From Promethearchaeota archaeon (GTDB lineage: Archaea > Asgardarchaeota > Heimdallarchaeia > Hodarchaeales > Hodarchaeaceae), in assembly GCA_048938105.1 (NCBI GenBank), contig JBHLMN010000021.1, positions 41,699 through 105,698 on the forward strand: a DNA stretch of 64,000 nt, read 5' to 3'. Positions 1 to 64,000 of the stretch are shown here, one piece after another. The notes below the pieces were generated by a model. It saw only the letters and a program-made list of their open reading frames with translations. It was not told where the DNA came from and searched no databases. Within the stretch, counting starts at the first letter, position 1; every line of letters begins with the position of its first letter. Position numbers and translations under genes: made by a program.

Positions 1-2207
1 GTCTGATTAGTGGAACCATCCCAATTGTAAAGGACAGTGTCTAGATGAGTATCAGTCACTGCCACATCGATGGTCATTCCCGACTGATGAACTGTGCTGT
101 TGTTGGGAGAGTCTAAGGTAATAACGGGGCTAGTGTCATCTGTAGTAAACACATACTTAACTGTGGTCCAATTCCCAGCACTGTCATTGGCGTAGACGAA
201 TAATGTGTGGGGTACTTCATTAGTAGGCAGGCTGGTTTGATACGGATCGCTCCAAGTCTGATTGGTGTCACCATCCCAATTGTAAAGGACAGTATGAAGA
301 TTCGCATCATCTACTGCTATATCAATACTCGTCCCCGACTGTTGGATTGTGTCATTCCCAGGAGATTCCAAAGAAATTGTTGGAGGAAAATCAATCGTGA
401 ATGCTACCGAGTCATGAACAGTCGTACCTATAATATCACTGCCATAAGCGTGGAGAGTATAAGAACCATCGGGTAATGTTCGCTCCACACTAGCAGTCCA
501 TGTCTGATTGGTGCCATCGACACCAGCTATATAGTACCGGTAATAGGTAACTCGCGTTCCAGTCAACATCACAGTAATCGTGTCTGTATAATATACCTGA
601 GCGATAGGGGTGACAATGGTTAATGTTGGAGGCACTGGAATCGACCGAGGAGACGTATCATTATTAAAAACTGTCCCATCAATGAAATAATTTCCTGACC
701 CACTCCAATCACTCCAGTAATTTTCGTTGAAGGTATTCATCATCCCATTATCCGAGGCTTGAGATGGGCGATAAGCTTGAGCTGGATAACCTAAATTGTT
801 GTCTACAAAATTATTCATGGTCACCGTGGTAGGTCCAGAGGCACCATCAATGTTGAGGCCATAGTTCGTATTGTTATAGATGATATTACCCGACAGATCA
901 GTATTAGTGCTGGATTCCAACCAAATCCCATAATCGCAGTTATAGACGGTATTGTTCGTAATTTTATTATTATAGCAGTTGAGGATAAAGCGAATGCCAC
1001 GATCAGTGTTGTTGGTGCAGGTATTATGATTCAAAACGTTGGAATCACAATGATTACGAATGAAGATGCCATCAATACCGTTGTTGGTACAGATATTGTT
1101 CCTCAGCTTGTTGGAATTACTATAGGTGTTAAAGTAGATACCATACTCACCGTTGCCGGTGCAGGTATTGTTGTTTAGAACGTTGGAATTACTAAAGTAC
1201 CAAACGTGGATGCCAATAAACCTGTTGTTGGTGCAGGTATTGTTACTCAGAGTGTTGGAATCACCATCGTGATGAACGTAGATACCATAATAATTGTTGC
1301 TGCAGGTATTCTTGCTCAGAACGTTGAAAAAAGATCGCTCTCGAATTATGATACCAGCACCAGTGTTGTTGGTGCAGGTATTGTTACTCAGAGTGTTGGA
1401 AAGACACTGATCATAAACGTAGATGCCAGTACCAGTGTTGTTGGTGCAGATATTGTTGCTTAGAGCGTTGGAATCACTAAAGTACAAAACGAAGATGCCA
1501 TGACCAGTGTTGTTGGTGCAGGTATTATTGCTTAGAGCGTTGGAATCACAATCATCGTAAAAGTAGATACCATGACCAGTGTTGTTGGTGCAGATATTGT
1601 TGCTTAGTGCGTTGGAATCACAATCATCGTAAAAGTAGATACCATGACCAGCGTTGTTGGTGCAGGTATTGTTCCTCAGCGTGTTGGAGGAACTATTGTA
1701 AAGGTAGATGCCATAATAACTGTTGGTACAGATGTTACTCCTCAACTGGCCGTTCGTCACATTGTTCAAGAGGATACTTGCGTTACCTATGGCTGTTGCG
1801 TTTATTAGGGTGCAGTTCTCGATGATGAAATGGCTGGTCGTGTTTTCAATCCTGATACAGTTATTAACTTCATTACCATTGATGACCCAATTGGCAATGA
1901 GATAGGGATCTGTTTCAGTGCCATCTGCGCCATTATCTAGAACACCATTATCTATTGTAAAATTCACGTCACCAATGATCATTATTGGATTGTGGGTTAT
2001 TTGCGATGTTATCCCAGCCATTTTTCTTGTAGGGGACAGAGTAGTTGGGTGTGACCCTCTCGTGTTATCAGATAGTGAGTTTTCCTTCGGCTCCATAGAT
2101 CTTTCATTAATTCCCGTCATCGGGAGAAAGAGTACGGTTATGATAACAATCGTAACCACTAGTTTGGGTGTGGTATTCATTAATACAGTTTTATGTCTAT
2201 GTTTCAT
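1..2207 (-). CDS. Secreted/surface protein with right-handed parallel beta-helix (NosD/CASH-like) repeats followed by Ig-like repeats; 3' end runs off the window
   Basis: Not in the ORF track because there is no stop in the window. ATG at 2207 is preceded by AAGGAG (2215-2220). Manual translation gives MKHRHKTVLMNTTPKLVVTIVIITVLFLPMTG (signal-like), then GADGTETDPYLIANW, about ten 24-aa repeats such as GIYFYDDCDSNALSNNICTNNTGH, then NYWSDW and ~85-aa repeats with LYNWDG..NQTW and YANDSAGNW. Confidence 0.88.
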   Translation of the reverse strand, partial: MKHRHKTVLMNTTPKLVVTIVIITVLFLPMTGINERSMEPKENSLSDNTRGSHPTTLSPTRKMAGITSQITHNPIMIIGDVNFTIDNGVLDNGADGTETDPYLIANWVINGNEVNNCIRIENTTSHFIIENCTLINATAIGNASILLNNVTNGQLRSNICTNSYYGIYLYNSSSNTLRNNTCTNNAGHGIYFYDDCDSNALSNNICTNNTGHGIYFYDDCDSNALSNNTCTNNTGHGIFVLYFSDSNALSNNICTNNTGTGIYVYDQCLSNTLSNNTCTNNTGAGIIIRERSFFNVLSKNTCSNNYYGIYVHHDGDSNTLSNNTCTNNRFIGIHVWYFSNSNVLNNNTCTGNGEYGIYFNTYSNSNKLRNNICTNNGIDGIFIRNHCDSNVLNHNTCTNNTDRGIRFILNCYNNKITNNTVYNCDYGIWLESSTNTDLSGNIIYNNTNYGLNIDGASGPTTVTMNNFVDNNLGYPAQAYRPSQASDNGMMNTFNENYWSDWSGSGNYFIDGTVFNNDTSPRSIPVPPTLTIVTPIAQVYYTDTITVMLTGTRVTYYRYYIAGVDGTNQTWTASVERTLPDGSYTLHAYGSDIIGTTVHDSVAFTIDFPPTISLESPGNDTIQQSGTSIDIAVDDANLHTVLYNWDGDTNQTWSDPYQTSLPTNEVPHTLFVYANDSAGNWTTVKYVFTTDDTSPVITLDSPNNSTVHQSGMTIDVAVTDTHLDTVLYNWDGSTNQ
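1000..1720 (-). repeat. Coding tandem repeat, ~72-bp unit (beta-helix rungs)
   Basis: GTTGTTGGTGCAGGTATT-like core recurs at ~72-nt spacing; the units at ~1500-1571 and ~1572-1643 are nearly identical. Confidence 0.9.
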
Positions 2208-2558
2208 TCAAATTCTCCTTCAACTTTTTAATTCATACGCGGAGGGGATTTCAATTAAGTTGGACACAACTACTTATAGTTATGTACTATATATGTTTAT
2301 GACTGTTAACGTAATTCCACTGAGCTAGAAAATCTCTGTGCTCAATCCATCTAATACCTGGGAACAAAATTTCTTCTAAAGAATTGACTTTAGAAAGAGC
2401 AACTTGGATTAAATCTACATCTTGTTTTCCAAAAATTCCACCCAGATTATTCCCAAGTAGATAATCCAAAGATTTTATGTTATCCCTAGATTATAACATT
2501 GATTTTCAAAAATTATAAAAGAATCCAAATTCTTATACTAATATAAGAGTGATCACGG

Positions 2559-2822
2559 TTGCTGAACAAAGAGAAGCTTGAACAGTTATCAGGGGAGGAA
2601 CTAGAACGTTTTTATCAAGAGAAGAAGCTAGAATTAGACAATAAAATTGCCAAGAATCGGAGAGGACGAGGACCATTAGTAAGAAAAGTTGATGAAAAGC
2701 AGAAAGAAGTAGAAAATCTTAAGAATCAAATTTCTGACATTTTAGAAGAGAATCCATAATTAGGAACCCTAGAAGATTTAATATCTGGCGAGTTAAAACA
2801 AGACTTTGTAAATTTAGGATAA
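2559..2822 (+). pseudogene. Truncated duplicate of the 5' part of the coiled-coil gene at 3368-3955
   Basis: LNKEKLEQLSGEELERFYQEKK...NLKNQISDILEENP aligns with LTREKLERMSEEELETLYQQKK...NLKNQISDLLEANP. Similarity continues in frame past the TAA at 2757-2759 (SGELKQDF vs TGELKQGF) to a second stop at 2820-2822. Confidence 0.75.
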
Positions 2823-2851
2823 AGAAAATCTACATTTGGGTGAAGTGATGA

Positions 2852-3055
2852 ATGGAAAACAAGAATTCACAACCTTTACCAAATTCTGAACATCGTAGAA
2901 TTTACACTTTTATTGGAATTCTAATAACTCTTATTAGCTTCTTATTAGTTATAACCTTTAGAAATTCACTCTTAGGATATATTGGACTACTAATGGCACC
3001 ATTTATTGGTTATTTTTTTCAGAAAGGGGGAATATTAAAAAAACCCAGAACCTAG
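2852..3055 (+). CDS. Small two-TM membrane protein, unknown function
   Basis: 67 aa with two hydrophobic segments and a basic C-terminus; GGTGA upstream. Confidence 0.6.
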   Translation: MENKNSQPLPNSEHRRIYTFIGILITLISFLLVITFRNSLLGYIGLLMAPFIGYFFQKGGILKKPRT

Positions 3056-3367
3056 ATTGTTGAATGTTAGTGAGTGATAAGGTGTGAGGGTATCATTTTA
3101 AGTTAATAATAACTTTTGAATGTAAATCTTATTAATTCAACAGCTATTTTATTAATGAAAAAAGGATTATTTCAAACTCCTTTTGGAAAAGAATGTTCAA
3201 GAAGGCATACAATTCATTTATTGTGTAATATATTAGGTTTAAATGACTATATTCAGTGTGAAATGATAAATATTTTATAATTAAGGTCATAGAATGGAAA
3301 TCAATTTAATGTTCTTATTTTTACAAATAATTTAAGAAATCAACTTCTGTAAGGATTATAAGAGTGA

Positions 3368-3955
3368 TTGTGTTTGCTGACAAGAGAAAAACTTGAACGA
3401 ATGTCAGAGGAGGAGCTGGAAACACTCTATCAGCAAAAAAAAGCGGAGTTTGATCAAAAAGTAGGTAAGAATCGAAGAGTTCGCGGATTATTGTCAAGAA
3501 AACTTGATGAAAAACAAAATAGTGTAGCCAATCTTAAGAATCAAATTTCCGATCTTTTAGAAGCAAATCCAGACCTAAAGCTAAAGTATAATTCTTTAAC
3601 TGGCGAGTTAAAACAAGGCTTTGACGACATTGACCAAGATCCTACGCAATTAAGGGAATTAATTCAAGAAACACAAAAAACTCTCTCTCAACTCCAATCA
3701 AAGAGATTACAGATCGAACGAATTATTACTGAAACATCAAACTATAATAAACAACAAAAATCGGTAGAAGAGGAGTTGAACCAAGAAATTGCTTTATTAA
3801 TTTCTAAATTTGAATCTCTTTCTGATATTACAGGTAGACCAGAGTCACTTGAATTAAATCAGCTTTCCCTGGAGTTTAAGTCGGCCCAAGATGAACTCAG
3901 TAATATTGCCAAAGAGATTGAGGACCTCCGTGTAAAGATTCATCAGCAAGGATGA
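3368..3955 (+). CDS. Coiled-coil protein (probable start TTG 3374)
   Basis: E/K/Q/L-rich with heptad pattern throughout. Confidence 0.75.
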   Translation: MCLLTREKLERMSEEELETLYQQKKAEFDQKVGKNRRVRGLLSRKLDEKQNSVANLKNQISDLLEANPDLKLKYNSLTGELKQGFDDIDQDPTQLRELIQETQKTLSQLQSKRLQIERIITETSNYNKQQKSVEEELNQEIALLISKFESLSDITGRPESLELNQLSLEFKSAQDELSNIAKEIEDLRVKIHQQG

Positions 3956-3965
3956 GGTTAAAGTA

Positions 3966-4937
3966 GTGTCGCGTATTCAAGACATTCTTGATATTGAAAA
4001 AGAATTGGAACAAGAAACTGAAACTCATCTTCATATCAAAGCGGATCTATCACGTAAGTTATCTGAATTATCTACCGAAGAATTAGCTTTAACCAATCAA
4101 GTCACTTCCCTCCAAGAAAGGATATCCAAGGGAGAAATAAAAGATAGCACAAAATCATTTGATATCCTTCAGCTTATTGAGACCAAAACACAATTAGAGT
4201 CCGAAATACAAAAATTACAAGAAGAAATCACTCCATTTGAACAGCAGCTAGCTCATTTAAATTCTGAAGGTAGTATTATTAAGTCGAAAATAGAGGCCTT
4301 AAAGAGAGAAAAGCAAGAGCTAGAAGCAAAAGTTCTAGAAATAGAAAGAAAGCAAGCTAAAAATAAACGTGCTAGTAATAAGGTTCAAAACGAGCGAGAA
4401 AGACTCAATAAAATCAGAAAACGAATTGGGAATCAAATAAAAATCAAGGATAATCTTGAGATTTTCCTTAAGACCTTAAATGTTATTCAAGAGGTTGTGA
4501 GTACTTATTCTCCATTAACTGAATCGAAGATTCCTCTGACTGTAACAGAAGAAATCTACGAGCAGATTATTAATTCAAAGAAGAAATTTGATGAAGCTCA
4601 AACAAGTTTTGATCCTAATAATCTAGTTCCATTTTTGATTGATGCAGACGAATCATACCGAAATATTGTATCTGCATTCATTAAGCTGTGTGATAACATT
4701 CCAAATTCATTGTTGGAAAAAGAATTCTCACAGCAGATACTTACACTAGTTGATAAAGGATTTGTGCTAAACACACGTCATTTAAACGCAGTACAATCAA
4801 TGCTATCAAAATTAGAAAAAGGAGTTGAAATTGCACCACTTGCATCCTTTTCTAACGAGATTAAAACCTATTTTGTTGAAAATCTTACATATTTTCGTGT
4901 TACGGGTTGGGTTATTTTAGAACCTCCTCCTTCTTAG
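3966..4937 (+). CDS. Long coiled-coil protein with C-terminal helical domain
   Basis: Heptad-rich first ~170 aa; GAGGT SD; starts 10 nt after the previous gene. Confidence 0.75.
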   Translation: MSRIQDILDIEKELEQETETHLHIKADLSRKLSELSTEELALTNQVTSLQERISKGEIKDSTKSFDILQLIETKTQLESEIQKLQEEITPFEQQLAHLNSEGSIIKSKIEALKREKQELEAKVLEIERKQAKNKRASNKVQNERERLNKIRKRIGNQIKIKDNLEIFLKTLNVIQEVVSTYSPLTESKIPLTVTEEIYEQIINSKKKFDEAQTSFDPNNLVPFLIDADESYRNIVSAFIKLCDNIPNSLLEKEFSQQILTLVDKGFVLNTRHLNAVQSMLSKLEKGVEIAPLASFSNEIKTYFVENLTYFRVTGWVILEPPPS

Positions 4938-5030
4938 AAAAAATTCCTATTTCTCTCTCTAATACAGAGTTTCTGACTTGTTTTACGCGATTGGCTGACA
5001 AATGAATTAAAGATGAATACTAGTGTCATT

Positions 5031-6194
5031 TTATCGATTTAAATAATTTCGGATACGATTAAAAGCTTCTTTGATTTCAGAAGTTGAACGTGAAAAAGCA
5101 ATACGGAGGTAACCCTCTGCTGATGTTCCAAAAGCTGATCCAGGAACCACAGATACATTAGCATTCATCAAAATGTCAATAGCAACATCTTCAGAAGATC
5201 TGTCAGTAAAATCATACTTAACAAAACCGTAAAAAGCCCCATCAATGGCTTTAAGGGATAAACCATCAGTTTTTCGAATTTCTTCCATTAAGGCTCTTCT
5301 TCTTTCTGGAAATATCTTACTTATGTACTCTCTAGCTTGAGCTCTTTCTTTTAAGGCAGTAATACCTCCCCATTGGCAAAAGTTAGTTGGACAGGTTGTT
5401 GTTGCTTGAATTATTTTGAGAATACCTTCTGCGATCTCCGAATTACTGATTGTCCATCCAAGACGATATCCAGTCATACTATATGTTTTAGCGAATCCAT
5501 TAACGACGATAATATTTTGACGCCAATCTTTGAATTCTGTTAACAATGTACGAATTGGAGTATCAATGAAAATATAGTCCCAATAGATTTCATCACTGAT
5601 AATAAAAATATCGTGGTCTTCTACAAGGTCTTTAAGAAACTGAACTTCTTCAGCAGAAAGGAGATGAGAAGAAGGATTATTAGGAGAATTTATCAAAATA
5701 GCTCGTGTTCTTTTATCAGTTACATTAGATAATATTTTATCTTGGTTTAATGAGAAATCAACAGTCATGGGAATAGTAATGGGTTTAACCCCGACTAATT
5801 GCGCCATATCAGGATAACTTACCCAATAAGGTTCAGGAATGATTATATTATCCCCTCTGTTTAAAACTGAATAAAATGATGCGAGTACTCCTTGTTTACC
5901 TCCTGAAGTAATCTTTATTTCGTTGGTAGGGTCTATTGATAATCCAAAATCTTCAAAGTAAAGCGTACTAATGGCTTGACGTAATTCTGGAATACCTGAG
6001 CTAACTGTGTAAGCAGTTTTCCCTTCATTGATTGCTTTAATTGTAGTATCAACAATTGGTTTAAGAGGTTGAAAGTCTGGTTGTCCAATTGAGAGATGGA
6101 TAATATGATGCCCTTCTGACTCTCTTTGCTTAGCCATCGAGAGAAAATGCATTGTTGGAGAACCTTTTAGGATTTTTACTTGGTCTGAAAGCAT
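5031..6194 (-). CDS. PLP-dependent class I/II aminotransferase (aspartate aminotransferase-like)
   Basis: GQPDF, NSPNNPS, SDEIY, GFAKTYSMTGYRLG (PLP lysine), YLRIAF. Confidence 0.93.
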   Translation of the reverse strand: MLSDQVKILKGSPTMHFLSMAKQRESEGHHIIHLSIGQPDFQPLKPIVDTTIKAINEGKTAYTVSSGIPELRQAISTLYFEDFGLSIDPTNEIKITSGGKQGVLASFYSVLNRGDNIIIPEPYWVSYPDMAQLVGVKPITIPMTVDFSLNQDKILSNVTDKRTRAILINSPNNPSSHLLSAEEVQFLKDLVEDHDIFIISDEIYWDYIFIDTPIRTLLTEFKDWRQNIIVVNGFAKTYSMTGYRLGWTISNSEIAEGILKIIQATTTCPTNFCQWGGITALKERAQAREYISKIFPERRRALMEEIRKTDGLSLKAIDGAFYGFVKYDFTDRSSEDVAIDILMNANVSVVPGSAFGTSAEGYLRIAFSRSTSEIKEAFNRIRNYLNR

Positions 6195-6391
6195 ACAAAT
6201 TTCACCATGTTCACTTTTCTAGTAGTATTATGGATTCAAATGGCAAATAATCTAAAATTAAATGTTATATAGAAACTTCTATAAAGAAATACAAAAAAGT
6301 AATGTATTAATACTAAGAAAAATAAGCCAGAAAAAACCATTAAACAAAGAAATTATATATTAATGTAGTTTAAACAACAATTAATTGATGA

Positions 6392-7453
6392 GTGGTTTTC
6401 TTGCAAGTCGAATCAAACTGGGCACTTTTTGTTGAAGGTAAGACTGTACGATGGTCATTTGGTAACCCAGATAATGAATTTCTTACTTTTGTTGTTAATT
6501 TCTTAACAGCTCTTTCCCAAATCGGCGAGGAGCTATTTGGTCAGCATGGTATAGCTCAGATCAACTTTGATGTGAAGAAACATGCTGGATTTCGGCCATC
6601 CGAAGTGTTTGTTGTATCACTAGAGAATAAATTTTTCTTAATTATGAGTGATCCAAGTACCACTATGAAGTTAATTGATGCCTATGGTGGGATTGCTCAA
6701 GAAGTCCAAGAGATTATGAGCGCAGTTCTTGTGGGGCAGGCATCAATGTTGTATGCTCAATGCATCACAGAGCTACCAGATGAAGAGACTCGTGATTATT
6801 TTGAATCTATTTGGCAAAATATCATAGTAGATATTTCAAATAAGTATAGTGAAGATATTGATAAGATTGTGGGTAAAAGTGCTAGTAATTTCTCCATGCT
6901 TTCCTTCGAAGATCTTTTATTCTTACACTATTATTTGCGAAAACAACCTGAATTAACGCGCCCTCTGTCTCCTAAAGGATGGGGCTTAGTTAGTCATATG
7001 TCAGGTGGAGAAATTCCACTCGATTTTCATGTTGAAAAAGATCCTGTTGTTTTAGCTGGTTACTTAGCAATAATTATCGCATTTTTAATGACCCTATTTG
7101 ATTCAAAACCTAAGAGTCTTGTTTTCGGAACGAATAATATTCAGAGTTTGTCTTTCTCCCATGGTGAGGAGTACTTTCTTTCAATTGATGCACCTTTCAT
7201 TGAATTGGCTTTAAATCCAGAATTCTATGACAGTTTTTTCAAAATGCCTGATCAAGTATTAAAAGATTTAGAAGATTCTCTCAAGAAAAGAATTACTGAA
7301 GAAATTTTGATGTCCCAAACCCAAGAATTAGAAGCCATGAACATGAACACTTTATTAGAGAATTACGTTCTTCAATCAAAAACAATCCAATTTCCTAAGA
7401 AGAACGGTATACAAAGGCGAAATCTCCTTGCAAGAATCTTCGGACGATTATAG
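6392..7453 (+). CDS. Hypothetical protein, putative tandem longin-like domains (paralog A)
   Basis: NFLTALSQIGEELFG..GIAQINF and SGGEIPL..EKDPVVLAGYLAIIIAF resemble Asgard longin/roadblock-type segments; paralog of 7478-8518. Confidence 0.55.
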   Translation: MVFLQVESNWALFVEGKTVRWSFGNPDNEFLTFVVNFLTALSQIGEELFGQHGIAQINFDVKKHAGFRPSEVFVVSLENKFFLIMSDPSTTMKLIDAYGGIAQEVQEIMSAVLVGQASMLYAQCITELPDEETRDYFESIWQNIIVDISNKYSEDIDKIVGKSASNFSMLSFEDLLFLHYYLRKQPELTRPLSPKGWGLVSHMSGGEIPLDFHVEKDPVVLAGYLAIIIAFLMTLFDSKPKSLVFGTNNIQSLSFSHGEEYFLSIDAPFIELALNPEFYDSFFKMPDQVLKDLEDSLKKRITEEILMSQTQELEAMNMNTLLENYVLQSKTIQFPKKNGIQRRNLLARIFGRL

Positions 7454-7477
7454 CTTCCAATACTCAAGGATTGGGTA

Positions 7478-8518
7478 GTGATGAGAGTAAATGAGAATTG
7501 GGCAATGTTTGTAAATCTAGACTCGGAAGTTGAATGGGCATTTGGTAATCCCGATGAAGAATTTTTGCAGTTTATTGTTAATTTTCTAAAGGGTCTCGGT
7601 AATATAGGGTCAGAAATCTTTGGGGAGAATTCTGTTGCGTCCATTGAGTTTGAACATACAGGATTCAAATCTTCAGAAGTATTTATTGTATCTTTACAAA
7701 ATAAATTCTTCTTTATCTGCTCTGATCCAGCAATCACACTGAAGCTAATATCAGCAACGGAAGGATTACCCAAAGCAATGGAAGAACACATTGCTGCGGT
7801 ATTGGTGGGACAAGCTGCCGTTCTATTTGCTGACAGTATTTCTAATACTAAAAGTGAGCGGGAAATAGAGATTATTGAAAGAAGTTTTCAGGCGATCATT
7901 TTATCCATCAATCCTTCTCTTAGCGAGAATATTTCCACAATTTGCAGCAAAGCGAGTTCTAATTTTTCAATACTCTCCTTTACTGAGTTATTATCCTTCC
8001 ATTATTACATACGTAAATATGAAACACTAACAGATCAACCAACAGGGTTAGCTCTGATTTCTCATCTCTCTGGAGGGGAGTTACCTTTTTCCTGGAATGT
8101 TGAAAGAGACGTTGTCCTTGCAGGTTATCTTGCAGTAATTTTTGGCTTTATTAAGACCTTATTTGGAGGTTCTGCACAACGTTTAGTCTTTGGTACTCAT
8201 GAATTACGAAAATTAGATTTCATTTATGGAGACGAGTACTTTTTGGCAATTGATTCTTCATTTGCTTTTCTCTGTAAAGATCCCGAATTTTTACCATCTT
8301 TTCTTTCAATCTCCGTTGAAGTGCTAAGAGACTTAGGAACCAATCTAAAACGATATATTATCCGTGAAACGTTAGAACACGCGACAACCATGTTAGAAGA
8401 GTTGAGTCTTAGAACAATCCTCGAAGCCTACCAAAGTCTCTCTATCGATCCTTATTTATCATTTAATCAACAGATTCGTAAAATCCTTAAAGAGATTAGT
8501 ACTGATAATCAAATTTAA
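7478..8518 (+). CDS. Hypothetical protein, putative tandem longin-like domains (paralog B)
   Basis: Collinear with the upstream paralog: NWA.FV, FGNPD.EFL.F.VNFL, SEVF.VSL.NKFF, AVLVGQA, ASNFS.LSF, SGGE.P, VLAGYLA. Confidence 0.55.
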   Translation: MMRVNENWAMFVNLDSEVEWAFGNPDEEFLQFIVNFLKGLGNIGSEIFGENSVASIEFEHTGFKSSEVFIVSLQNKFFFICSDPAITLKLISATEGLPKAMEEHIAAVLVGQAAVLFADSISNTKSEREIEIIERSFQAIILSINPSLSENISTICSKASSNFSILSFTELLSFHYYIRKYETLTDQPTGLALISHLSGGELPFSWNVERDVVLAGYLAVIFGFIKTLFGGSAQRLVFGTHELRKLDFIYGDEYFLAIDSSFAFLCKDPEFLPSFLSISVEVLRDLGTNLKRYIIRETLEHATTMLEELSLRTILEAYQSLSIDPYLSFNQQIRKILKEISTDNQI

Positions 8519-8863
8519 GAAAGATCATCTCTTAAAGAAATATACTGATTCTGAAAAATAATCAGGTTTTTCTATAGAGTGTAGGAGAATAATATCAAAC
8601 AATTTTTTGTTTAAATCTTCGATCTAAATTTTTTATTGTAGATTATCTGTAATATATAACTATACTAATATATTTTGAGATTCTCTCGTCTTAAGTATTT
8701 AGATATCACAAGAAAAACAAAACAAATCTAAATTCTCTTGGGGAATGAGGGATGATTTAATCTGGTAAAGAAGTGTAAATCAGACGTAATAGTACACCAA
8801 AAGCTTTATGAATAGCTTTATTGTATTAACCAGTATATCTAGATAATAAGGAGGATTTACGAT

Positions 8864-9112
8864 ATGTCAGAGAAAATTGGAAATATTGAGAATTTTTATT
8901 CCAAAATAAGTGTCGCTGTTTTGGATATTACTTCTGGTTCTATATCCAAGGGTGATAAGATTGCCATTAAAGGAAGTACTACTGATTTTGAAATGACAAT
9001 TGAATCAATGCAAATTGATCGTGTAGATATTGATTCTGCGTCTGCAGGCCAAAAAATCGGTCTTAAAGTTCCCGAGCGTGTTAGGCCTGGAGATGAGGCT
9101 TTCAAAATTTAG
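8864..9112 (+). CDS. Stand-alone translation elongation factor domain II-like / U32 C-terminal-like beta-barrel protein
   Basis: IG.I.NFYSKISVA, GD.I.IKG.TTDF...IESMQI, AGQ.IGLKV..RVRPGD; strong AGGAGG SD. Confidence 0.75.
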   Translation: MSEKIGNIENFYSKISVAVLDITSGSISKGDKIAIKGSTTDFEMTIESMQIDRVDIDSASAGQKIGLKVPERVRPGDEAFKI

Positions 9113-9163
9113 AGTATATTCAGTTATAATAATTTTGCTGACAATTAGGAATCATATAAATGG

Positions 9164-10660
9164 TCAAGAAAACTCCATGATATTACTACAAAAAACTGAA
9201 ATTTCCTCTTTTATTTTTTCTGATATTCTGTACAAGTTAAAAATTAATTCATCAACTCTTTCAACCTTTCTAGAAAAATCATAATCTGGATTTTTCATAA
9301 GAGATGATACAATATCTTTTACAATTGTAACAATTTCTGCTTTTTGATCAATTGAAGGGAAAATGAATGGAAGTTCTTTAATAAAGCTAGTAGCAATAAT
9401 ATTGGAGCGATGTATAACTTTTCGAGCAAGATACTGGACAAGTTTACTATTTAAATATCCTAAAGAATAGAATAAATCCTCATCATGATCAAAAAAGAAG
9501 TTCGCATTTACTCCAAACAAATTTCCTGGTGGCATATATGCAGCTGAAAACTTTCTTCCAATACTACTACAAGTGATCCCTTCTCTGAAATAGAACTGCT
9601 CATTCCTAACAAGAAAATTCTTAGGGTCATTTTTTGCATTTTTTTGATAATCCCTCTCTATAAAATATGGTGTTTCATAGAAATAGGGAGTTCGTTGGCC
9701 TGATTTATAAAATCCTACCCAAGCGGGATCGTTTTGAACTTCTTCAGCTAGTCGTAGATATCTTCCATCGTTACCAGTTGAAATGCCCGTACCTCCTTTC
9801 GTAATAACCCCAAATCTAGTGGGTGGGTTTTGAACCAAGCGAATAATCGTTTTCGGAACACCAACGAAGAATTTAAGGTCTGGCATCTTACGATATTCGA
9901 TTTGTGGCACAAATTGAATGTTAGGGGGTTTTTCGTATTCTTTCTCATCCATTAAACGATCAATAAGACGCATTTGATGTTTTTGATCCTCTAGATGTTG
10001 TTTACTCTCCCAAAAACTACTAGTGTGCTTTTTCTCTAAAATAATTATAGCTGTTCTGACATCTGCATCACTACGGTGAAATAAACGCCTAGGAGCTAGC
10101 TTTATTTCCAGAATTTTACAATTATTTAGAATGAATTTTCTAAAACGATAATAATACCTATTTGTAAAAAAGGCATCTTCCACAATGAAACAAAGAATAC
10201 CTCCATCCCTCAAATGTTGAATCGCGTTTACCATGAAGAGAGAATAAAGATTGTATACTCCAATAAATCCATATTTCTTTTCAAGTTCTTTTCTATGTTT
10301 TCTCATATAATAGCTATTTCTGCGGCTTTTATATGGTGGATTGCCAAGAATAATATCCTTTGATGAATATTCATTAAGTAATGTGTCAGTACATTTCGCA
10401 TGGATTCCTAATTCTTTCAAGGGTTTAATTTTTTCTTCATCAATATCGTAAGCATAAATTGCAGATGGATTGATTCCAAATTCCAGCAAAGCACGTATAA
10501 ATACACCATCACCTACCGCAGGATCTAATATTTCTTTATTATCATCGATATGAGGAGCAATTAAATTTATCATATGTTTTACTGTGAGAATAGGAGTCTC
10601 ATAAACTCCTTTCTGCCTTTTTGAAGAATATTCATTTCCTTGTTCGTCTACTCTTGACAT
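9164..10660 (-). CDS. N6-adenine methyltransferase (gamma class, Eco57I/TaqI-like) with PglX-like target-recognition region
   Basis: GVYETP, motif I LDPAVGDG, motif IV GNPPY, NLYSLF; C-terminal RNEQFYFREGIT. Confidence 0.88.
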   Translation of the reverse strand: MSRVDEQGNEYSSKRQKGVYETPILTVKHMINLIAPHIDDNKEILDPAVGDGVFIRALLEFGINPSAIYAYDIDEEKIKPLKELGIHAKCTDTLLNEYSSKDIILGNPPYKSRRNSYYMRKHRKELEKKYGFIGVYNLYSLFMVNAIQHLRDGGILCFIVEDAFFTNRYYYRFRKFILNNCKILEIKLAPRRLFHRSDADVRTAIIILEKKHTSSFWESKQHLEDQKHQMRLIDRLMDEKEYEKPPNIQFVPQIEYRKMPDLKFFVGVPKTIIRLVQNPPTRFGVITKGGTGISTGNDGRYLRLAEEVQNDPAWVGFYKSGQRTPYFYETPYFIERDYQKNAKNDPKNFLVRNEQFYFREGITCSSIGRKFSAAYMPPGNLFGVNANFFFDHDEDLFYSLGYLNSKLVQYLARKVIHRSNIIATSFIKELPFIFPSIDQKAEIVTIVKDIVSSLMKNPDYDFSRKVERVDELIFNLYRISEKIKEEISVFCSNIMEFS

Positions 10661-13187
10661 CCCCTATAGATTCTATATCTGGATGAGTAATTTCTCTCTT
10701 TAGAATTTCAATCTGATTTTCTAAGCCATATAACTTATAGACTAGATAATCAAGTCTTTCTATCAGTCTTTTAATCTCCTGATTATCCTTCTTAATAACG
10801 ATAAAAGCCCTTTTACCATGTCTCAATATATGTTGATATTGTTTAGGAGTGAATTCGCAAGATTCTAGCACAGAACATAAATTCCTTGTAAGGTCGGCGA
10901 TTTTTGTAACAAGAGCACTATCTTCTTTGGTTGTAGGAATTTTAATTGGTATATTTGAGATTGTTTTAGGATAAAGTTCGATTTTTTGAGCATCTAATTT
11001 CTTAGCAATAGAATACAAATACAATTCTATCAATTCGGAATTTAATACTCCTAAAATGTAGTATATGTCTAGGTCTTCATTAGTTAAAACAATTGATGTA
11101 CAATCAATCGAGCTATATCTTTGCCTCTTATCAATAGCAAATCTTGGAATACGAGCACGATAAGGACATATTATCTTTAGTTTAGCCTTAAAAAGCTGAA
11201 GATTGCGAACTTGAGCGATCTCGTACCAGTTCGCTAAGTTTTTTCTAACTTCATATCGTTTCATAAGAGTTTCTTTAAATTGTTCTAAATAATGCTTTGT
11301 ATATGGGTAATCATTAATATTAATGCCTCGTTTTGTTAATAGAACATATTTATTATCCCAAATGATCATAAAAGGTAATACATTAGGGGTTTTCACTATT
11401 TCTTTTACTAATTCTGTTTCTAGGGGAAATTGATTAACAATTCCTTTATTTTCAACTAATGCGATGACCTTTCCGTTCTTCTTAATTATATTTGGGGAAA
11501 AAACCTTATCTTTCCCTGAATGATAACCAGTTCCCATACCACAAACTTGATTTAAAGGAACACATTGATTTTCTATTCTCTTTATCAAGCTTATTAAGCT
11601 TTTAGAAGCTACTAGATATTTCCCATTGAGGGATTCACAATGATTAAATGTATAATGATGGAAAATTTGACTTGGTTTGAGGGAAAAACCATTCATATTT
11701 GCCTGTAACTCTTGTAGCAACGTTTGTGAAGATAAATTGTATTTTTTTAAAACTAAAATATGACTTTGTGGATTAAATGTTGAATTTTCGGTCATATAGA
11801 GAACTAAAGAATTAATTCCTTTAGGGAATATCTTAAATTCTCGAAAATCAACTATTACATCAACATATCCATATCCAAAGAGCTCAGATCTTAATTTTTG
11901 CGCATACCGCGCTTCTAAAAAGTATCTTGGAACTATTAAGACACAACTCCCATCTGGAGCTAGCAGTTGTTTAGCCCTCCAAATAAAATAGTAATAATAA
12001 TCGTTCAAACCCGTATAGATTCTAGAGTATAGGTGTCTTAGAATACGTTTTGTTGTTTTATCAATGTATCGGTATCCGATGTAAGGAGGATTACCAATAA
12101 TTACGTCAAATCCTAAGATTTCAGACATATCGAAAACTCTAGGGAATTCTAAAAACCAGTGAAAAAAACTTTGACTATTCAAAATCTCTAGAGAATTGGT
12201 TTCATTAGTTGTTAAATCCTGAACTAGTAGCTGATTGTAATTACATTTCTTACTTATTCCTGGATTATTAATGAATCCTATTATAGAATTCCCAGATTTC
12301 AAATTAACTGAATTGATGATTTCGAGTATATCTTCAATTTGAATATTGGGATCTATTTTAAGTATTCGTAGGATAAGCCTAACTTTACATATAATAAGAG
12401 CTTTTTCATCGATATCCACACCATATAAATTCTTAGAACATATTCTTTTTAAAATTGAATTTAATTTCTTGCCCAAGATGCCAAACTGATTATGCAATGT
12501 TATTAGACAATCAAATGCTGCTAAATATAAAGTTCCACACCCAACAGAGATATCTAATAGTCGTATATCTTTGAAATATTTCTTAAGGAAATCTCTTTGT
12601 TGTTTATGTAAATTAAGATTGTGTATAGAAAAACTAGACAAATTTAGTAGTCTCATAATATGACGTTTAAGACATGATTCTACCATCAAATAGGCACACC
12701 AATAAGGTGTAAAAACTACCCCACGATTTCTTGGATTTTCTGAATGATAAATTAATTCGAAAATCTCTGGTGTTACCGAGTTCTTTTTTACTTTATTGTT
12801 TGAATTTTGGATCGATTCCCACGAAAAAGATTCAATGAATTTCTTCAAGGTGTTATTAATGACTCTTTCTTCTTTCTTTTCTAGAGACTCAACTAACTTC
12901 AATTTTAAGGGGAAAAAAATGTCAGCAATCGGTTTAAAATTCTTTAAATCCTTTAATGAAGATAAAAGAGCCAATGTGTAAGGTAACTTTCCCTCTACTG
13001 AATCTGGAGGGAGTTTTTGGTCTAAGATGTTAATATAAAACGCAAAGAAAACCGTTCTTTTTAACAAATCTTGACAAAAGGAAATAATTTCTTGAGTGTC
13101 CTTGGTTTTCCCGTTAAACAGTACTTGTAACTTATTTAGCGTAATTTTATACAGATTAATGAAAGAATTCAATAATTTGTGCCTCAA
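10632..13187 (-). CDS. Large N6-adenine methyltransferase (Eco57I/TaqI-like)
   Basis: GVVFTP, LDISVGCG, YGVDID, FHWFLEFP, GFDVIIGNPPY, TaqI_C-like YILGVLNS. Confidence 0.88.
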   Translation of the reverse strand: MRHKLLNSFINLYKITLNKLQVLFNGKTKDTQEIISFCQDLLKRTVFFAFYINILDQKLPPDSVEGKLPYTLALLSSLKDLKNFKPIADIFFPLKLKLVESLEKKEERVINNTLKKFIESFSWESIQNSNNKVKKNSVTPEIFELIYHSENPRNRGVVFTPYWCAYLMVESCLKRHIMRLLNLSSFSIHNLNLHKQQRDFLKKYFKDIRLLDISVGCGTLYLAAFDCLITLHNQFGILGKKLNSILKRICSKNLYGVDIDEKALIICKVRLILRILKIDPNIQIEDILEIINSVNLKSGNSIIGFINNPGISKKCNYNQLLVQDLTTNETNSLEILNSQSFFHWFLEFPRVFDMSEILGFDVIIGNPPYIGYRYIDKTTKRILRHLYSRIYTGLNDYYYYFIWRAKQLLAPDGSCVLIVPRYFLEARYAQKLRSELFGYGYVDVIVDFREFKIFPKGINSLVLYMTENSTFNPQSHILVLKKYNLSSQTLLQELQANMNGFSLKPSQIFHHYTFNHCESLNGKYLVASKSLISLIKRIENQCVPLNQVCGMGTGYHSGKDKVFSPNIIKKNGKVIALVENKGIVNQFPLETELVKEIVKTPNVLPFMIIWDNKYVLLTKRGININDYPYTKHYLEQFKETLMKRYEVRKNLANWYEIAQVRNLQLFKAKLKIICPYRARIPRFAIDKRQRYSSIDCTSIVLTNEDLDIYYILGVLNSELIELYLYSIAKKLDAQKIELYPKTISNIPIKIPTTKEDSALVTKIADLTRNLCSVLESCEFTPKQYQHILRHGKRAFIVIKKDNQEIKRLIERLDYLVYKLYGLENQIEILKREITHPDIESIGDVKSRRTRK

Positions 13188-13430
13188 ATTTCTAAATTTT
13201 ATTTTTCAGAGCGTATTCTTCATTTACACTAAACAATAGGAAGAGTGTGCTAGTAAAAATACATTAAGTCTTTAAGTAAAGAAAATATGTGAAACAAAGG
13301 TTTCCTCTAAGCTTTAATAATAAAGCTTTTTACAAATGAGAAAAAACTAAGCTTAAATTCTTTCATGAAATAACATATAAAGTTCTGATGCTTACTCTAT
13401 TATCAATCATTAAAATGATGGTTATAACTC

Positions 13431-15845
13431 ATGTCAACAGGACCACAAGTCAGTAAACCCTTACGAAAAGCGAAGATTCTCGCTATTGATGATGATGAAT
13501 GGTTCATCCGACTAATTATTAAGAAATTCCAAGATGTGGATCCAGGGTTCAAGATTACTCCAGCATACTCAGCAAATGAAGCTATAGAGAAATTAGAGGT
13601 TGGGAAGTTTGATTGCATCCTCTGCGACCATCGCTTGCCTGGTACAATTGAAGTTAGTGGTAAAATTTTCCCTTCTGATGGAATTAACTTGATGAGAAAG
13701 TTCACAGCGATGGATATCGACACTCCAGTCATCTTTGTAACAGGTCAGGGTTCTGAGGAAATCGCGTCAGAGGCACTTCAGTTAGGAGCAAGTGGATATT
13801 TCATTAAAAGAGTTCAACCTGGATATTTCAGTCTCATGGCAACATCTATCCGTCAAACAATCGATAGATATTGGCTTCAGAAAGAACTGCAAAAATCTGA
13901 ATCACGTTATCGTGATTTGTTTGAGAATTCAACTGGATTGATTTTTATCTTCGATTCTGAAGGAAAATTACTAGAAACAAACAGAAATTTCTTAGAAATT
14001 TATGGATATTCTTTTGACGAAAGCCAAAAACTTGATATTGAAAAAATAGCTTATCCTGAAGATTTTGAGAAATGGCGAGAAATGCTTAATTCTATTTGTA
14101 AAGGTAATACTGAAAGTCGTATGCTTCGTTCATTAACGAAATACGAACAAATCTTACATTTAGACATTACAGCAAGACCTATTTATGGAAAGAAAACTCA
14201 AACAGTAACTGCTATTCAAGCAATTGCGCGAGACATAACACAGCAGGTAAAAACTCAACAAGCTTTAATTGACTCCGAGGAAAAACATAGAAAAATTGTT
14301 GAGGGTTCAATTGAAGGTATTATTATAATGGATCATGAGGGAACGATTCTTGATTGGAATCCTGCTGCTACAACAATCACTGGATTTTCTGCGGAGGATA
14401 CCTTGGGTCAGTCAATTTGGATGATTATTAAACAACTAGAACCTTCAGAAATTAGTACGGTCTCAGAGGAGGAGGATAGTTATTCGAAAATACTTGAGGA
14501 GTTCAAGAGTTTTATGATCCCTGATAAAATTCCAAAAACTCCAAAATTTCTTGAATATCAAATTACAAATGTAAAGGATAACTCAAACCGTATTCTAGAG
14601 GTTACTTTATTCATCATCGAGCACTCAAAGGGGTATCGAATTGCCAAAGTAATGCGTGATATAACCGCCAAAAAAATGGCTGAAGAAGAGACTAGATCTT
14701 ATGCACAGCGTTTTCAAACTCTTATTGAACAAGCAGCACTTGGGGTCTGGATAACAGAGATTGAGAATGAAAGAACAATCTATGTAAATGACAGTGTTGC
14801 TCAACTATTGGGGTATAGTCCTCATGAAATGATAGGAGTTTCAGTTCTGGATTTTGTTACCCCTAGTAGTGCTGAGTTATTGACACAAATAACCAAAAAG
14901 CGCCTTAAAGGGGAACCAATTGATGATGTTTATGAACTAACATTTTATAATCGATCGGGAAAGATAATTTCGACTCGTGTTAATGCAGCTGCAATTAAGG
15001 ACGAGAAAGGAAACATTCTAGAAACCTATGGATTTATTCGTGATATTACTCAAGAAAGGCAACGTGAGAAGGAGCTACAAAACACAAAAGAGTTTCTCGA
15101 GTCAATTATTGATTCTATGTCTGATGGTTTGTACACTTATGACCGAAATTTTAAAATAACATCAGCTAATCCCAGATTAAAGGAAATGCTTGGTTATAAG
15201 AAACACCCACTTATTGGAAAAAGTATTATGGATATCTTTCCTCCATATGAACATACACGAGTAAAAGAATTGACTCATGAAAGGATGACTGGAAAAAAAA
15301 GTGACAGGTATCTTTTATTAACCTATATGACAGCTCAAGGTGAGGAGATCAAAGCATCAGTCTCTTCTGTTCCACTTATATCAGATGATAAAGTCGTAGG
15401 AGCTGTTGTTACTGTTTCAGACATTACTGAGCAAAGACGAATTGAAAAGTACCTCCGAGAAGTAACTAAAGAATATGAAACTTTAGTTGCTAACCTACCT
15501 CTTGGATGGTTAAAAATAAATAATATGGGTCGTATAATTGCTTATAATAGAAGTGCTCAACAATTATTAGAGTTTACTGAAATTTTAGATTTAGAAACAG
15601 TCAATATTCTTAATTTTCATCCTTTTCAAGAAGTAGGATTAACCACTCAATTTCGAGATTTAATCTATCAAAAAGAAATTGAAAAGAAAACTATTGATGC
15701 AGTTTTAGAAGATAATCAAGGAGTAAATCACCATTTAAGATTTTATCCTTTCCCAATTTATCATGAAATGGAACCTAGGATTTCCTCTTGGTTTTTGATT
15801 CTTGAACAGGGGAAAAAAGATGAATTCTCAGATTCAGATTTGTAA
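13431..15845 (+). CDS. Receiver domain plus five PAS domains, no output domain
   Basis: REC: LAIDDD, ILCDHRLP, FVTGQG, YFIK. PAS ends ARDIT, MRDIT, IRDIT, VSDIT plus a fifth PAS; no HisKA/HATPase boxes. Confidence 0.88.
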   Translation: MSTGPQVSKPLRKAKILAIDDDEWFIRLIIKKFQDVDPGFKITPAYSANEAIEKLEVGKFDCILCDHRLPGTIEVSGKIFPSDGINLMRKFTAMDIDTPVIFVTGQGSEEIASEALQLGASGYFIKRVQPGYFSLMATSIRQTIDRYWLQKELQKSESRYRDLFENSTGLIFIFDSEGKLLETNRNFLEIYGYSFDESQKLDIEKIAYPEDFEKWREMLNSICKGNTESRMLRSLTKYEQILHLDITARPIYGKKTQTVTAIQAIARDITQQVKTQQALIDSEEKHRKIVEGSIEGIIIMDHEGTILDWNPAATTITGFSAEDTLGQSIWMIIKQLEPSEISTVSEEEDSYSKILEEFKSFMIPDKIPKTPKFLEYQITNVKDNSNRILEVTLFIIEHSKGYRIAKVMRDITAKKMAEEETRSYAQRFQTLIEQAALGVWITEIENERTIYVNDSVAQLLGYSPHEMIGVSVLDFVTPSSAELLTQITKKRLKGEPIDDVYELTFYNRSGKIISTRVNAAAIKDEKGNILETYGFIRDITQERQREKELQNTKEFLESIIDSMSDGLYTYDRNFKITSANPRLKEMLGYKKHPLIGKSIMDIFPPYEHTRVKELTHERMTGKKSDRYLLLTYMTAQGEEIKASVSSVPLISDDKVVGAVVTVSDITEQRRIEKYLREVTKEYETLVANLPLGWLKINNMGRIIAYNRSAQQLLEFTEILDLETVNILNFHPFQEVGLTTQFRDLIYQKEIEKKTIDAVLEDNQGVNHHLRFYPFPIYHEMEPRISSWFLILEQGKKDEFSDSDL

Positions 15846-16844
15846 ATGAAGAACGCTATCTTTTTCAATGCTTTTTCGTGCAGCTTCCACAATTTTCAAC
15901 ACATTTATCCCATCGTCGATAGATACGATAGGATCCGCCTTTTCACGGATACAGTCCACAAAATTCCACATTTCATGAAGGAGGGGTTCACCATAAACTT
16001 TTATTTGTTCTCCATTCGAAAAAGGGATACTAATTGCAGAAACATCTTTTTCTCCACGTGCAATCTCAAGACTTCGCAATTCTAATATTTGTGTTAGTAA
16101 ATTGGCGCAAAGAGTTGCTTTTGTCCCTTCAATATCGATGGTTCGTAATTTTCCTGCATATTCACGACTCATTAAGAATGTAGCATTGAATTCTCTCTCT
16201 TCAGAAGAAATGACAATAACACTAGAATTTGCTATACCGTTCAATGTGTTAGCAGTGGAGAAAAGTTTTATTTTTCCCTCAAAGAATAATCTCAAAGCAA
16301 TATCAAAATCATGAACTCCTATATCTTCATATACATCTCCAATGGATTCAAGCCTAGTCTCTGCAACTGCTCCACGCCTTTGAAAAAGAACAGAACGAGG
16401 ATTTCCGATTAGGTTTCTTCTACTGATAATTTCGCTGATTCTGGTTACAACAGGATTATAAACCTCGATATGGCCTACAATAACTTTGATATTATATTTA
16501 ATTAGTTGAGTTTTCAAATCAATTGCTTCGCTTACAGAAGGGGCAATAGGTTTCTCTATTAATAGGGCTTTTAGAGTTGGAATTCGTTTAATCACTTCAG
16601 CTGTAACACTAGGATGAGTTTCAGTTGGAACTGCTATGATTATACCATTTGGTGATCGTTCTTCAGCCATTTCTTTCAAATCTGAGTACCAAGGCCTTTC
16701 AAACTGTTGTCCAACCGCTTTAGCGACTTTGGGTTTAGAATCAACAATAGAGTCTAAATAACCAAGACGTGATAGTAAACGAGCGTGAAAGAAGCCCATT
16801 TTACCAGTACCAAGGACAGATATTCTAATTTGATCTTCTGACAT
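15834..16844 (-). CDS. Gfo/Idh/MocA family NAD(P)-dependent oxidoreductase
   Basis: GTGKMG, AVPTETH, LIEKPIA, VGHIEVYNP, DIGVHDFD. Confidence 0.9.
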   Translation of the reverse strand: MSEDQIRISVLGTGKMGFFHARLLSRLGYLDSIVDSKPKVAKAVGQQFERPWYSDLKEMAEERSPNGIIIAVPTETHPSVTAEVIKRIPTLKALLIEKPIAPSVSEAIDLKTQLIKYNIKVIVGHIEVYNPVVTRISEIISRRNLIGNPRSVLFQRRGAVAETRLESIGDVYEDIGVHDFDIALRLFFEGKIKLFSTANTLNGIANSSVIVISSEEREFNATFLMSREYAGKLRTIDIEGTKATLCANLLTQILELRSLEIARGEKDVSAISIPFSNGEQIKVYGEPLLHEMWNFVDCIREKADPIVSIDDGINVLKIVEAARKSIEKDSVLHLQI

Positions 16845-16910
16845 CTCATTAATCCCTCAGAATTATTATGTTAAAACATATTGCAGGATTCATCGTTCTC
16901 ACTTAAGAGG

Positions 16911-18224
16911 TCAAGCGCGATACACATTTTGTGTCAACAATCCAATAAGATTAAATGAATGGATCAATAAAAGTAAACCAATTGCGAGTAGTATAAAATA
17001 TCCAATTTGATTCCATCTTTTGATTACTTTATCAAAATAATCTCCGAATGGGAGTAATATGATTATCGAAATCCAAGTAGCACCGAAATAAGTGGCGAAA
17101 AGATGACCTTTGATTGGATAGTCCTGAAAAAGAAAACCAGCAAACATTCCTGGGATTCCAATTATTGTCAGACTCAAAAGAGCTAGGGTAACGGTACAAC
17201 TGATAGAAAAAACAGCCCCCCATGCAATACCTCTAATGAAGGATTTTTGCACAAGAACATGGTCTTGAGGATCTTTAAAGTCACCCAATTGTAACATAAT
17301 GGGCCCAAATCCTACAAATACCCATATTAAATTGAATATTGCAGTAATAAAAACACGTGAAGAGTCTATTCTGTAGTTTAATTTATGTCCAGTAGTACGA
17401 TATAACATGAATGTTGATAACCAAATAGGAATCATTAATAGAGTCGTCAGAAATCCCCCCCCAAAGAATAATATTAAAATACCATCTGTAACTGGATCGA
17501 TTTGTTGAACAAGATTAGCATAACGACTAGAATACCAGAAAATATAAATTAAGAGCATTAAAATGAAAGTTCCCAAATAATTTAACAAATTATTACTATC
17601 GAAACCACCTACATTTCGATATAATAATGAGGCTTTTCTTGATTTAGTAACTCCAAAATATTTGGAATATGATACAGTACCCTTTAATGGAAAATTTTTA
17701 GATGAAGTTAAACTCTGTCTCAGAGTAGCCAAAGGAAAAGAAACAGGTTGGAAGAAGTGTGAGAGATCTAGTTGGTATCCTTGGAAAGGTTCTTCAAGAA
17801 GTTTTGACCCTTTTTCTATTTGAAGTTTCAAACCACAGTGTATACAATATTCTGTTTCGAGAGGATTAGGTTTCCAACACCGATTACAAAATATACTTCG
17901 TTCTTGATCATTTACTGTTATTTTCTTCAGCTTTCCACCGCAAAGATGACAGAAATTATGTGTTGCGGGAACCTCCTTTCGACATAGAGGACATTTAGAT
18001 GTTTTAGCAACTTGATTTTGCTCTGGTGAGGATTCTCCTTTCTGTTTCATCCCACAATAGATACACCAATCGGTTTCAGGAATTTTCATCCCACAATGAG
18101 GGCAAGTCGTTAATGAAGACTGATCCATGATTCTAGACGAATCAATATCCAATTTTTTCCCACATTTAATGCAGAACTGTGTTAAGGGAACCGATTCACC
18201 ACAATGAGGGCATTTAATTGTCAT
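16911..18224 (-). CDS. Membrane protein with four N-terminal double zinc ribbons
   Basis: Eight CxxC pairs (CPHC..CIKC, CPHC..CIYC, CPLC..CHLC, CNRC..CIHC) followed by ~6-7 hydrophobic helices. Confidence 0.8.
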   Translation of the reverse strand: MTIKCPHCGESVPLTQFCIKCGKKLDIDSSRIMDQSSLTTCPHCGMKIPETDWCIYCGMKQKGESSPEQNQVAKTSKCPLCRKEVPATHNFCHLCGGKLKKITVNDQERSIFCNRCWKPNPLETEYCIHCGLKLQIEKGSKLLEEPFQGYQLDLSHFFQPVSFPLATLRQSLTSSKNFPLKGTVSYSKYFGVTKSRKASLLYRNVGGFDSNNLLNYLGTFILMLLIYIFWYSSRYANLVQQIDPVTDGILILFFGGGFLTTLLMIPIWLSTFMLYRTTGHKLNYRIDSSRVFITAIFNLIWVFVGFGPIMLQLGDFKDPQDHVLVQKSFIRGIAWGAVFSISCTVTLALLSLTIIGIPGMFAGFLFQDYPIKGHLFATYFGATWISIIILLPFGDYFDKVIKRWNQIGYFILLAIGLLLLIHSFNLIGLLTQNVYRA

Positions 18225-18274
18225 TAAAAATAAGTTCCTTTTGACATTTTATATCTCTTAAGACGAACATATAT

Positions 18275-18742
18275 TTATAGATTCAGAGACCAAATCCAAA
18301 GTATAATCGTAAATATTTCTAAGAGAATAATTTTTCGGTTATGATAGTAGTATTTGAAAAAATTAACAAAAGCTTTTTGTTTCGAGATTTTCTCATAATC
18401 TAAGTTAAGAATTGAAAAAGATTTATTTGAAAAAGGGGCGAGTAAATAAATTTCCCAATCAATAACATCTACTAATATGTGATAAAGGGCCCCTAGAAAA
18501 AACCAAAATAGAGGTGACAAACCCCAGATTCCAAAACCGAAAACCCCAAGTAAATATAACAAAAGGAAATGTGTAGGTAGTTGTCTATGACTCCTTTTTC
18601 GGATTACTAGGTTGAAAATATAATCAATATCGGGAAAAATAGATCCAACAACAAACCATATCAAATTAGAAGGATCATACCCCCAATAAGCTAAGATATT
18701 GACGCTAGTAATTCCTAACAAGAGATGAACATGAGGCATCAT
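18275..18742 (-). CDS. Membrane-bound metal-dependent hydrolase (YdjM-like)
   Basis: H..LG, FPDID, HRQLPTH, HILVD motifs in a hydrophobic protein. Confidence 0.8.
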   Translation of the reverse strand: MMPHVHLLLGITSVNILAYWGYDPSNLIWFVVGSIFPDIDYIFNLVIRKRSHRQLPTHFLLLYLLGVFGFGIWGLSPLFWFFLGALYHILVDVIDWEIYLLAPFSNKSFSILNLDYEKISKQKAFVNFFKYYYHNRKIILLEIFTIILWIWSLNL

Positions 18743-18810
18743 TGTTAGTTGAATGTTAAGCCGATATTTTTTAAATTCTCTAGTATGATTAATTGCTTAG
18801 AGTTGATGTT

Positions 18811-19185
18811 ATGCCATATCGTGCTGTCTTGAAAAGATTTATGGACAAACACATTATTACTGGCTGTATTATTCTTGATCCCTACGGAAATATATTCTAT
18901 CATACAGGTGCCTTCCCACAAGCTGGTGAAAGGAATCTTGTTGATGGATATTACTTACTTTCAGAGTGGGTCACATTTCCTTCACATATCCGACTTGCTG
19001 GAGTAAAATATATCACTTTGATGAATGCTTATCCAAATTATTGGTGTTTGACAAACCCAAAGGGTTATGGATCACTTGTTATACAAATCTGTAAGAACAA
19101 GTATTACTTTCTTTGTTACTTAAAAGATGATGATCCAATTAAAATGCAAAAAGAAATTGCCAAAATGGCTGAACTCTTCGGTTGA
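18811..19185 (+). CDS. Profilin (Asgard-type)
   Basis: ~124 aa from ATG 18811. N-helix, GCIILDPYG, IRLAGVKY, TNPKGYGSLVI, FLCY and a C-helix match the Asgard profilin pattern (I.GIKY...TN..G.G.++I). Confidence 0.75.
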   Translation: MPYRAVLKRFMDKHIITGCIILDPYGNIFYHTGAFPQAGERNLVDGYYLLSEWVTFPSHIRLAGVKYITLMNAYPNYWCLTNPKGYGSLVIQICKNKYYFLCYLKDDDPIKMQKEIAKMAELFG

Positions 19186-20612
19186 GAATAATAAAGGTGA
19201 TATGTTTGGCCAATTTTAATTACAATGATTTGAAGCATATATTTAGAGCTTATGACATCAGGGGTATCTTCAATGAGGAAATCACTCCACAAACCCATTT
19301 TCTGATTGGTCTTGCTTTTGGAACGTTTTTAAAGCTTGATCAAGGATTAAAAGAGGAGCATATTTTCATAGCCTATGATATACGGCAAACTAGTTCTCTA
19401 CTAGCTCAGGCTTTTGCTGCGGGGGTTATGGCTACTGGAATCGGCATCGAATATTCAGGGGAAGCACTTCAGTTTGGTGCATGTATGTTTTCAGCATGGC
19501 AAGGGGGAGCTTTTGCTACAGCCTTTATTACCGCTTCTCATTTACCACCAGAGTGGAATGGGGTGAAATTTTATTATGGAAATGGTGTTGGTTTCTCTGA
19601 AGAAGATAATATGAGAATTCGTGATATTTTTGTTGAAGGTAAATTCATAACACCAGATTGGAATCAAGTTGGTCAAATGGTTGTTACGAATCTTAAGGAA
19701 GAATATAATAAGTTTCTAATTTCTAAATTTTCATTAAAACGAAAATTGAAAGTTGTGGTTGATTGTGGTAATGGATCTTCATGTTTAGCTGCCCCAACTA
19801 TTCTCCAAGGCATTGGTTTAAATATTATTCCCTTATTCTGTAATGTGGACTCCACTTTTCCGAATCGGAGCTCAGAACCAAATGAAAAATCGTTAAAATT
19901 TCTTTCTAAAAAGGTAAAATCTGAAAGTGCAGATTTTGGTGTTGGGTTTGACGGAGATGGCGATCGAGCTGTTATTGTTGATGATAGGGGACGAGTTCTT
20001 CTCGCGGATATTACTGGATTAATTTTAGCTGAATTTATGATCAAAGAATCGCCAAATTTGAACCGCGTACTTGTGAATGTTGAATGCTCACTTGCTTTAG
20101 AAAAAGTATTATCATCCTCTGCCATCGTTGATCGGATTAAGGTCGGACATACGTTTCTTACAGCTGATGCTCAAAAGAAACCTGATACTTTGATTGGTAT
20201 TGAATCAAGTGGACATATGGTTTTTCCAACAGTTTATCTTTTTGATGATGCCATGATTATTCCTCTGAAACTTGCAGAGATTCTTTCAAAACAGGACCAA
20301 TCTTTATCAAAACTTGTCGATGAACTTCCTACTCTACATAAACGAAAAATTGCTGTTTCTTGTCCCGATAAAGTGAAATTCAAAGTTATAAATGAGTTAT
20401 TAAACACTCTTCAATCACAATACAATGATATTAATGCCATCGATGGCATTGGTATTCCCATTGGCAATGAATCTTGGGTGTTAATTCGAGCTAGTAATAC
20501 AAGCCCAAAAATACGTATTACAGTTGAAGCTGGAACAGAAACACAAGCAGATGATCTGTTATCAGAGTTCCAAGATCATTTAGAAGCTAAGATAAATGAA
20601 CTTTTGAATTAA
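19182..20612 (+). CDS. Phosphomannomutase/phosphoglucomutase
   Basis: FRAYDIRG, ITASHLP (catalytic Ser), FDGDGDR, GIESSGH, RASNT. Confidence 0.94.
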   Translation: MRIIKVICLANFNYNDLKHIFRAYDIRGIFNEEITPQTHFLIGLAFGTFLKLDQGLKEEHIFIAYDIRQTSSLLAQAFAAGVMATGIGIEYSGEALQFGACMFSAWQGGAFATAFITASHLPPEWNGVKFYYGNGVGFSEEDNMRIRDIFVEGKFITPDWNQVGQMVVTNLKEEYNKFLISKFSLKRKLKVVVDCGNGSSCLAAPTILQGIGLNIIPLFCNVDSTFPNRSSEPNEKSLKFLSKKVKSESADFGVGFDGDGDRAVIVDDRGRVLLADITGLILAEFMIKESPNLNRVLVNVECSLALEKVLSSSAIVDRIKVGHTFLTADAQKKPDTLIGIESSGHMVFPTVYLFDDAMIIPLKLAEILSKQDQSLSKLVDELPTLHKRKIAVSCPDKVKFKVINELLNTLQSQYNDINAIDGIGIPIGNESWVLIRASNTSPKIRITVEAGTETQADDLLSEFQDHLEAKINELLN

Positions 20613-20726
20613 TATGTGGAGTATTGATTGTAAATTTTAATAATATTATCTAGAAAATTCTCTATCCGTACAAATACTCTTTCTATTATGAACAAAATAG
20701 ATTCTGCAAACCAGGAATGACATATT

Positions 20727-21425
20727 ATGTCAAAAATAATTGGAATGATTGGTGGAACAGGGCCACAAGGTCAGGGGTTGGCATTAAGATGGGGTTTAGC
20801 TGGAGAATCAGTAATAATGGGATCACGACAACAAGAAAAAGCTGACAGAATTTCAACGCAAGTGAATGAAAAATTGGGAAAAGATCTGGTGATTCCACGA
20901 ACTAATGAAGAATGTGTCAAAGAATCAGACATTATCTTATGCACAACACCCTTTGATTATATAGTGAAAACAATAACCCCTTTTATAAAATACTTTACTC
21001 CTGATCACATTATTGTTGATGTGACGGTACCGTTAAAGCCTTTTGATAAAGGAAAAATGGTAGACTTATTGCCAGAACTAGAACAAGGAACAAAAAGCGC
21101 AACAGAATTGCTACGGAAAGTTATTCCAGGAGATGTACCTCTTGTTGGTGCTTTTAAGACTCTATCAAACGCAACACTACAAGATATCGATCGTTTACCA
21201 GTTCTTAACCAAGATGTATTCATTTTAGGTCGTGAAAAAAAAGCAAAACATGTTGTGAAAGAGAAAGCTATGTTAATAAAGAATTTAAGGCCTGTAGATG
21301 CAGGTGGAACGTTATCTGCTAGGCATGTTGAACATTTTACCGCTTTTCTCATTGGTTTAAATCGTAGATATAAAACCCACGATTGTGGTTTTACTGTGAC
21401 TGGTCTTACTGAAAGAGATTGGTAA
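20727..21425 (+). CDS. npdG: NADPH-dependent F420 reductase
   Basis: GGTGPQGQGLALRW, GSR..EKA, DVTVPL, VGAFKT.S, RPVDAG. Confidence 0.85.
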   Translation: MSKIIGMIGGTGPQGQGLALRWGLAGESVIMGSRQQEKADRISTQVNEKLGKDLVIPRTNEECVKESDIILCTTPFDYIVKTITPFIKYFTPDHIIVDVTVPLKPFDKGKMVDLLPELEQGTKSATELLRKVIPGDVPLVGAFKTLSNATLQDIDRLPVLNQDVFILGREKKAKHVVKEKAMLIKNLRPVDAGGTLSARHVEHFTAFLIGLNRRYKTHDCGFTVTGLTERDW

Positions 21426-21457
21426 AAGCACTTCATTCAACATTGAAAAATATCATT

Positions 21458-23134
21458 TTAGCAATAAAGATAAGAACTATTCCTATAAATCAAGTTGTAG
21501 ATTAGATCCTGTTCATCTTTCTTTATACTATAAATCCTAAATATTTCTTCATCTAATTCCTTGAAAAAGTTTAATCGATGAGAATCAGTATGTTGAATAC
21601 ACCAAGGCAAACTATGTAGATTTTTCAATAAATTTTGGATCTTCGTTATGCTCGAAGGTATCTTGATTGGGAGATCTTTCAAATATTTGATCGGAATTTT
21701 TGGAAAAATCTTTTTTACAGATGTAAAACGCTGCATAAGATAGAAAGACATTAAACTTGAATTCAATAAAGCTTCAAGGAAAATTAAATCAGAAATGGGA
21801 CGATTGGGGCGTAGAGTGATCATGTAGACATCACATACACAAAAATGTTGATTAGGATCAAAAATTGCAATTAATTCATGACCTATCCGTCGAAGTAGTA
21901 GTTTTGGCTTCAGATACAAATTATAATCTTTAAAAATTGATTTATTATGTTTATCAAATCGTATATAGCGAATATTCTTATCTAATCGAAATTTCTTAAT
22001 AGATCGACCAGCAATTAATGGTACAAAATTTGCATCTTTCTTGATATTGCTTGTATGAGCTGAGTGAAAACCTACTTCGATACCCCGTGAGATTAAAGTA
22101 AACTTCCAAAGTGGAATGCTATTTTCTTGAATTTTCTCTAAGATCAAAACAATATCTTCATCTGGTTGTGGCAATAATAAGTTGTAAAGATTTTCCTTTA
22201 TTTTTTGTTGGATAACGATGTGTTTTTTTATGGGGTGAATTGGAGGATCTAAAGTGGTATTAATCCTCTCAATATGGATCTCATTTTTTTCACGTTCTTT
22301 CTGAAAAGAATTTCGTTGTAAAACTAGAATACAAGTTTCTACATGGAATCCAGGGAATATTCTATTATCTAGATGGACAATCCTAAGAATCTTAGTTGTA
22401 TCCAATAAGTATTGTCGGATCTTCTGATACCTAAAATTACTTACTAAATTGCTGGGGATTATAAAACCAATTATACCCCCCTCACGCAATAACTGAATTG
22501 ATCTCTCGATAAAAAGAATATAACTTTCAACTTCAGGGTCTATGGCTCGATATAAATTACGGTAGATTAGCTTTTCTTCATCGAGAAAATTAATACCATA
22601 AGGAGGATTTCCAAGAATAATATCATAACCTTTATGATTTGACACTTTTGGCCATTCTACGAACCAATGGAATGGATTGTGATCCTCAAGGATTTTTATC
22701 CCTTCAATGTGATTGTTGATAATAAAAGAACTATTGAGTTGGTTTCTTGACCAGGTTTTATCCCAACCTTTTGGCGCAGCTATATATCCCAATAATGTAT
22801 TACCTACTTTTAATGACATCTCAGCAGATAAATCTTTTACTTTTAGAATGTTGTCATTAGCAAGCTTAATTACTTTAGGATTGATATCTAATCCATGACA
22901 ATGAAGATCTATATTATATCCTTTGCTTTTACTAAATTCTTTGAAACGATAAGCAAATTTCATTAAAAATCGGCCATCACCTGCAGCTGGATCGAGAATA
23001 TTGAGGTTTTTAATTGATGATTTTGGTTCTCCGAGATCTTCCCAGTACTTAAGTAGTAAGAGGACAATAAAACTAACTATTTTCTGTGGAGTAGGAATAG
23101 CACCCAGTTCTCTAGTGACTGAACTAGCGACCAT
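21458..23134 (-). CDS. N6-adenine methyltransferase (Eco57I/TaqI-like)
   Basis: LGAIPTP, LDPAAGDG, FHWFVEWP, GYDIILGNPPY, TaqI_C-like PKLLLRRIG...ALLNS. Confidence 0.88.
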   Translation of the reverse strand: MVASSVTRELGAIPTPQKIVSFIVLLLLKYWEDLGEPKSSIKNLNILDPAAGDGRFLMKFAYRFKEFSKSKGYNIDLHCHGLDINPKVIKLANDNILKVKDLSAEMSLKVGNTLLGYIAAPKGWDKTWSRNQLNSSFIINNHIEGIKILEDHNPFHWFVEWPKVSNHKGYDIILGNPPYGINFLDEEKLIYRNLYRAIDPEVESYILFIERSIQLLREGGIIGFIIPSNLVSNFRYQKIRQYLLDTTKILRIVHLDNRIFPGFHVETCILVLQRNSFQKEREKNEIHIERINTTLDPPIHPIKKHIVIQQKIKENLYNLLLPQPDEDIVLILEKIQENSIPLWKFTLISRGIEVGFHSAHTSNIKKDANFVPLIAGRSIKKFRLDKNIRYIRFDKHNKSIFKDYNLYLKPKLLLRRIGHELIAIFDPNQHFCVCDVYMITLRPNRPISDLIFLEALLNSSLMSFYLMQRFTSVKKIFPKIPIKYLKDLPIKIPSSITKIQNLLKNLHSLPWCIQHTDSHRLNFFKELDEEIFRIYSIKKDEQDLIYNLIYRNSSYLYC

Positions 23135-23285
23135 GACAGTCCTCTCTTACCATTCCACTAATTGATGAATTCACCATATATATAAAAATCCAAGTTATTT
23201 TATCTTAACTCAACATTAACTATTCTATTTATTTTAAAAAAATCCTTTTGAAGAAGAATTAGACTCTTTCATATGTACAAAGAGA

Positions 23286-24668
23286 GTGAATTATATGAGA
23301 TTTGAAGAGTTGAGTTTTGCTGAAGCGCCAATAATTAATGAGAAACTTCCTGGAACCATGTCATTAAAGATTTTAAAACGACAGAAAGAAATTGAGGGAA
23401 GTGCAATTTCATATCCAATTGACATCCCACTAGTTATGGACGAAGCGAGAGGTGCAACGATAAAAGATGTTGATGGTAATGTTTTTCTTGATTTTTTTGC
23501 TGGAGCTGGGGTATTAGCACTCGGTCATTGTAATCCTATTATCCTAGAAGCAGTGAAAAAGCAACAAAACAAACTCACACATAGTTTGGACTTTCCGACT
23601 ACAATCAGACTTGAATTAATCGAATGTATTCGAAGTATAATGCCAGGTAATCTGAAAGACAAAGTAAAAGTGCAATTTGGGGGACCTACAGGATCAGACG
23701 CTGTGGAAAGTGCCATTAAACTAGCTAAATACTATACCAATCGACATTCTTTGATTTCGTTTGAAGGAGGTTATCATGGTATGACGGCAACTGCATGTTC
23801 CTTAACATCTGGTAAGTTTTGGAAAGAGAAATATATCCCAATGATACCAGAAGTTCACTTTGTACCTTATGCCTATTGTTATAGATGCCCTTTTAATAGA
23901 ACTAGAGCTGATTGTAGCTTGGAATGTGCATCGTATTATGAACATATACTAGAGGATCCTCACTCTGGGGTAGTACAACCAGCATCAGCTATTATTGAAC
24001 CTATTCAAGGAGAAGGTGGATCTATTGTGCCTCCAAAGGAATTTATTAAGAAAATTGAAGAAATAAGCAGATCTTATAATGTTCCTATAATATTTGACGA
24101 AATTCAGGCTGGTTTTTGCAGGACTGGGGAATTTTTTTCGTTTCAACATTCAGAGGCTTCACCAGATATTATAACGATGTCTAAAGCATTGGGTGGAGGA
24201 TTTCCTCTTTCTGCTATCGCTTACAGAGAAGATTTTGATGTGTGGAAAAAAGCATCGCATATAGGAACTTTTAGGGGAAATGTTACTGCAATGGCTGCGG
24301 GAGTAGCCTCTATTCAGTTTTTTAAAGAAAATAATATTAATAATCATGTTAATGAAATCGGAACTTTCATGCTTAATGAATTAAAAACATTAGAAAACGA
24401 CTCCGAGATTGTAGGCGATGTGAGAGGTAAAGGTCTTATGCTTGGTGTGGAGTTTGTTGAAAACAAAGAAACGAAAAAACCATCAGCGGAGTTTGCAGCT
24501 AAAGTGAGAGAAGAAAGTTTTTCTCAAGGTATACTCGTTGAAGTGGGAGGCCATTACAATAATGTTGTGAGATTTTTACCACCTCTTATTATAACAAAGG
24601 AATTTACGAGAATTGGAATAGATATTTTTAAAGAAGTCATCGACAAGATTGAGAGAGAGATTCATTAA
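23286..24668 (+). CDS. Class III aminotransferase, diaminobutyrate--2-oxoglutarate transaminase (Dat/EctB)-like; probable ATG 23295
   Basis: DFFAGAGVLALGH, GPTGSDAVESAIKLAK, GGYHGMT, EPIQGEGG, DEIQAGF.RTG, SKALGGG, H.GTFRGN. Confidence 0.88.
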   Translation: MNYMRFEELSFAEAPIINEKLPGTMSLKILKRQKEIEGSAISYPIDIPLVMDEARGATIKDVDGNVFLDFFAGAGVLALGHCNPIILEAVKKQQNKLTHSLDFPTTIRLELIECIRSIMPGNLKDKVKVQFGGPTGSDAVESAIKLAKYYTNRHSLISFEGGYHGMTATACSLTSGKFWKEKYIPMIPEVHFVPYAYCYRCPFNRTRADCSLECASYYEHILEDPHSGVVQPASAIIEPIQGEGGSIVPPKEFIKKIEEISRSYNVPIIFDEIQAGFCRTGEFFSFQHSEASPDIITMSKALGGGFPLSAIAYREDFDVWKKASHIGTFRGNVTAMAAGVASIQFFKENNINNHVNEIGTFMLNELKTLENDSEIVGDVRGKGLMLGVEFVENKETKKPSAEFAAKVREESFSQGILVEVGGHYNNVVRFLPPLIITKEFTRIGIDIFKEVIDKIEREIH

Positions 24669-25858
24669 TTCTCCCCCCAAAATTTAATTACTTGTGTATA
24701 GAATTCCATAGCCTTTACAAGATGTTCTACAGGAACTTGATCCTCTGTAGTATGAGCTAATTTATCATCCCCAGGTCCAAAGCCTATAGTGGGAATATCA
24801 AAAATCCCTTTAGTAGCAGCACCATTTGTTGAAAATCGCCAATAATAAAGAACAGGATCTCTATCGAAACGTCTTCTATAAGCTTTAATAGCAGTTTGAA
24901 CAAATGGATGAGATTCTTCCATATACCAAGAAGGATAATAAGCTTTTACGGGGTATAAGAGTCCACTACTACTTTTATATTTGTGTTTTGGAATATAAAC
25001 TTCTGCTTTAACCTTTCTTACAGAATTTAAAGTATTTATTTCTTCGAGTACACTCTCTTCAGAATCTTCTGAAATTAATCTTCTATCTATATGAATTGTT
25101 GAGCTATCTGCAGTAGCATTAATGGAAGGAGATGTGGAACAGATCTTTGTGACAGATATATTTCCTTTACCAAATATTGGATCAACTTTAAGTTCTGAAT
25201 CCATTTTTTCAATATCTAAAACAATTGGGATTATTTTATAGATAGCATTCTCTCCAAGCTCTGGAGCCGCACCATGGCTTGAGATACCAGTTGTATGGAC
25301 TTTAATATCAACTCTACCTCTATGGCCAATAGCAATCTTTAAATTCGAAGGTTCGCTGAGAATAACAGCATCTGGTATTACTTTGTCTTCTTTGATTATA
25401 TACTGCCAGTTTAATCCTTCATAGATCTCCTCTTGAACAGAAGCTACAAAATAAACGGTAAGGTTGTCTGGTATTCCAATTTCTGTTAGGATCTTTCCTG
25501 TATAGATGACCGAAGCTAGTCCACCCTTTTGATCGCAAGCCCCTCGTCCATAGATAATACCATTATCGAGTTTTCCCTCAAAAGGATCATATTCCCAACT
25601 TTGGGGATCTCCAACTTCGACAGTATCTGCATGTCCATCTATAGCAAGAATTTTTTCTCCTGACCCGATTTTTCCAAGTAAGTTTCCCATATTATCTATC
25701 TGGATGTCATCATAACCAATCTGTTCCATTTCTTGTTTTATTCTTCTAATTACATTACCTTCTTTCCCAGTCATTGAGGGGATAGCTATTAATTCTCTCG
25801 TAAATTCTGTTACTTTCTGTTTAAGAGACTTAACGGTGTTTTTAATTGATGATTTCAT
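24665..25858 (-). CDS. M20 family metallohydrolase, YgeY-like
   Basis: DGHADTV, GRGACDQKGG, VQEE, GHRGR, FSTNG, GFGPG...AH. Confidence 0.85.
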   Translation of the reverse strand: MKSSIKNTVKSLKQKVTEFTRELIAIPSMTGKEGNVIRRIKQEMEQIGYDDIQIDNMGNLLGKIGSGEKILAIDGHADTVEVGDPQSWEYDPFEGKLDNGIIYGRGACDQKGGLASVIYTGKILTEIGIPDNLTVYFVASVQEEIYEGLNWQYIIKEDKVIPDAVILSEPSNLKIAIGHRGRVDIKVHTTGISSHGAAPELGENAIYKIIPIVLDIEKMDSELKVDPIFGKGNISVTKICSTSPSINATADSSTIHIDRRLISEDSEESVLEEINTLNSVRKVKAEVYIPKHKYKSSSGLLYPVKAYYPSWYMEESHPFVQTAIKAYRRRFDRDPVLYYWRFSTNGAATKGIFDIPTIGFGPGDDKLAHTTEDQVPVEHLVKAMEFYTQVIKFWGEN

Positions 25859-26194
25859 AATAATTATACATTTAGCTCATTCTTTATTAGTTGATATGCA
25901 AGTACCCAAAAAAAAAGAGACCAAATCTAATTTAGTATAATGAATCTAATAAATTATCCATGAATATCAATGAATGGAATACAGTTTACCTTTTATTTTT
26001 CCGGAATGGTGTTAAAGACTTAAGATCTACCTATTAAATCCAATAACTATTTATAGCTGATAAAAGTAAAAATACCTAGATAATTTAATTACTAATATCT
26101 TCACTAAAAGAAGGATATAAACAAGAAAAACTATCAATGAAGATATATAATATACAGAATCGACTAATAATAATATATAAAGATTGTAAATTCA

Positions 26195-27340
26195 ATGAAA
26201 AAACCTGATCGAAGGATTTTTCGAGAAATGAGGTCTGATCAATTGCAAAGAGATGTAATTTTTTCAGTATTTGATCGCAAAAAAGGCCCAGTCATTCTTT
26301 ATTCTTCAATAGATTCCCCAGACAGCGCAAAAAAGGTAGCTGTACGTTCTTTCATTGCTATTGGCGCAATGGAAGAGAATGCGGATCTGAGTGGAAAGCA
26401 TGCCGTTGTTCCTCTTCCAGCTCTTAATAAAATTGCCTTTTATTATATGTTTACTGTTAAACGAAAAGAAGCTAGTGATGAACCTCCCCTCTGGGCAACA
26501 ATTGGTTACATGAACGAAAGTACTGATTCAATTGATTTTTATCGCACTTTACCTCTTATTCAAGAAAACATCATGAAAATTGTAGAATTGATTCAAAAGC
26601 GATTCTCTTATTCTGAACTAGACAATAAACTAGATACTTTAATTATCAAATCTATTTCATCACTCCAAACTTTACAAGAAACGGTAGTGGAACCAGAGCC
26701 AACACCTGTTATCGCTGAAGTGCACCAAGAAGCAACTACTGAAGTTGTTTATGAGGATTTTAAAATTGGCGACCTTTCCTTCTTATTCGAATATTTTCCT
26801 AGTGATCTTGACAAAGTAATTTACTCCCTTCTTTTAGAAGAACCAGTATTGATCATTGGGGATGTTAGGGATATCGTCCAAAAGGTGGTTGCTTCTCTTG
26901 AATTTCTCGTTCCCCACCGACTCCTCACAAAACAATATTTGACCACTTATATTGATCCAAAAGGTAAAGATATATTGATCTGTTCTTCTCATGTTAATTT
27001 CTTAAAGAAATATAAATATCTTACAAATGTTCATGTAGAAAAACGTAAGGTTGATTCAAAAATAAAAGGAGTCCCGTCAATCAATAATTTAATCAATACT
27101 CTTCAAATTGCCCCTAAAGCAACCCAAAAATCAGTTATTAATACCTATGTTGATAAGCTTCTTGCTAAAGCAGCTGCACTTATGGAGTTATGTGAAAAAG
27201 AACAGGTAGATCGAGGGGAGATACAGATTTTCCGTGGGGATTTAAAGGGGGATGAGCTTAACGTCGTTATTGCATTAGTTCGTAAATATGCACCACATTT
27301 TGAAGATAAATTATTTCATTTTGCTCGATCACTAATCTAA
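26195..27340 (+). CDS. DENN-like (longin/uDENN + cDENN) domain protein
   Basis: N-terminal VFDRKKGP (uDENN/longin start) and LFEYF..DLDKVIYSLLLEEPVLIIG....VQKVVASLEFLVP (cDENN core pattern as in AVL9/DENND6 families). Confidence 0.6.
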   Translation: MKKPDRRIFREMRSDQLQRDVIFSVFDRKKGPVILYSSIDSPDSAKKVAVRSFIAIGAMEENADLSGKHAVVPLPALNKIAFYYMFTVKRKEASDEPPLWATIGYMNESTDSIDFYRTLPLIQENIMKIVELIQKRFSYSELDNKLDTLIIKSISSLQTLQETVVEPEPTPVIAEVHQEATTEVVYEDFKIGDLSFLFEYFPSDLDKVIYSLLLEEPVLIIGDVRDIVQKVVASLEFLVPHRLLTKQYLTTYIDPKGKDILICSSHVNFLKKYKYLTNVHVEKRKVDSKIKGVPSINNLINTLQIAPKATQKSVINTYVDKLLAKAAALMELCEKEQVDRGEIQIFRGDLKGDELNVVIALVRKYAPHFEDKLFHFARSLI

Positions 27341-27572
27341 TATACCTCTTTCCGAACATCAATGCAGTTTCTTGTGAAACACAGTTCTAAAAGTACTTCT
27401 GAGCATTTATTTATCAAACAGGCCTCGTATTAAAAATATTACAATTAAGGTTAATTTATTAAGTTTTTATAACCAAAACCTCTTTGTTTATTAAAAACAT
27501 AAAAACTAAAGTGCAATATCCATTCTATTAACTTTATCATGAATTTTGGGAACTAAAAAGGTTGATGAAAGA

Positions 27573-28406
27573 ATGTCATCGTGGATTGACATTATCTTTT
27601 TCTATATTATTTACTTTTTACCAAGTTTTGCGCTGACACTCCTTGCTTTAATAACTGGTATTCTTGTGTACTTTCTAGGGAAAAGAAAGAACCTCATGAT
27701 CATGAATAAAGCCTTTAAAGCAACAAAGCAAAGTAGTAAAGATTGGATAACGAATTTTGAATTAGTTGAAGAGAGTACAACAGGTAGAACATACCTTCTT
27801 GAGGTGAAACCAGATCTATCCATAAAGAACTTTCGTGTTCATTTTACAATGGTGAACAGACATCTCATTTTAAGTAAAATCGCTTCCATTATAAGAAAAC
27901 GTCGTGATTACATTCTTCTAGAAGCTGACCCAAGTGATAAGGTTGTAAAACGTTATCAGCTAGAAGTACTCCCAAGACGAGAAGAAAAAAGTATCAAAGC
28001 ACTCTTAGATATGCTCGGGAAATTAGAACCATTAGAACTTGGAAGCTCTAGACTTGAAGAAAAGTTCATATTTAGGGTCAATGACTCAGATTTATTTCTT
28101 ACAGCTTTTAAGAAAGGAAAAAATATTATCAGAAATCTCTATTCTATGAGAGATCACCTAATAAGGCTCTCGTATTATCCACTTGAAAGTCCTTCCATTC
28201 GTATAGTCGCAGAATTAACTGAAAGTCTCAATCCGAGGCCATTGATGAATATATTATTCAACTTGACAGCTAATATCGCAGATCTTGGTAAAAAAAATTA
28301 TTATTCAAAAAAAAGGACTATTGGATTACGTATCCATGAAGATAAAACTGTTGAGAAAGATAAACAAAAACATAAAAGTCGAGGAAGAAGGCTAGATTTA
28401 TCTTAA
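27573..28406 (+). CDS. Single-pass membrane protein resembling CCDC47/DUF1682 (PAT complex subunit)
   Basis: N-terminal TM followed by YFLGKRKN; HFTMVNRHLILSKIASIIRKRRD; basic C-terminal tail. ATG 27573 follows AGGTTGA. Confidence 0.55.
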   Translation: MSSWIDIIFFYIIYFLPSFALTLLALITGILVYFLGKRKNLMIMNKAFKATKQSSKDWITNFELVEESTTGRTYLLEVKPDLSIKNFRVHFTMVNRHLILSKIASIIRKRRDYILLEADPSDKVVKRYQLEVLPRREEKSIKALLDMLGKLEPLELGSSRLEEKFIFRVNDSDLFLTAFKKGKNIIRNLYSMRDHLIRLSYYPLESPSIRIVAELTESLNPRPLMNILFNLTANIADLGKKNYYSKKRTIGLRIHEDKTVEKDKQKHKSRGRRLDLS

Positions 28407-28945
28407 GGCTTATTTTTCACCAACTGAGCTTGGGTATTTCGAATTTTTTCTTCGATTTGATTTCGAAGGTCGAAAACATCAACAGATTTGGTGAAACGGT
28501 AGATTGGTAATTCAACATAATCTCCTTCAAGATCAGTTTGATATATACGAATAGTGAAACCCTTTATACCAGCAGCAGAAGTAGCTACGGATAAAGCTAC
28601 AAATGAGAATTCGTTCCATTTGTATTCATATAAACGTTTGCCCACCTTTAATGAAAAACTATCTTGTCCTAGAGTTATCACCCTCTTAACATAATGAGTA
28701 TAGTACAAATAAGTAAGCGTAAATGCTCCAATTATTAGTACAATTACCGAGGGTACATCTATAATGATTATTTGTTCACCAACAGATTGAGCTACTACAG
28801 ATCGAATCAGAAAAAATCCAAACACTTCGATAGCTAGAATTATAATGAAAATTAAAATTAATGTGAGACCTCTTCTACTCTCTATTATAATTGGAAATAA
28901 TTCTTGTTGAGCAGAAGTTGCCTCTTGAGCTCCGCTTTCAGTCAT
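28403..28945 (-). CDS. Two-TM membrane protein with C-terminal beta-rich (bacterial PH-like) domain
   Basis: Two hydrophobic helices followed by beta-strand-rich YEYKWNEF region. Confidence 0.6.
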   Translation of the reverse strand: MTESGAQEATSAQQELFPIIIESRRGLTLILIFIIILAIEVFGFFLIRSVVAQSVGEQIIIIDVPSVIVLIIGAFTLTYLYYTHYVKRVITLGQDSFSLKVGKRLYEYKWNEFSFVALSVATSAAGIKGFTIRIYQTDLEGDYVELPIYRFTKSVDVFDLRNQIEEKIRNTQAQLVKNKP

Positions 28946-28958
28946 TTAGAACTCTTCC

Positions 28959-29534
28959 TCAAGACCAAAACTTTAGTCTAGACTTGCTTTTTATCAAATT
29001 CTTTGGATGAAAAAGTTTCGCACCACGTCTGGCAATAAAACTGTCTGAGTTAAATATTTCAATATTTTTAAGATCAGCATAAAGTAATCCTAGTTCACGG
29101 GATGTGTGACGATTAATATTATGTATAACTTTGGTTGGTAGCTTTCCTTCGCCAAATAACAATAACCACATCCACTCGAATTCCATTGCTCCCATGAGAC
29201 TGGTAACTTCACGCATCCAACCAACTAACACTGACCACTTCACATTTGTAACATTTTTGAGGTATATAGTAGCACATCCAACTCTATATGTGGGAGAAGC
29301 CATGAATGAAAAGGCTCTAGATAAAACGAAACCTCTATGTCTCACTCCACCATAAATCAAAGAATCTATAGTATTCTTTGGATGACTCTTTTTATCTTTT
29401 TTGGACATTTGAGTAATATTATAGTCTCTAATAGCGATATCAAAAGTTGCGATCCAACGGCCCCCTTTTATTAATAATTCATGTTCTACGTAACGGAGAT
29501 ATTCTTCTCTTTTAGTTAGTTTTGTGGAAGACAC
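28959..29534 (-). CDS. Hypothetical protein
   Basis: 191-aa ORF co-oriented with its neighbours; no family recognised. Confidence 0.6.
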   Translation of the reverse strand: MSSTKLTKREEYLRYVEHELLIKGGRWIATFDIAIRDYNITQMSKKDKKSHPKNTIDSLIYGGVRHRGFVLSRAFSFMASPTYRVGCATIYLKNVTNVKWSVLVGWMREVTSLMGAMEFEWMWLLLFGEGKLPTKVIHNINRHTSRELGLLYADLKNIEIFNSDSFIARRGAKLFHPKNLIKSKSRLKFWS

Positions 29535-29635
29535 ATTCGTTCGATTTTCTTTGGCTTTTTAAATTCTTCCATAATAAAAACCATCAAGACAGATTGCTCT
29601 AATTAAAAATAGATTCTCGTTTTTTATCTTAGCAA

Positions 29636-29672
29636 TGATAAAAAAAAGGGGGGGAGATAGGAAAAAAGAGGC
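29636..29672 (-). terminator. Pyrimidine/oligo-U archaeal terminator after the APC permease
   Basis: Minus strand has a long pyrimidine tract (T run, C run, then T run) directly after the TAG. Confidence 0.55.
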
Positions 29673-31484
29673 CTATTCTGGTGGGATAGAAGCATAGATC
29701 GTTGAGAAGTCCACGCCTTTTTTGGTATAGTAGCTTTTCATATAGAAGTAGATAATGATACCAATAATGACGAGTACTAAGATTGTGTAGAAACCCCAGT
29801 TGAAGGTGTCCATTAAGGTTTCAACATCATCGAATTGTGGGATAAGTCCAGTTCCATCTGTTTCTGAATATGCTATGACAGGAATTAATGGCATAGCACC
29901 GATGAGCGGTATGTCCTCCATACCCGCAACAGGCATTAGGATACCGAATTCTCCGAGGATGACTAGATCCAAGTAGATGTTCATTATTAATGCGATTACA
30001 CCAATAATGACTACTGCTTCCATACCTCCTATCTTGGGACGCCAAGCAGTTCTATCGTACACATCTTTGAGTTTTCTGGGAAGTACTATTGCTGACAGAC
30101 AAGCCATAGTGAAGAATATACCATCCAACAGGTCTGTTGCAGTTATACCGTTTCCGAGGATCTGGTCTAAGACAGGGATATTTATTGCTCCTTCTTTTGT
30201 CCCAAAAACACCACTTTCAGCAAAAGCACCAAAAATAGCAACAATCGCGCAAAAGAGAATCGCTACTGTAGGTGAATGCCATCGCTCATCTACCTTAGCA
30301 AATGCCTCAGGAAGTGCTCTGTCAAAGGACATTGCAAAGAGTATTCGTGATGAGGTGGTGATGAATGGGGGGAGGTCATTAGCTAACCAAAGAATTGCTG
30401 CAGATGCGAACAGGAGTGGTACAATGCCACCAAAGGACATATTAAGTCCGTCAGCTGCTATAACAGCAATAAAGGGCATCCAACCAAAACCATCAATCGC
30501 AGGATCTCCAGTTGTGTCTCCATAATTCAAGAACCCGTTTGCTTGGAAGAAAGTCCAACCACTTGCGTGATCGCCACCAACAGAAGCACACATACTTAGT
30601 AATGTACTGATACTCATGTAGACACCCAGGATTATGAACCCTGCCGCCAAATGAGAAATTGGTAATGATCTGTTTGCTTCTTTAACTTCTCCAGCTGCGA
30701 ATGAAATAGCTGCATAGCCGATCCATGACCAATAGGCTCCTAAAATTGCGGTATTCACTGCTGAAAAGTAATTATCAGCTTTTTGTGCACCAATTCCTTG
30801 AGCTACTGCTTCATCAATCCATGCATCAACAGAGTGCCCAGTGATTGATAAAACACCATCTTCAACGGCTCCAGGTTGCATAGCACCTAAGAGAAGAGAC
30901 AGATATATTCCTACTGTGATAATTGCAGGAATCCAAAACATAACGTGTAGGAATTTGCCAGTCATTGATGTCCCAAAGTACGCGATAGCTGCGAAAGCGA
31001 ATATGAATATTATGCCAATAACACACATCGCAAGTGGTGTGCCTATGGCACTCCAATCAATATCTGGTAGCGCAACTGGCATGAATAGAACAGTAAAGTC
31101 TACGACAGCAACAGCAATTAACCCATATGAAATCGCAATCCCTAGAAATTCAGCCCACGCTGACACAAAACCAACACCAGGACTAATTGTTCTTGAGATG
31201 TAGACATATCCACCTCCTGCTCGTGGCATAGCGGTAGCCATAACTGCGAAAACGAATACGGTGGCAATCGCTGCTATTCCAGTTAACAGGAAAGCAATTA
31301 CCAATGGATCAATGAAGAATGGGTTGTCGTCTGGATGAAGAGGGGCCCAACCTGTGGTCTGAAAGACTCTTTTCTGCCAACCACCACCAATAACGTTGCT
31401 AAGGATAAAGATGGTAGCGGTGATTACCCCTATTTCTCTAACTAATCCGGTTGCGTCACGGACATAGGTTTTTGTTTCACTCAT
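29673..31484 (-). CDS. APC family amino acid/polyamine permease
   Basis: YVRDATGLVRE, AMPRAGGGYVYISR, AGEVKEA, SRILFAMSFDRALP; ~12-14 TM; AGGTGA SD. Confidence 0.92.
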   Translation of the reverse strand: MSETKTYVRDATGLVREIGVITATIFILSNVIGGGWQKRVFQTTGWAPLHPDDNPFFIDPLVIAFLLTGIAAIATVFVFAVMATAMPRAGGGYVYISRTISPGVGFVSAWAEFLGIAISYGLIAVAVVDFTVLFMPVALPDIDWSAIGTPLAMCVIGIIFIFAFAAIAYFGTSMTGKFLHVMFWIPAIITVGIYLSLLLGAMQPGAVEDGVLSITGHSVDAWIDEAVAQGIGAQKADNYFSAVNTAILGAYWSWIGYAAISFAAGEVKEANRSLPISHLAAGFIILGVYMSISTLLSMCASVGGDHASGWTFFQANGFLNYGDTTGDPAIDGFGWMPFIAVIAADGLNMSFGGIVPLLFASAAILWLANDLPPFITTSSRILFAMSFDRALPEAFAKVDERWHSPTVAILFCAIVAIFGAFAESGVFGTKEGAINIPVLDQILGNGITATDLLDGIFFTMACLSAIVLPRKLKDVYDRTAWRPKIGGMEAVVIIGVIALIMNIYLDLVILGEFGILMPVAGMEDIPLIGAMPLIPVIAYSETDGTGLIPQFDDVETLMDTFNWGFYTILVLVIIGIIIYFYMKSYYTKKGVDFSTIYASIPPE

Positions 31485-31507
31485 TTATTTCACCTTTAAA
31501 GTCCATA

Positions 31508-31524
31508 AAGACTTTTAAAGTCTT
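31508..31524. promoter_or_regulatory. Perfect inverted repeat AAGACTTT-T-AAAGTCTT, candidate operator for the permease
   Basis: 8-bp arms, 1-nt spacer, 24-40 nt upstream of the permease ATG. Confidence 0.4.
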
Positions 31525-32178
31525 AATATAATGTTCATTGATGATTTATTGTATATGTCTCTGAGAAAAAACATTTACGTCTTTCTGCTGCGAACATCAC
31601 TGTTTCTTTAGGTGTAATGCTTATGTTGGTTTGAGTTTGTCAAACCGTGAAAGCATTCAACACAAAAATTCACACGGTTATGTTCCGATTATAAAACTTT
31701 CGCCCAAAAATCGATGAAATATAAGTTATACATGAAAGAACTAACTTATTTTAGACATTATAATAAACAGCATTTAAAATATTCAGCTTTTTTTAAGGAT
31801 GTATTTTCTCAAGAGAGGTATAATTAATTTCATTTTAAGCCCGATTCCTATGAAAATAGGGTATTCATAAACTCCTCCTAATAAGTATTCTGTCCTAGAA
31901 AAAAAAATTTGTGAATCATTAATTTAAAGTTCTTTCAACCATAAAATATACGAAAATATGAATAATATGATCATTACTCACCAAGAATAAAGCTCTTCCT
32001 AGGTCAGAGTACAAAAGCTAGATAAAAATATAATAAAATTGGAAATTAATTGTATAATAATTAACTAGTGATTCTTGTTGCTTATTATTCGAAAAATTAA
32101 TAATAAGTTATCTAATAGGGGAATGTATAAATTAATAAGAAGATACTCAGACAAAACACAGTTTTAATTTAATAGCTG

Positions 32179-33198
32179 GTGAAAAAACTGGTAAGATTAT
32201 TCTATTGTACTGATATACATGGTTCTGAAGCGGTCTGGAGAAAGTTCCTTAACACAGCAAAATATCTCAATGCAGATACTTTGATCATGGGAGGAGATAT
32301 CACAGGTAAGCGGATAGTACCCATAATTCAACAATCTGATGGCACGTGGAAAGGGAGTATTTATGGCGTAGCTGAACAAAATGTTATAATGAAAACTGAA
32401 GAGGAAATTTTGGATTTTGAAAAACGAGCAAGGTTTGCTGGCTGTTATCCGTATCGTTTAACGCCAGAAGAAAATGATAAACTAGCTGCTCCTGACTCTG
32501 TGGCTGAAGATGGCAAGCTGATTAAGGGAGGCGCTCTTGATAAGCTATTTGATCAAGTAGAAGCTGAAGGATTACAACTTTGGATAGATATGATTGATGA
32601 TATTATGGAAGACGGAACTAAACGTGTACCAGAAGGAACAAGAATAATCATCTGCCCTGGAAACGACGACAAGTTTGCTATTGATGATATAATAATCAAA
32701 GATCCTAGAGTTATCTTTGGAGAGGGAGTGAAAGTTGATCTTGACGATCATCACGAAATGATTAGTTATGGCTGGACTAATCCTACTCCTTGGAATACTT
32801 ATAGGGAGTGTAGTGAAGAAGAAATCCAGGAAAACATAAATAAGTTAATTCCATTAATAAATAATATGGAGAATGCAGTCTTTTGTTTTCACTGTCCTCC
32901 TTATGATTGTATTATTGATGAAGCTCCCCTCTTAAAACCAGATCTGTCATATGTTGGATTTCGAGGTGGGGAACCTATTCGAGGCCCCACTGGAAGTACA
33001 GCAATTAGAAAAGCAATTGAAACACACCAACCGTTAGTCTCGCTCCATGGTCACATTCACGAATCAGCTGGTTATACAAAGATAGGTCGGACTTATGTCA
33101 TTAATCCTGGCAGTGAATATACTGAAGCTATCTTAAAAGGATTTCTTATAGAACTCGAGAAAGGTAAAATGACAAAAATGCAACGGGTAGAAGCTTAA
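32179..33198 (+). CDS. Calcineurin-like metallophosphoesterase (Icc-related); possible CTG start at 32188
   Basis: TDIHGS, GGDITG, PGNDD, FHCPP, HGHIHES, NPGS. Confidence 0.9.
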   Translation: MKKLVRLFYCTDIHGSEAVWRKFLNTAKYLNADTLIMGGDITGKRIVPIIQQSDGTWKGSIYGVAEQNVIMKTEEEILDFEKRARFAGCYPYRLTPEENDKLAAPDSVAEDGKLIKGGALDKLFDQVEAEGLQLWIDMIDDIMEDGTKRVPEGTRIIICPGNDDKFAIDDIIIKDPRVIFGEGVKVDLDDHHEMISYGWTNPTPWNTYRECSEEEIQENINKLIPLINNMENAVFCFHCPPYDCIIDEAPLLKPDLSYVGFRGGEPIRGPTGSTAIRKAIETHQPLVSLHGHIHESAGYTKIGRTYVINPGSEYTEAILKGFLIELEKGKMTKMQRVEA

Positions 33199-33349
33199 TT
33201 CTATTTATCTTTTACAATTTAAAGAGCGGAGAGCTAATCTGTTTTCCAAATGTGAATTATCCTCTGCTAGCACCTTTAGAATTAATAAAAAAGGGTTTAA
33301 ATATTTATCTAAGGAGTGGTAATATATTAGGAAAATCGAAGGTTAACGA

Positions 33350-34210
33350 ATGGAAAACTCAGAAAAGGCTCACAATGATGAACTTATGAAAGTAGGGTAT
33401 CAATTATTAGAGAAATGTAATAATGACGGTATTTCATGTTTTTTATGGGGTGGTGGGGCAATATACCACATGCTTGGAGGAAGACTTGATTATAGGGAAA
33501 TGAGTGATCTAGAATTTTTCTTACCAAAAAAGTTTGATCACTCTGTTCAAGATATCCTAAAAGAATTAGGGTTTATTCCTTATACTACCTTTAATAACAT
33601 GCAAAACATGTCTAGAACACCTAGAAGAGAATTTTATCGCCCTAATCGAGAACTTGATGATCTTGAAATCGAAGAAGTAGAACATGGGAGAAGAAAGAAC
33701 ATTGAAGATGTCAAATTTCAAAAAGTAGAGCTTTTTGTCACTGGTATCAAAATGTGCTGGACTTTCAAATTCAAAGAACTGCCTTCGAGTTATAAAAAAT
33801 CCCTTATAGCACCTCCAGGGTTTCAGCTAGCTCTTAAAGCAAACGCAATCTATTCCGAAGATTTTGATCTCAAAGATATTCAAGATATCTCAAGTGTAGT
33901 TAGTTCAAGTTGTTGTGAAGAAGTAACGACAGAGGACTCTATTTTCAGAGAGCCACATTTAGATGCAAATATCCGATATTCAATAGGAACTGATATTTTT
34001 CGAATTTTATCTAAAAAGAAACATGAATTTCCCAGTACTATAATAAGAAATTTCAGTGAATGTCTTAAATACCCGAAATTGTCTGAAAATGGCAAAAAAA
34101 CACTGTTACAGCTGATTGATTTTTTGAAACCTCTTGAGAAAAAAGATTTAGATGCGGGTTTGTTTGCTAAAGCTAAGAAGGAAAAACCTCGGCGTGTCGA
34201 CGCAAGGTAA
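33350..34210 (+). CDS. Pol-beta-superfamily nucleotidyltransferase-like protein (DxE variant)
   Basis: LWGGGAIYH...REMSDLEF, LGF...FN..., VELF...MCW, KDIQD; paralogous to 34279-35187. Confidence 0.6.
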   Translation: MENSEKAHNDELMKVGYQLLEKCNNDGISCFLWGGGAIYHMLGGRLDYREMSDLEFFLPKKFDHSVQDILKELGFIPYTTFNNMQNMSRTPRREFYRPNRELDDLEIEEVEHGRRKNIEDVKFQKVELFVTGIKMCWTFKFKELPSSYKKSLIAPPGFQLALKANAIYSEDFDLKDIQDISSVVSSSCCEEVTTEDSIFREPHLDANIRYSIGTDIFRILSKKKHEFPSTIIRNFSECLKYPKLSENGKKTLLQLIDFLKPLEKKDLDAGLFAKAKKEKPRRVDAR

Positions 34211-34278
34211 TAGCTTAAGTTATTTTTGATATTTTTCCTATACTTTACTTAAATAAGTAATACAATTAATTTTACTTA

Positions 34279-35187
34279 TTAATCCTCTGGTTTCTCAAGT
34301 AGATGTTTCCCACTAAAGATTCCGAATTCACCAACAGTCGCAGTTGTTTCAACGGGTCTGTACCACCTTTTTGTTGCTCCTATTCTCGCTCTGGCACGCC
34401 AACTACGGTTTTTAGGCATTTCCTTAAAGTAAGTGAGTATTTTATCTATCTTTGTTTCGACTATATTACATTGCTCTTCAGAAAGTTCCTTGAATTCTGG
34501 TAAAACATTCTTAATATTGGCTAGGTTTATGGTTATTGTGTGATAGAATCCCCAAGCATATGCTCCTTTTCGTAAATACTTATCACCAATATATTTGATA
34601 TTTATTGTCTCAGGTGTGTCATCGTACCCAATATCATGAGCTAGCAATAACATTATAGTATCAGCAACATCTTTATAGTTCATAAAAACAATTTGAGTTT
34701 TACCGAGAAACAACTCAGCTAAAGGAAGAGTTGGAGAATCTAATTTCAATCTTTTATGATCTAATTCAATATCATGATTAAATTTTATTTTACCATAAAA
34801 GACATCACAAAACCACCAGTTTTTTGGATGAATGTAAATCCGACGTTGACTGGCAGCTGTAGATAATGTAGGTTTTCGCTTAGCATAACCCATTTTTTTC
34901 ATGAATTTATCCATGTTTTTCATATGTTTATAAGAAATAGCTCCGTCTATATCAGTAATTTCACTTGTATCGTCACCTAATCGTTTTAAGCTTTTGTATA
35001 AATCCTCTAAGTCATGTACTTGACAATGAATGCGAATCGCTAATCCGCCGACTAATCTAAAATGGACACCAAGTTCTTCAGCTTGGGATACTAATTTCTT
35101 GGCTTCTTCCATAAAAACTGCAAGGGGAATAATTCCACCCCATTCCTCTGGTAAATCAACTGGTACGCCCTCTTTTTCTTGTAACAA
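34279..35187 (-). CDS. Pol-beta-superfamily nucleotidyltransferase-like protein
   Basis: LVGGLAIRIHC, ITDIDG, CDVF, TLPLAELFLGKTQI, KDVAD. Confidence 0.7.
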   Translation of the reverse strand: MLQEKEGVPVDLPEEWGGIIPLAVFMEEAKKLVSQAEELGVHFRLVGGLAIRIHCQVHDLEDLYKSLKRLGDDTSEITDIDGAISYKHMKNMDKFMKKMGYAKRKPTLSTAASQRRIYIHPKNWWFCDVFYGKIKFNHDIELDHKRLKLDSPTLPLAELFLGKTQIVFMNYKDVADTIMLLLAHDIGYDDTPETINIKYIGDKYLRKGAYAWGFYHTITINLANIKNVLPEFKELSEEQCNIVETKIDKILTYFKEMPKNRSWRARARIGATKRWYRPVETTATVGEFGIFSGKHLLEKPED

Positions 35188-35301
35188 AGCATGAATTCCT
35201 CCAATGTATACTTGTCATTATAAAAACTTATTAGCTTCAATTAATAAATCCTTCGAGAGGTGCTTTCACACATTAATTCTAGAAATCTATAATGTTTTAA
35301 T

Positions 35302-37041
35302 CTATAGTGTTTTGATTATTTTTTCTTCATTAGGAGTTATCTTGTAGATTGAATATACTGTTTCATTAATATATACTTTTAATTGTTTGAGTACTTCATA
35401 ATTAATCATTATCTTTTTATATTGTGCATTTTGTAGACCTGATATTATGGGAGAATTTGAGACTCGTGATAAATGGTGAAAGAGTCTCTTATAATTTTGA
35501 AAATCGCTTTTTCTCTGGTTAAATAGAGGAAACTTGCCTTTTTTCATTATTTGATCTAAATGAGTTTTTAATTCTCTCCCAGTCTGTTGATATTTAAAAT
35601 AAATTTCACCTAAGGTATAGAATTTTTCAATAATCGGTAGTGAATTTATTTGCTTCATTATTTCTTCATAGTTGTTTTCTTCAAGAAGTTTTTTCAGCTT
35701 TTTTCGATACACATGGTTTTTTGATCCAGAAATATGCGGAATCCTTATTGAATTTATATAAGCTCTGTCAAAATCTTTGCTGGTTACAAATTCTTTCACA
35801 TAAACGGCATGACGAAGCCACCATGCAATAAATGATGATTCTAGTAAACCTGCAACGGCATAAAGGGATATTTTTTCTCTTGAATAATTTGGAATGATGT
35901 TGATTACAGTTTCATTAGTTAAGATTTCACCTTCTCGATCGACCCAAGTTTTTAGGTCTAAAGAATAACTGGGTTTTGTATGATAGGATATTATCCGTTG
36001 CGCAATGATTTTCGGTATTTTTAATCGTTTGAGTTTTTGTTTTGGGGTCTTCTTATGTAAAAAATTTCGTCTTGGAAATAAAAAGCCAGATGAAATGGTA
36101 GACTTTTCTACTAGTGGAATGTTTCCATCTTTTGAACGGTATTTGCTACTCAATCCTCGAAAAGCAAGTACATTCAAAAATTCATGATCCTTACAATAAA
36201 TCCGCCGAATAATCTCCAATTCAGAGGCACTCACTCCTACCAGAAGATTTTTTACCATTAATGCGTCAAAGTTTGAAATTAAACTTATTTGTCCAAAATC
36301 CTTATCAATTGGATTCCAGATTCCAGTTTTATACTTATAATGTTGACCATCTAAATTCTCTTTTTTGACTATTATAGCACACTGTTCTTGTAATTGACCT
36401 GAGAATTGATTTCCAAGATCAAGAACTTCGACTAATTTGTAGTCAGTTAAAAGAATTTTTCTGAACTCAACCCATCTTTTGGAATAGATAATAGGTTTTG
36501 GTAACAAAAAACAGAGGATACCTCCAACTTTCAAAAGAGCTAGAGATTTTAAAGTAAAGAATATGGAACTTTCGGAGTAAATTTGACGATTCCATCCAAA
36601 ATGGCAATTTTTTCGAATTTGTGTCCACTCAAATTGTGAATAAAGTGCATTATGAGGGGGATTCCCAATAATGACATCAAATGTTCTTGGTAGGTCTGAA
36701 GGGTAATCTAAAAGAAAGTCTCCCAGTTTTAGTTCAAAATCTAAAGGAAATCTTTGATTTAACTTATTTAATTTATCATTAGTAATCTTCACTAAAGAAG
36801 AATCTATATCTAATCCATACATTTTCATAGAATAGACTAATGAGGTAATCAATGGAATTAGAATCTGAAAAAAAATCCCTTTGCCAATTGCAGGATCTAA
36901 AACTGTTATTGGTTTTTTTTGATAATCATTTGGAAAGTAATATGTTATATGGCTTAGAAGCGCCTCCACTAATGTTTTGGGGGTAAAGTATTGTCCCCTG
37001 GCTTTCCTTTTACTGTTATTATCTTTTATTCGAACTCTTAT
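35302..37041 (-). CDS. N6-adenine methyltransferase-like protein with NPPH motif IV; start extended to putative ATA 37041
   Basis: LDPAIGKG and FDVIIGNPPH. The in-frame upstream extension encodes SKRKARGQYFTP (motif X), which the ORF track omits (it starts at GTG 36969). Confidence 0.8.
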   Translation of the reverse strand: MRVRIKDNNSKRKARGQYFTPKTLVEALLSHITYYFPNDYQKKPITVLDPAIGKGIFFQILIPLITSLVYSMKMYGLDIDSSLVKITNDKLNKLNQRFPLDFELKLGDFLLDYPSDLPRTFDVIIGNPPHNALYSQFEWTQIRKNCHFGWNRQIYSESSIFFTLKSLALLKVGGILCFLLPKPIIYSKRWVEFRKILLTDYKLVEVLDLGNQFSGQLQEQCAIIVKKENLDGQHYKYKTGIWNPIDKDFGQISLISNFDALMVKNLLVGVSASELEIIRRIYCKDHEFLNVLAFRGLSSKYRSKDGNIPLVEKSTISSGFLFPRRNFLHKKTPKQKLKRLKIPKIIAQRIISYHTKPSYSLDLKTWVDREGEILTNETVINIIPNYSREKISLYAVAGLLESSFIAWWLRHAVYVKEFVTSKDFDRAYINSIRIPHISGSKNHVYRKKLKKLLEENNYEEIMKQINSLPIIEKFYTLGEIYFKYQQTGRELKTHLDQIMKKGKFPLFNQRKSDFQNYKRLFHHLSRVSNSPIISGLQNAQYKKIMINYEVLKQLKVYINETVYSIYKITPNEEKIIKTL

Positions 37042-37049
37042 CCCAACCT

Positions 37050-39041
37050 CTAAACATTTACCGCATTAAGATTTTCCAATTGTTTCTGGAGAGCATAAGC
37101 AGTATAGGTTTTTCCAGTAAGAACGTTTCCACTCATAATAATTAAACGGTGACGGTTTTGACGAATCTTATTTGCAATTTCTTGCACTCTTTTGTTGAAG
37201 TCAGGATCACGTGTTGAGACTTGAATTAATTCAAATTCTCTTGATGTAGATAGAGCTTTTGGGTAAGTTTGAAATAAATCCTGATAACGTTGAAAAATAG
37301 AGAGGTCAGCATCACTTTTTTTGATAGAGGATTTTTCCTCATCACGAACTTGTGAATTAAGTTTAGCCTCGTCTTTTGTTGCATTGGTGTTTATGTATAA
37401 TGGACGATACTTTCTAAATCTGTTTCCCAATGATTCTCTATGATTAGGATGAGTGGGCATGTTGAAGTTTGTGCCATCAAAAAAAACAATGCTTGATTGA
37501 TCTTTACGAAGGATACAGAGAATAAGCCATTTAGCCAGTATATATGTATGCTCATTTTCCCAAGATACATACTCAGGAAAACCTCCTCGGTATAGCTTTC
37601 TTATGTGATCAGTTGATACCACACGAACTTGTCGAGTAATACGTGTTACACATTGGGAAATGATTTTGTTTAGATTTTCAAGTATAGGAATGAGATTACG
37701 CTTTTGATTGATATGGGGTTTAATTTCTACTCTTTCACGAATTATTTCTAGGCAAATTCCAATGAACTCTCTTTCAGAGGCAATTTTTTTGTTTATTTGA
37801 AAATATTGAATAATATCCTCACCATTAATTGCGAGATCTGTTAAATTGATGGGCTGGTGAATCCTAGCTCTCTCCATGATATCTATCCATAATTTTCTTG
37901 ATAATCGTCTTTCTTTTTCTAAGGCCGCTTCTTTAGCGTGATAGAACATTAAATAATCGCTTAAATAATCAGGTTTGATTTTATGTTGGAATTTTCGTAT
38001 TATATAGTTTTTTACATCTTCTTGATCTTCTATAGAATAGGGAAGGCGCAATAGATGTATTGATAAGATATGAGATACTTCTGTAATCTGTTTATTAGAA
38101 CATTTCATGCGTTTCAAGAATTCACGAACAAAATTTTCTTGGAATGGGGGAAAAAGCTTTGTAGATTTTGTAGGGATATTAGATATTTGATGAATTAATA
38201 CTGCAAAGCGTAATCTTAAAGGAGAATCTTTCGTAAGTTTTGAAACTATCCGCAAAGTAAGTTCTGTTCTATTCAAGTTTGAACCTTGTATTTTTTTTGA
38301 AAATTCTTCATGATTAAATTCTGGTATCAGATGAAATAAAAATCCACATTCTCCTAATAATTGAATAGCTTTCTGAAAATAAGTCCCTTGTAGTAATTTT
38401 TGAAATTCTGTATGGATTCTTTCTTTTGCTACTTTAGAAAAAACATCAAAATGCTGTGGAACTGCTTTTAAAGTTTTAACCTCGATATTAAAGCCTAATT
38501 GGGCAACAAACCTAAAAATCCGAATTAATCGTAATCCATCTTCTCTTAAACGCTCATGGGGATCACCTACCATTCTTAGAATTTTAGCTTCGATATCCTT
38601 AATACCTTCAAAGGGATCAGAGAGTATATTATTAATTGGATCATACGCTATTGCATTAATAGTCAGATCGCGTCTGGATAAATCCTCTACTATATTACCA
38701 ACAAAATGAACATCTGAAGGCCTTCGACCATCAAAATATTCTCTCTCAACTCGAAAAGTTGTTATTTCTATCGATAGATTATTATACAGAATAGTAACTG
38801 TTCCATGTTTAATTCCTGTTGGGATAACACGAAATTTCTTCTCAAAAAGCATTATAACTTCAGGAGGTTTAGCATCTGTTGCAATATCCCAATCTTGGGG
38901 ATTTATTTCTTCCAGAATTGCGTCTCGAATTGATCCACCTACAATAAAAGCCTGAAATCCATGGTTGGTTAATAATTGACAGACATCGATTATTTCGATC
39001 GGAAATCGATCTTTTACCAACATTGGAAGAAACACAGCCAA
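37050..39041 (-). CDS. cca: Class II CCA tRNA nucleotidyltransferase fused to a C-terminal circularly permuted P-loop kinase
   Basis: VGGSIRD, QDWDIAT, DLSRRDLTINAIA, EDGLRLIR, KERI..EF.KLL. The C-terminus has VVSTDHIRK, VFFDGTN and, last, LIIMSGNVLTGKT. Confidence 0.85.
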   Translation of the reverse strand: MAVFLPMLVKDRFPIEIIDVCQLLTNHGFQAFIVGGSIRDAILEEINPQDWDIATDAKPPEVIMLFEKKFRVIPTGIKHGTVTILYNNLSIEITTFRVEREYFDGRRPSDVHFVGNIVEDLSRRDLTINAIAYDPINNILSDPFEGIKDIEAKILRMVGDPHERLREDGLRLIRIFRFVAQLGFNIEVKTLKAVPQHFDVFSKVAKERIHTEFQKLLQGTYFQKAIQLLGECGFLFHLIPEFNHEEFSKKIQGSNLNRTELTLRIVSKLTKDSPLRLRFAVLIHQISNIPTKSTKLFPPFQENFVREFLKRMKCSNKQITEVSHILSIHLLRLPYSIEDQEDVKNYIIRKFQHKIKPDYLSDYLMFYHAKEAALEKERRLSRKLWIDIMERARIHQPINLTDLAINGEDIIQYFQINKKIASEREFIGICLEIIRERVEIKPHINQKRNLIPILENLNKIISQCVTRITRQVRVVSTDHIRKLYRGGFPEYVSWENEHTYILAKWLILCILRKDQSSIVFFDGTNFNMPTHPNHRESLGNRFRKYRPLYINTNATKDEAKLNSQVRDEEKSSIKKSDADLSIFQRYQDLFQTYPKALSTSREFELIQVSTRDPDFNKRVQEIANKIRQNRHRLIIMSGNVLTGKTYTAYALQKQLENLNAVNV

Positions 39042-39176
39042 GATTTCTGTATTAATAGCTCTTTATTAGGGGATTTTAGTACAAAGTTTTTAATGATTAG
39101 GAAGAAGAACTAATTATCTGTAGAGAAAATGATGGATATAAATTCATATTGAGATAAATGACTTGAGTTAATTGTA

Positions 39177-41777
39177 ATGTTCCGATTATATTCAAGTTTA
39201 AAACCTTTTTACGAAAGATTTCTCCAGAGAGGTCAGTCTTATGGACTATCTTCTCATGAAATCCATGAAATGGCCTTAAACTATTTTATTAAATTTCTAG
39301 GGGTGATTATATTAACATCATGGGAGAGTCGGAACACCAACAATATGATTTTACTCGCAAATACTCGTAAAATTAGAATGTCAATTCATGAAATTTTATT
39401 TCAGAAAGATAGTCAGAGTGTGCAACTCTTCATAAACGGAATACCTTCCATACTCCAGGAGATACTCGAATTATCACATCAAGAGGCCCAATTTAAAGAT
39501 TCATTAACATCTGAAGAGTGGGATGAACTCATAGAGTTACTTCTTGCAAATCAATGGACGATAGCTGAAACTTTTAAAAGTGTCAAAGGGAACGAAAAGC
39601 AAATTTCTCCTGAATTTCTTTCTTATTTTTATGAAAATGTTCTAAATGATTTTGAAAATTTTTTCAGTTTAACTCCGAAAGTATCTAAGAGAAAACATAA
39701 AGGGGTTTATTATACTCCTTGGCGTATCATCCGTGAGATTACAGATAAGTGTCTAGACCACTATGAGTCTAAAAATTCTCAACTGTCTCAAAGTAAGGGG
39801 AAGTATATAAGAATCCTTGACCCAAGCTGCGGAACAGGGTCATTTCTTGTTTATAGTGCAGAAAGCCTTTATCAACGATTAAAAAGGAATATTAATCCAA
39901 ATATTTCTCCTTACAAAATTGTTGAATGTTGTATTTATGGGACAGACCTTTCTTCAAGTAGTTTAACAGTTGCCAAAATTAGATTATTGTTTTGGATTCT
40001 TAATTTAAACCCTAATACTTTAGGTTCACTTCCCTATTGGCTATTTAGAAACATTTGTGCTGGAAACAGTTTATTCGGGCTTTGTAAAGAGAGAATTCAA
40101 TATCCTCTGGACTATTCTACAACTCTTTCACGAATCAACTTGTATTTAGAGACAGATTATGAAAAGAAACATGATGAATTTACTGGAGTAGATGAAAACT
40201 GGCTTAAATCTAGTCTTAGAATCAAACAGGCAAAAACTAAGCATCTGTCTTCTAATTCACATCTAAATGTGATTCACAAAGCAGAGAAAGAGCTTTCATC
40301 TCTCGTAAATACTTTTTATCAGAATTGGTTAGAAAATCGGATACGTAATTATCCACGTCCCGTCCCTCTAAAGAGAAAGGAATTAGACACAATCATTCCA
40401 TTTCATTGGGGAATATCATTCCCCGAAGTGATTCTACAAGGTGGATTTGATGTAATAATAGGAAATCCTCCCTATGGAAGATCAATCCTTTCAAAATTGG
40501 AAAAATCTCTGTTGAAATTAGTGTATAAATCATGTTCGGGTCAAAATCCTAAAAAGTATAGCTTAAATGCTGCCAGCGCTTTTGTTGAAAGATCTATTAC
40601 TCTTTTAAGACAATACGGAACATTAGGTTTAATTGTACCTTTCTCTATTCTAAGAGTAGAGGAATTTGAAAATCTGCGTCATTTTATTCTAGAAAGAACG
40701 ATGATCTGGAGAATTGATGATGAATCAGCTGCTTTTACTGATGTTACTTTAGAAATGTGTTCTATCTTCTTATTTAAGAGAATTGAACCTGATTATGAAG
40801 TTTCCATTAGTCCTCGACCAGAAATTAATGCAGAACCAAGTGTTCATATCAGTGTTTTCAAAAAATACAGCCGCTATATGATCTATTACAATAATTTATG
40901 GGATAAAGCAGCCAGTCAAGGGTTGGTCATGAATGGAGTTGTAAGTGGTGACTACGGAATAGACCACAGAATTTTAAAAAAGGACTTAAGTTCAAAATTT
41001 ACCCCAAAATACCCTATTTGTTACTTACACTCTGGACGAAGTGTGGTAAAATTTGCATTAAATCCTCAGTATTTCCAGTGGTCAAAACCTCATCCAACTA
41101 ATGAACGTTTTACAACTTATTTTCGAGAACCTCGTCTAGTGACTACAGCTATCGGTAATCGATTTAGAGTCGCTTATAAACCAGAAAAAATTGTACCAGG
41201 TACCAATGTTTCTATCTTAGAGATTGGAAATTCCTATCACTACTTTCCTATGCTTATTCTATTAAATTCTGATCTTATAAATTATCTTTTAAAGAGATAT
41301 ATTCTTAATTTTAGTCACTTAACAGTTTATCTTCATAAGTATTATACAAAAATGCTTCCAATTAAATATCCTCGAGAATTTGAAGAGGAATTCAAAATCC
41401 TCGCTAGTTATCTTATTTTTCTCAATCAAGCTAATCTCTGTGGGAAGTTATCTACTGATAAACGATTTGAATTTATATTTAACCTAGCAAATTATTTGGT
41501 TTTTGATCTTTATTTCCCAGAAATTCTAGGGATTTCTTCAAATTTAGCGGTTAAAGTTAGAAAATATTTGAAACCCATTGAAATAGAGTCCTTTCTTGAT
41601 CTAATCCTCTTTCAGGAATCTGAAACTGATCCAAAAATGTTATCACGGATAATTAGTTCTAATTGGAGGATTATTCGCCATGTCTCCAATCGGTTGAGAG
41701 ATGATGAGGAAGTACATCAGTATAAAAAGACTATATTTAACCATGAAATTGTAAGATGTATTCGTAAAGAGCTTTAA
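39177..41777 (+). CDS. Large N6-adenine methyltransferase (Eco57I/TaqI-like)
   Basis: RKHKGVYYTP, LDPSCGTGSFL, GNSL, FHWGISFPEV, GFDVIIGNPPY. Confidence 0.9.
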   Translation: MFRLYSSLKPFYERFLQRGQSYGLSSHEIHEMALNYFIKFLGVIILTSWESRNTNNMILLANTRKIRMSIHEILFQKDSQSVQLFINGIPSILQEILELSHQEAQFKDSLTSEEWDELIELLLANQWTIAETFKSVKGNEKQISPEFLSYFYENVLNDFENFFSLTPKVSKRKHKGVYYTPWRIIREITDKCLDHYESKNSQLSQSKGKYIRILDPSCGTGSFLVYSAESLYQRLKRNINPNISPYKIVECCIYGTDLSSSSLTVAKIRLLFWILNLNPNTLGSLPYWLFRNICAGNSLFGLCKERIQYPLDYSTTLSRINLYLETDYEKKHDEFTGVDENWLKSSLRIKQAKTKHLSSNSHLNVIHKAEKELSSLVNTFYQNWLENRIRNYPRPVPLKRKELDTIIPFHWGISFPEVILQGGFDVIIGNPPYGRSILSKLEKSLLKLVYKSCSGQNPKKYSLNAASAFVERSITLLRQYGTLGLIVPFSILRVEEFENLRHFILERTMIWRIDDESAAFTDVTLEMCSIFLFKRIEPDYEVSISPRPEINAEPSVHISVFKKYSRYMIYYNNLWDKAASQGLVMNGVVSGDYGIDHRILKKDLSSKFTPKYPICYLHSGRSVVKFALNPQYFQWSKPHPTNERFTTYFREPRLVTTAIGNRFRVAYKPEKIVPGTNVSILEIGNSYHYFPMLILLNSDLINYLLKRYILNFSHLTVYLHKYYTKMLPIKYPREFEEEFKILASYLIFLNQANLCGKLSTDKRFEFIFNLANYLVFDLYFPEILGISSNLAVKVRKYLKPIEIESFLDLILFQESETDPKMLSRIISSNWRIIRHVSNRLRDDEEVHQYKKTIFNHEIVRCIRKEL

Positions 41778-42012
41778 TTCGAGCCCAAAAAAGAATATCA
41801 GATCACTGTTATGTTTTATTAGTTATAAAGCGCTTTTTTTGATGTCATATTTATTCTCAATGACTCTACAAGTTTTAGCATAGATTTTTTCATTTACAAA
41901 CCTTAATAGTTATTGGTTGTTATCCAATTATTATCTTAATAATGAAACTCTATTAGAAAATCATGTTTAACTGTACAATTCGTCTCCTACTTCTTTAAAG
42001 GATTCCTTAATA

Positions 42013-43113
42013 ATGAGAAAAGATGTTAGAGTATTTTTAATAGATGATTCTGCAGTTGTACGACAACAAATCTCTCAAATGATAAAGAGAAGTCAAAAGA
42101 ATATATCTGTTGTTGGAACCGCAATGAATGGACGAGTAGCATTAGAAAGAATGATGCTTCCTCGGAACAAATCTGATGTTATAATAACAGATATCGTTAT
42201 GCCCGAAATGGATGGAATAGAAACAATTAATCATATTATGGATCGATTTCCCACACCGATAATCGTCATTTCTGCTTTGAGAAGAAAAGAGGAAATTGAT
42301 GTTGCATTATCAGAGTTAGGAGTATCTGCTTTCGAATCTGGGACTGTGGAGTTTGTTCGAAAACCAAACCCTGATGATTCAGAAGATAAAAAACGATTTG
42401 AAAAAGAACTGATACACAAAATTATTAGTCTTTCAAAGATTGATTTCCTAAAAATCTTCTCAATTTTTAACGTGGAATCGTTATTAAAAGAAGACTCATT
42501 AATTAAACCACTATTAAAAGAGCCTCCAAAAGCTATATGGAAAAAACATAGGGCAAAAATCATCGTTATTGGAGCCTCGACAGGAGGTCCAAGAGCCATC
42601 TCAATGATTCTATCAATGTTGCCCATTAATTTTCCACCAATTCTAGTTATTCAACATATGCCTGGGGGTATGGTTAAACCTTGGGTTTGTAGGTTACAAA
42701 AAACATACCCAAATTTAAAGATCCGTGTTGCAAGAGATGGGCGTATTTTAGAGCCTAATTGCATTTATATCGCTCCTTCAGGTAAACATTGCTATATCAA
42801 CGAGAGGAAGAGAATTCAGTTAAAGGATGGAGAAAAAGTCAATTTTGTTATTCCGGCAGCAGATGTGACCTTTAAATCAGCAGCAATGGTTTTTAGAGAG
42901 AATACTCTTGGAATCATTCTCACAGGGATGGGACAAGATGGATGTAAAGGTGCAGAACATATTAAAATTGTTGGCGGGAAAATTATTGCAGAAGATGAAT
43001 CTACAAGTGTTATAAATTCTATGCCAAAAGCAGTAATTGAGGCAAATCTAGCTGATAGAATTTCCCCTTTGTATAAAATTCCAAATACAATCCGTGGGAT
43101 AGGCTGGATCTAA
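42013..43113 (+). CDS. cheB: Chemotaxis response regulator protein-glutamate methylesterase
   Basis: REC (IDDS, DIVMPEMDG); catalytic GASTGGP, QHMP, TGMGQDG. Confidence 0.95.
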   Translation: MRKDVRVFLIDDSAVVRQQISQMIKRSQKNISVVGTAMNGRVALERMMLPRNKSDVIITDIVMPEMDGIETINHIMDRFPTPIIVISALRRKEEIDVALSELGVSAFESGTVEFVRKPNPDDSEDKKRFEKELIHKIISLSKIDFLKIFSIFNVESLLKEDSLIKPLLKEPPKAIWKKHRAKIIVIGASTGGPRAISMILSMLPINFPPILVIQHMPGGMVKPWVCRLQKTYPNLKIRVARDGRILEPNCIYIAPSGKHCYINERKRIQLKDGEKVNFVIPAADVTFKSAAMVFRENTLGIILTGMGQDGCKGAEHIKIVGGKIIAEDESTSVINSMPKAVIEANLADRISPLYKIPNTIRGIGWI

Positions 43114-43116
43114 TCT

Positions 43117-44313
43117 TTAATCCCTTCGAATATAGATTCTATTATGAGCATCGATGATCTCGAACTTTTTCCTAACCTTTGGAGGAAGAAGTTCACATTT
43201 TCCAAGCACTAAATACCCATGAGATTTTAGAATGGAATGAAATCGTTGAAAAAGGGAAATACTTTGAGATCTTGAGAAATATATCAAAACATTTCGGCAC
43301 ATAATTAAGTCAAAATTCTTAGCTGGAGGCGGAGATCGAAGATCGTGTTTCTTAAACGTAACTGTCTGTCTTATTTCAGGTGATAATTCAAAAATCCCTT
43401 TATCTATAGATTTAAAAAAAGTTTGAATTTCTAATGAATCCATTTCACATAAATAATCTTTTGTATAACGTCCTTGTTTTGCCTTTTTTAACAATTCTTG
43501 CGAGATATCAGTGGCAAGAATATGTACATTCTCATTGATCGTTTCTTTGAAAAATTTACTTATCACAATCGCAATACTATAGGGTTCAGGGCCAACTGCA
43601 CACCCTGCACTCCAAATTCTAACTGATTTCGAATCTTTTTGTAAAAGACTAGGAAAAATGTCCTGCTCTAGTTTATAAAATAACTCTTTATCACGAAAAA
43701 AGCGAGTAACGTTTACAGAAAGGCAATCAACAAGTAAATTAAGTTCTTCGGGATTTTTCTCAAGATATTTAAGATAATCTCTATAAGATTGGAGTTTAGC
43801 TCTTTTTATTCTAATCTGAAGGCGTCTAAGGAAGTAATTTTTCTTATAAGCCTGATAATTAATATTCTTAGTAGAAAGAAATTTCATTATGGAAGGAAGG
43901 AATTGAGGATCATCTGGTTCCTTGATTTCAAAAAGGAATTCTTGGATCTTTGATGTGTCGAATTTTCTCTGTTTCGTTTTAGTTTTCTTTTTTGGCTTTA
44001 TATTTCTTGTATATTCTTGTAATCTTTTTTTCCTTTTTCTAGAAGGAGTATATGGTTGATTAATGTAATAATTTTTATTATTCAAGCATGATAATATGTT
44101 TTCACAAATTTCCTGATTATTCCTAGCGTGATTAAGCATACTAGAATAATTAGTAAACCCCATCTTTCTCCGAATAAATTTCAAATTCTTTTTTATGTTA
44201 TCTTCATCTTGGAGGATATAATCTTCCTTTTTTTGGCGGAGGAATCTTATTAGCTCTTCTAGACCCTCATTTGATTCTAAATCAACGGTAAACTTCTTAT
44301 AACTGTTCTGCAT
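43117..44313 (-). CDS. cheR: Chemotaxis methyltransferase with duplicated N-terminal domain
   Basis: NVTRFFRD, IWSAGCA.G.EPYSIA, ATDIS, DLIMCRNVLIYF, GYLVLG..E. Confidence 0.95.
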   Translation of the reverse strand: MQNSYKKFTVDLESNEGLEELIRFLRQKKEDYILQDEDNIKKNLKFIRRKMGFTNYSSMLNHARNNQEICENILSCLNNKNYYINQPYTPSRKRKKRLQEYTRNIKPKKKTKTKQRKFDTSKIQEFLFEIKEPDDPQFLPSIMKFLSTKNINYQAYKKNYFLRRLQIRIKRAKLQSYRDYLKYLEKNPEELNLLVDCLSVNVTRFFRDKELFYKLEQDIFPSLLQKDSKSVRIWSAGCAVGPEPYSIAIVISKFFKETINENVHILATDISQELLKKAKQGRYTKDYLCEMDSLEIQTFFKSIDKGIFELSPEIRQTVTFKKHDLRSPPPAKNFDLIMCRNVLIYFSRSQSISLFQRFHSILKSHGYLVLGKCELLPPKVRKKFEIIDAHNRIYIRRD

Positions 44314-44438
44314 TGTTTTATATCCTAGTTTTCAACCATTCATCAGTTTCTTAAGGATTCTCTATCAAATGTTGAAAATACAGCAGATATTCTCAGAAAT
44401 GTGAATCAATCCTTCTAATTCTCATCAAAATAGTTAAT

Positions 44439-45083
44439 TCAGAATTCTTCTCCAAACAAGGCAATCATGAATTTTTCAAAAGTTTCTAGATGAGGTACAA
44501 TTGCTAGATCGACAGTGATATTTCTTTCTGAAGTAAAAACATCACATTCAATGAACAAGACTGAAGTTATATTTTTTCGTATATCATTCAATTCATGTTC
44601 AGCACAAGAAACAAGAGTACCTATGCGTAGTTTGGGCGGTGAAGGGAATGAATTCGCCTTTAGAAAATAGTTTAAAGCTTCAATATATTTTAATGATAGA
44701 ATTGAACCAGTTTCCTTTATTAAAGACCTGTATAGAGGTGGTATGTCCCCAATAGTGTTAATCTCACCCTCGGGTTGAGAAGTCATGAGTCCGATTATTT
44801 TCAAAACGCTTTCTCTATCAAAAAAAACTAGGAGAGTATAGAGTATATCACTTACGGTAGTTGAAGATATAATCGCTAATTCTTGATCCATTGGCATCCC
44901 AATTATTTCAGGAATATCCTGTAATTGCTGAACTGCAACTTTAGGAATACTCATGTAGGTAGCTCGGTTTAGAAATTGTGTTAAGGCAATTGCTGCGTGT
45001 CCTGCACCAATATTTCCAACTTCTTGAAGAGCATCTAGATGATAATCTGATAATTTTTCAATTTTGTAATGTGTTTCATGCAA
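44439..45083 (-). CDS. cheC: CheC family CheY-P phosphatase
   Basis: DALQEVGNIGAGHAAIAL; second site SLIKETGSI (N replaced by S); PSPP. Confidence 0.9.
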   Translation of the reverse strand: MHETHYKIEKLSDYHLDALQEVGNIGAGHAAIALTQFLNRATYMSIPKVAVQQLQDIPEIIGMPMDQELAIISSTTVSDILYTLLVFFDRESVLKIIGLMTSQPEGEINTIGDIPPLYRSLIKETGSILSLKYIEALNYFLKANSFPSPPKLRIGTLVSCAEHELNDIRKNITSVLFIECDVFTSERNITVDLAIVPHLETFEKFMIALFGEEF

Positions 45084-46977
45084 GAACTTTCGCCTCCAAG
45101 AAATTCATTGGATCGATTATTAACACTACCTTCCCTCCTTCTAACACTGTCGCACCTGAGAATGCGCCTACTTGACTAAGAAAGTTTTGAATGGGTTTCA
45201 TAACGACATCACGTTCTCCTAATAATTCATTAACAAGGAATCCCATACTACGGTTCCCTTTTCGCCATAAAACTACAATCTCTTTCTGCAAATCCTTAAA
45301 ACTTGAAGAGCGAACTTTCTCACTATCAGGCTTTTCTTGTGATGAATAAAACTTCAAACGATCACGTAAGTCTATAATAGGAACAGAAGAATTATCAACT
45401 ATGATCGATTTAGCTGAGGTCATAGAATCTACAAGTATTTTACTAACTGGAACAGAAAGAATTTGTTCAATATTAGCCATTGGAATTGCAAACTGGTGTT
45501 TTTTTACCGATAACATCAGAACTTTCGTAATAGCGACTGATAATGGGATAACTAGGCGAAATGCTGTGTACTTTCCAGGTTCAGAATCTACCTCAATATT
45601 TCCTCCCACTGACTCCATGGTTCCTTTTACAACATTCAATCCTACCCCTCTGCCTGATATTTCAGTCGTTTCGTCCGCAGTAGAAAAGTTCTTATCAAAA
45701 AGTAAAGCATGAATGTCATTCTTCCCTAGAAAGGTTCCAGGAATAATTAAACCTTGGTTCTCTGCCTTTTCTCTAATTTTATCATAATCAATACCTCGGC
45801 CATTATCCCTAACCTCAATAATGATATCTGAGCGTTCATGAGTCACGGTGAGCTTAATAGTTCCCATAGGATCCTTATTCTTCTTGACTCGCTCTTCAGG
45901 TGTTTCTATTCCATGACTGATTGCGTTTCGTAACAAATGATTAAGCGGATCGACCAATTTTTCGATAACCGAACGATCGACTCCTATATTTCTACCACTA
46001 ATGAGAAAATCAACATGTTTTCCTTCTTTCTGGCTTAAATCACGAATCATTCTTGGAAATCGTGTGAGAATGGTCTCTAGTGGAACTAGTCGCATTCTAA
46101 TAACTAGATCCTGTATGTTAGCAATAGTCCGTTCAAAATTAGACAGATTCTCTTTAAAGGATCTAGAATAAGCTTGTTGCTCTCCTATTTCCCTGATAAA
46201 TTGCCCAGAAATTACAAGATCGCCTAGTAAACGGATAATATGATCTAAATCTTCAAGATTGACCCTGACGGTTAAAGCCTCTTGAGCTTCTTCCATTTTA
46301 CCAGCTTTTTCAGTAGCGGTAACTGATTCTAAAATTCGTGATATATTGACAGATACAACATCAGGTGCTTCTTCCACGATTTGACTGATGACTTCTTCAT
46401 CCTCTTGAGTAGTTATCTCAATGATAAACTCTTTAAATGAAGCCCCTGTTTCAATTTCTTCAAGAGAAGGCTTAGTACTGCTAATAGTTGCTTTTTCTTG
46501 CAGTTTTTTTATTAGAACAAGACTCCTTGCGCCAACAACTTTACATTCAGGACTATAAAGAACCCTGATCTGAAGTTTGCTGCCCAAATTTATTATGAAC
46601 TCATCAATTGAAGCCATTTGTTGCGTCAATTCATCAAAACGGAGTAGTTCAGGACTTTGGCCTCCTTTTAGGGAGCTTGCGAGTCTTTCTAGTTCATCTA
46701 CAAATATAAACAAGAGTTTAATGACTTTAGAAAAATCCTCTCTGTCTGTATCAATTACTAGATTTTCCATACTATGGGTTATAGAACTGATTTTCGGAAA
46801 TCCTGATAATGAAAAAAGGCCTTTGAGATTGTGCAGCACTCGTAGAATATCATCATATGGTTCTTTCTTCATTGGATCCTTTTCTAGAATCAATAATCCT
46901 GAATTTAATTCCTCAATTCTTTCAGTTAACTCTAGAATCATGACCTTTTTGAATTCTTCCGACTCAAATTCGCTCAT
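45076..46977 (-). CDS. cheA: Chemotaxis histidine kinase
   Basis: HPt LHNLKG, RLVP, HLLRNAISHG, DNGRG, FST, SGRGVG, C-terminal CheW (P5) domain. Confidence 0.95.
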   Translation of the reverse strand: MSEFESEEFKKVMILELTERIEELNSGLLILEKDPMKKEPYDDILRVLHNLKGLFSLSGFPKISSITHSMENLVIDTDREDFSKVIKLLFIFVDELERLASSLKGGQSPELLRFDELTQQMASIDEFIINLGSKLQIRVLYSPECKVVGARSLVLIKKLQEKATISSTKPSLEEIETGASFKEFIIEITTQEDEEVISQIVEEAPDVVSVNISRILESVTATEKAGKMEEAQEALTVRVNLEDLDHIIRLLGDLVISGQFIREIGEQQAYSRSFKENLSNFERTIANIQDLVIRMRLVPLETILTRFPRMIRDLSQKEGKHVDFLISGRNIGVDRSVIEKLVDPLNHLLRNAISHGIETPEERVKKNKDPMGTIKLTVTHERSDIIIEVRDNGRGIDYDKIREKAENQGLIIPGTFLGKNDIHALLFDKNFSTADETTEISGRGVGLNVVKGTMESVGGNIEVDSEPGKYTAFRLVIPLSVAITKVLMLSVKKHQFAIPMANIEQILSVPVSKILVDSMTSAKSIIVDNSSVPIIDLRDRLKFYSSQEKPDSEKVRSSSFKDLQKEIVVLWRKGNRSMGFLVNELLGERDVVMKPIQNFLSQVGAFSGATVLEGGKVVLIIDPMNFLEAKVLA

Positions 46978-47040
46978 CGGTTCACAACCTTATTCAGAAT
47001 GTCTTAACAGGTATTGGTCACTAGCCAATTCCTTGGGAGT

Positions 47041-47400
47041 TCAGTTAAGAGCTCCTTCAACAGCTTGGACTAATTGGTCTACTTTGAATGGTTTTATTAC
47101 AAAATCTTTGGCACCAATTTTCAAGGCTTGTCGAACCAGGGGTTCATGTCCTAGTGCTGTAACTATTACAATTCTTGCCTTTGGATCCATTTCCATGATT
47201 TCTTTGACAGCCATTAACCCATTCATCTTTGGCATTACAACGTCCATAGTCACAACATTTGGCATATTTTGCTTGTATTGCTCAATTGCTTCTAAACCTG
47301 TCTCGGCTTCAGCTACAACCGTATGTCCATGTTTCTTTAGGATTTTCCGAATCATCAGCCGTAGATATTTTGAATCATCTACAATCAATACTTTTGCCAT
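47041..47400 (-). CDS. cheY: Chemotaxis response regulator
   Basis: VLIVDDS, MDVVMPKMNG, TALG, FVIKPF. Confidence 0.93.
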   Translation of the reverse strand: MAKVLIVDDSKYLRLMIRKILKKHGHTVVAEAETGLEAIEQYKQNMPNVVTMDVVMPKMNGLMAVKEIMEMDPKARIVIVTALGHEPLVRQALKIGAKDFVIKPFKVDQLVQAVEGALN

Positions 47401-47402
47401 AT

Positions 47403-50400
47403 TTATTCAATCCTTTCTTTTACCTTTTTTACTAGTGTATTTAGATTCTTTTCAGTTAACATTTTTGTTATGAACTCGTTTTCAATAATATATACTGGTA
47501 ACGAGATACTTTCATCTGTAAACATATTTTTACAAACCTTTTTTCCCTCCAGAAAAATATTTGTACTTTCACAAGGAATTAAATCTTCCTTGAATTTTGT
47601 TACTACCCCAATGATATTAATAGTAGGAACAAGGAAAGCTTGACTTTGATGTTCAAGTAAAATGAAATATTTACTCTTACTTAATTCTGTTCGTTTTTCA
47701 ACTCCTAAAATTAACGCTGCTATATCAATGATAGGCAACCTGACATTATTAACCGATGTGATACCTAAAATCGGATGATTTTCTAAATCAATATTTTCTA
47801 TAGAAAGAGAAGAATGCACACTTCGAACGAATTCAATATCGAATGCAAGAAAATTCTGCTGCAATCTAAAGGCGAAAAAATCCAAACGAATCCCCTTCTG
47901 ACGATAAAATAATATTAATTCCAGTTCTTTTCGTCTTTCTCTGATTGTTTCAAGTTTTTCTATTTCATCAGGTAATAGTCTTGATGGAAATTCCTTCTTG
48001 ATGTTCTTTATCAACAGTACATTCCGAAGTAAGATATTAGTTTCCTCAATTAGAGCTGTTGGACTCATAATCATACCAAGTGCGCTTTGATATGAAAAAA
48101 AACCAGAAATAATTGGTGAAAGTGCCTTAGCTGAAATTCCCAATTCTGTTTGAAAAGATTCGAAATTTTGGACAAGAATTTTTCTTATTACATTATCTAC
48201 AAGGAATACTACTTCTATATTCTTCTTGACGTCACTGATAAGAATCCCAACAGCCTTTTTTGGTTTATTATACTTAGTTGGTTTTCCTCTCAAAATATAG
48301 CTAAAATTGATCAGGGGTACAATATCAGTATGTATTGCTGCTCCTAGTATTGCTTCATGAGAAAATTCTTTGTATAGAAGATCATCTTGGTTGATCACTT
48401 GCACAACATAAGTTGAATCAATGAAGAAAGTCAAACCTTCATCCTCAAATAGAAGCCCTTCTTCATTTGTTTCAAGTTGATACAAGGATTCATAAACTGG
48501 ATTTTTAAAGTGAAAGACTTGAGTACTTTCCTGTTCCAGAATAATAGGATTATCAGCTATTTGAAAAAGATACTCAATGTTTAATACGAGAATGATCTGT
48601 TCAGCTTGATTTATTAAGATACTCTTCAGATAATGAATGGAGTCTCTACCATTATTTACCTGTTCAAGTATGGGATGGAGATTAGTCTCGTCTATCTCAA
48701 TAATTTCTTGAATTTCATCTACAAAGAGGGCAATCTGTTGACCTTTAGCCTTAATGATTAAAACTAAAACGTCTGTATTTAACAAAGCACTATCTTCATG
48801 GATATCTGTAGAAGAAGGAACCAATATTTCTGCTAGATCTAAAGCACAAAGAACTTCACCTCGGAAGTTAATTGTCCCAACAATGGCTTTGGGTGAATTA
48901 GGTACCTTGGTAATGTTTGTAACATTGAAGATTTCAACAATATAACTGTTTGGAACCAATATGTTGAAATTATGAACTGAAACTATCGTTCCTTTAGATT
49001 TGGTTTTCTGGGGGAAAATAACTGGTTTTTCAGTACTTCTACCTAGATTAAATGCTGGAGTAGAGAGATTCTGTCGGAGGTCGATATTATATTCTTCAGA
49101 ACTCTTTGATAATTCCATAGGAGCAAATAATAGCTTATTTTCTTCAATAAACTGATTATGTGATTGTTCCAAATCAAAAATAAGCTGATCGAAGACTTTC
49201 TCATGTTTAATCAGAACTACAATCTTATTATCATATCTAAAAGCTTTATTAAAGTATAAACACTCTCTTGAACTTGTTAGATTGACTAGATCAGTAATTT
49301 GCGATCCTTCAGGTATTTCAATAGATCCCAAGACACTTTCAACTTTAAAAATGATTTTTTTACCTTCATGATCCAATGCAATGTAACTTTCTCGTTTTTC
49401 CAGAGACTTGGAGGTCACAAGTTTCGAATTCTCGCTATAAAAGAATAATTCTAGATCGATTACAGGGACAACCTCACCACGAAATGTAGTAGAACCTATA
49501 AAATAGCGAACAGTGTTGGCCAATGGAGTAATTGTTAATGTCTGGAGAATTTGAATTACGGTAGTACTCATCAAGGCATAATTATCCCCTAATAATGTAA
49601 TCAAGACAAGTTTTTCACCAAGAGTGGTTTCATTAGTGATCCTCATCTTTGAGGTTACGCCTTGAATGGGGGTGTCAAAGAGAATAATTTTGTTGAAATC
49701 CTGTTTTAATACTACAGGATTAGCAGCAACTTGGAGAAGATAATCTACATTTAACACTAGAATCATATGGCCCGAATGGTCGAGCATGACACCTTTGAAA
49801 TAGTAATCAGAAGTTATATCAGTGGAAGAAGTAAAGATTGGTCGAAGTTCAGCCTCAGCTATCTCAACTATTTCCTGAATCTCGTCAACAAGGAGAGCAA
49901 CCTGTTCATCAGCAATCTCAAGAATTAAAGCCTCAATATCCGTATTATGATACATTTCTGACTTTTTATTATCAGTAGAATTGGGTATCAGTATTTCTGA
50001 TAGGCTTAAAGCACTAATGACGTTACCACGAAAATTAATTGCACCTACAACAGCTTTTGCTGCATTAGGTACCTTAGTTAAACTTTGAATGTTAAAAATC
50101 TCGACAATGTGATCGTTTGGAACCAAGATATCTAAACCCCGAACCGAAATCACCGTTGCCGTCTTTGTACCTCTTCGACCACTACCAACTATTTTTCTAA
50201 TACCCAAATTAACAGTAGCTGGGACTGGTACCGAGGATTTCTGTCCAAGGCCGATATTATATTCTTCAAGACTCTCTGGTATTTCTATAGGAGTAAATAA
50301 TATTTGATTTTCTTCAATAAACTGATTTTGTGATTCCTCTAACTCATAGATGACTCGATTGAGGATTTGATTAAAGTCAAGAACAACAATAATTTCACCA

Positions 50401-50840
50401 TTATTATGAAGAAATGCCTTATAAAAATAAGGATTTTCTTCAGGATTTGTAAAATTTACTAAATTTGTAACTTGTGAATCCTCAGGCATTTCGAGGGATC
50501 CCAAGACACTTTCAACTTGAAAAATGATTTTTTTACCTTCATGATCTAATACGACGTAACTTCTATTTTCGTTTCGTATCTTTGAATTTATTACAAGTTG
50601 TCCGCCATAAAAAAATGATTGTAAGTCGATAACGGGGACAACTTCACCACGAAAAGTGGAGGAACCAACAAAATAGTGAACATTGTTGGCTACTGGCGTA
50701 ATTGTTAGTGTCTGGAAGATCTGGATGACGGAAACACTCATCAAAGCATAATTATTTCCGTATAAAGTAAAGAGGAGAAGGTTATCTTTGATCTGAGTTC
50801 TAATTTTTTCAATTATTTTAGATCGTGATATAACATTCAC
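47403..50840 (-). CDS. cheW: Polyprotein of six CheW-like domains
   Basis: FRGEVVPVIDL (x2), NFRGNVISAL, NFRGEVLCAL, AIHTDIVPLIN and NNVRLPIIDI; no other domain type seen. Confidence 0.85.
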   Translation of the reverse strand: MNVISRSKIIEKIRTQIKDNLLLFTLYGNNYALMSVSVIQIFQTLTITPVANNVHYFVGSSTFRGEVVPVIDLQSFFYGGQLVINSKIRNENRSYVVLDHEGKKIIFQVESVLGSLEMPEDSQVTNLVNFTNPEENPYFYKAFLHNNGEIIVVLDFNQILNRVIYELEESQNQFIEENQILFTPIEIPESLEEYNIGLGQKSSVPVPATVNLGIRKIVGSGRRGTKTATVISVRGLDILVPNDHIVEIFNIQSLTKVPNAAKAVVGAINFRGNVISALSLSEILIPNSTDNKKSEMYHNTDIEALILEIADEQVALLVDEIQEIVEIAEAELRPIFTSSTDITSDYYFKGVMLDHSGHMILVLNVDYLLQVAANPVVLKQDFNKIILFDTPIQGVTSKMRITNETTLGEKLVLITLLGDNYALMSTTVIQILQTLTITPLANTVRYFIGSTTFRGEVVPVIDLELFFYSENSKLVTSKSLEKRESYIALDHEGKKIIFKVESVLGSIEIPEGSQITDLVNLTSSRECLYFNKAFRYDNKIVVLIKHEKVFDQLIFDLEQSHNQFIEENKLLFAPMELSKSSEEYNIDLRQNLSTPAFNLGRSTEKPVIFPQKTKSKGTIVSVHNFNILVPNSYIVEIFNVTNITKVPNSPKAIVGTINFRGEVLCALDLAEILVPSSTDIHEDSALLNTDVLVLIIKAKGQQIALFVDEIQEIIEIDETNLHPILEQVNNGRDSIHYLKSILINQAEQIILVLNIEYLFQIADNPIILEQESTQVFHFKNPVYESLYQLETNEEGLLFEDEGLTFFIDSTYVVQVINQDDLLYKEFSHEAILGAAIHTDIVPLINFSYILRGKPTKYNKPKKAVGILISDVKKNIEVVFLVDNVIRKILVQNFESFQTELGISAKALSPIISGFFSYQSALGMIMSPTALIEETNILLRNVLLIKNIKKEFPSRLLPDEIEKLETIRERRKELELILFYRQKGIRLDFFAFRLQQNFLAFDIEFVRSVHSSLSIENIDLENHPILGITSVNNVRLPIIDIAALILGVEKRTELSKSKYFILLEHQSQAFLVPTINIIGVVTKFKEDLIPCESTNIFLEGKKVCKNMFTDESISLPVYIIENEFITKMLTEKNLNTLVKKVKERIE

Positions 50841-50903
50841 CTCTTTTTTTTTAAAACATAAATCTTTTTCGTGTCAAAATCCTCTAATATTATATCCTCA
50901 ATC

Positions 50904-51857
50904 TTATTTTACTTCTTTTTTTGTCTTCTTAATCTTGTTCTTCTTCTTAGATTTCTCTACTTCTCTTTTATCCGCTTCAACTACATTATTCTTATCAGCT
51001 TCATCAGTTTTCTTGGTTCGTTTTGTTTTTTCTCCTTTCCCCTTTTTTTTCAGGTCTGTTTTGGCATTGTCATCTTTTTCAGGTTTTTTGACTTCTTTAA
51101 CATCATTATTTTTATCAATTTTCTCTTCTACATCTTTTTCCTTTTTTTCTCTCCCTCTACTTTTTACTTCAGCTTTGTCAAGGACTGTCTGATCAAATTC
51201 ATCAATTAATTGATTTTCTGGCAAATTAAGTTGGTTCATTTCAAGATCAGAAGTAGATCCTGAAGAAAAATCTGACATTTCATCTGAATCTGGTAATGTG
51301 TATTGATCAAAATCAAAGTCCTCTTCTTCATCAGCTTTTTCATATTTCTTAGAAGACTTTTTAGGTGCAATAAAACCTCCTAGAAGACGTTTTAAATCCA
51401 AAATGTAGACTTTTTGTTCATTATTTAAAAAGCCAATTTGAGAAATCAATGATGGATTTAACAGCTCTCTTCCTTGGAAATACGACTCATTTACAGTTTC
51501 AAAGTCAGTAATTGTATCTAGCTGATGGATTTGATCCACTAAAATACCCACATCTTGTTCTTTAATTGTTAGCAGTAGTATAACTTTACGTTTGCTAACA
51601 TTTTTGGCTGAATTTTTGCTTTCTTTATGAGATTCTTTCCCCCAAAGTAGTACTGAAAGATTGAAAATACTTACAATATAACCACGAAGATTTACTATTC
51701 CTTCCAGAACGGCAGATGTCCTGGGAAGCTTCAAAATATTTTCTGATTGAAATACTTCTTTTAAATATTGGACTTCAAGACCGTAAAGGTCATTAGAAAT
51801 TCTAAAGATTAGATATCTGTCTCCTTTTGTCTTTTTATTCTCTATTGCAGTTGTCAT
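50904..51857 (-). CDS. cheW: CheW with long acidic then lysine-rich C-terminal tail
   Basis: YLIFRI...YGL, LEGIVNLRGYIVSIFNL, VGILVD; ATG 51857 follows AGGTGAT. Confidence 0.9.
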   Translation of the reverse strand: MTTAIENKKTKGDRYLIFRISNDLYGLEVQYLKEVFQSENILKLPRTSAVLEGIVNLRGYIVSIFNLSVLLWGKESHKESKNSAKNVSKRKVILLLTIKEQDVGILVDQIHQLDTITDFETVNESYFQGRELLNPSLISQIGFLNNEQKVYILDLKRLLGGFIAPKKSSKKYEKADEEEDFDFDQYTLPDSDEMSDFSSGSTSDLEMNQLNLPENQLIDEFDQTVLDKAEVKSRGREKKEKDVEEKIDKNNDVKEVKKPEKDDNAKTDLKKKGKGEKTKRTKKTDEADKNNVVEADKREVEKSKKKNKIKKTKKEVK

Positions 51858-52596
51858 CTGAAACATCACCTTTTACATCTTTAAAGCGTGAAAAAATTGA
51901 GAAAAAATTCTTCATTGTTGATGTTTTTTCTGTTATGATTTGTTGAGTGGTTCCTGAGTATTCGGATTTGAGATACGTAGAATCAGTTTCTTCCATTGTA
52001 AAGAGCTCTTTTTCTATTAAAGCATCTAAATCTAGATCTTCATCTTCTGAAAACATGGTTGTTGTTTCTAAGACAATATTATCAACGATCCTTCCTAAAT
52101 CTGGGAAGATAGACATGTTTGGACCGTCTAATGATTCATCAGAAACAACAATGCTTACTGCATCAATAGGAGCATTAGACTCATACAGTGGTAATGCTAT
52201 CATCATACGGATAGTTTCAAAAATCCGAGAAGAGAGTTCATTTATGATTTCTATAAAATTACGAGAGGTTATCATATTTACTGGAAAATTACCTATAGTA
52301 AGTAAACAAACTAAATCTTTATGGCTTCTAACAAATATACGAGATCCTTCCCGAATACCAATGTCATTAAGTTCCATATTATTCCCAATCATCTCTCCAA
52401 ATTGCACGATAGCTGCCATCAATCCAGCAATCAGAGTTGGATCTTTAGTAGAAGTTTGTTTATATACTCTCGAGAAAATTGGGAGACCACTACTCTTATT
52501 TAATAGAAGAATCTCATAGACGGAAAAGGGAGAGCTTATATCCTTCCGTTTCTTATTAATTCGATCAATTATTCGTCCAGCTTCTATTTCTAGCAC
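51835..52596 (-). CDS. Longin/roadblock-like domain protein at the head of the che operon
   Basis: ILLLNKSSGLPIFSRVY...DPTLIAGLMAAIVQFG matches the Asgard longin-like signature; 3' end overlaps the cheW start; acidic C-terminus. Confidence 0.65.
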   Translation of the reverse strand: MLEIEAGRIIDRINKKRKDISSPFSVYEILLLNKSSGLPIFSRVYKQTSTKDPTLIAGLMAAIVQFGEMIGNNMELNDIGIREGSRIFVRSHKDLVCLLTIGNFPVNMITSRNFIEIINELSSRIFETIRMMIALPLYESNAPIDAVSIVVSDESLDGPNMSIFPDLGRIVDNIVLETTTMFSEDEDLDLDALIEKELFTMEETDSTYLKSEYSGTTQQIITEKTSTMKNFFSIFSRFKDVKGDVSDDNCNRE

Positions 52597-52979
52597 CCCA
52601 ATGGCCTCAATACCTTTTAAACCTTGGATTGAGTTAAAATTTTGTCTCTTCTGCGATTTTAAATTGGGTACGTTATTATGACTGTTCTTCAGCTTATGTG
52701 GTGAGATTCAAAGCGGAGGTAGCTATTTTAATAGTTCTTACAAATACTTCTCTTAAACCTATAGATTTAATATATGTTATTTTTATATCTATAATAATAT
52801 GAATTATATTATAATATAAAAACATTCACTAATAAGTATCTCTCCCTCCCTAAATATCTTTAGTTTCTCATTTACAATCTAAAAGAAGGAATAAAGTTAG
52901 AGTCATTCAAAAATATCCATAAAATCTCTGAATTAATCTACTTATATAAAAATCCTAAACATTTGAAACATTTAAACGA

Positions 52980-54077
52980 TTAGATCCAGCCATGTTTTTT
53001 AATTGTCAATGGAATATTATGTAATGCCACAACTTCATCAGCTAACTCTCCTTCAACAATAGCTTTTGGCATAGCATAAATTACTGAAGTTGATTCGTGT
53101 TCAGCGAAAATCTTTCCTCCTACTGCTTTAATTTTCTTAGCTCCATTGAAACCATCCTTTCCCATACCAGTAAGGACGATTCCAAGTATATTTTCTTTGT
53201 AAACCTTTGCAGCTGTTGCAAATGTGATATCAACAGCAGGAATTAAGAAATTTACTCTCTTATCGACATATATTCGAAAACTTCTTCCCTTGTTGATAGC
53301 ACAATGTTTTCCTCCTGGGGCTATATATACTCGATTTGGTCTTATTTTTTCACTGTCTTTGGCAATTTCGATTTTTAAGTGAGGGTATAAACTTTGTAAC
53401 CTTTTTACCCATGGATCCACCATTGCTTCAGGCATATGTTGAACAATTATAATTGGAGGGAATTTTGAGGGAATTTTAGATAGAATAAGTGAGATTGCTC
53501 TTGGGCCTCCTGTTGAGGCTCCAATCACTATCAATAAGTCTTGAAACTCTTTGGGAACTATTTTAGGTCTCTTTTTTGGATAATATTCATCAATTTCTTC
53601 TTCTTGTAAAAAAGATTTGAAGTCAAAACCTGAATAAGCACGTGTTAAATTAATTTGAGATAGATTGAGAATCTTATAAATAAGATCCGATTTGAAGCGT
53701 TTTATATCCCCTTGAATTCTCGAATCAGGTTTTTTAACGAATTCTACAGCTCCAGATTCAAAAGCAGACATACCTAAATTTGTGAGTGAACGATTTACTT
53801 CTTTTTTAGTTAATCCAGAAACAATTATTACAGGAATTGGGAACCTATCCATTATATGACCAACAGTCTCGAAACCGTCCATTTCAGGCATTATGGCGTC
53901 TAAAAGAACTACATCAGGTTTATATTTTGGGAGAGCTATTTTCATTAAGGCGATTTTCCCATTAGGAGCTCCTCCAATGACTTTTATATTCTTATCGCTA
54001 TCTTTAATCAATTTAGAGACTTGATGCCGCACAAATGCAGAATCATCTACTAAAAAAACTCTTATTTCCCTTTTCAT
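52980..54077 (-). CDS. cheB: Second chemotaxis methylesterase
   Basis: VDDS, DAIMPEMDG, GASTGGP, QHMP, TGMGKDG; close paralog of 42013-43113. Confidence 0.95.
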   Translation of the reverse strand: MKREIRVFLVDDSAFVRHQVSKLIKDSDKNIKVIGGAPNGKIALMKIALPKYKPDVVLLDAIMPEMDGFETVGHIMDRFPIPVIIVSGLTKKEVNRSLTNLGMSAFESGAVEFVKKPDSRIQGDIKRFKSDLIYKILNLSQINLTRAYSGFDFKSFLQEEEIDEYYPKKRPKIVPKEFQDLLIVIGASTGGPRAISLILSKIPSKFPPIIIVQHMPEAMVDPWVKRLQSLYPHLKIEIAKDSEKIRPNRVYIAPGGKHCAINKGRSFRIYVDKRVNFLIPAVDITFATAAKVYKENILGIVLTGMGKDGFNGAKKIKAVGGKIFAEHESTSVIYAMPKAIVEGELADEVVALHNIPLTIKKHGWI

Positions 54078-54217
54078 GACAAAATGTCCCTATTCTAATA
54101 CCTTTTTTTGATGTAAAAAAGTTGTAACTTACTCTTCTGTATAACAATATGGATCATTGTTTATATTCACCTCCTAATAAAAATCAAAAAAATACGATAA
54201 AAAACACTAAAGACTAC

Positions 54218-54976
54218 CTAATAAAAACCTTCAATAAAAGAACGGACGTTTTTACCGAGAACATTATGATTATATCCCCCTTCTAAAACAGAAAACCTTT
54301 TACTATCACATCGTTCTTTTGAAAAGCTTTTGATGATTTTACCTATAGTATAATAATCTTCAGTCGTTAATAAACCTCCCCAGTCATCTTCATGCCTATC
54401 AAAACCTGCTGAAACGCCAATTAAATCCACTTTTGTAGTATTATTACAAAAATCTCTCACATTTTGGATAAATTGAGTTCTAGTCCCCCCTTTAACATGA
54501 TAATAGACAACTTCAGGTAAAGTAGAGAATGTATTACTGGTACCATCCCCAAAATGCATATCAAAATCGATGATTGCAGCTTTGCTTATTTTTTTGTCTT
54601 TTAAGAGCCTTTTAATTCCGATAGCAATATTATTGAAATAACAAAATCCCCAAAAACCTTCAGGGCTCGCATGATGCCCTGGTGGTCGGATAAGAGCAAA
54701 CATCGCTTCACGATACTTACATGTATATTCACCAGCAAGAATTGCTCCTCCTGCAGCAAGTAATGCCATAGGATAGACTTGTCTTGACCCCTTTACGCGT
54801 GAAAGGTGTTTTTCAGTATGAACTAGCAAAATATCTTTATCTTGCGATGGTTTGGGATTTATAAATTTATAATCGTACAATTCTTTAATAATAGCTTCCA
54901 TTCGACCTGCATCAGCCGCAGGATCGGACGTATAGACCTTATAAAAATCTTCATGAAATATAACTTGTTTTTTCAT
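54218..54976 (-). CDS. Histone deacetylase/AcuC family Zn-dependent deacetylase
   Basis: RPPGHHA, GFCYFNN, DFDMHFGDGT, SAGFD, LEGGY. Confidence 0.93.
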   Translation of the reverse strand: MKKQVIFHEDFYKVYTSDPAADAGRMEAIIKELYDYKFINPKPSQDKDILLVHTEKHLSRVKGSRQVYPMALLAAGGAILAGEYTCKYREAMFALIRPPGHHASPEGFWGFCYFNNIAIGIKRLLKDKKISKAAIIDFDMHFGDGTSNTFSTLPEVVYYHVKGGTRTQFIQNVRDFCNNTTKVDLIGVSAGFDRHEDDWGGLLTTEDYYTIGKIIKSFSKERCDSKRFSVLEGGYNHNVLGKNVRSFIEGFY

Positions 54977-55057
54977 TGAAAAAACCTTTTTATCTCATTT
55001 TAATCAGCGAATTCAAGATGATATTAATGAAATCTTCTTTTCGCTTAAATTCTGGTT

Positions 55058-57412
55058 TTATCTCTTTTCTTTTGCTAATCTCCAATTGATCTCAAATTTA
55101 AGTATTTCTCGGATTTTAATAATATCAGCTGGAGTCAACTGTAGACATTCTACAAGTATTAATTGATCAAGCTCCTCTTGAATTTTGGAATATTCGGAGT
55201 CTAAGTTATCAAGTTCATTGAGGGAATCTATTCTTAAGTTACCAAGCACCTTAACAGGAGATTGGAAGCGTTTAATAATTTCCTTTGACATTTTTCGTGG
55301 ATCAAGTACAAGTAAATTTTGACATTCTTGAAGAGAAAGTTTTAATGAGCCAAGTCCGAGAGTTCGTGTGCCCTGTATCTCCCGAAGTAATATCCCCAAA
55401 GTTGAATTGAAGAAACCAAGAAGAAAAAAAACCCACTCTCGATTATTTGCCCAAAAACCGATCCATTGCTTATCAATATGAAGTTTATCACGATTGTATG
55501 CTACAAAAGATCGTTTATAAGTCATATTTGGGAATAAAATATCTGGTACAATTAATGGTATCTGATACCAATTATCTATTGTTTTATTCTTAAAATAAGG
55601 GCGTTTTAATAGAATGTTTTGAATACTATTGATATAATGATGTAGATTGTCGGAACTGCTTTCTGATAATTTTTCAGAAATATAAAGCAAATATTTCATA
55701 TTCTCCTTAATAGGGGAGAAAATTGTTTGCCATTCTTTAGGAGATTTTGTCATTAGATACATATTTTCCTTAGGAATATTATAATCATTGATTGTTTCTT
55801 TATCGAGATAAAAAAAACGATTAGCTCCAGTCGTTGATCCCATCCCTAATTTCCCAATTTCTTTCAATAGACAAAAATAGCCTTTTTTTTCAATTAGTAA
55901 ATTTAGAAGAAATGGAGACATTAATAGATAATCTAACCTGAGGATAGGGAATAATTTTCTAGAATTAGTCAGGAATGGGATCAAATCTAATACCTGAGTA
56001 CACCTATATTGATCCTTTTCTACTGCTTTAATCTCTAAATTCTGGTCTTTATAGTCAAGTATTATGACCTCTAACTCATTAATGTCTAGAAGTGACCTTT
56101 CAGCCTCTAATAAAGATTTAACTGAAGAATTCCAAACAATAAATCTCATGGTTTTTGGTTTAGAAAGATTTTCAACTTTATGACCTAATATAATATGGGT
56201 TCGAATCTCTGCGCTCTCCCAAACTTCAAATGGTAACTCTATGATGAGATCTAGATTGAAATAAGAAGAAAAGAAATGTTTGAGAGGTGTTGCGTAACGG
56301 GAAGAAAACCATGCTCTTGATAATACAAACGAAATAACACCTCTATTGTTTAAATGCATTATCGCTTTTAACCAAAAATAAACATATAAATCTGCTTTTT
56401 TATCCCATTTGAATGATATTTTAGGAAAAAATGACCTGAGATCCTGAATGAATACCGATTTGCCTTCTAATCCCTTAAAAGATTTAGTATTGAGCCAATG
56501 GTGTCGGATATAAGGAGGATTTCCAACAATAATATCAAATTTTGGAAGAGATGATCTTTTCTCTGATATAAAATCTTTTTCGTATATTTGAAGCTTCTTA
56601 TCAACAAAAGTGGATATTTCTTTTTCTGAATATGCGGTAGATTGAAGATATTGTTGTGTAAGTATGATTTTTGCTAATTTAACATTATCTGAGTCAATAT
56701 CATAACCAAAAAGACGTGAAAAAATTCCCTGTGTTATTTTTAACTTTTCTACTGTTGATTTATTCTCGTATACTGGATTTGCTATTAGAATTGAGATTAT
56801 AAGTTGAATCATTTCTACAAGAAAAATCCCTGTACCACAGCTTGGATCTAATATCTTACTGGATGTTAAAATATGAGTTATTTGGTGACAATCTTCTATT
56901 CGAACATCCAATGGATATTTCTTTTTAAAAACAATCTTATGAAGTGTCTTATCATCTAAATCTGAGTTTATTTTATCACGGAGAAAGAAGAATAAAGTAT
57001 AATAGCATATTAGTTTAATTTGATTCTTAGGGGTGAAAAATAACCCAGAAGTTTTCCTTTTTTTCTGTGTACCCAATGATTCATGAAAAGCAGACAAAGT
57101 ATAAAGCTTAACAGGATCATCTTCAATTTGTTTAAGGAAGTCCCACCACCAATCTTCCTTCAATAAAAACTCACTCATCATTAAATTCGCTTCAAACTGA
57201 AAAAAGGTCTTCAGCCAGTTTATCTCCCAAAAATCAGCTTTATGACAAATTTGATTCACAAATTCGTTTCTATTTGACAATAATTCTGAATTCAAGTGTG
57301 GAAATAAAAAGAAAAGACTCATAACTAATCTGAAGAAACCTTTTATTTGTGGATAATCGTGAGAATATCTTTCTATTTGTTTACAATGATCTATCCACTC
57401 ATTTTGTTCCAT
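55058..57412 (-). CDS. Large N6-adenine methyltransferase (Eco57I-like)
   Basis: RKTSGLFFTP, LDPSCGTGIFL, FGYDID, FDIIVGNPPYIR, ADLYVYF. Confidence 0.9.
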   Translation of the reverse strand: MEQNEWIDHCKQIERYSHDYPQIKGFFRLVMSLFFLFPHLNSELLSNRNEFVNQICHKADFWEINWLKTFFQFEANLMMSEFLLKEDWWWDFLKQIEDDPVKLYTLSAFHESLGTQKKRKTSGLFFTPKNQIKLICYYTLFFFLRDKINSDLDDKTLHKIVFKKKYPLDVRIEDCHQITHILTSSKILDPSCGTGIFLVEMIQLIISILIANPVYENKSTVEKLKITQGIFSRLFGYDIDSDNVKLAKIILTQQYLQSTAYSEKEISTFVDKKLQIYEKDFISEKRSSLPKFDIIVGNPPYIRHHWLNTKSFKGLEGKSVFIQDLRSFFPKISFKWDKKADLYVYFWLKAIMHLNNRGVISFVLSRAWFSSRYATPLKHFFSSYFNLDLIIELPFEVWESAEIRTHIILGHKVENLSKPKTMRFIVWNSSVKSLLEAERSLLDINELEVIILDYKDQNLEIKAVEKDQYRCTQVLDLIPFLTNSRKLFPILRLDYLLMSPFLLNLLIEKKGYFCLLKEIGKLGMGSTTGANRFFYLDKETINDYNIPKENMYLMTKSPKEWQTIFSPIKENMKYLLYISEKLSESSSDNLHHYINSIQNILLKRPYFKNKTIDNWYQIPLIVPDILFPNMTYKRSFVAYNRDKLHIDKQWIGFWANNREWVFFLLGFFNSTLGILLREIQGTRTLGLGSLKLSLQECQNLLVLDPRKMSKEIIKRFQSPVKVLGNLRIDSLNELDNLDSEYSKIQEELDQLILVECLQLTPADIIKIREILKFEINWRLAKEKR

Positions 57413-57475
57413 TAGTATAAGTTCCCAAATCTAATTCTTATGAGCCAAATGCTTTCACTTTTTGTTTTTAATCGA

Positions 57476-57958
57476 TTAAGATTGAGTTATTGTATTGAGG
57501 TTGGGGGATCCGTCAGGTAAGAGGATATTTTTCTTCATTAATTGAATTAGAACACCATGAGAGGATTTTGGATGGAAAAATACCGATAAAACTTCTTCTG
57601 TCGGAGTTTTTCCTGCAAGCGGAAACCCTGCTTTTTCAAACGTATCTATTGAGCTTAATAAATCATCAGATTCGAAAGCAATGTGAAATAATCCTTCCCC
57701 CTTTTTCTCTAGATATCTCTTAGTTGGACCTTCTGTAAGGGGAGAAACAAGTTCTAAATAGCAATTATTTCCGAGAGGAATGAAAGCATAATCAAACTCC
57801 TCCTCCTCACCTTTTCCAGTGATATAATATTGCGTATGGATTCTGATATCATCGCTATCATGTCCAAATGCCTTACAATACTTTGAGATAGCAGATTTCA
57901 AATCATGAACCACTATTCCAACATGATGAAAGTTTGTGTCCAAGTTCAATAGCTCCAA
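57476..57958 (-). CDS. VOC family protein, methylmalonyl-CoA epimerase-like
   Basis: HHVGIVV, LELVSP, GEGLFHIAF, FFHPKSSHGVLIQL. Confidence 0.85.
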   Translation of the reverse strand: MELLNLDTNFHHVGIVVHDLKSAISKYCKAFGHDSDDIRIHTQYYITGKGEEEEFDYAFIPLGNNCYLELVSPLTEGPTKRYLEKKGEGLFHIAFESDDLLSSIDTFEKAGFPLAGKTPTEEVLSVFFHPKSSHGVLIQLMKKNILLPDGSPNLNTITQS

Positions 57959-58062
57959 TACATTATTTGAATTTATATAATTAATTTTTACAGATTGATC
58001 AAAAATGATCTTAATTGATAATTATTGCTGCAAATAATTTAATTATGTGTATTTTGGATTGA

Positions 58063-59304
58063 TTGGGTATGAAAGCACTCAGATTTCATGCAAATATTCC
58101 TAGATATATAACAACAAAATTACTTGGAAAAATAACTAAAGCCGCTTATTTGAGCTTTTTTCCTCCCACTAGATTAGATGATATTCCAGAACCAGAGGTT
58201 CGAGATGGATGGGTGAAGATAAGAACTAAATATGCAGGTATATGTGGTTCGGATGTAAATACCGTTCTATTACAAGAGAGTCCACTTTTAGAACCATTGT
58301 GTTCCTTTCCTGCAGTTTTGGGACACGAGAATGTCGGAATAGTTGCGGAAACTGGTTCAAATGTTACTGACATAAATATTGGAGATCGTGTTGTACTGGA
58401 TCCTATTCTGAGTTGTCAAACTCGAGGAATCACACCAGTTTGCCACAATTGTGATAATGGGGATACTATTCGTTGTGATAACTTTGATATAGGAGATTTA
58501 AGTCCTGCATTTGATACAGGGTGGTGCCATGATACAGGAGGAGCCTTTAGTCATTTCTACCTTGCCCATAAAACCCAAGCATACAAAGTTCCCGATATTG
58601 TTAGCAATGAAAATGCTGTCTTAGTTGAACCTTTCACTATTGGTCTCCATGCAGTTTTACGTCATTTCCCTAAAATTAATGATACTATAATTGTTATGGG
58701 TACAGGTGTTATTGGTTTAATGGTCATAACCGCCCTCAGAGCCTTAGGAAGTAAGGCTAAGATAATTGCGATTGATAAAAATGAATATCAAGGAAGATTA
58801 GCTATAGAGAAAGCGGGAGCAGATATATTTATCCAAGCTAAAAAGGGATATTATCAGAAAATTGCAGAAGAGTTCAATGCTCGGATATATAAACCTATTC
58901 TTGAGAAAAAAAAGTTAATTGTGGGAGGAGGAGCCGATATGGTCTTTGAATGTGTTGGTATACCAAGTACAATTGAAGATGCTTTACGATTTATCAGGAG
59001 TGGAGGGCAGATGATATTAATTGGAAACCCACATAAAATCAACATTGACTGGTCACTGATTTGGTCTAGGGAATTACAAGTTTTAGGTTCATTTGCTTCT
59101 TCAATAGAGAATGATACATCTGGTTCAATCAAACACGCCTTTGAGATCGCACTAGACTTACTGGCTTCAAGAAAAGTTGACCTATCATGGATGATTACTC
59201 ATAAATTCAGTTTTCCTAAGGATTATAAGAGAGCTTTCAAATACTCAATGAATAAAGAAAAATATAACGTAGTTAAAACAGTCTTTACATTTGAGAAAGA
59301 ATGA
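58063..59304 (+). CDS. Zinc-dependent medium-chain alcohol/threonine-type dehydrogenase
   Basis: GICGSD, LGHENVG, structural Zn cysteines, GTGVIG, FECVG. Confidence 0.92.
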   Translation: MGMKALRFHANIPRYITTKLLGKITKAAYLSFFPPTRLDDIPEPEVRDGWVKIRTKYAGICGSDVNTVLLQESPLLEPLCSFPAVLGHENVGIVAETGSNVTDINIGDRVVLDPILSCQTRGITPVCHNCDNGDTIRCDNFDIGDLSPAFDTGWCHDTGGAFSHFYLAHKTQAYKVPDIVSNENAVLVEPFTIGLHAVLRHFPKINDTIIVMGTGVIGLMVITALRALGSKAKIIAIDKNEYQGRLAIEKAGADIFIQAKKGYYQKIAEEFNARIYKPILEKKKLIVGGGADMVFECVGIPSTIEDALRFIRSGGQMILIGNPHKINIDWSLIWSRELQVLGSFASSIENDTSGSIKHAFEIALDLLASRKVDLSWMITHKFSFPKDYKRAFKYSMNKEKYNVVKTVFTFEKE

Positions 59305-59325
59305 AAGAATGTAGATAGAAGGACA

Positions 59326-61053
59326 TTAATCCAAACATCCTTCTAACCATATTCCAGCGAGTGTTTCAAAATCAGGAGGTTCAAGGTTAATTTCTCTATC
59401 AACAACAATATCAAGAACAGCTGGAACTCTTGAATCGTTTGCTTTTTCCAAGGCAGGTCTGATGTCATTTGGTTCAGTTACTCGAATACCTAAGCAATCC
59501 ATCGATTCAGCTAGCTTATCATAATGCACATCAAAAAAATCAACACCGATGTAACGCTGTTCGTAGGCAACCTTTTGACCAGCTTTAATCATACCATATG
59601 CTCTATCATTTGAAACTATAATGATAATTGGCAGCTTCAATCGGCGAGCAGTCTCAAGCTCTTGAACATTGAACATAAATGAACCATCACCCATAATTGC
59701 ATACACTTTTTTATCGGGTTTAGCTAATTGAGCGCCAATTGCAAATCCAATTCCTACGCCCAAGTGTCCAGAATCACTCGGCCACAAATATGTATTAGGC
59801 TCGTAGATTCGATTTAAATAATGAGCCCAAACACCTGTGTTTCCACCATCTACAATGGATATCGCGTCCCGCGGAAAGAAATCTCGGACTTCCTGAATTA
59901 CTCTAAGAGGATGAATAGGTATTTGACCAGATTTACCCTGTTCTACAAAATCTTTTAGCCATTCATCTTGAGTTTCACGGCATTCTTCTACCCATGAAGA
60001 CGATTCACGAGGAGATATACGTGACTTAATCACTTCAAAAAGTTGTTTTGTCGTAGATTTTGCATCTCCAACGATACCTAGTTGCACTGGCCGGTTTAAT
60101 CCAATTGTTTCAGGATCAATATCGATTTGAATTATATTTTGGGAGTCTTGTTCTCCCCAAAACGGTGGCCGTCCCCAATTATCTAAATCTCCAAAGCGAC
60201 CACCAATTAGTAAAATAAGATCAGCACCAGATTGAGCTGCAATAGCACCAAAACCAGCAGGTAATAAGAGTAAAGGATGATCATCAGGAAGGACTCCTCG
60301 AGCAAAGACAGAGCTAGTCACTGGACATTGCAAATATTCAGCTAGAGCTTGAACTTCTTCATTGGCATTAGAGCGGAGAACACCTCCTCCAACATGAATC
60401 AATGGATACTCTGCTTTAAGTAGCAAATCTGTAGCCTTTTCAATCAAATCGTGCTGCGCAACTGGATTCCTTAGGCAACGATAATTTTCAGGTTTGGTAA
60501 CAGGAGTCATGAGTTCCGAGATATCATTCATTTCAAATAAAACATCGGAAGGGACATCAAGTAAGACTGGTCCAGGTCGACCTGCTATGGCTACTCGAAA
60601 AGCCCATTGCACTAAACTTGGGATCCGCTTCCAAGGAGAAACAACAGCTTGCCATTTTGTAATTGGTTTGAAGAGATTTATTTGATCTAAATCTTGTGTC
60701 ATCCCATGCCCTGGATATATATTCCAAGTCTGATTTTGGGCTGTAATTATGACCATTGGGATGCTATCTGCAAATGCTGCATATACTCCTGGTATTAAGT
60801 CAGCTGCACCAGGACCAACAGTGCCTAAACAAACACCTGGTTCATTAGTTACTCGAGCCCATGCGTCAGCTGCGTTTGCACAGGATTGTTCGTGTCGGAA
60901 GGTCACAAAATCAATTGAATCCTCTCTATAGATCGCATCTAATATTGGATATAATTGATCTCCAGGTATCCCGAAAACGAATTTCACTCCCTCCTGTTTC
61001 AAACAATCTATTATGAGTTCTCCACCAGTCTTTTGAACCATAATTCTAGTCAC
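59326..61053 (-). CDS. Thiamine pyrophosphate-binding enzyme (acetolactate synthase large subunit-like)
   Basis: FGIPG, RHEQ, GPG, GRPGPV, GDGSF...NDRAYG. Confidence 0.92.
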   Translation of the reverse strand: MTRIMVQKTGGELIIDCLKQEGVKFVFGIPGDQLYPILDAIYREDSIDFVTFRHEQSCANAADAWARVTNEPGVCLGTVGPGAADLIPGVYAAFADSIPMVIITAQNQTWNIYPGHGMTQDLDQINLFKPITKWQAVVSPWKRIPSLVQWAFRVAIAGRPGPVLLDVPSDVLFEMNDISELMTPVTKPENYRCLRNPVAQHDLIEKATDLLLKAEYPLIHVGGGVLRSNANEEVQALAEYLQCPVTSSVFARGVLPDDHPLLLLPAGFGAIAAQSGADLILLIGGRFGDLDNWGRPPFWGEQDSQNIIQIDIDPETIGLNRPVQLGIVGDAKSTTKQLFEVIKSRISPRESSSWVEECRETQDEWLKDFVEQGKSGQIPIHPLRVIQEVRDFFPRDAISIVDGGNTGVWAHYLNRIYEPNTYLWPSDSGHLGVGIGFAIGAQLAKPDKKVYAIMGDGSFMFNVQELETARRLKLPIIIIVSNDRAYGMIKAGQKVAYEQRYIGVDFFDVHYDKLAESMDCLGIRVTEPNDIRPALEKANDSRVPAVLDIVVDREINLEPPDFETLAGIWLEGCLD

Positions 61054-61263
61054 GCCTTTATTAAATTTAAAATTAATACATTTTTAGTTGAGTAGACTTT
61101 GTCCTATAGATCTTAATAGAATAAATAGCGTCATTATTTATTAAAATAAATAATTTGATATTAATGGGTTAATTTTTACCTTATGAAAAGAATCCTTTAT
61201 TATCTAAAAGTTGTTCTAGAATGACTCTAAAACTATTTTTAACTTCATCACTTTTTTATTCGG

Positions 61264-61887
61264 TTAATTATTCACAGGTGGATAAGCAAATATCGAATAA
61301 ACATATCCTTCAGATTCCTCAAGAATCTTAGATACATCTTCAGTTGAAATTTCTTGAATGATTTCAGAAGCTAGTGAATGAAAGCGTGAGAATTGGTCTT
61401 CTTTGAGGAAAAGTACATCACAAATCGGTTTTTTCTCTTTATAATATTTATTAAATTGATCATCGGACATAGTAAGATAAGTTCGAAGTGCTTCCACTAA
61501 TGCTCCTACTGCAATATACATTTCAGCAAGAAATGCAAGTCTAGGGTTATTTTTGATAAGAATCTTCCACTCTTGTTCCTTCTTCAATTGAAAAAAGTGT
61601 GGGTTAATATAGAAGATTTTTCGACTTAAATTGGTACCTGGAACAGCTTCTCTCTTCATTGATAGAATCCCCACATCTTCAAGCTTGTTGAGATGATAGT
61701 AAATTGTATTCCCCTTAATACCGAGAACTGTTCTTAGATAGTCAACCGTCACTTCCTTCTCGCGTAAGATAATGAAGAAAAGAGCCATTCGTGTTGTTCC
61801 TTCTATAGAGTCTTCAACAGATTCTTCTATCGTTTTTAGAAATTCTTCAAGTTTGGAATATTGTTCGGAACTTTCTTGGTTCTCCAT
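61264..61887 (-). CDS. ArsR-like winged-helix transcriptional regulator
   Basis: TRMALF...NTIYYHLNKLEDVGIL...RKIFYIN. Confidence 0.85.
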   Translation of the reverse strand: MENQESSEQYSKLEEFLKTIEESVEDSIEGTTRMALFFIILREKEVTVDYLRTVLGIKGNTIYYHLNKLEDVGILSMKREAVPGTNLSRKIFYINPHFFQLKKEQEWKILIKNNPRLAFLAEMYIAVGALVEALRTYLTMSDDQFNKYYKEKKPICDVLFLKEDQFSRFHSLASEIIQEISTEDVSKILEESEGYVYSIFAYPPVNN

Positions 61888-61935
61888 GAGAGGATACTCC
61901 TTGATTTGTTGACTAATTCAAATTTCACCGAAATC

Positions 61936-61999
61936 AAAAGGTATTTAAACTTTTTGTAACGTTCAAATTAATTGAATACCATCATTCAAAAAATTTGAA
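61936..61999 (+). promoter_or_regulatory. BRE/TATA promoter with two TTCAA-N5-TTGAA operator palindromes
   Basis: AAAAGGTATTTAAA at ~61936-61949; palindromes at 61962-61976 and 61985-61999, between the divergent regulator and the AKR gene. Confidence 0.6.
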
Positions 62000-62015
62000 T
62001 AAGAGGACTAATCCC

Positions 62016-63125
62016 TTGAAATATTCAAAAATACCTAAAACTAGTAAAAAAATTTCAAAAATTGGTTTTGGATCCCGTCAATTGAAATTAATTGGAAAAG
62101 AGGACGGTTTAAAGAAATTAATTGATACAGCGCTTGATCTAGGAATCAATTTTTTCTGTACATCTTCAAATTATCAAGAAGGGAAGGTTGAAGCCAAGCT
62201 TGGTCAGCTTCTCTCTGGAATTAGGGATGAAGTGATAGTTGCAACCTCTGGTGGAGTTTCACATCGAGATGGAAAAATCATTGTTGATTCGAGTCCCGTA
62301 GCACTTGAGAAAGGTATTCAACAGAGTCTCAAGAATTTAAAGACTGATTATTTAGATCATTTTGAAATCCATCTTTATGATCCTATTACACCATTAGAAG
62401 AGTCATTATCGTACCTTTCAGATTTACTAGAGAATGGCACCATAAAATCTGTTGGTACATCTTGCTTTTACACTGATATACTCAGAAAATGGCAAAAGCT
62501 TATTCCAACAAGTCTTGTTCAAGTTCCTTTAAACCCAATACAAAGAAAGGTATATGATTCAGTTATAGGGACTTGTCAAGAATTAGATATTGGGATTATA
62601 GCGTATTCGCCCTTATTTAGCGGTTTTCTGGCAAAAAAACTCAATGAATTTCCAAGTAACTTAAACAAACTATTTGATGCCCCTGATAGTTGGCAAAATT
62701 GCTTAATGAAACTCACACACAAGCTTGCAGAATTAAGTAAGGAAACAAAAATCACGATTTCTCAATTAATTTTAAATTGGATTTTGGCGCATGAAGAATT
62801 AACCTGTGTTCTAGTAGGTACGAATGACATTGATCATTTAAGAGAAAATGTGTCAGTTGTTGATAATCCCATTTCGGATTCATTAGTAAAACGTATTAAT
62901 AAAACTATCAATACCGAAGTTAATTTATCACAAATTGATAACATTGATAACAGACCAAAACTTGAAGCAATAATAGAATCTATTTCAACTAATTATAATG
63001 GAAAATTGGTGGCAAATTTCGAATCAGGATTAAGAATAATGGTACCTCAACAATTCAAGGTTGGAACTAAACTCTATTTAGACATTGAAACAGGAGAATT
63101 AATAAAACATATTATTACTTCATGA
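62016..63125 (+). CDS. Aldo/keto reductase-fold protein (degenerate active site) with C-terminal EF-P-like beta domain
   Basis: SKIGFG, GINFFCTS.NY, SLKNLKTDYLD, IIAYSPL.SG.L, L.EN; TTG 62016 follows GAGG. Confidence 0.8.
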   Translation: MKYSKIPKTSKKISKIGFGSRQLKLIGKEDGLKKLIDTALDLGINFFCTSSNYQEGKVEAKLGQLLSGIRDEVIVATSGGVSHRDGKIIVDSSPVALEKGIQQSLKNLKTDYLDHFEIHLYDPITPLEESLSYLSDLLENGTIKSVGTSCFYTDILRKWQKLIPTSLVQVPLNPIQRKVYDSVIGTCQELDIGIIAYSPLFSGFLAKKLNEFPSNLNKLFDAPDSWQNCLMKLTHKLAELSKETKITISQLILNWILAHEELTCVLVGTNDIDHLRENVSVVDNPISDSLVKRINKTINTEVNLSQIDNIDNRPKLEAIIESISTNYNGKLVANFESGLRIMVPQQFKVGTKLYLDIETGELIKHIITS

Positions 63126-63157
63126 TTAAGTAAATTACAATTATTAGAGAGAATTTA

Positions 63158-63718
63158 ATGTCAAATGCACATCTTACAATATCTGAATTACAAAAAGAGG
63201 AGTTAAAATTTCTTCTTGAACTTTGGAACACCCCTGAAATAATGCGATACGCTGATGAATTTCCCAGATTTAGAGGATGGTCAAAGTCTAATGATGAACA
63301 ATCAGCGTGGAAAATCTATAAAGAGAAACGTGCAAAACATGGGTATGACTACACTCAATTAATACTATGGCTCGATAATATTCCTATCGGTGAATCTTTC
63401 TTCTTTTCTTTACCAGATTCCTATACTTTTGGTAAATGGTTAAAACCAGATAAGGTAAAATCTTTTATGGGTGATATCAAACTATTGCCACGATATTGGG
63501 GGAGAGGTATAGGTTCAAAAGGAATGCGTTTAGTTGTACGTTTCGTTTTCACAGAAACAAAATGTGAACTTTTTGTAGTACCTCCTCATCGCTTAAATCC
63601 TGCAGCATATCGTGTATATGAAAAGGCGGGTTTCATTCCTTTTACTGGTATGAGATCTTGGAGAAATCACAGGATCATGGAATTATCAATTGAACAGTAT
63701 GAGAAGATCTATTTATAG
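63158..63718 (+). CDS. GNAT family N-acetyltransferase (RimL/AAC(6')-like)
   Basis: YWGRGIGS acetyl-CoA motif; NPAAYRVYEKAGF. Confidence 0.88.
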   Translation: MSNAHLTISELQKEELKFLLELWNTPEIMRYADEFPRFRGWSKSNDEQSAWKIYKEKRAKHGYDYTQLILWLDNIPIGESFFFSLPDSYTFGKWLKPDKVKSFMGDIKLLPRYWGRGIGSKGMRLVVRFVFTETKCELFVVPPHRLNPAAYRVYEKAGFIPFTGMRSWRNHRIMELSIEQYEKIYL

Positions 63719-63741
63719 AAAAAACTCCCATTAGTTAACAT

Positions 63742-64000
63742 CTAGGCTGTATACCCAGGTATGTTTTCAAGTTGACTAAAGAAATATTCTTTATCTTCTT
63801 TTTTCTTGATTTTTTCACCTGCTTCTTTTGCTAAGGTAATATATTTTTTAAATTCGGTTTTCTTATCCGCTGCGATTGCATAGACCCTTGCCATTGCTTC
63901 ATAGGCAAAAGCAATGTCGAAATCACCTATATTATTATCTTCGCAAATTTTTAAACATCTCTTTGCGTGATATTCAGCTGCAAAAGGCCTTTTTAAGATC
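63742..64000 (-). CDS. Partial conserved hypothetical helical protein (5' end outside the window)
   Basis: Manual translation ILKRPFAAEYHAKRCLKICEDNNIGDFDIAFAYEAMARVYAIA...IPGYTA*; not in the ORF track. Confidence 0.7.
   Translation of the reverse strand, partial: ILKRPFAAEYHAKRCLKICEDNNIGDFDIAFAYEAMARVYAIAADKKTEFKKYITLAKEAGEKIKKKEDKEYFFSQLENIPGYTA

Follow-up and report, generated by a model that had tools for sequence, protein, structure and literature searches.

A complete class II CCA-adding enzyme fused to a circularly permuted P-loop kinase domain in one Hodarchaeales family

Based on sequence comparison and structure prediction, we propose that a single chain of a Hodarchaeales archaeon combines two RNA-directed activities. 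The protein is confirmed as a full class II CCA-adding enzyme (residues about 1-440) joined to a P-loop kinase domain of about 200 residues. The reading that we favour, and regard as probable, is that this second domain is a catalytically intact, circularly permuted kinase of the PSTK/Kti12/PNK ('DxTN', AAA_33) group, predicted to phosphorylate RNA held by the CCA body. The gene lies in the window, the whole 64,000-nucleotide stretch of DNA that was analysed, and its frame and CCA-adding part are as follows.

37050..39041, minus strand: whole open reading frame of the CCA-adding enzyme/permuted kinase fusion, 663 aa from a TTG codon
38574..38951, minus strand: class II nucleotidyltransferase head, residues 31-156 (Pfam PolyA_pol, PF01743, 125 bits against a cut-off of 23 bits, E 2.9e-36)
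38313..38495, minus strand: neck and RNA-binding region, residues 183-243 (Pfam PolyA_pol_RNAbd, PF12627, 51 bits)
37722..38312, minus strand: CCA enzyme body and tail, residues about 244-440 (NCBIfam PRK13299; Foldseek match to 1MIV)
37647..37703, minus strand: long helix connecting the CCA tail to the kinase domain, residues 447-465 (DSSP of the AF2 model)

Translation probably begins at the ATG of residue 7 (39023), and the resulting 657-aa form is entry P0002 of the protein collection. The frame closes with a TAG codon (37050-37052), about 18-19 residues past the end of GNVLTGKT (T645). A sequence-only reading of this DNA had recognized the fusion from a few short strings, and all of them were located in the translation: VRVVSTDHIRK at 472-482, VFFDGTN at 519-525 and LIIMSGNVLTGKTYTAYALQKQL at 632-654. 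Its placement of GxxxxGKT was exact, G638-T645 corresponding to nt 37130-37107. Local misassembly is excluded in practice, the same architecture being present in 43 independent database proteins and 17 other genomes, two of which (G065 and G067) are single contigs; across this set the tail that follows GK[ST] measures 12-23 residues.

The CCA-adding part carries all the features of class II membership, namely motifs A-E (GGxxRD, DxD, RRD, EDxxR) and a complete neck, body and tail. The template motif EDGLR (EDxxR) occupies residues 167-171, ahead of the neck. Residues 20-439 align to positions 12-380 of the 396 in PRK13299 with 275 bits, just below the equivalog cut-off of 290, and Foldseek matches the entire 395-aa chain of 1MIV (E 5e-19, TM 0.82 by target, 27% identity). 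In an alignment of 29 homologues, whose overall identity is 44-71%, every catalytic motif of the protein is invariant; in the CCA-adding part the invariant residues are G35, G36, R39, D40, D50, D52, R123, R124, D125, E167, D168 and R171, and the head motifs GGSIRD, DWD and RRD are unchanged. The Bacillota class II enzymes of Geobacillus stearothermophilus (1MIV) and Planococcus (6QY6) show the same head, neck, body and tail as residues 1 to about 440 of the fusion. They end after the tail, at about 370-400 aa, whereas the fusion runs about 220 residues further, through the helix and the permuted kinase, and its host is an archaeon that lost the class I CCA enzyme.

The kinase domain is built from the elements listed here.

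37158..37640, minus strand: kinase body in permuted order, with beta2 (472-475), TDHIR, a helix, beta3 and FDGTN (518-525), beta4 (547-552), the lid helix with NxxxR, SDA, beta5 (605-608) and the last canonical helix (615-628)
37599..37613, minus strand: T477-D478-H479-I480-R481, catalytic Asp and substrate-phosphate Arg of DxxR, from conservation and alignment to canonical relatives
37467..37481, minus strand: F521-D522-G523-T524-N525, Walker B-like hhhDxTN, from conservation and alignment to canonical relatives
37308..37358, minus strand: lid N562...R566 and S576-D-A578, from conservation and alignment to canonical relatives
37053..37157, minus strand: transposed beta1 - P-loop - alpha1 unit, residues 629-663, with strand 633-637, Walker A G638-T645 (nt 37107-37130) and helix 644-662

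From N- to C-terminus the motifs follow one another as TDHIR, FDGTN, lid NxxxR, SDA and, last of all, GNVLTGKT. TDHIR (477-481) and FDGTN (521-525) align to the equivalent motifs of canonical relatives. The residues T477, D478, H479, R481, F521, D522, T524, N525, N562, R566, S576, A578, G638, N639, V640, L641, G643 and K644 are invariant among the 29 homologues, and GNVLxGK[ST] and the other motifs hold down to about 41% domain identity. All nucleotide-binding and catalytic motifs are kept except the first Arg of the lid RxxxR, an Arg in canonical relatives and an invariant Asn (N562) here; the second, R566, is invariant. An HMM made from canonical AAA_33 relatives aligns to the native protein in two segments, which together cover the profile but stand in exchanged order; the C-terminal P-loop segment by itself hits the beginning of that HMM (positions 12-49, i-E 1.3e-07). 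When residues of about 625-663 are moved ahead of about 470-624, a check that the sequence-only reading had itself put forward, the result is a single contiguous full-length match to the HMM and alignment of canonical relatives. The swapped-order matches, the re-permutation, the predicted structure with fold comparison and the motif conservation together uphold its claim of a circularly permuted AAA_33/PNK/PSTK/Kti12-type kinase on a full CCA enzyme. Pfam yields no AAA_33 match for the native kinase domain at E<=10. Pfam and NCBIfam searches with the native C-domain and its pieces return only noise (SIR2_2, E 0.03) and weak P-loop matches on the last 64 aa, and phmmer of the C-domain against PDB sequences finds no meaningful match. 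Canonical membership pairs a leading Walker A with an AAA_33 score above threshold, and this domain shows neither. Judged by its sequence, it is an AAA_33 homologue with altered topology, placed outside the family as the Pfam model defines membership.

The AF2 model of the domain (pLDDT 85, pTM 0.82) is a compact five-strand fold whose fifth strand is supplied by the C-terminal segment; the terminal unit, a sheet strand and a helix, reaches pLDDT of at least 90. The GKT strand would very probably sit in the centre of the sheet. Superposition of the model on PSTK, Kti12 and polynucleotide kinases begins only past the Walker A helix of those proteins (model residues 25-186). The C-terminal strand would insert between beta3 and beta4, restoring the 2-3-1-4-5 sheet and the ATP site. 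Foldseek of the domain model against the PDB gives no match at E<=0.001, as expected because the aligner is order-dependent and the fold is permuted. A shape search of the ESM Atlas reaches TM 0.59 to a viral AAA_17/ADK/AAA_33 cluster.

The fusion is confined and well conserved. A search of other Asgards, suggested by the sequence-only reading, recovered the full-length protein from 17 of 20 further genomes belonging to a single Hodarchaeales family; the 378 Asgard genomes outside it yielded no full-length copy. Hodarchaeales are frequently regarded as the nearest archaeal relatives of eukaryotes. The fusion-bearing family is without the archaeal class I CCA enzyme and has two class II copies, the second being a paralogue of 385-414 aa. 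The CCA half is probably a housekeeping enzyme, because the family has no other complete CCA enzyme except this paralogue. Permuted relatives elsewhere are rare; one of them, P0064, is fused to two PNKP-type phosphatase domains (HAD_PNKP). A tree of re-permuted sequences separates all permuted forms from the rest by one branch (SH-aLRT 95), with the caveats that the branches of the three rows from outside Hodarchaeales are very long and that the alignment may be biased by the artificial junctions. A single origin of all permuted forms is possible from these sequences. Most plausibly a canonical kinase would have been duplicated in tandem and the outer halves then lost, giving the permuted order; the linker between the canonical C-terminal helix (615-628) and beta1 (633-637) consists of four residues only. 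The closest canonical relatives are genes of bacteria, twice with a Lactamase_B-fold gene next downstream and trmD nearby and once beside Sua5, contexts that are at best suggestive of RNA.

What might a kinase do at the end of a CCA-adding enzyme? We envisage that it uses ATP to phosphorylate a hydroxyl on RNA bound by the CCA body, most likely the 5'-OH of an RNA or tRNA end. Both ends of the acceptor stem would then be healed or checked, the 3' end by CCA and the 5' end by phosphate. Such a two-ended role in RNA repair or quality control is made somewhat more likely by the permuted relative P0064 with its PNKP-type phosphatase domains. A PSTK role in the Sec pathway was considered and rejected, because the genome has no PSTK above the cut-off (the best TIGR03574 match scores 35.7 bits against 290.5, at a locus away from the fusion) and no real SepSecS, with marginal partial matches only to the profile PF05889. 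The domain could instead be a Kti12-like tRNA-dependent ATPase, in which ATP gates, proof-reads or releases tRNA and no phosphate is transferred to RNA. We think this unlikely. The Asp of the DxxR motif is the general base in PSTK and Pnk; here that residue, D478, is invariant together with R481, and P0064 pairs a permuted kinase with phosphatase domains as true end-healing kinases do, both of which speak against a mere ATPase.

The surroundings of the gene invite another explanation. Two methyltransferase genes flank the fusion.

35302..37049, minus strand: downstream co-oriented Eco57I-like methyltransferase, motif IV NPPH, a neighbour in 11/11 genomes
39177..41777, plus strand: divergent 866-aa Eco57I/TaqI_C-type N6-methyltransferase (NPPYGRS), a neighbour in 11/11 genomes

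The conserved GQYFTP of the NPPH enzyme, its motif X, lies upstream of its first canonical start, GTG at 36969; one relative shows an in-frame TAG junction. By analogy with PrrC, which resides within a type I R-M cassette, the fusion and the two methyltransferases could form a lineage-specific conflict or defence module, in which the CCA-kinase would repair nuclease-damaged tRNA or modify tRNA ends under methyltransferase control. Several observations are in keeping with such a module. The 866-aa gene, the fusion and the downstream methyltransferase (about 555-609 aa) keep the same order and orientation in all 11 genomes despite differing wider flanks; the stop of the fusion overlaps the start of the downstream gene in three genomes; and the methyltransferases resemble type IIG, PglX, DrmMI and MAD2 methylases. 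Class II CCA genes of the sister family were found with neither a kinase domain nor flanking methyltransferases. Every genome with a full-length orthologue of the 866-aa enzyme has the fusion as well, a weak count since adjacent genes go missing jointly from incomplete genomes. Against the module, the three genes are near-universal in the family and vertically inherited, with pairwise identities that run parallel (means 54, 53 and 45%), unlike patchy defence islands. No nuclease partner is seen, PADLOC has no defence-model match for the fusion and only generic models for its neighbours (MTase_II, IIG, DrmMI, PglX, mad2), and the fusion is itself probably a housekeeping protein. Complex prediction for the kinase domain with the NPPH methyltransferase scored 0.00, which is no answer and neutral either way. 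A conflict module is on balance doubtful. A blend of both ideas, a two-ended tRNA repair or quality-control enzyme (acting on the 5'-OH or another acceptor-end hydroxyl) that makes up a Hodarchaeales tRNA surveillance or conflict module with its two neighbours, and that in some genomes is perhaps linked to the downstream methyltransferase by translational coupling or by read-through, is likewise a tentative proposal of low probability.

A kinase for small molecules or nucleotides, for example of NMP/NDP type or acting on sugar-nucleotides like zeta toxin, fused for reasons apart from RNA ends, is a reading more improbable still. Fold matches of the domain within 1-2 Z units do include chloramphenicol phosphotransferase, gluconate, uridylate, adenylate and shikimate kinases and zeta toxins, and feature-based look-alikes fall in AAA_33/Zeta_toxin clusters (0.87-0.89, leads only). 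Against it stand the hhhDxTN and DxxR signatures, the nearest canonical relatives, whose family scores are best for the PSTK and Pnkp models, the tRNA enzyme to which the domain is covalently joined, and the presence of HAD_PNKP domains in P0064. A non-functional relic, made of a kinase minus Walker A and the stub of a second truncated copy, or an assembly or annotation artefact, might be suspected from the missing Pfam match and from the duplication and truncation that are the likely history of any such permutation, but is close to refuted by the motif invariance, the confidently modelled terminal unit and the same ending in 43 proteins and in 18 genomes from independent assemblies.

Comparison with known systems sets the phosphorylating fusion that we favour apart in both its order and its partner. 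In PSTK (3A4L) and Kti12 (6QP0) Walker A comes first and tRNA is bound by the protein's own C-terminal domain; in the fusion Walker A comes last and the partner is a whole CCA-adding enzyme at the N-terminus. The kinase domain of Clostridium thermocellum Pnkp (4GP6), T4 Pnk (1LTQ/1LY1) and Pnkp1 (4XRP) also differ in having the canonical order, and these kinases are partnered with a 3'-phosphatase or ligase, whereas the 5'-OH kinase activity of the fusion is putative and is joined to CCA addition. The multifunctional CCA enzyme of E. coli likewise unites CCA addition with another end-healing function in one polypeptide, through its HD phosphohydrolase domain, and its family model PRK10885 gives a weak partial match to the fusion. 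There an internal phosphatase/phosphodiesterase removes phosphate; here a terminal P-loop kinase is predicted to add it. P-loop NTPases that work in permuted order and act on RNA are exemplified by the circularly permuted GTPases YlqF/RbgA, YjeQ/RsgA, YqeH and Lsg1 (cf. PMC1262696). Those belong to the TRAFAC class, with the order G4-G5-G1-G2-G3 and the P-loop in mid-domain, in contrast to its position at the extreme C-terminus of the fusion.

What are the implications of this architecture? The sequence-only reading knew of no described example, and our literature search agrees, revealing neither a circular permutation in the P-loop kinase class nor a CCA-kinase fusion. As far as that search shows, this would be the first natural circular permutation in the class. 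A nucleotide-binding strand-loop-helix contributed from the extreme C-terminus is a clean natural test of how far the oldest nucleotide-binding fold tolerates rewiring. Constant flanking by two co-inherited Eco57I-like N6-methyltransferase genes is also new here, and the strict linkage defines a concrete three-gene unit. Cassidy et al. 2026 (bioRxiv 10.64898/2026.05.29.728689) describe 'A and B paralogs' of CCA2 in Hodarchaeales and full CCA addition in vitro by a Hodarchaeum CCA2; in the accessible portion of the preprint the assayed paralogue is left unnamed, C-terminal regions are handled as variable and trimmed, and the words kinase and P-loop are absent. The lineage pattern that they report, no class I and two class II enzymes in Hodarchaeales, was recovered independently here. 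If the assayed enzyme is the fusion paralogue, an unnoticed kinase domain was present. The assay and the lack of a class I enzyme in the genome point indirectly to addition of C, C and A to tRNA 3' ends as the predicted activity of the fusion. According to that preprint, replacement of the archaeal by a bacterial CCA enzyme, the swap made by this lineage, is under discussion for eukaryogenesis. In this family the synthesis of 3'-CCA is joined on one chain to a predicted ATP-dependent activity of the tRNA/RNA-kinase clade.

The last ~200 residues of one protein in the window are almost certainly a circularly permuted P-loop kinase, attached to a class II CCA-adding enzyme in a single reading frame.

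37050..39041, minus strand: CCA-adding enzyme/permuted kinase fusion (P0001), a single ORF of 663 codons from a TTG

Translation probably begins at residue 7, with the ATG at 39023, because the homologues and the 657-aa database copy (P0002) have this methionine as their first residue. A complete class II CCA-adding enzyme makes up the N-terminal two thirds of the fusion. Pfam reports PolyA_pol (125 bits) and PolyA_pol_RNAbd (51 bits), and the NCBIfam CCA model PRK13299 spans residues 20-439 at 275 bits, slightly below its 290-bit equivalog cut-off. The full-length AF2 model (pLDDT 89, pTM 0.83) has the Geobacillus CCA enzyme 1MIV as its top Foldseek match (E 5e-19, TM 0.82 by target, entire chain covered), followed by Planococcus, human mitochondrial and Aquifex/Thermotoga enzymes. 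The CCA motifs GGxxRD, DxD, RRD and EDxxR are invariant in the alignment of fusion homologues.

Circular permutation of an AAA_33/PNK-like kinase had been claimed in a sequence-only reading, and swapped-order profile matches, re-permuted HMM and profile alignments and the AF2 fold agree with it. The strings quoted there all occur in the window where it had placed them, and G638-T645 corresponds exactly to nt 37130-37107, with the stop 18 residues further on. The native fusion has no AAA_33 match in Pfam, and the native kinase sequence found nothing among PDB sequences by phmmer, nor by Foldseek. A kinase-domain profile from 29 homologues (alignment A2), run against 1.8 billion representative proteins, retrieved ~30 stand-alone proteins of ~200 aa besides the fusion and its fragments. 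Pfam assigns all six canonical matches that were scanned to AAA_33 (E 1e-21 to 1e-28); secondary matches are to KTI12, Zeta_toxin and 6PF2K. Most canonical proteins match the domain profile as two stretches in swapped order: profile 185-212 (Walker A) on residues ~25-53, then directly profile 27-150 on ~54-175. Conversely, an HMM of the canonical proteins matches native P0001 twice, HMM 49-193 on residues 471-629 and HMM 12-49 on 622-656, so that the two pieces meet on the profile at position 49. Essentially as that reading had suggested, residues 629-663 were then put before 467-628; compared with the HMM and alignment of canonical members, this sequence gave one contiguous match (hmm 24-191, 65.4 bits, i-E 7e-22). 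Profile-profile alignment scored 140.4 over 141 columns for the native domain, beginning after the template's Walker A helix, and 193.8 over 165 columns for the permuted one, beginning at the template's beta1. The AF2 model of the kinase domain is a compact, confident fold (pLDDT 85, pTM 0.82) with five strands (domain numbering 28-31, 74-78, 104-108, 161-164 and 189-194). For the C-terminal segment the model gives a sheet strand and a helix, both with pLDDT of at least 90; we infer that strand 633-637 is central, because a slot is free between beta3 and beta4 and the strand is assigned to the sheet with high confidence.

The catalytic motifs are strongly conserved. Across the alignment of 29 homologues (overall identity with the fusion 44-71%, the domain alone as low as ~41%), T477, D478, H479, R481, F521, D522, T524, N525, H531, N562, R566, S576, A578, G638, N639, V640, L641, G643 and K644 are invariant. 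These residues align with the general-base Asp and Arg, Walker B-like DxTN, lid and SDA motif of canonical relatives; they depart only in the lid RxxxR, where an invariant Asn replaces the first Arg. All homologues end 12-23 residues past GK[ST]. With motifs invariant in 29 homologues and the same ending throughout, neither a decaying relic nor a misassembly is a credible explanation.

How widespread is this architecture? In a survey of 399 Asgard genomes the full-length kinase domain is present in the window's genome and, among the 20 others of its family and genus (f1/g1), in 17; the 378 genomes of other families yielded none, merely weak matches to canonical ~195-aa AAA_33 proteins. Source labels of the fusion matches read Hodarchaeota, Hodarchaeales or Heimdallarchaeota. 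No class I CCA enzyme was found in the window's genome (99% complete), which has two class II genes, the fusion and a 395-aa paralogue (41% identity over the head). A comparison across 80 genomes of the class showed that in the window's family (f1) the two class II genes are nearly always both present and class I is absent; families f4, f7, f3 and f5 retain class I. Family f6 has a single class II gene of 450-540 aa, which lacks the kinase and is 41-44% identical to the fusion over head and neck. In a quick scan CCA is not encoded in at least 11 of 15 tRNA genes. The fusion is probably a housekeeping CCA enzyme, because it outscores the paralogue with the CCA model (275 versus 177 bits). The paralogue, a class II nucleotidyltransferase (L002, G000:C42, 823-2010, minus strand) found in nearly all f1 genomes, reads SSKGSPEV in the flexible-loop region, against YFDGRRPSDV in the fusion; it may correspond to the 'B paralog' of a 2026 preprint, or else be a variant, CC-adding or otherwise. 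One genome of the same genus, G057, is alone there in having a strong class I match (133 bits), and lacks a class II gene, the fusion and the 866-aa methyltransferase; this is a genuine exception or else an effect of binning (contamination 7%).

That preprint, from the Mörl/Prohaska groups (bioRxiv 10.64898/2026.05.29.728689), already places the Hodarchaeales class II CCA enzyme in the literature. It reports, independently, that Hodarchaeales have class II enzymes only, often as A and B paralogues, and that a Hodarchaeum enzyme performs full CCA addition in vitro; 'variable' C-termini are trimmed, and a kinase or P-loop is never mentioned. In the searchable literature neither the permuted kinase nor its fusion to a CCA enzyme was found described, nor was a permuted member of the P-loop kinase class, in keeping with the earlier statement that no described example was known.

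Three further proteins align co-linearly with the domain profile and are therefore permuted too. Two come from short metagenome contigs and stand alone: P0075 (211 aa; L032, 1593-2228, plus strand), with a C-terminal Walker A, and P0076 (209 aa; L030, 3571-4200, plus strand), which ends in GVPLVGKS and a helix. The P0076 gene has a RecA/AAA_24-like gene on one side and a Fic gene on the other, a phage-like context. The third, P0064 (1535 aa, metagenomic; L029, 1826-6433, plus strand), has its permuted AAA_33 kinase at residues ~636-811, with AAA_33 profile positions 29-134 first and the N-terminal P-loop positions after. Two domains that exceed the gathering cut-off for HAD_PNKP ('polynucleotide kinase PNKP phosphatase') lie immediately upstream. 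End-healing enzymes have this phosphatase-kinase pairing, and it is the strongest indirect hint that the permuted clade has a polynucleotide substrate. P0064 also carries MIB_HERC2 repeats, and its gene adjoins a SUI1 gene; it may come from a virus or a eukaryote-like source. In a tree of re-permuted sequences all permuted forms fall together (SH-aLRT 95), on very long branches where alignment bias is possible; they may share a single origin. The nearest canonical relatives are bacterial ~200-aa AAA_33/KTI12-like genes (L051/L052, 5001-5606; P0054, 63-kb contig), in two cases with a 400-450-aa Lactamase_B-fold gene after them and with trmD and the mraZ-ftsZ cluster close by.

What does the kinase domain act on? 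We favour RNA or tRNA, with some confidence; a 5'-OH polynucleotide kinase specifically is a more tentative assignment. A Kti12-like tRNA-dependent ATPase is a rival, as is a role within a methyltransferase-linked conflict module. In all 11 Hodarchaeales genomes examined (the window and L033-L042) the fusion is flanked by two methyltransferase genes:

39177-41777, plus strand: Eco57I/TaqI_C-type N6-methyltransferase, ~860-870 aa (866 in the window), motif NPPYGRS; upstream, divergent
35302-37049, minus strand: Eco57I-like methyltransferase, ~530-610 aa; directly downstream, co-oriented

Motif IV of the downstream enzyme is NPPH in 10 of the 11, its gene overlaps the fusion stop in three, and the three genes diverge in step (mean pairwise identities 54, 53 and 45%), with genes further out differing in arrangement. 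Full-length 866-aa orthologues were found solely in fusion-bearing genomes, a weak count because fragmented assemblies lose neighbouring genes jointly and related genomes do not count as independent. Both methyltransferases have just generic type II, IIG, PglX, DrmMI and MAD2 model matches, below curated cut-offs, and the fusion matches no defence model. At the junction with the fusion (36969-37066 of the window, minus strand; see also L033 and L042) the conserved GQYFTP of the downstream methyltransferase (AdoMet-binding motif X) lies upstream of its first canonical start, GTG at 36969 in the window. The open frame reaches 16 nt into the 3' end of the fusion and contains no ATG, GTG or TTG ahead of GQYFTP. 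G067, the nearest relative, shares this feature, and a normal start is present in the nine other genomes; in G064 the methyltransferase is in frame with the fusion, one TAG between them. A 302-aa ORF (34279-35187, minus strand; group F7), without a match in Pfam, NCBIfam or PADLOC, lies beside the three-gene module in 6 of the 11 genomes. A small-molecule kinase is a further rival. A PSTK role is rejected, because no Sec machinery was found in the window's genome.

Based on these observations, we propose a model for the fusion as an RNA kinase. One chain combines an intact CCA-adding enzyme with a permuted yet complete set of ATP-binding and catalytic motifs of the PSTK/Kti12/PNK clade. The C-terminal beta1-P-loop-alpha1 would complete the kinase sheet in cis, because four residues alone join it to the canonical last helix. 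PSTK and Kti12 bind tRNA by their own C-terminal domains, whereas in the fusion the CCA body would play a comparable role and provide tRNA binding, and the kinase domain would move phosphate from ATP onto a hydroxyl group of RNA, most probably at a 5'-OH end.

Follow-up and report, generated by a model that had tools for sequence, protein, structure and literature searches.

What is a longin-fold protein doing at the head of an archaeal chemosensory operon? In the window, which is the whole analysed stretch of 64,000 nucleotides from a Promethearchaeota archaeon of the order Hodarchaeales, positions 42013-54077 hold a complete chemotaxis gene set, in this order: cheB, cheR, cheC, cheA, cheY, a gene with six CheW domains, cheW, the gene of the longin-fold protein, here called Lng, and a second cheB. 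This gene run had been read from the sequence in an earlier note and proved to be real, each gene being confirmed with Pfam at its coordinates, and Lng is the sole gene of the che operon that falls into no assigned Pfam family. The region contains the following genes:

42013..43113, plus strand: cheB paralogue 1, REC and methylesterase domains (Pfam CheB_methylest 8.2e-52, profile 1-174/174; Response_reg 2.5e-17)
43117..44313, minus strand: cheR (Pfam CheR 2.4e-54, aa 201-390; CheR_N, aa 150-188)
44439..45083, minus strand: cheC, CheY-P phosphatase family (Pfam CheC 2.2e-7)
45076..46977, minus strand: cheA (Pfam Hpt, P2, H-kinase_dim, HATPase_c, CheW)
47041..47400, minus strand: cheY (Pfam Response_reg 1.1e-30)
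47403..50840, minus strand: multi-CheW protein, 1145 aa (Pfam CheW 4.6e-89, 5 stretches)
50904..51857, minus strand: cheW, 317 aa, CheW domain and long charged tail (Pfam CheW 4.2e-17, aa 15-159)
51835..52596, minus strand: Lng gene, 253 aa, GTG start (translation; 52 homologues; structure models and fold searches)
52980..54077, minus strand: second cheB (paralogue 2), upstream of Lng (Pfam CheB_methylest 1.5e-51; Response_reg 3.9e-15)
54218..54976, minus strand: short histone-deacetylase-family gene (Pfam Hist_deacetyl 2.2e-42)

The first cheB is convergent with cheR, its orthologue holds the same position in loci L003 and L004, and the two CheB paralogues are 54% identical to each other. CheR carries an N-terminal extension of about 150 aa, of which aa 1-149 have no match in Pfam. 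In NCBIfam, CheC matches CheC_Thtogales (5.1e-26) and CheA is closest to CheA_Halo (375 bits), both under the family cut-off, and blastp against the genome's ORFs finds cheA in a single copy. CheY, with CheY_Halo as its top NCBIfam match, shows no variation at D8, D9, D53, T81 and K103 across 12 orthologues. The six CheW domains ascribed to the 1145-aa protein were recovered as four clear and two degenerate ones with a custom HMM, trained on its four strong domains together with the CheW and CheA-P5 domains, while Pfam gives five stretches; the scores of domains 1-4 are circular because these same domains trained the HMM, and the degenerate domains 5 (aa 793-894) and 6 (aa 991-1067) score i-E 1.7e-6 and 6.4e-5, respectively. 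Orthologous ORFs of this protein are 751-1175 aa long. The histone-deacetylase-family gene beside the second cheB is a syntenic neighbour, which recurs at this place in L003, L004 and L011.

The longin fold that had been proposed for the first gene was recovered as the canonical topology in two AlphaFold models, and the residues SGLPIFS..DPTLIAGLMAAI that had been singled out are present in the Lng translation. Its main parts are:

52048..52524, minus strand: longin domain, aa 25-183 (two AF2 models and fold searches)
51949..51984, minus strand: tail motif DSTYLKSEYSGT, aa 205-216 (alignment of 27 homologues)
51868..51924, minus strand: C-terminal amphipathic basic helix, aa 225-243 (helical in both models)

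Both models show the order beta-beta-alpha-beta-beta-beta-alpha-alpha, in which aa 135-166 form a loop of low confidence, and model 2 has a pLDDT of 71.8 and a pTM of 0.65. The top fold matches are the longin domains of TRAPP, Fuzzy, Mon1, sedlin and VAMP7 at about Z 11-13, including 3cue_A (Z 12.9, rmsd 2.6, 129 aligned residues with model 2; VIA-align), 7q3d_C (Z 12.5 with model 2 and 13.2 with model 1), 9rs7_A (Z 11.9) and 2j3w_A (Z 11.3-12.3). In a second fold search, ranks 1-32 were all longin chains or longin-containing complexes, as judged by title (Z 12.9 to 8.8), and roadblock/MglB entries lay below all 32 of them (Z 8.1-8.5); the search with model 1 likewise ranked longins ahead of roadblock/MglB, and Foldseek linked the model to the longin superfamily at E~1e-4. 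Eukaryotic longins (Bet5/Trs23, sedlin and synbindin; Fuzzy; Mon1) thus resemble Lng in fold and in strand and helix order over aa 25-181, but their sequence identity to it is only 8-15%, and none of the Pfam longin families scores above cut-off, Fuz_longin_1 matching 5 of 27 Lng members with a best E of 0.029. Unlike them, Lng has a 30-residue disordered insert, a conserved tail motif of its own and an amphipathic helix, is encoded in a che operon, and has no known SNARE motif, partner GTPase or complex partner. The epithet 'eukaryote-like' given to Lng therefore fits its fold, but not its sequence, since the family is specific to Hodarchaeales.

By sequence, Lng is a member of a small Hodarchaeales-specific family that corresponds to no Pfam or NCBIfam entry, has 36 matches at E<=1e-3 in a set of 1.84 billion representative proteins, and is described in no paper found in the literature. 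Its invariant residues are concentrated in two places, the longin core and the tail motif (pLDDT 73-78 in model 2); in the latter, all 27 homologues share T207, Y208, L209 and G215, and nearly all share Y213. An acidic amphipathic helix precedes the motif at aa 190-204, with E195, L198 and E202 conserved. The C-terminal helix is amphipathic in all 27 homologues, with a hydrophobic moment of 0.51-0.91 in the best 14-residue window, and it is possibly a membrane or partner anchor.

The distribution of Lng was surveyed in 82 genomes of the class, 21 of which belong to its genus. Orthologues (E<=3e-92) were found in 11 of the 82 genomes, all of one genus, and the best match beyond them has an E of 2.8e-11. 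Within the genus, Lng is present in 11/11 che-positive and 0/10 che-negative genomes, CheW-domain matches (4-10) occur in the 11 Lng-bearing genomes and in no others of the 21, and every genome of the search that bears Lng has che genes too; as these genomes are kin, the 21 co-occurrence observations are not 21 independent events. Since Lng occurs only in relatives with che genes, it is probably a new accessory component of their chemosensory pathway. Its position at the operon head is conserved as well. Nine of the 12 loci have Lng immediately 5' of cheW; these nine span 57-100% identity, and the first in-frame start codons give spacings of -23 to +8 nt. In L011 only a cheB separates Lng from cheW, the gene next to Lng on its upstream side is a cheB in 7/12 loci, and one genome with two che clusters has a copy of Lng in each (L008 and L010). 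In two of the 12 loci, which hold the most divergent orthologues (~44% identity), Lng lies away from che genes and is followed by a 352-aa unknown protein, and both genomes retain che genes. Longin-like domains are frequent in the Heimdallarchaeia genomes searched, in other architectures, and other families of the class have remoter small longin proteins whose tail is related to that of Lng, including a distant Lng-like gene that follows cheA-cheC-cheD on the same strand (L049).

Two short elements were located in the sequences of Lng and cheW:

51865..51870, minus strand: GGTGAT, Shine-Dalgarno-like hexamer for cheW within the Lng coding sequence (direct sequence reading)
51288..51320, minus strand: acidic-aromatic motif DFDFDQYTLPD in the CheW tail, aa 180-190 (alignment of 11 CheW orthologues)

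The reported 23-nt overlap holds, the cheW ATG (51857-51855) lying inside the Lng ORF, which stops at 51837-51835, and the hexamer is indeed inside the first gene, 7 nt before this ATG. The resulting MTT start of CheW is backed by the alignment of its orthologues. The ORF listing offers a GTG at 51869 as an alternative cheW start. The tail motif, which occurs once in the entire genome and has F181, D182, Q185, T187 and L188 identical in 11/11 CheW sequences, is a candidate docking peptide. It is also found in another family (G005), in a sister che cluster (L056) that has the same gene order and no Lng orthologue, hence the motif cannot depend on Lng alone.

The window has no MCP, CheD, CheF or archaellin, as had been noted, none being found among the 45 ORFs scanned (12 in a first scan and 33 of at least 100 aa). 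The claim that no receptor was in view is nonetheless an artefact of the window, because the sole MCPsignal and CheD matches of the genome, from whole-genome family searches, lie on other contigs, the former being two membrane MCPs and the latter a cheD beside a second cheC; two extra cheR genes are likewise found outside the window. The genome-wide check for CheF, ArlCDE and archaellin detected none, with no detectable Arch_fla_DE match. Across the class, CheF is found in 0/82 genomes, although 32/82 carry CheW-family che genes, and archaellin is above cut-off in 1/82. The earlier idea of a hybrid chemosensory system is partly supported, by the longin fold, the conserved position, the co-occurrence and the lack of detectable CheF, ArlCDE and archaellin, but not in its absence of receptors, nor in a link to a small GTPase or the cytoskeleton, for which the only hint is a Ras-like neighbour in one locus.

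With a probability of roughly 45%, Lng is a Hodarchaeales-specific accessory che subunit that acts as an adaptor in the receptor array, at its CheW/CheA baseplate. Lng would share a transcript with CheW and the translation of the two would be coupled, its longin domain would offer a protein-docking platform at the baseplate, and its tail helix would bind the membrane or a partner, so that Lng may bind array components, place, stabilise or link the array and affect signalling. Against this, the closest solved fold relatives act mostly in GTPase-regulating or coat complexes rather than in arrays. Furthermore, the weak start codons of Lng (GTG here, while L007 and L009 have no ATG, GTG or TTG ahead of the section that encodes the N-terminus) point to low abundance, which fits poorly with a stoichiometric lattice component.

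A bolder alternative to the preferred membrane-associated array adaptor is an output adaptor that replaces the missing CheF, binds CheY-P (or CheA/CheC) and signals to a non-archaellar effector, such as a small GTPase or pseudo-GTPase, the cytoskeleton or an ArlI/ArlJ-like type-IV-filament machine. This is rather unlikely, even though the lack of CheF, Arch_fla_DE and archaellin, the unassigned family of Lng, the acidic helix before its tail motif and the top structural matches to longin subunits of Rab GEF complexes (TRAPP, Mon1-Ccz1, Fuzzy) all speak in its favour. The only hint of a small-GTPase tie is a 180-aa Ras-family gene (Pfam Ras 1.3e-8, above cut-off) that immediately precedes Lng, in the same orientation, in L005; however, this is 1/12 loci, the P-loop appears degenerate by eye, the family has more than 20 scattered paralogues per genome, and none of the 45 scanned window ORFs encodes a GTPase domain. 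An ArlI-like ATPase is present in 20/21 genomes of the genus regardless of che genes, so the filament machine does not track Lng. In addition, Lng is coupled to cheW rather than cheY, and a common fold is no proof of function. The output reading has a parallel in the Frz chemosensory pathway of Myxococcus, a CheA/CheW/CheY-type pathway that acts on the MglA/MglB polarity switch, and is thereby tied to a roadblock-longin superfamily protein and controls something besides a rotary motor. MglB structures 6hjm and 3t1r are among the Lng fold matches (Z 8.4-9.5), but MglB is a roadblock, which Lng matches less well than longins, and its gene lies together with that of its GTPase and apart from frz, whereas the Lng cluster has no GTPase.

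Lng could also feed a metabolic or protein signal to CheW/CheA beside the two MCPs, its longin domain serving as a cytoplasmic sensor. In shape, its profilin-like alpha/beta sandwich is akin to folds that bind ligands, the genome has two MCPs versus eight CheW-type domains excluding that of CheA, Lng heads the operon and in L006 directly follows an MCP gene, and structure-based Atlas neighbours, as leads only (TM 0.44-0.52), are prokaryotic proteins, among others, in which a domain of this kind is joined to receiver, HTH or V4R modules. Such a sensor is nevertheless improbable, as neither a ligand pocket nor a cofactor motif was identified in Lng, MCP-like signalling domains and methylation helices are lacking, and by structure Lng is closest to longins that engage in protein-protein interaction rather than to sensor domains. 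Equally hard to credit is that Lng is an unrelated Asgard longin/roadblock protein, for instance in GTPase regulation, riding in a mobile che island. Eco57I-like methylase genes do flank the che cluster, which is found in 11/21 genomes of the genus, anything inside a cluster gained or lost as a block would co-occur with it, and Lng stands apart from che genes in two genomes. However, a passenger is at odds with the overlap that places the cheW ribosome-binding site inside Lng, with the tight spacing kept in nine loci, with the duplication of Lng along with the che cluster, and with the retention of che genes where Lng has moved.

The solved longin and roadblock proteins of Asgard archaea, which share superfamily and phylum with Lng, are discussed as regulators of small GTPases. 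Among them, the longin domain of the Lokiarchaeota Roadblock-Longin protein 8yqg matches Lng aa 21-186 with Z 9.5-10.9, and the roadblocks 9jue, 9jq8, 7yh1 and 7f8m (Prometheoarchaeum, Thorarchaeota) align to aa 22-135 only, with Z 7.2-9.2. A passage of 10.1101/2025.07.22.663070 speaks of this regulatory role, and none of the solved proteins is placed in a che cluster in the literature searched. Another point of comparison is CheF, which two papers (PMC9680633, PMC13705601) present as an archaea-specific accessory gene of che systems. CheF is the adaptor that connects CheY-P to ArlCDE, the switch of the archaellum; Lng is similarly limited to genomes with che genes, but it has no match to the CheF family and resides in a genome without detectable CheF, ArlCDE and archaellin. 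Here, an Asgard che operon is headed by a longin fold known from eukaryotic vesicle-trafficking proteins.

The window corresponds to positions 41699-105698 of contig C36 of the source genome (G000; 5.85 Mb in 65 contigs, rated 99% complete with 7% contamination), and Pfam confirms every gene identity that the earlier note had named in its che cluster. The gene preceding cheW, here called Lng, encodes a 253-aa protein (P0001).

Genes of the che cluster in the window, assigned by Pfam
42013-43113, plus strand: cheB
minus strand: cheR, cheC, cheA and cheY
47403-50840, minus strand: multi-CheW protein, 1145 aa
ATG at 51857, minus strand: cheW
51835-52596, minus strand: Lng, a 253-aa ORF without a family in the Pfam scan
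beyond Lng in the cluster, minus strand: second cheB

Gene ends in the cluster are tight and operon-like, with an 8-nt overlap of cheA and cheC and a 2-nt gap between the multi-CheW gene and cheY. The reported 23-nt overlap of Lng and cheW is borne out, as the cheW ATG at 51857 sits 23 nt within Lng, is preceded by a GGTGAT site 7 nt upstream, and is backed as the start by an alignment of orthologues. Lng itself starts with GTG in the window. In two related loci (L007:5627-5855 and L009:9950-10133), the N-terminal third of Lng follows a stop in frame, and this stretch lacks an ATG, GTG or TTG ahead of the first internal Met, which is why gene callers produced truncated proteins of 183-198 aa there; judged from the sequence, an ATH codon is probably the start. 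The 185-aa entries among the Lng homologues are likewise truncated gene calls.

The multi-CheW protein, described earlier as carrying six CheW domains, has four clear and two degenerate ones; the local HMM counts six and Pfam five, with domains 5 and 6 lying outside the HMM training set. Among relatives, its orthologues have open frames of 751-1175 aa and approximately four to six CheW domains. A chain that carries six CheW domains might in principle close one CheW ring of an array lattice by itself. The two CheB paralogues are 54% identical, and all three CheR paralogues of the genome bear extras: an N-terminal extension of ~150 aa without a family in the window (43117-44313; aa 1-149), an N-terminal extension of 270 aa on C14 (213325-214899), and a C2H2 zinc finger at the C-terminus on C53 (14799-15821). 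A short histone-deacetylase-family gene (252 aa; 54218-54976) adjoins the second cheB and occupies the same position in three relatives (L003, L004 and L011). Elsewhere in the window, an 804-aa protein (13431-15845) consists of a receiver followed by several PAS domains (up to four stretches in Pfam) and has no recognisable output domain. In addition, six type IIG-like methylase genes, some with TaqI_C specificity domains, lie within the 64 kb; two of them bracket the che cluster, with synteny of this pair conserved in L003 and L004. The six could represent an expanded paralogue family or the marker of a variable region.

Eco57I/N6_Mtase-type methylase genes in the window
9164-10660: methylase
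10632-13187: methylase
21458-23134: methylase
35302-36969: methylase
39177-41777: methylase
55058-57412: methylase

A search of 82 genomes of the class Heimdallarchaeia located orthologues of Lng (E<=3e-92) at 12 sites, spread over 11 genomes that belong without exception to the genus of the window; the best non-orthologous match in the class has an E value of 2.8e-11. Of the 21 genus genomes, exactly these 11 show 4-10 CheW-domain matches each, a pattern of 11 versus 0 that amounts to few independent events because the 21 genomes are relatives. Two further genus genomes have one weak orphan CheW-like match each, a gene that is also present on contig C6 of the source genome. Synteny was compared over the window and 11 other distinct loci, L003-L012 and L029; L019-L028 come from genomes already represented among them. 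In nine of the 12, cheW, the multi-CheW gene, cheY, cheA and cheC come immediately after Lng, with a Lng-cheW spacing of -23 to +8 nt, so that the conserved operon position expected for the longin gene holds. In L011, a cheB separates Lng from cheW. The most divergent orthologues (~44% identity), those of L012 and L029, precede a gene for a 352-aa protein without a family, and in these two genomes the che genes are on different contigs from Lng. One genome with two che clusters carries its own Lng in each (L008 and L010). Upstream of Lng, seven loci have a cheB, L006 has an MCP gene, L005 has a Ras-family gene whose P-loop is degenerate, and the remaining three have unrelated genes. These data show that Lng is a new, narrowly distributed protein, predicted to contain a longin domain, which is genetically part of the che cluster.

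Beyond the genus, a word-indexed search retrieved 52 homologues, and the few named ones all bear the label Heimdall-, Hod- or (one) Thorarchaeota; when 1.84 billion representative proteins were searched exhaustively with a profile, only 36 matched at E<=1e-3 and seven at E<=1e-10. Class-wide, the Lng profile also gives weak matches (E 1e-9 to 1e-4), which were rejected as orthologues, being ~680-aa TPR proteins with a longin-like C-terminus; in the two examined (L032 and L044), TPR repeats precede a C-terminal domain resembling Fuz_longin_1, and che-less families of the class contribute many weak matches of ~650-700 aa. Some small proteins of 190-230 aa, more distantly related, have the longin core, a G..DNI..E helix and a similar tail in common with Lng. 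One of them (L049, from a different family within the class) lies 3' of cheA-cheC-cheD on the same strand, and others have no che neighbours. The che cluster of G005, a genome of another family, has the same gene order as the window's, with two MCP genes upstream of cheW and a 413-aa protein between them; it contains no Lng orthologue. This 413-aa protein looks longin-like by eye and was dismissed as a relative of Lng on profile comparison (E 1.9e-4 over 34 columns, probability 47%), as was the 352-aa protein (E 0.024, probability 2%). The latter (L012:9761-10819 and L029:1378-2436; no Pfam or NCBIfam family) by eye resembles a longin at its N-terminus and, in its C-terminal half, a receiver that lacks the acidic pocket, and a homologue that is 58% identical occurs in the source genome (C4:94797-95897).

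By sequence, P0001 belongs to no Pfam or NCBIfam family, including the curated longin families (Pfam Longin, Fuz_longin_1, Sedlin_N and the like), and a profile search of the PDB returned nothing relevant. Five of 27 Lng homologues match Fuz_longin_1 faintly (best E 0.029, far below the cut-off) and one of the 27 matches Robl_LC7 (E 0.14). Two AlphaFold models were obtained, the first from 27 homologues (pLDDT 59.8, core 70-87) and the second from 56 sequences (pLDDT 71.8, pTM 0.65). Both predict the order beta-beta-alpha-beta-beta-beta-alpha-alpha, interrupted at aa 135-166 by a disordered insert; this topology corresponds to the five-stranded antiparallel sheet order of the longin fold. The elements of model 2 are strands 25-33 and 39-44, helix 53-70, strands 78-81, 85-92 and 95-102, and helices 112-134 and 167-183; model 1 has the same elements with a weaker third strand, and an N-terminal helix (aa 2-17) has a pLDDT of ~50 in model 2.

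Foldseek places the Lng model in the roadblock/longin superfamily (E~1e-4), and an independent fold search puts longin domains at the top for both models, in agreement with the longin fold that had been proposed for this gene. With model 2, ranks 1-32 are all longin-containing entries by title (Z 12.9-8.8, aa 19-186 covered).

Longin structures matched by the two Lng models
TRAPP, 3cue_A: Z 12.9 (model 2; rmsd 2.6 over 129 aligned residues), Z 12.0 (model 1)
Fuzzy, 7q3d_C: Z 12.5 (model 2), Z 13.2 (model 1, top)
Mon1, 9rs7_A: Z 11.9 (model 2), Z 11.5 (model 1)
sedlin, 2j3w_A: Z 11.3 (model 2), Z 12.3 (model 1)
VAMP7 longin, 4afi_B: Z 10.9 (model 2), Z 12.9 (model 1)

The roadblock/LC7 (MglB-like) class is defined by the order alpha-beta-beta-alpha-beta-beta-beta, the lack of two C-terminal helices, and Pfam Robl_LC7. 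Lng shares the superfamily with roadblock/MglB, and a longin reading fits the models better. At the level of predicted structure, the longin assignment is well supported, because the tabulated longin matches reach Z 13.2 and span aa 25-181, whereas Z is 7.2-9.5 for chains of roadblock proteins and MglB, whose alignments are confined to aa 22-137. The longin fold by itself makes no statement on the function of Lng, and its neighbours in the ESM Atlas, which are Promethearchaeota clusters, offer no function either.

The longin domain is followed by a tail of three elements: an acidic helix (aa 190-204), the motif DSTYLxSEYSGT, in which T207, Y208, L209 and G215 are invariant (pLDDT 73-78 in model 2), and a basic amphipathic helix (aa 225-243) with a hydrophobic moment of 0.51-0.91 in all 27 homologues. 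The last of these helices may bind membranes.

That no receptor was in view proved to be an effect of the window, as two MCPs are encoded on other contigs (C39 and C41), one a 636-aa dCache-HAMP-MCP protein with two hydrophobic segments and the other a 389-aa protein with a multi-helix membrane N-terminus. With a cheC-cheD pair on C27 and two additional cheR genes on C14 and C53, the genome contains the complete core set of CheA, CheW, CheY, CheB, CheR, CheC, CheD and MCPs, of which CheA and CheW are single-copy, as are the multi-CheW protein and Lng. The usual archaellar partners were not found genome-wide either: CheF (PF04283) has no match in this 99%-complete genome and gives matches in three archaeal control genomes, though a very divergent CheF might escape the profile, and archaellin (PF01917) and ArlCDE (Arch_fla_DE, PF04659) likewise have none, with matches in the controls. 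Lack of a recognisable archaellar output is the norm throughout the class and no peculiarity of this genome, since CheW-family genes occur in 32 of 82 genomes, CheF in none, and an archaellin above the cut-off in one. As CheF is absent everywhere, complementarity of CheF and Lng across the class was rejected. The identification of Lng as CheF itself was also discarded, given that P0001 has no Pfam or NCBIfam match and its fold search yields longins only.

A type-IV-filament locus on C11 (25244-33211, equal to L013:5244-13211) was considered as another output. Its ATPase is ArlI-like, nearest to the archaellum ATPase FlaI (NCBIfam, 430 bits; cut-off 550), its ArlJ/UpsF-like platform protein is split into two genes, and its pilin-like ORFs match DUF7288, DUF7289 and DUF7262 weakly; archaellin, ArlCDE and CheF were not found in it. 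The ATPase is 90-98% identical in 20 of the 21 genus genomes whether or not che genes are present, and it is far more conserved across the genus than the Che proteins. Its distribution thus does not follow that of the che system, and the phyletic argument for this locus as a che-specific output was rejected.

Taken together, Lng is likely to be a functional part of the che pathway, with a probability of roughly 0.75. Its coupling to cheW and its amphipathic tail favour a role as an array-associated adaptor, which is given somewhat less than even odds. A candidate contact is the acidic-aromatic motif DFDFDQYTLPD, which is invariant just past the CheW domain (aa 180-190; window 51288-51320) in a tail that is otherwise variable and charged, and which occurs once in the genome. 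Short peptides are bound by longin and sigma-adaptin domains, and by this analogy the motif could serve as a docking peptide for the longin domain of Lng. The CheW of G005 has the same motif while Lng is missing there, thus Lng cannot be its only partner.

The main idea of the earlier note, a link from Lng to CheY output or to a GTPase, appears unlikely. It draws on the absence of CheF, on the usual company of the longin fold and on one Ras-like neighbour. The latter, a gene of 180 codons (L005:730-1272), immediately precedes Lng in one relative and encodes no recognisable GxxxxGK[ST] P-loop; the source genome contains more than 20 paralogues of it, eight of them on contig C8, and its orthologue there lies at C42:68035-68586. 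The presence of this gene in one of the 12 loci is the sole hint of a GTPase context. The fullest form of this idea, in which Lng would be the output link still missing from Asgard chemotaxis systems without CheF and CheY-P or the array would act through a longin platform and a Ras-like (pseudo)GTPase on membrane protrusions, the cytoskeleton or surface filaments, is a long shot. Slightly more doubtful still are a sensor role and the view that Lng is a passenger gene, between which there is nothing to choose in probability. If the output link were real, this lineage, the archaeal one closest to eukaryotes, would have joined a two-component sensory input of bacterial type to a longin/GTPase output of eukaryotic type.

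In the accessible parts of the literature searched, a longin gene within a che cluster is not described. Within the same limits, putative chemoreceptor arrays were seen in Asgard archaea by cryo-tomography, with che genes in 27 of 97 MAGs (PMC9834061), and type-IV-filament and archaellum parts were found scattered, with CheF in some Asgard genomes (PMC13705601). Surface filaments are reported on cultured Hodarchaeales, and the available text does not mention chemotaxis (10.1101/2025.02.26.640444); longin and roadblock GTPase regulators are listed separately from chemotaxis and archaellum genes in the portion available of a further study (10.1101/2025.07.22.663070). As a protein with a predicted longin fold that occurs solely alongside the che cluster and whose translation is coupled to that of cheW, Lng offers a concrete handle on the output of Asgard che systems; it can be expressed, pulled down, localised and possibly deleted in the newly cultured Hodarchaeales. 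Few Asgard "eukaryotic-signature-fold" proteins can be placed in a defined pathway, and Lng would be one of them; even as an array scaffold only, it would add a new accessory part to a signalling machine that has been studied very thoroughly.
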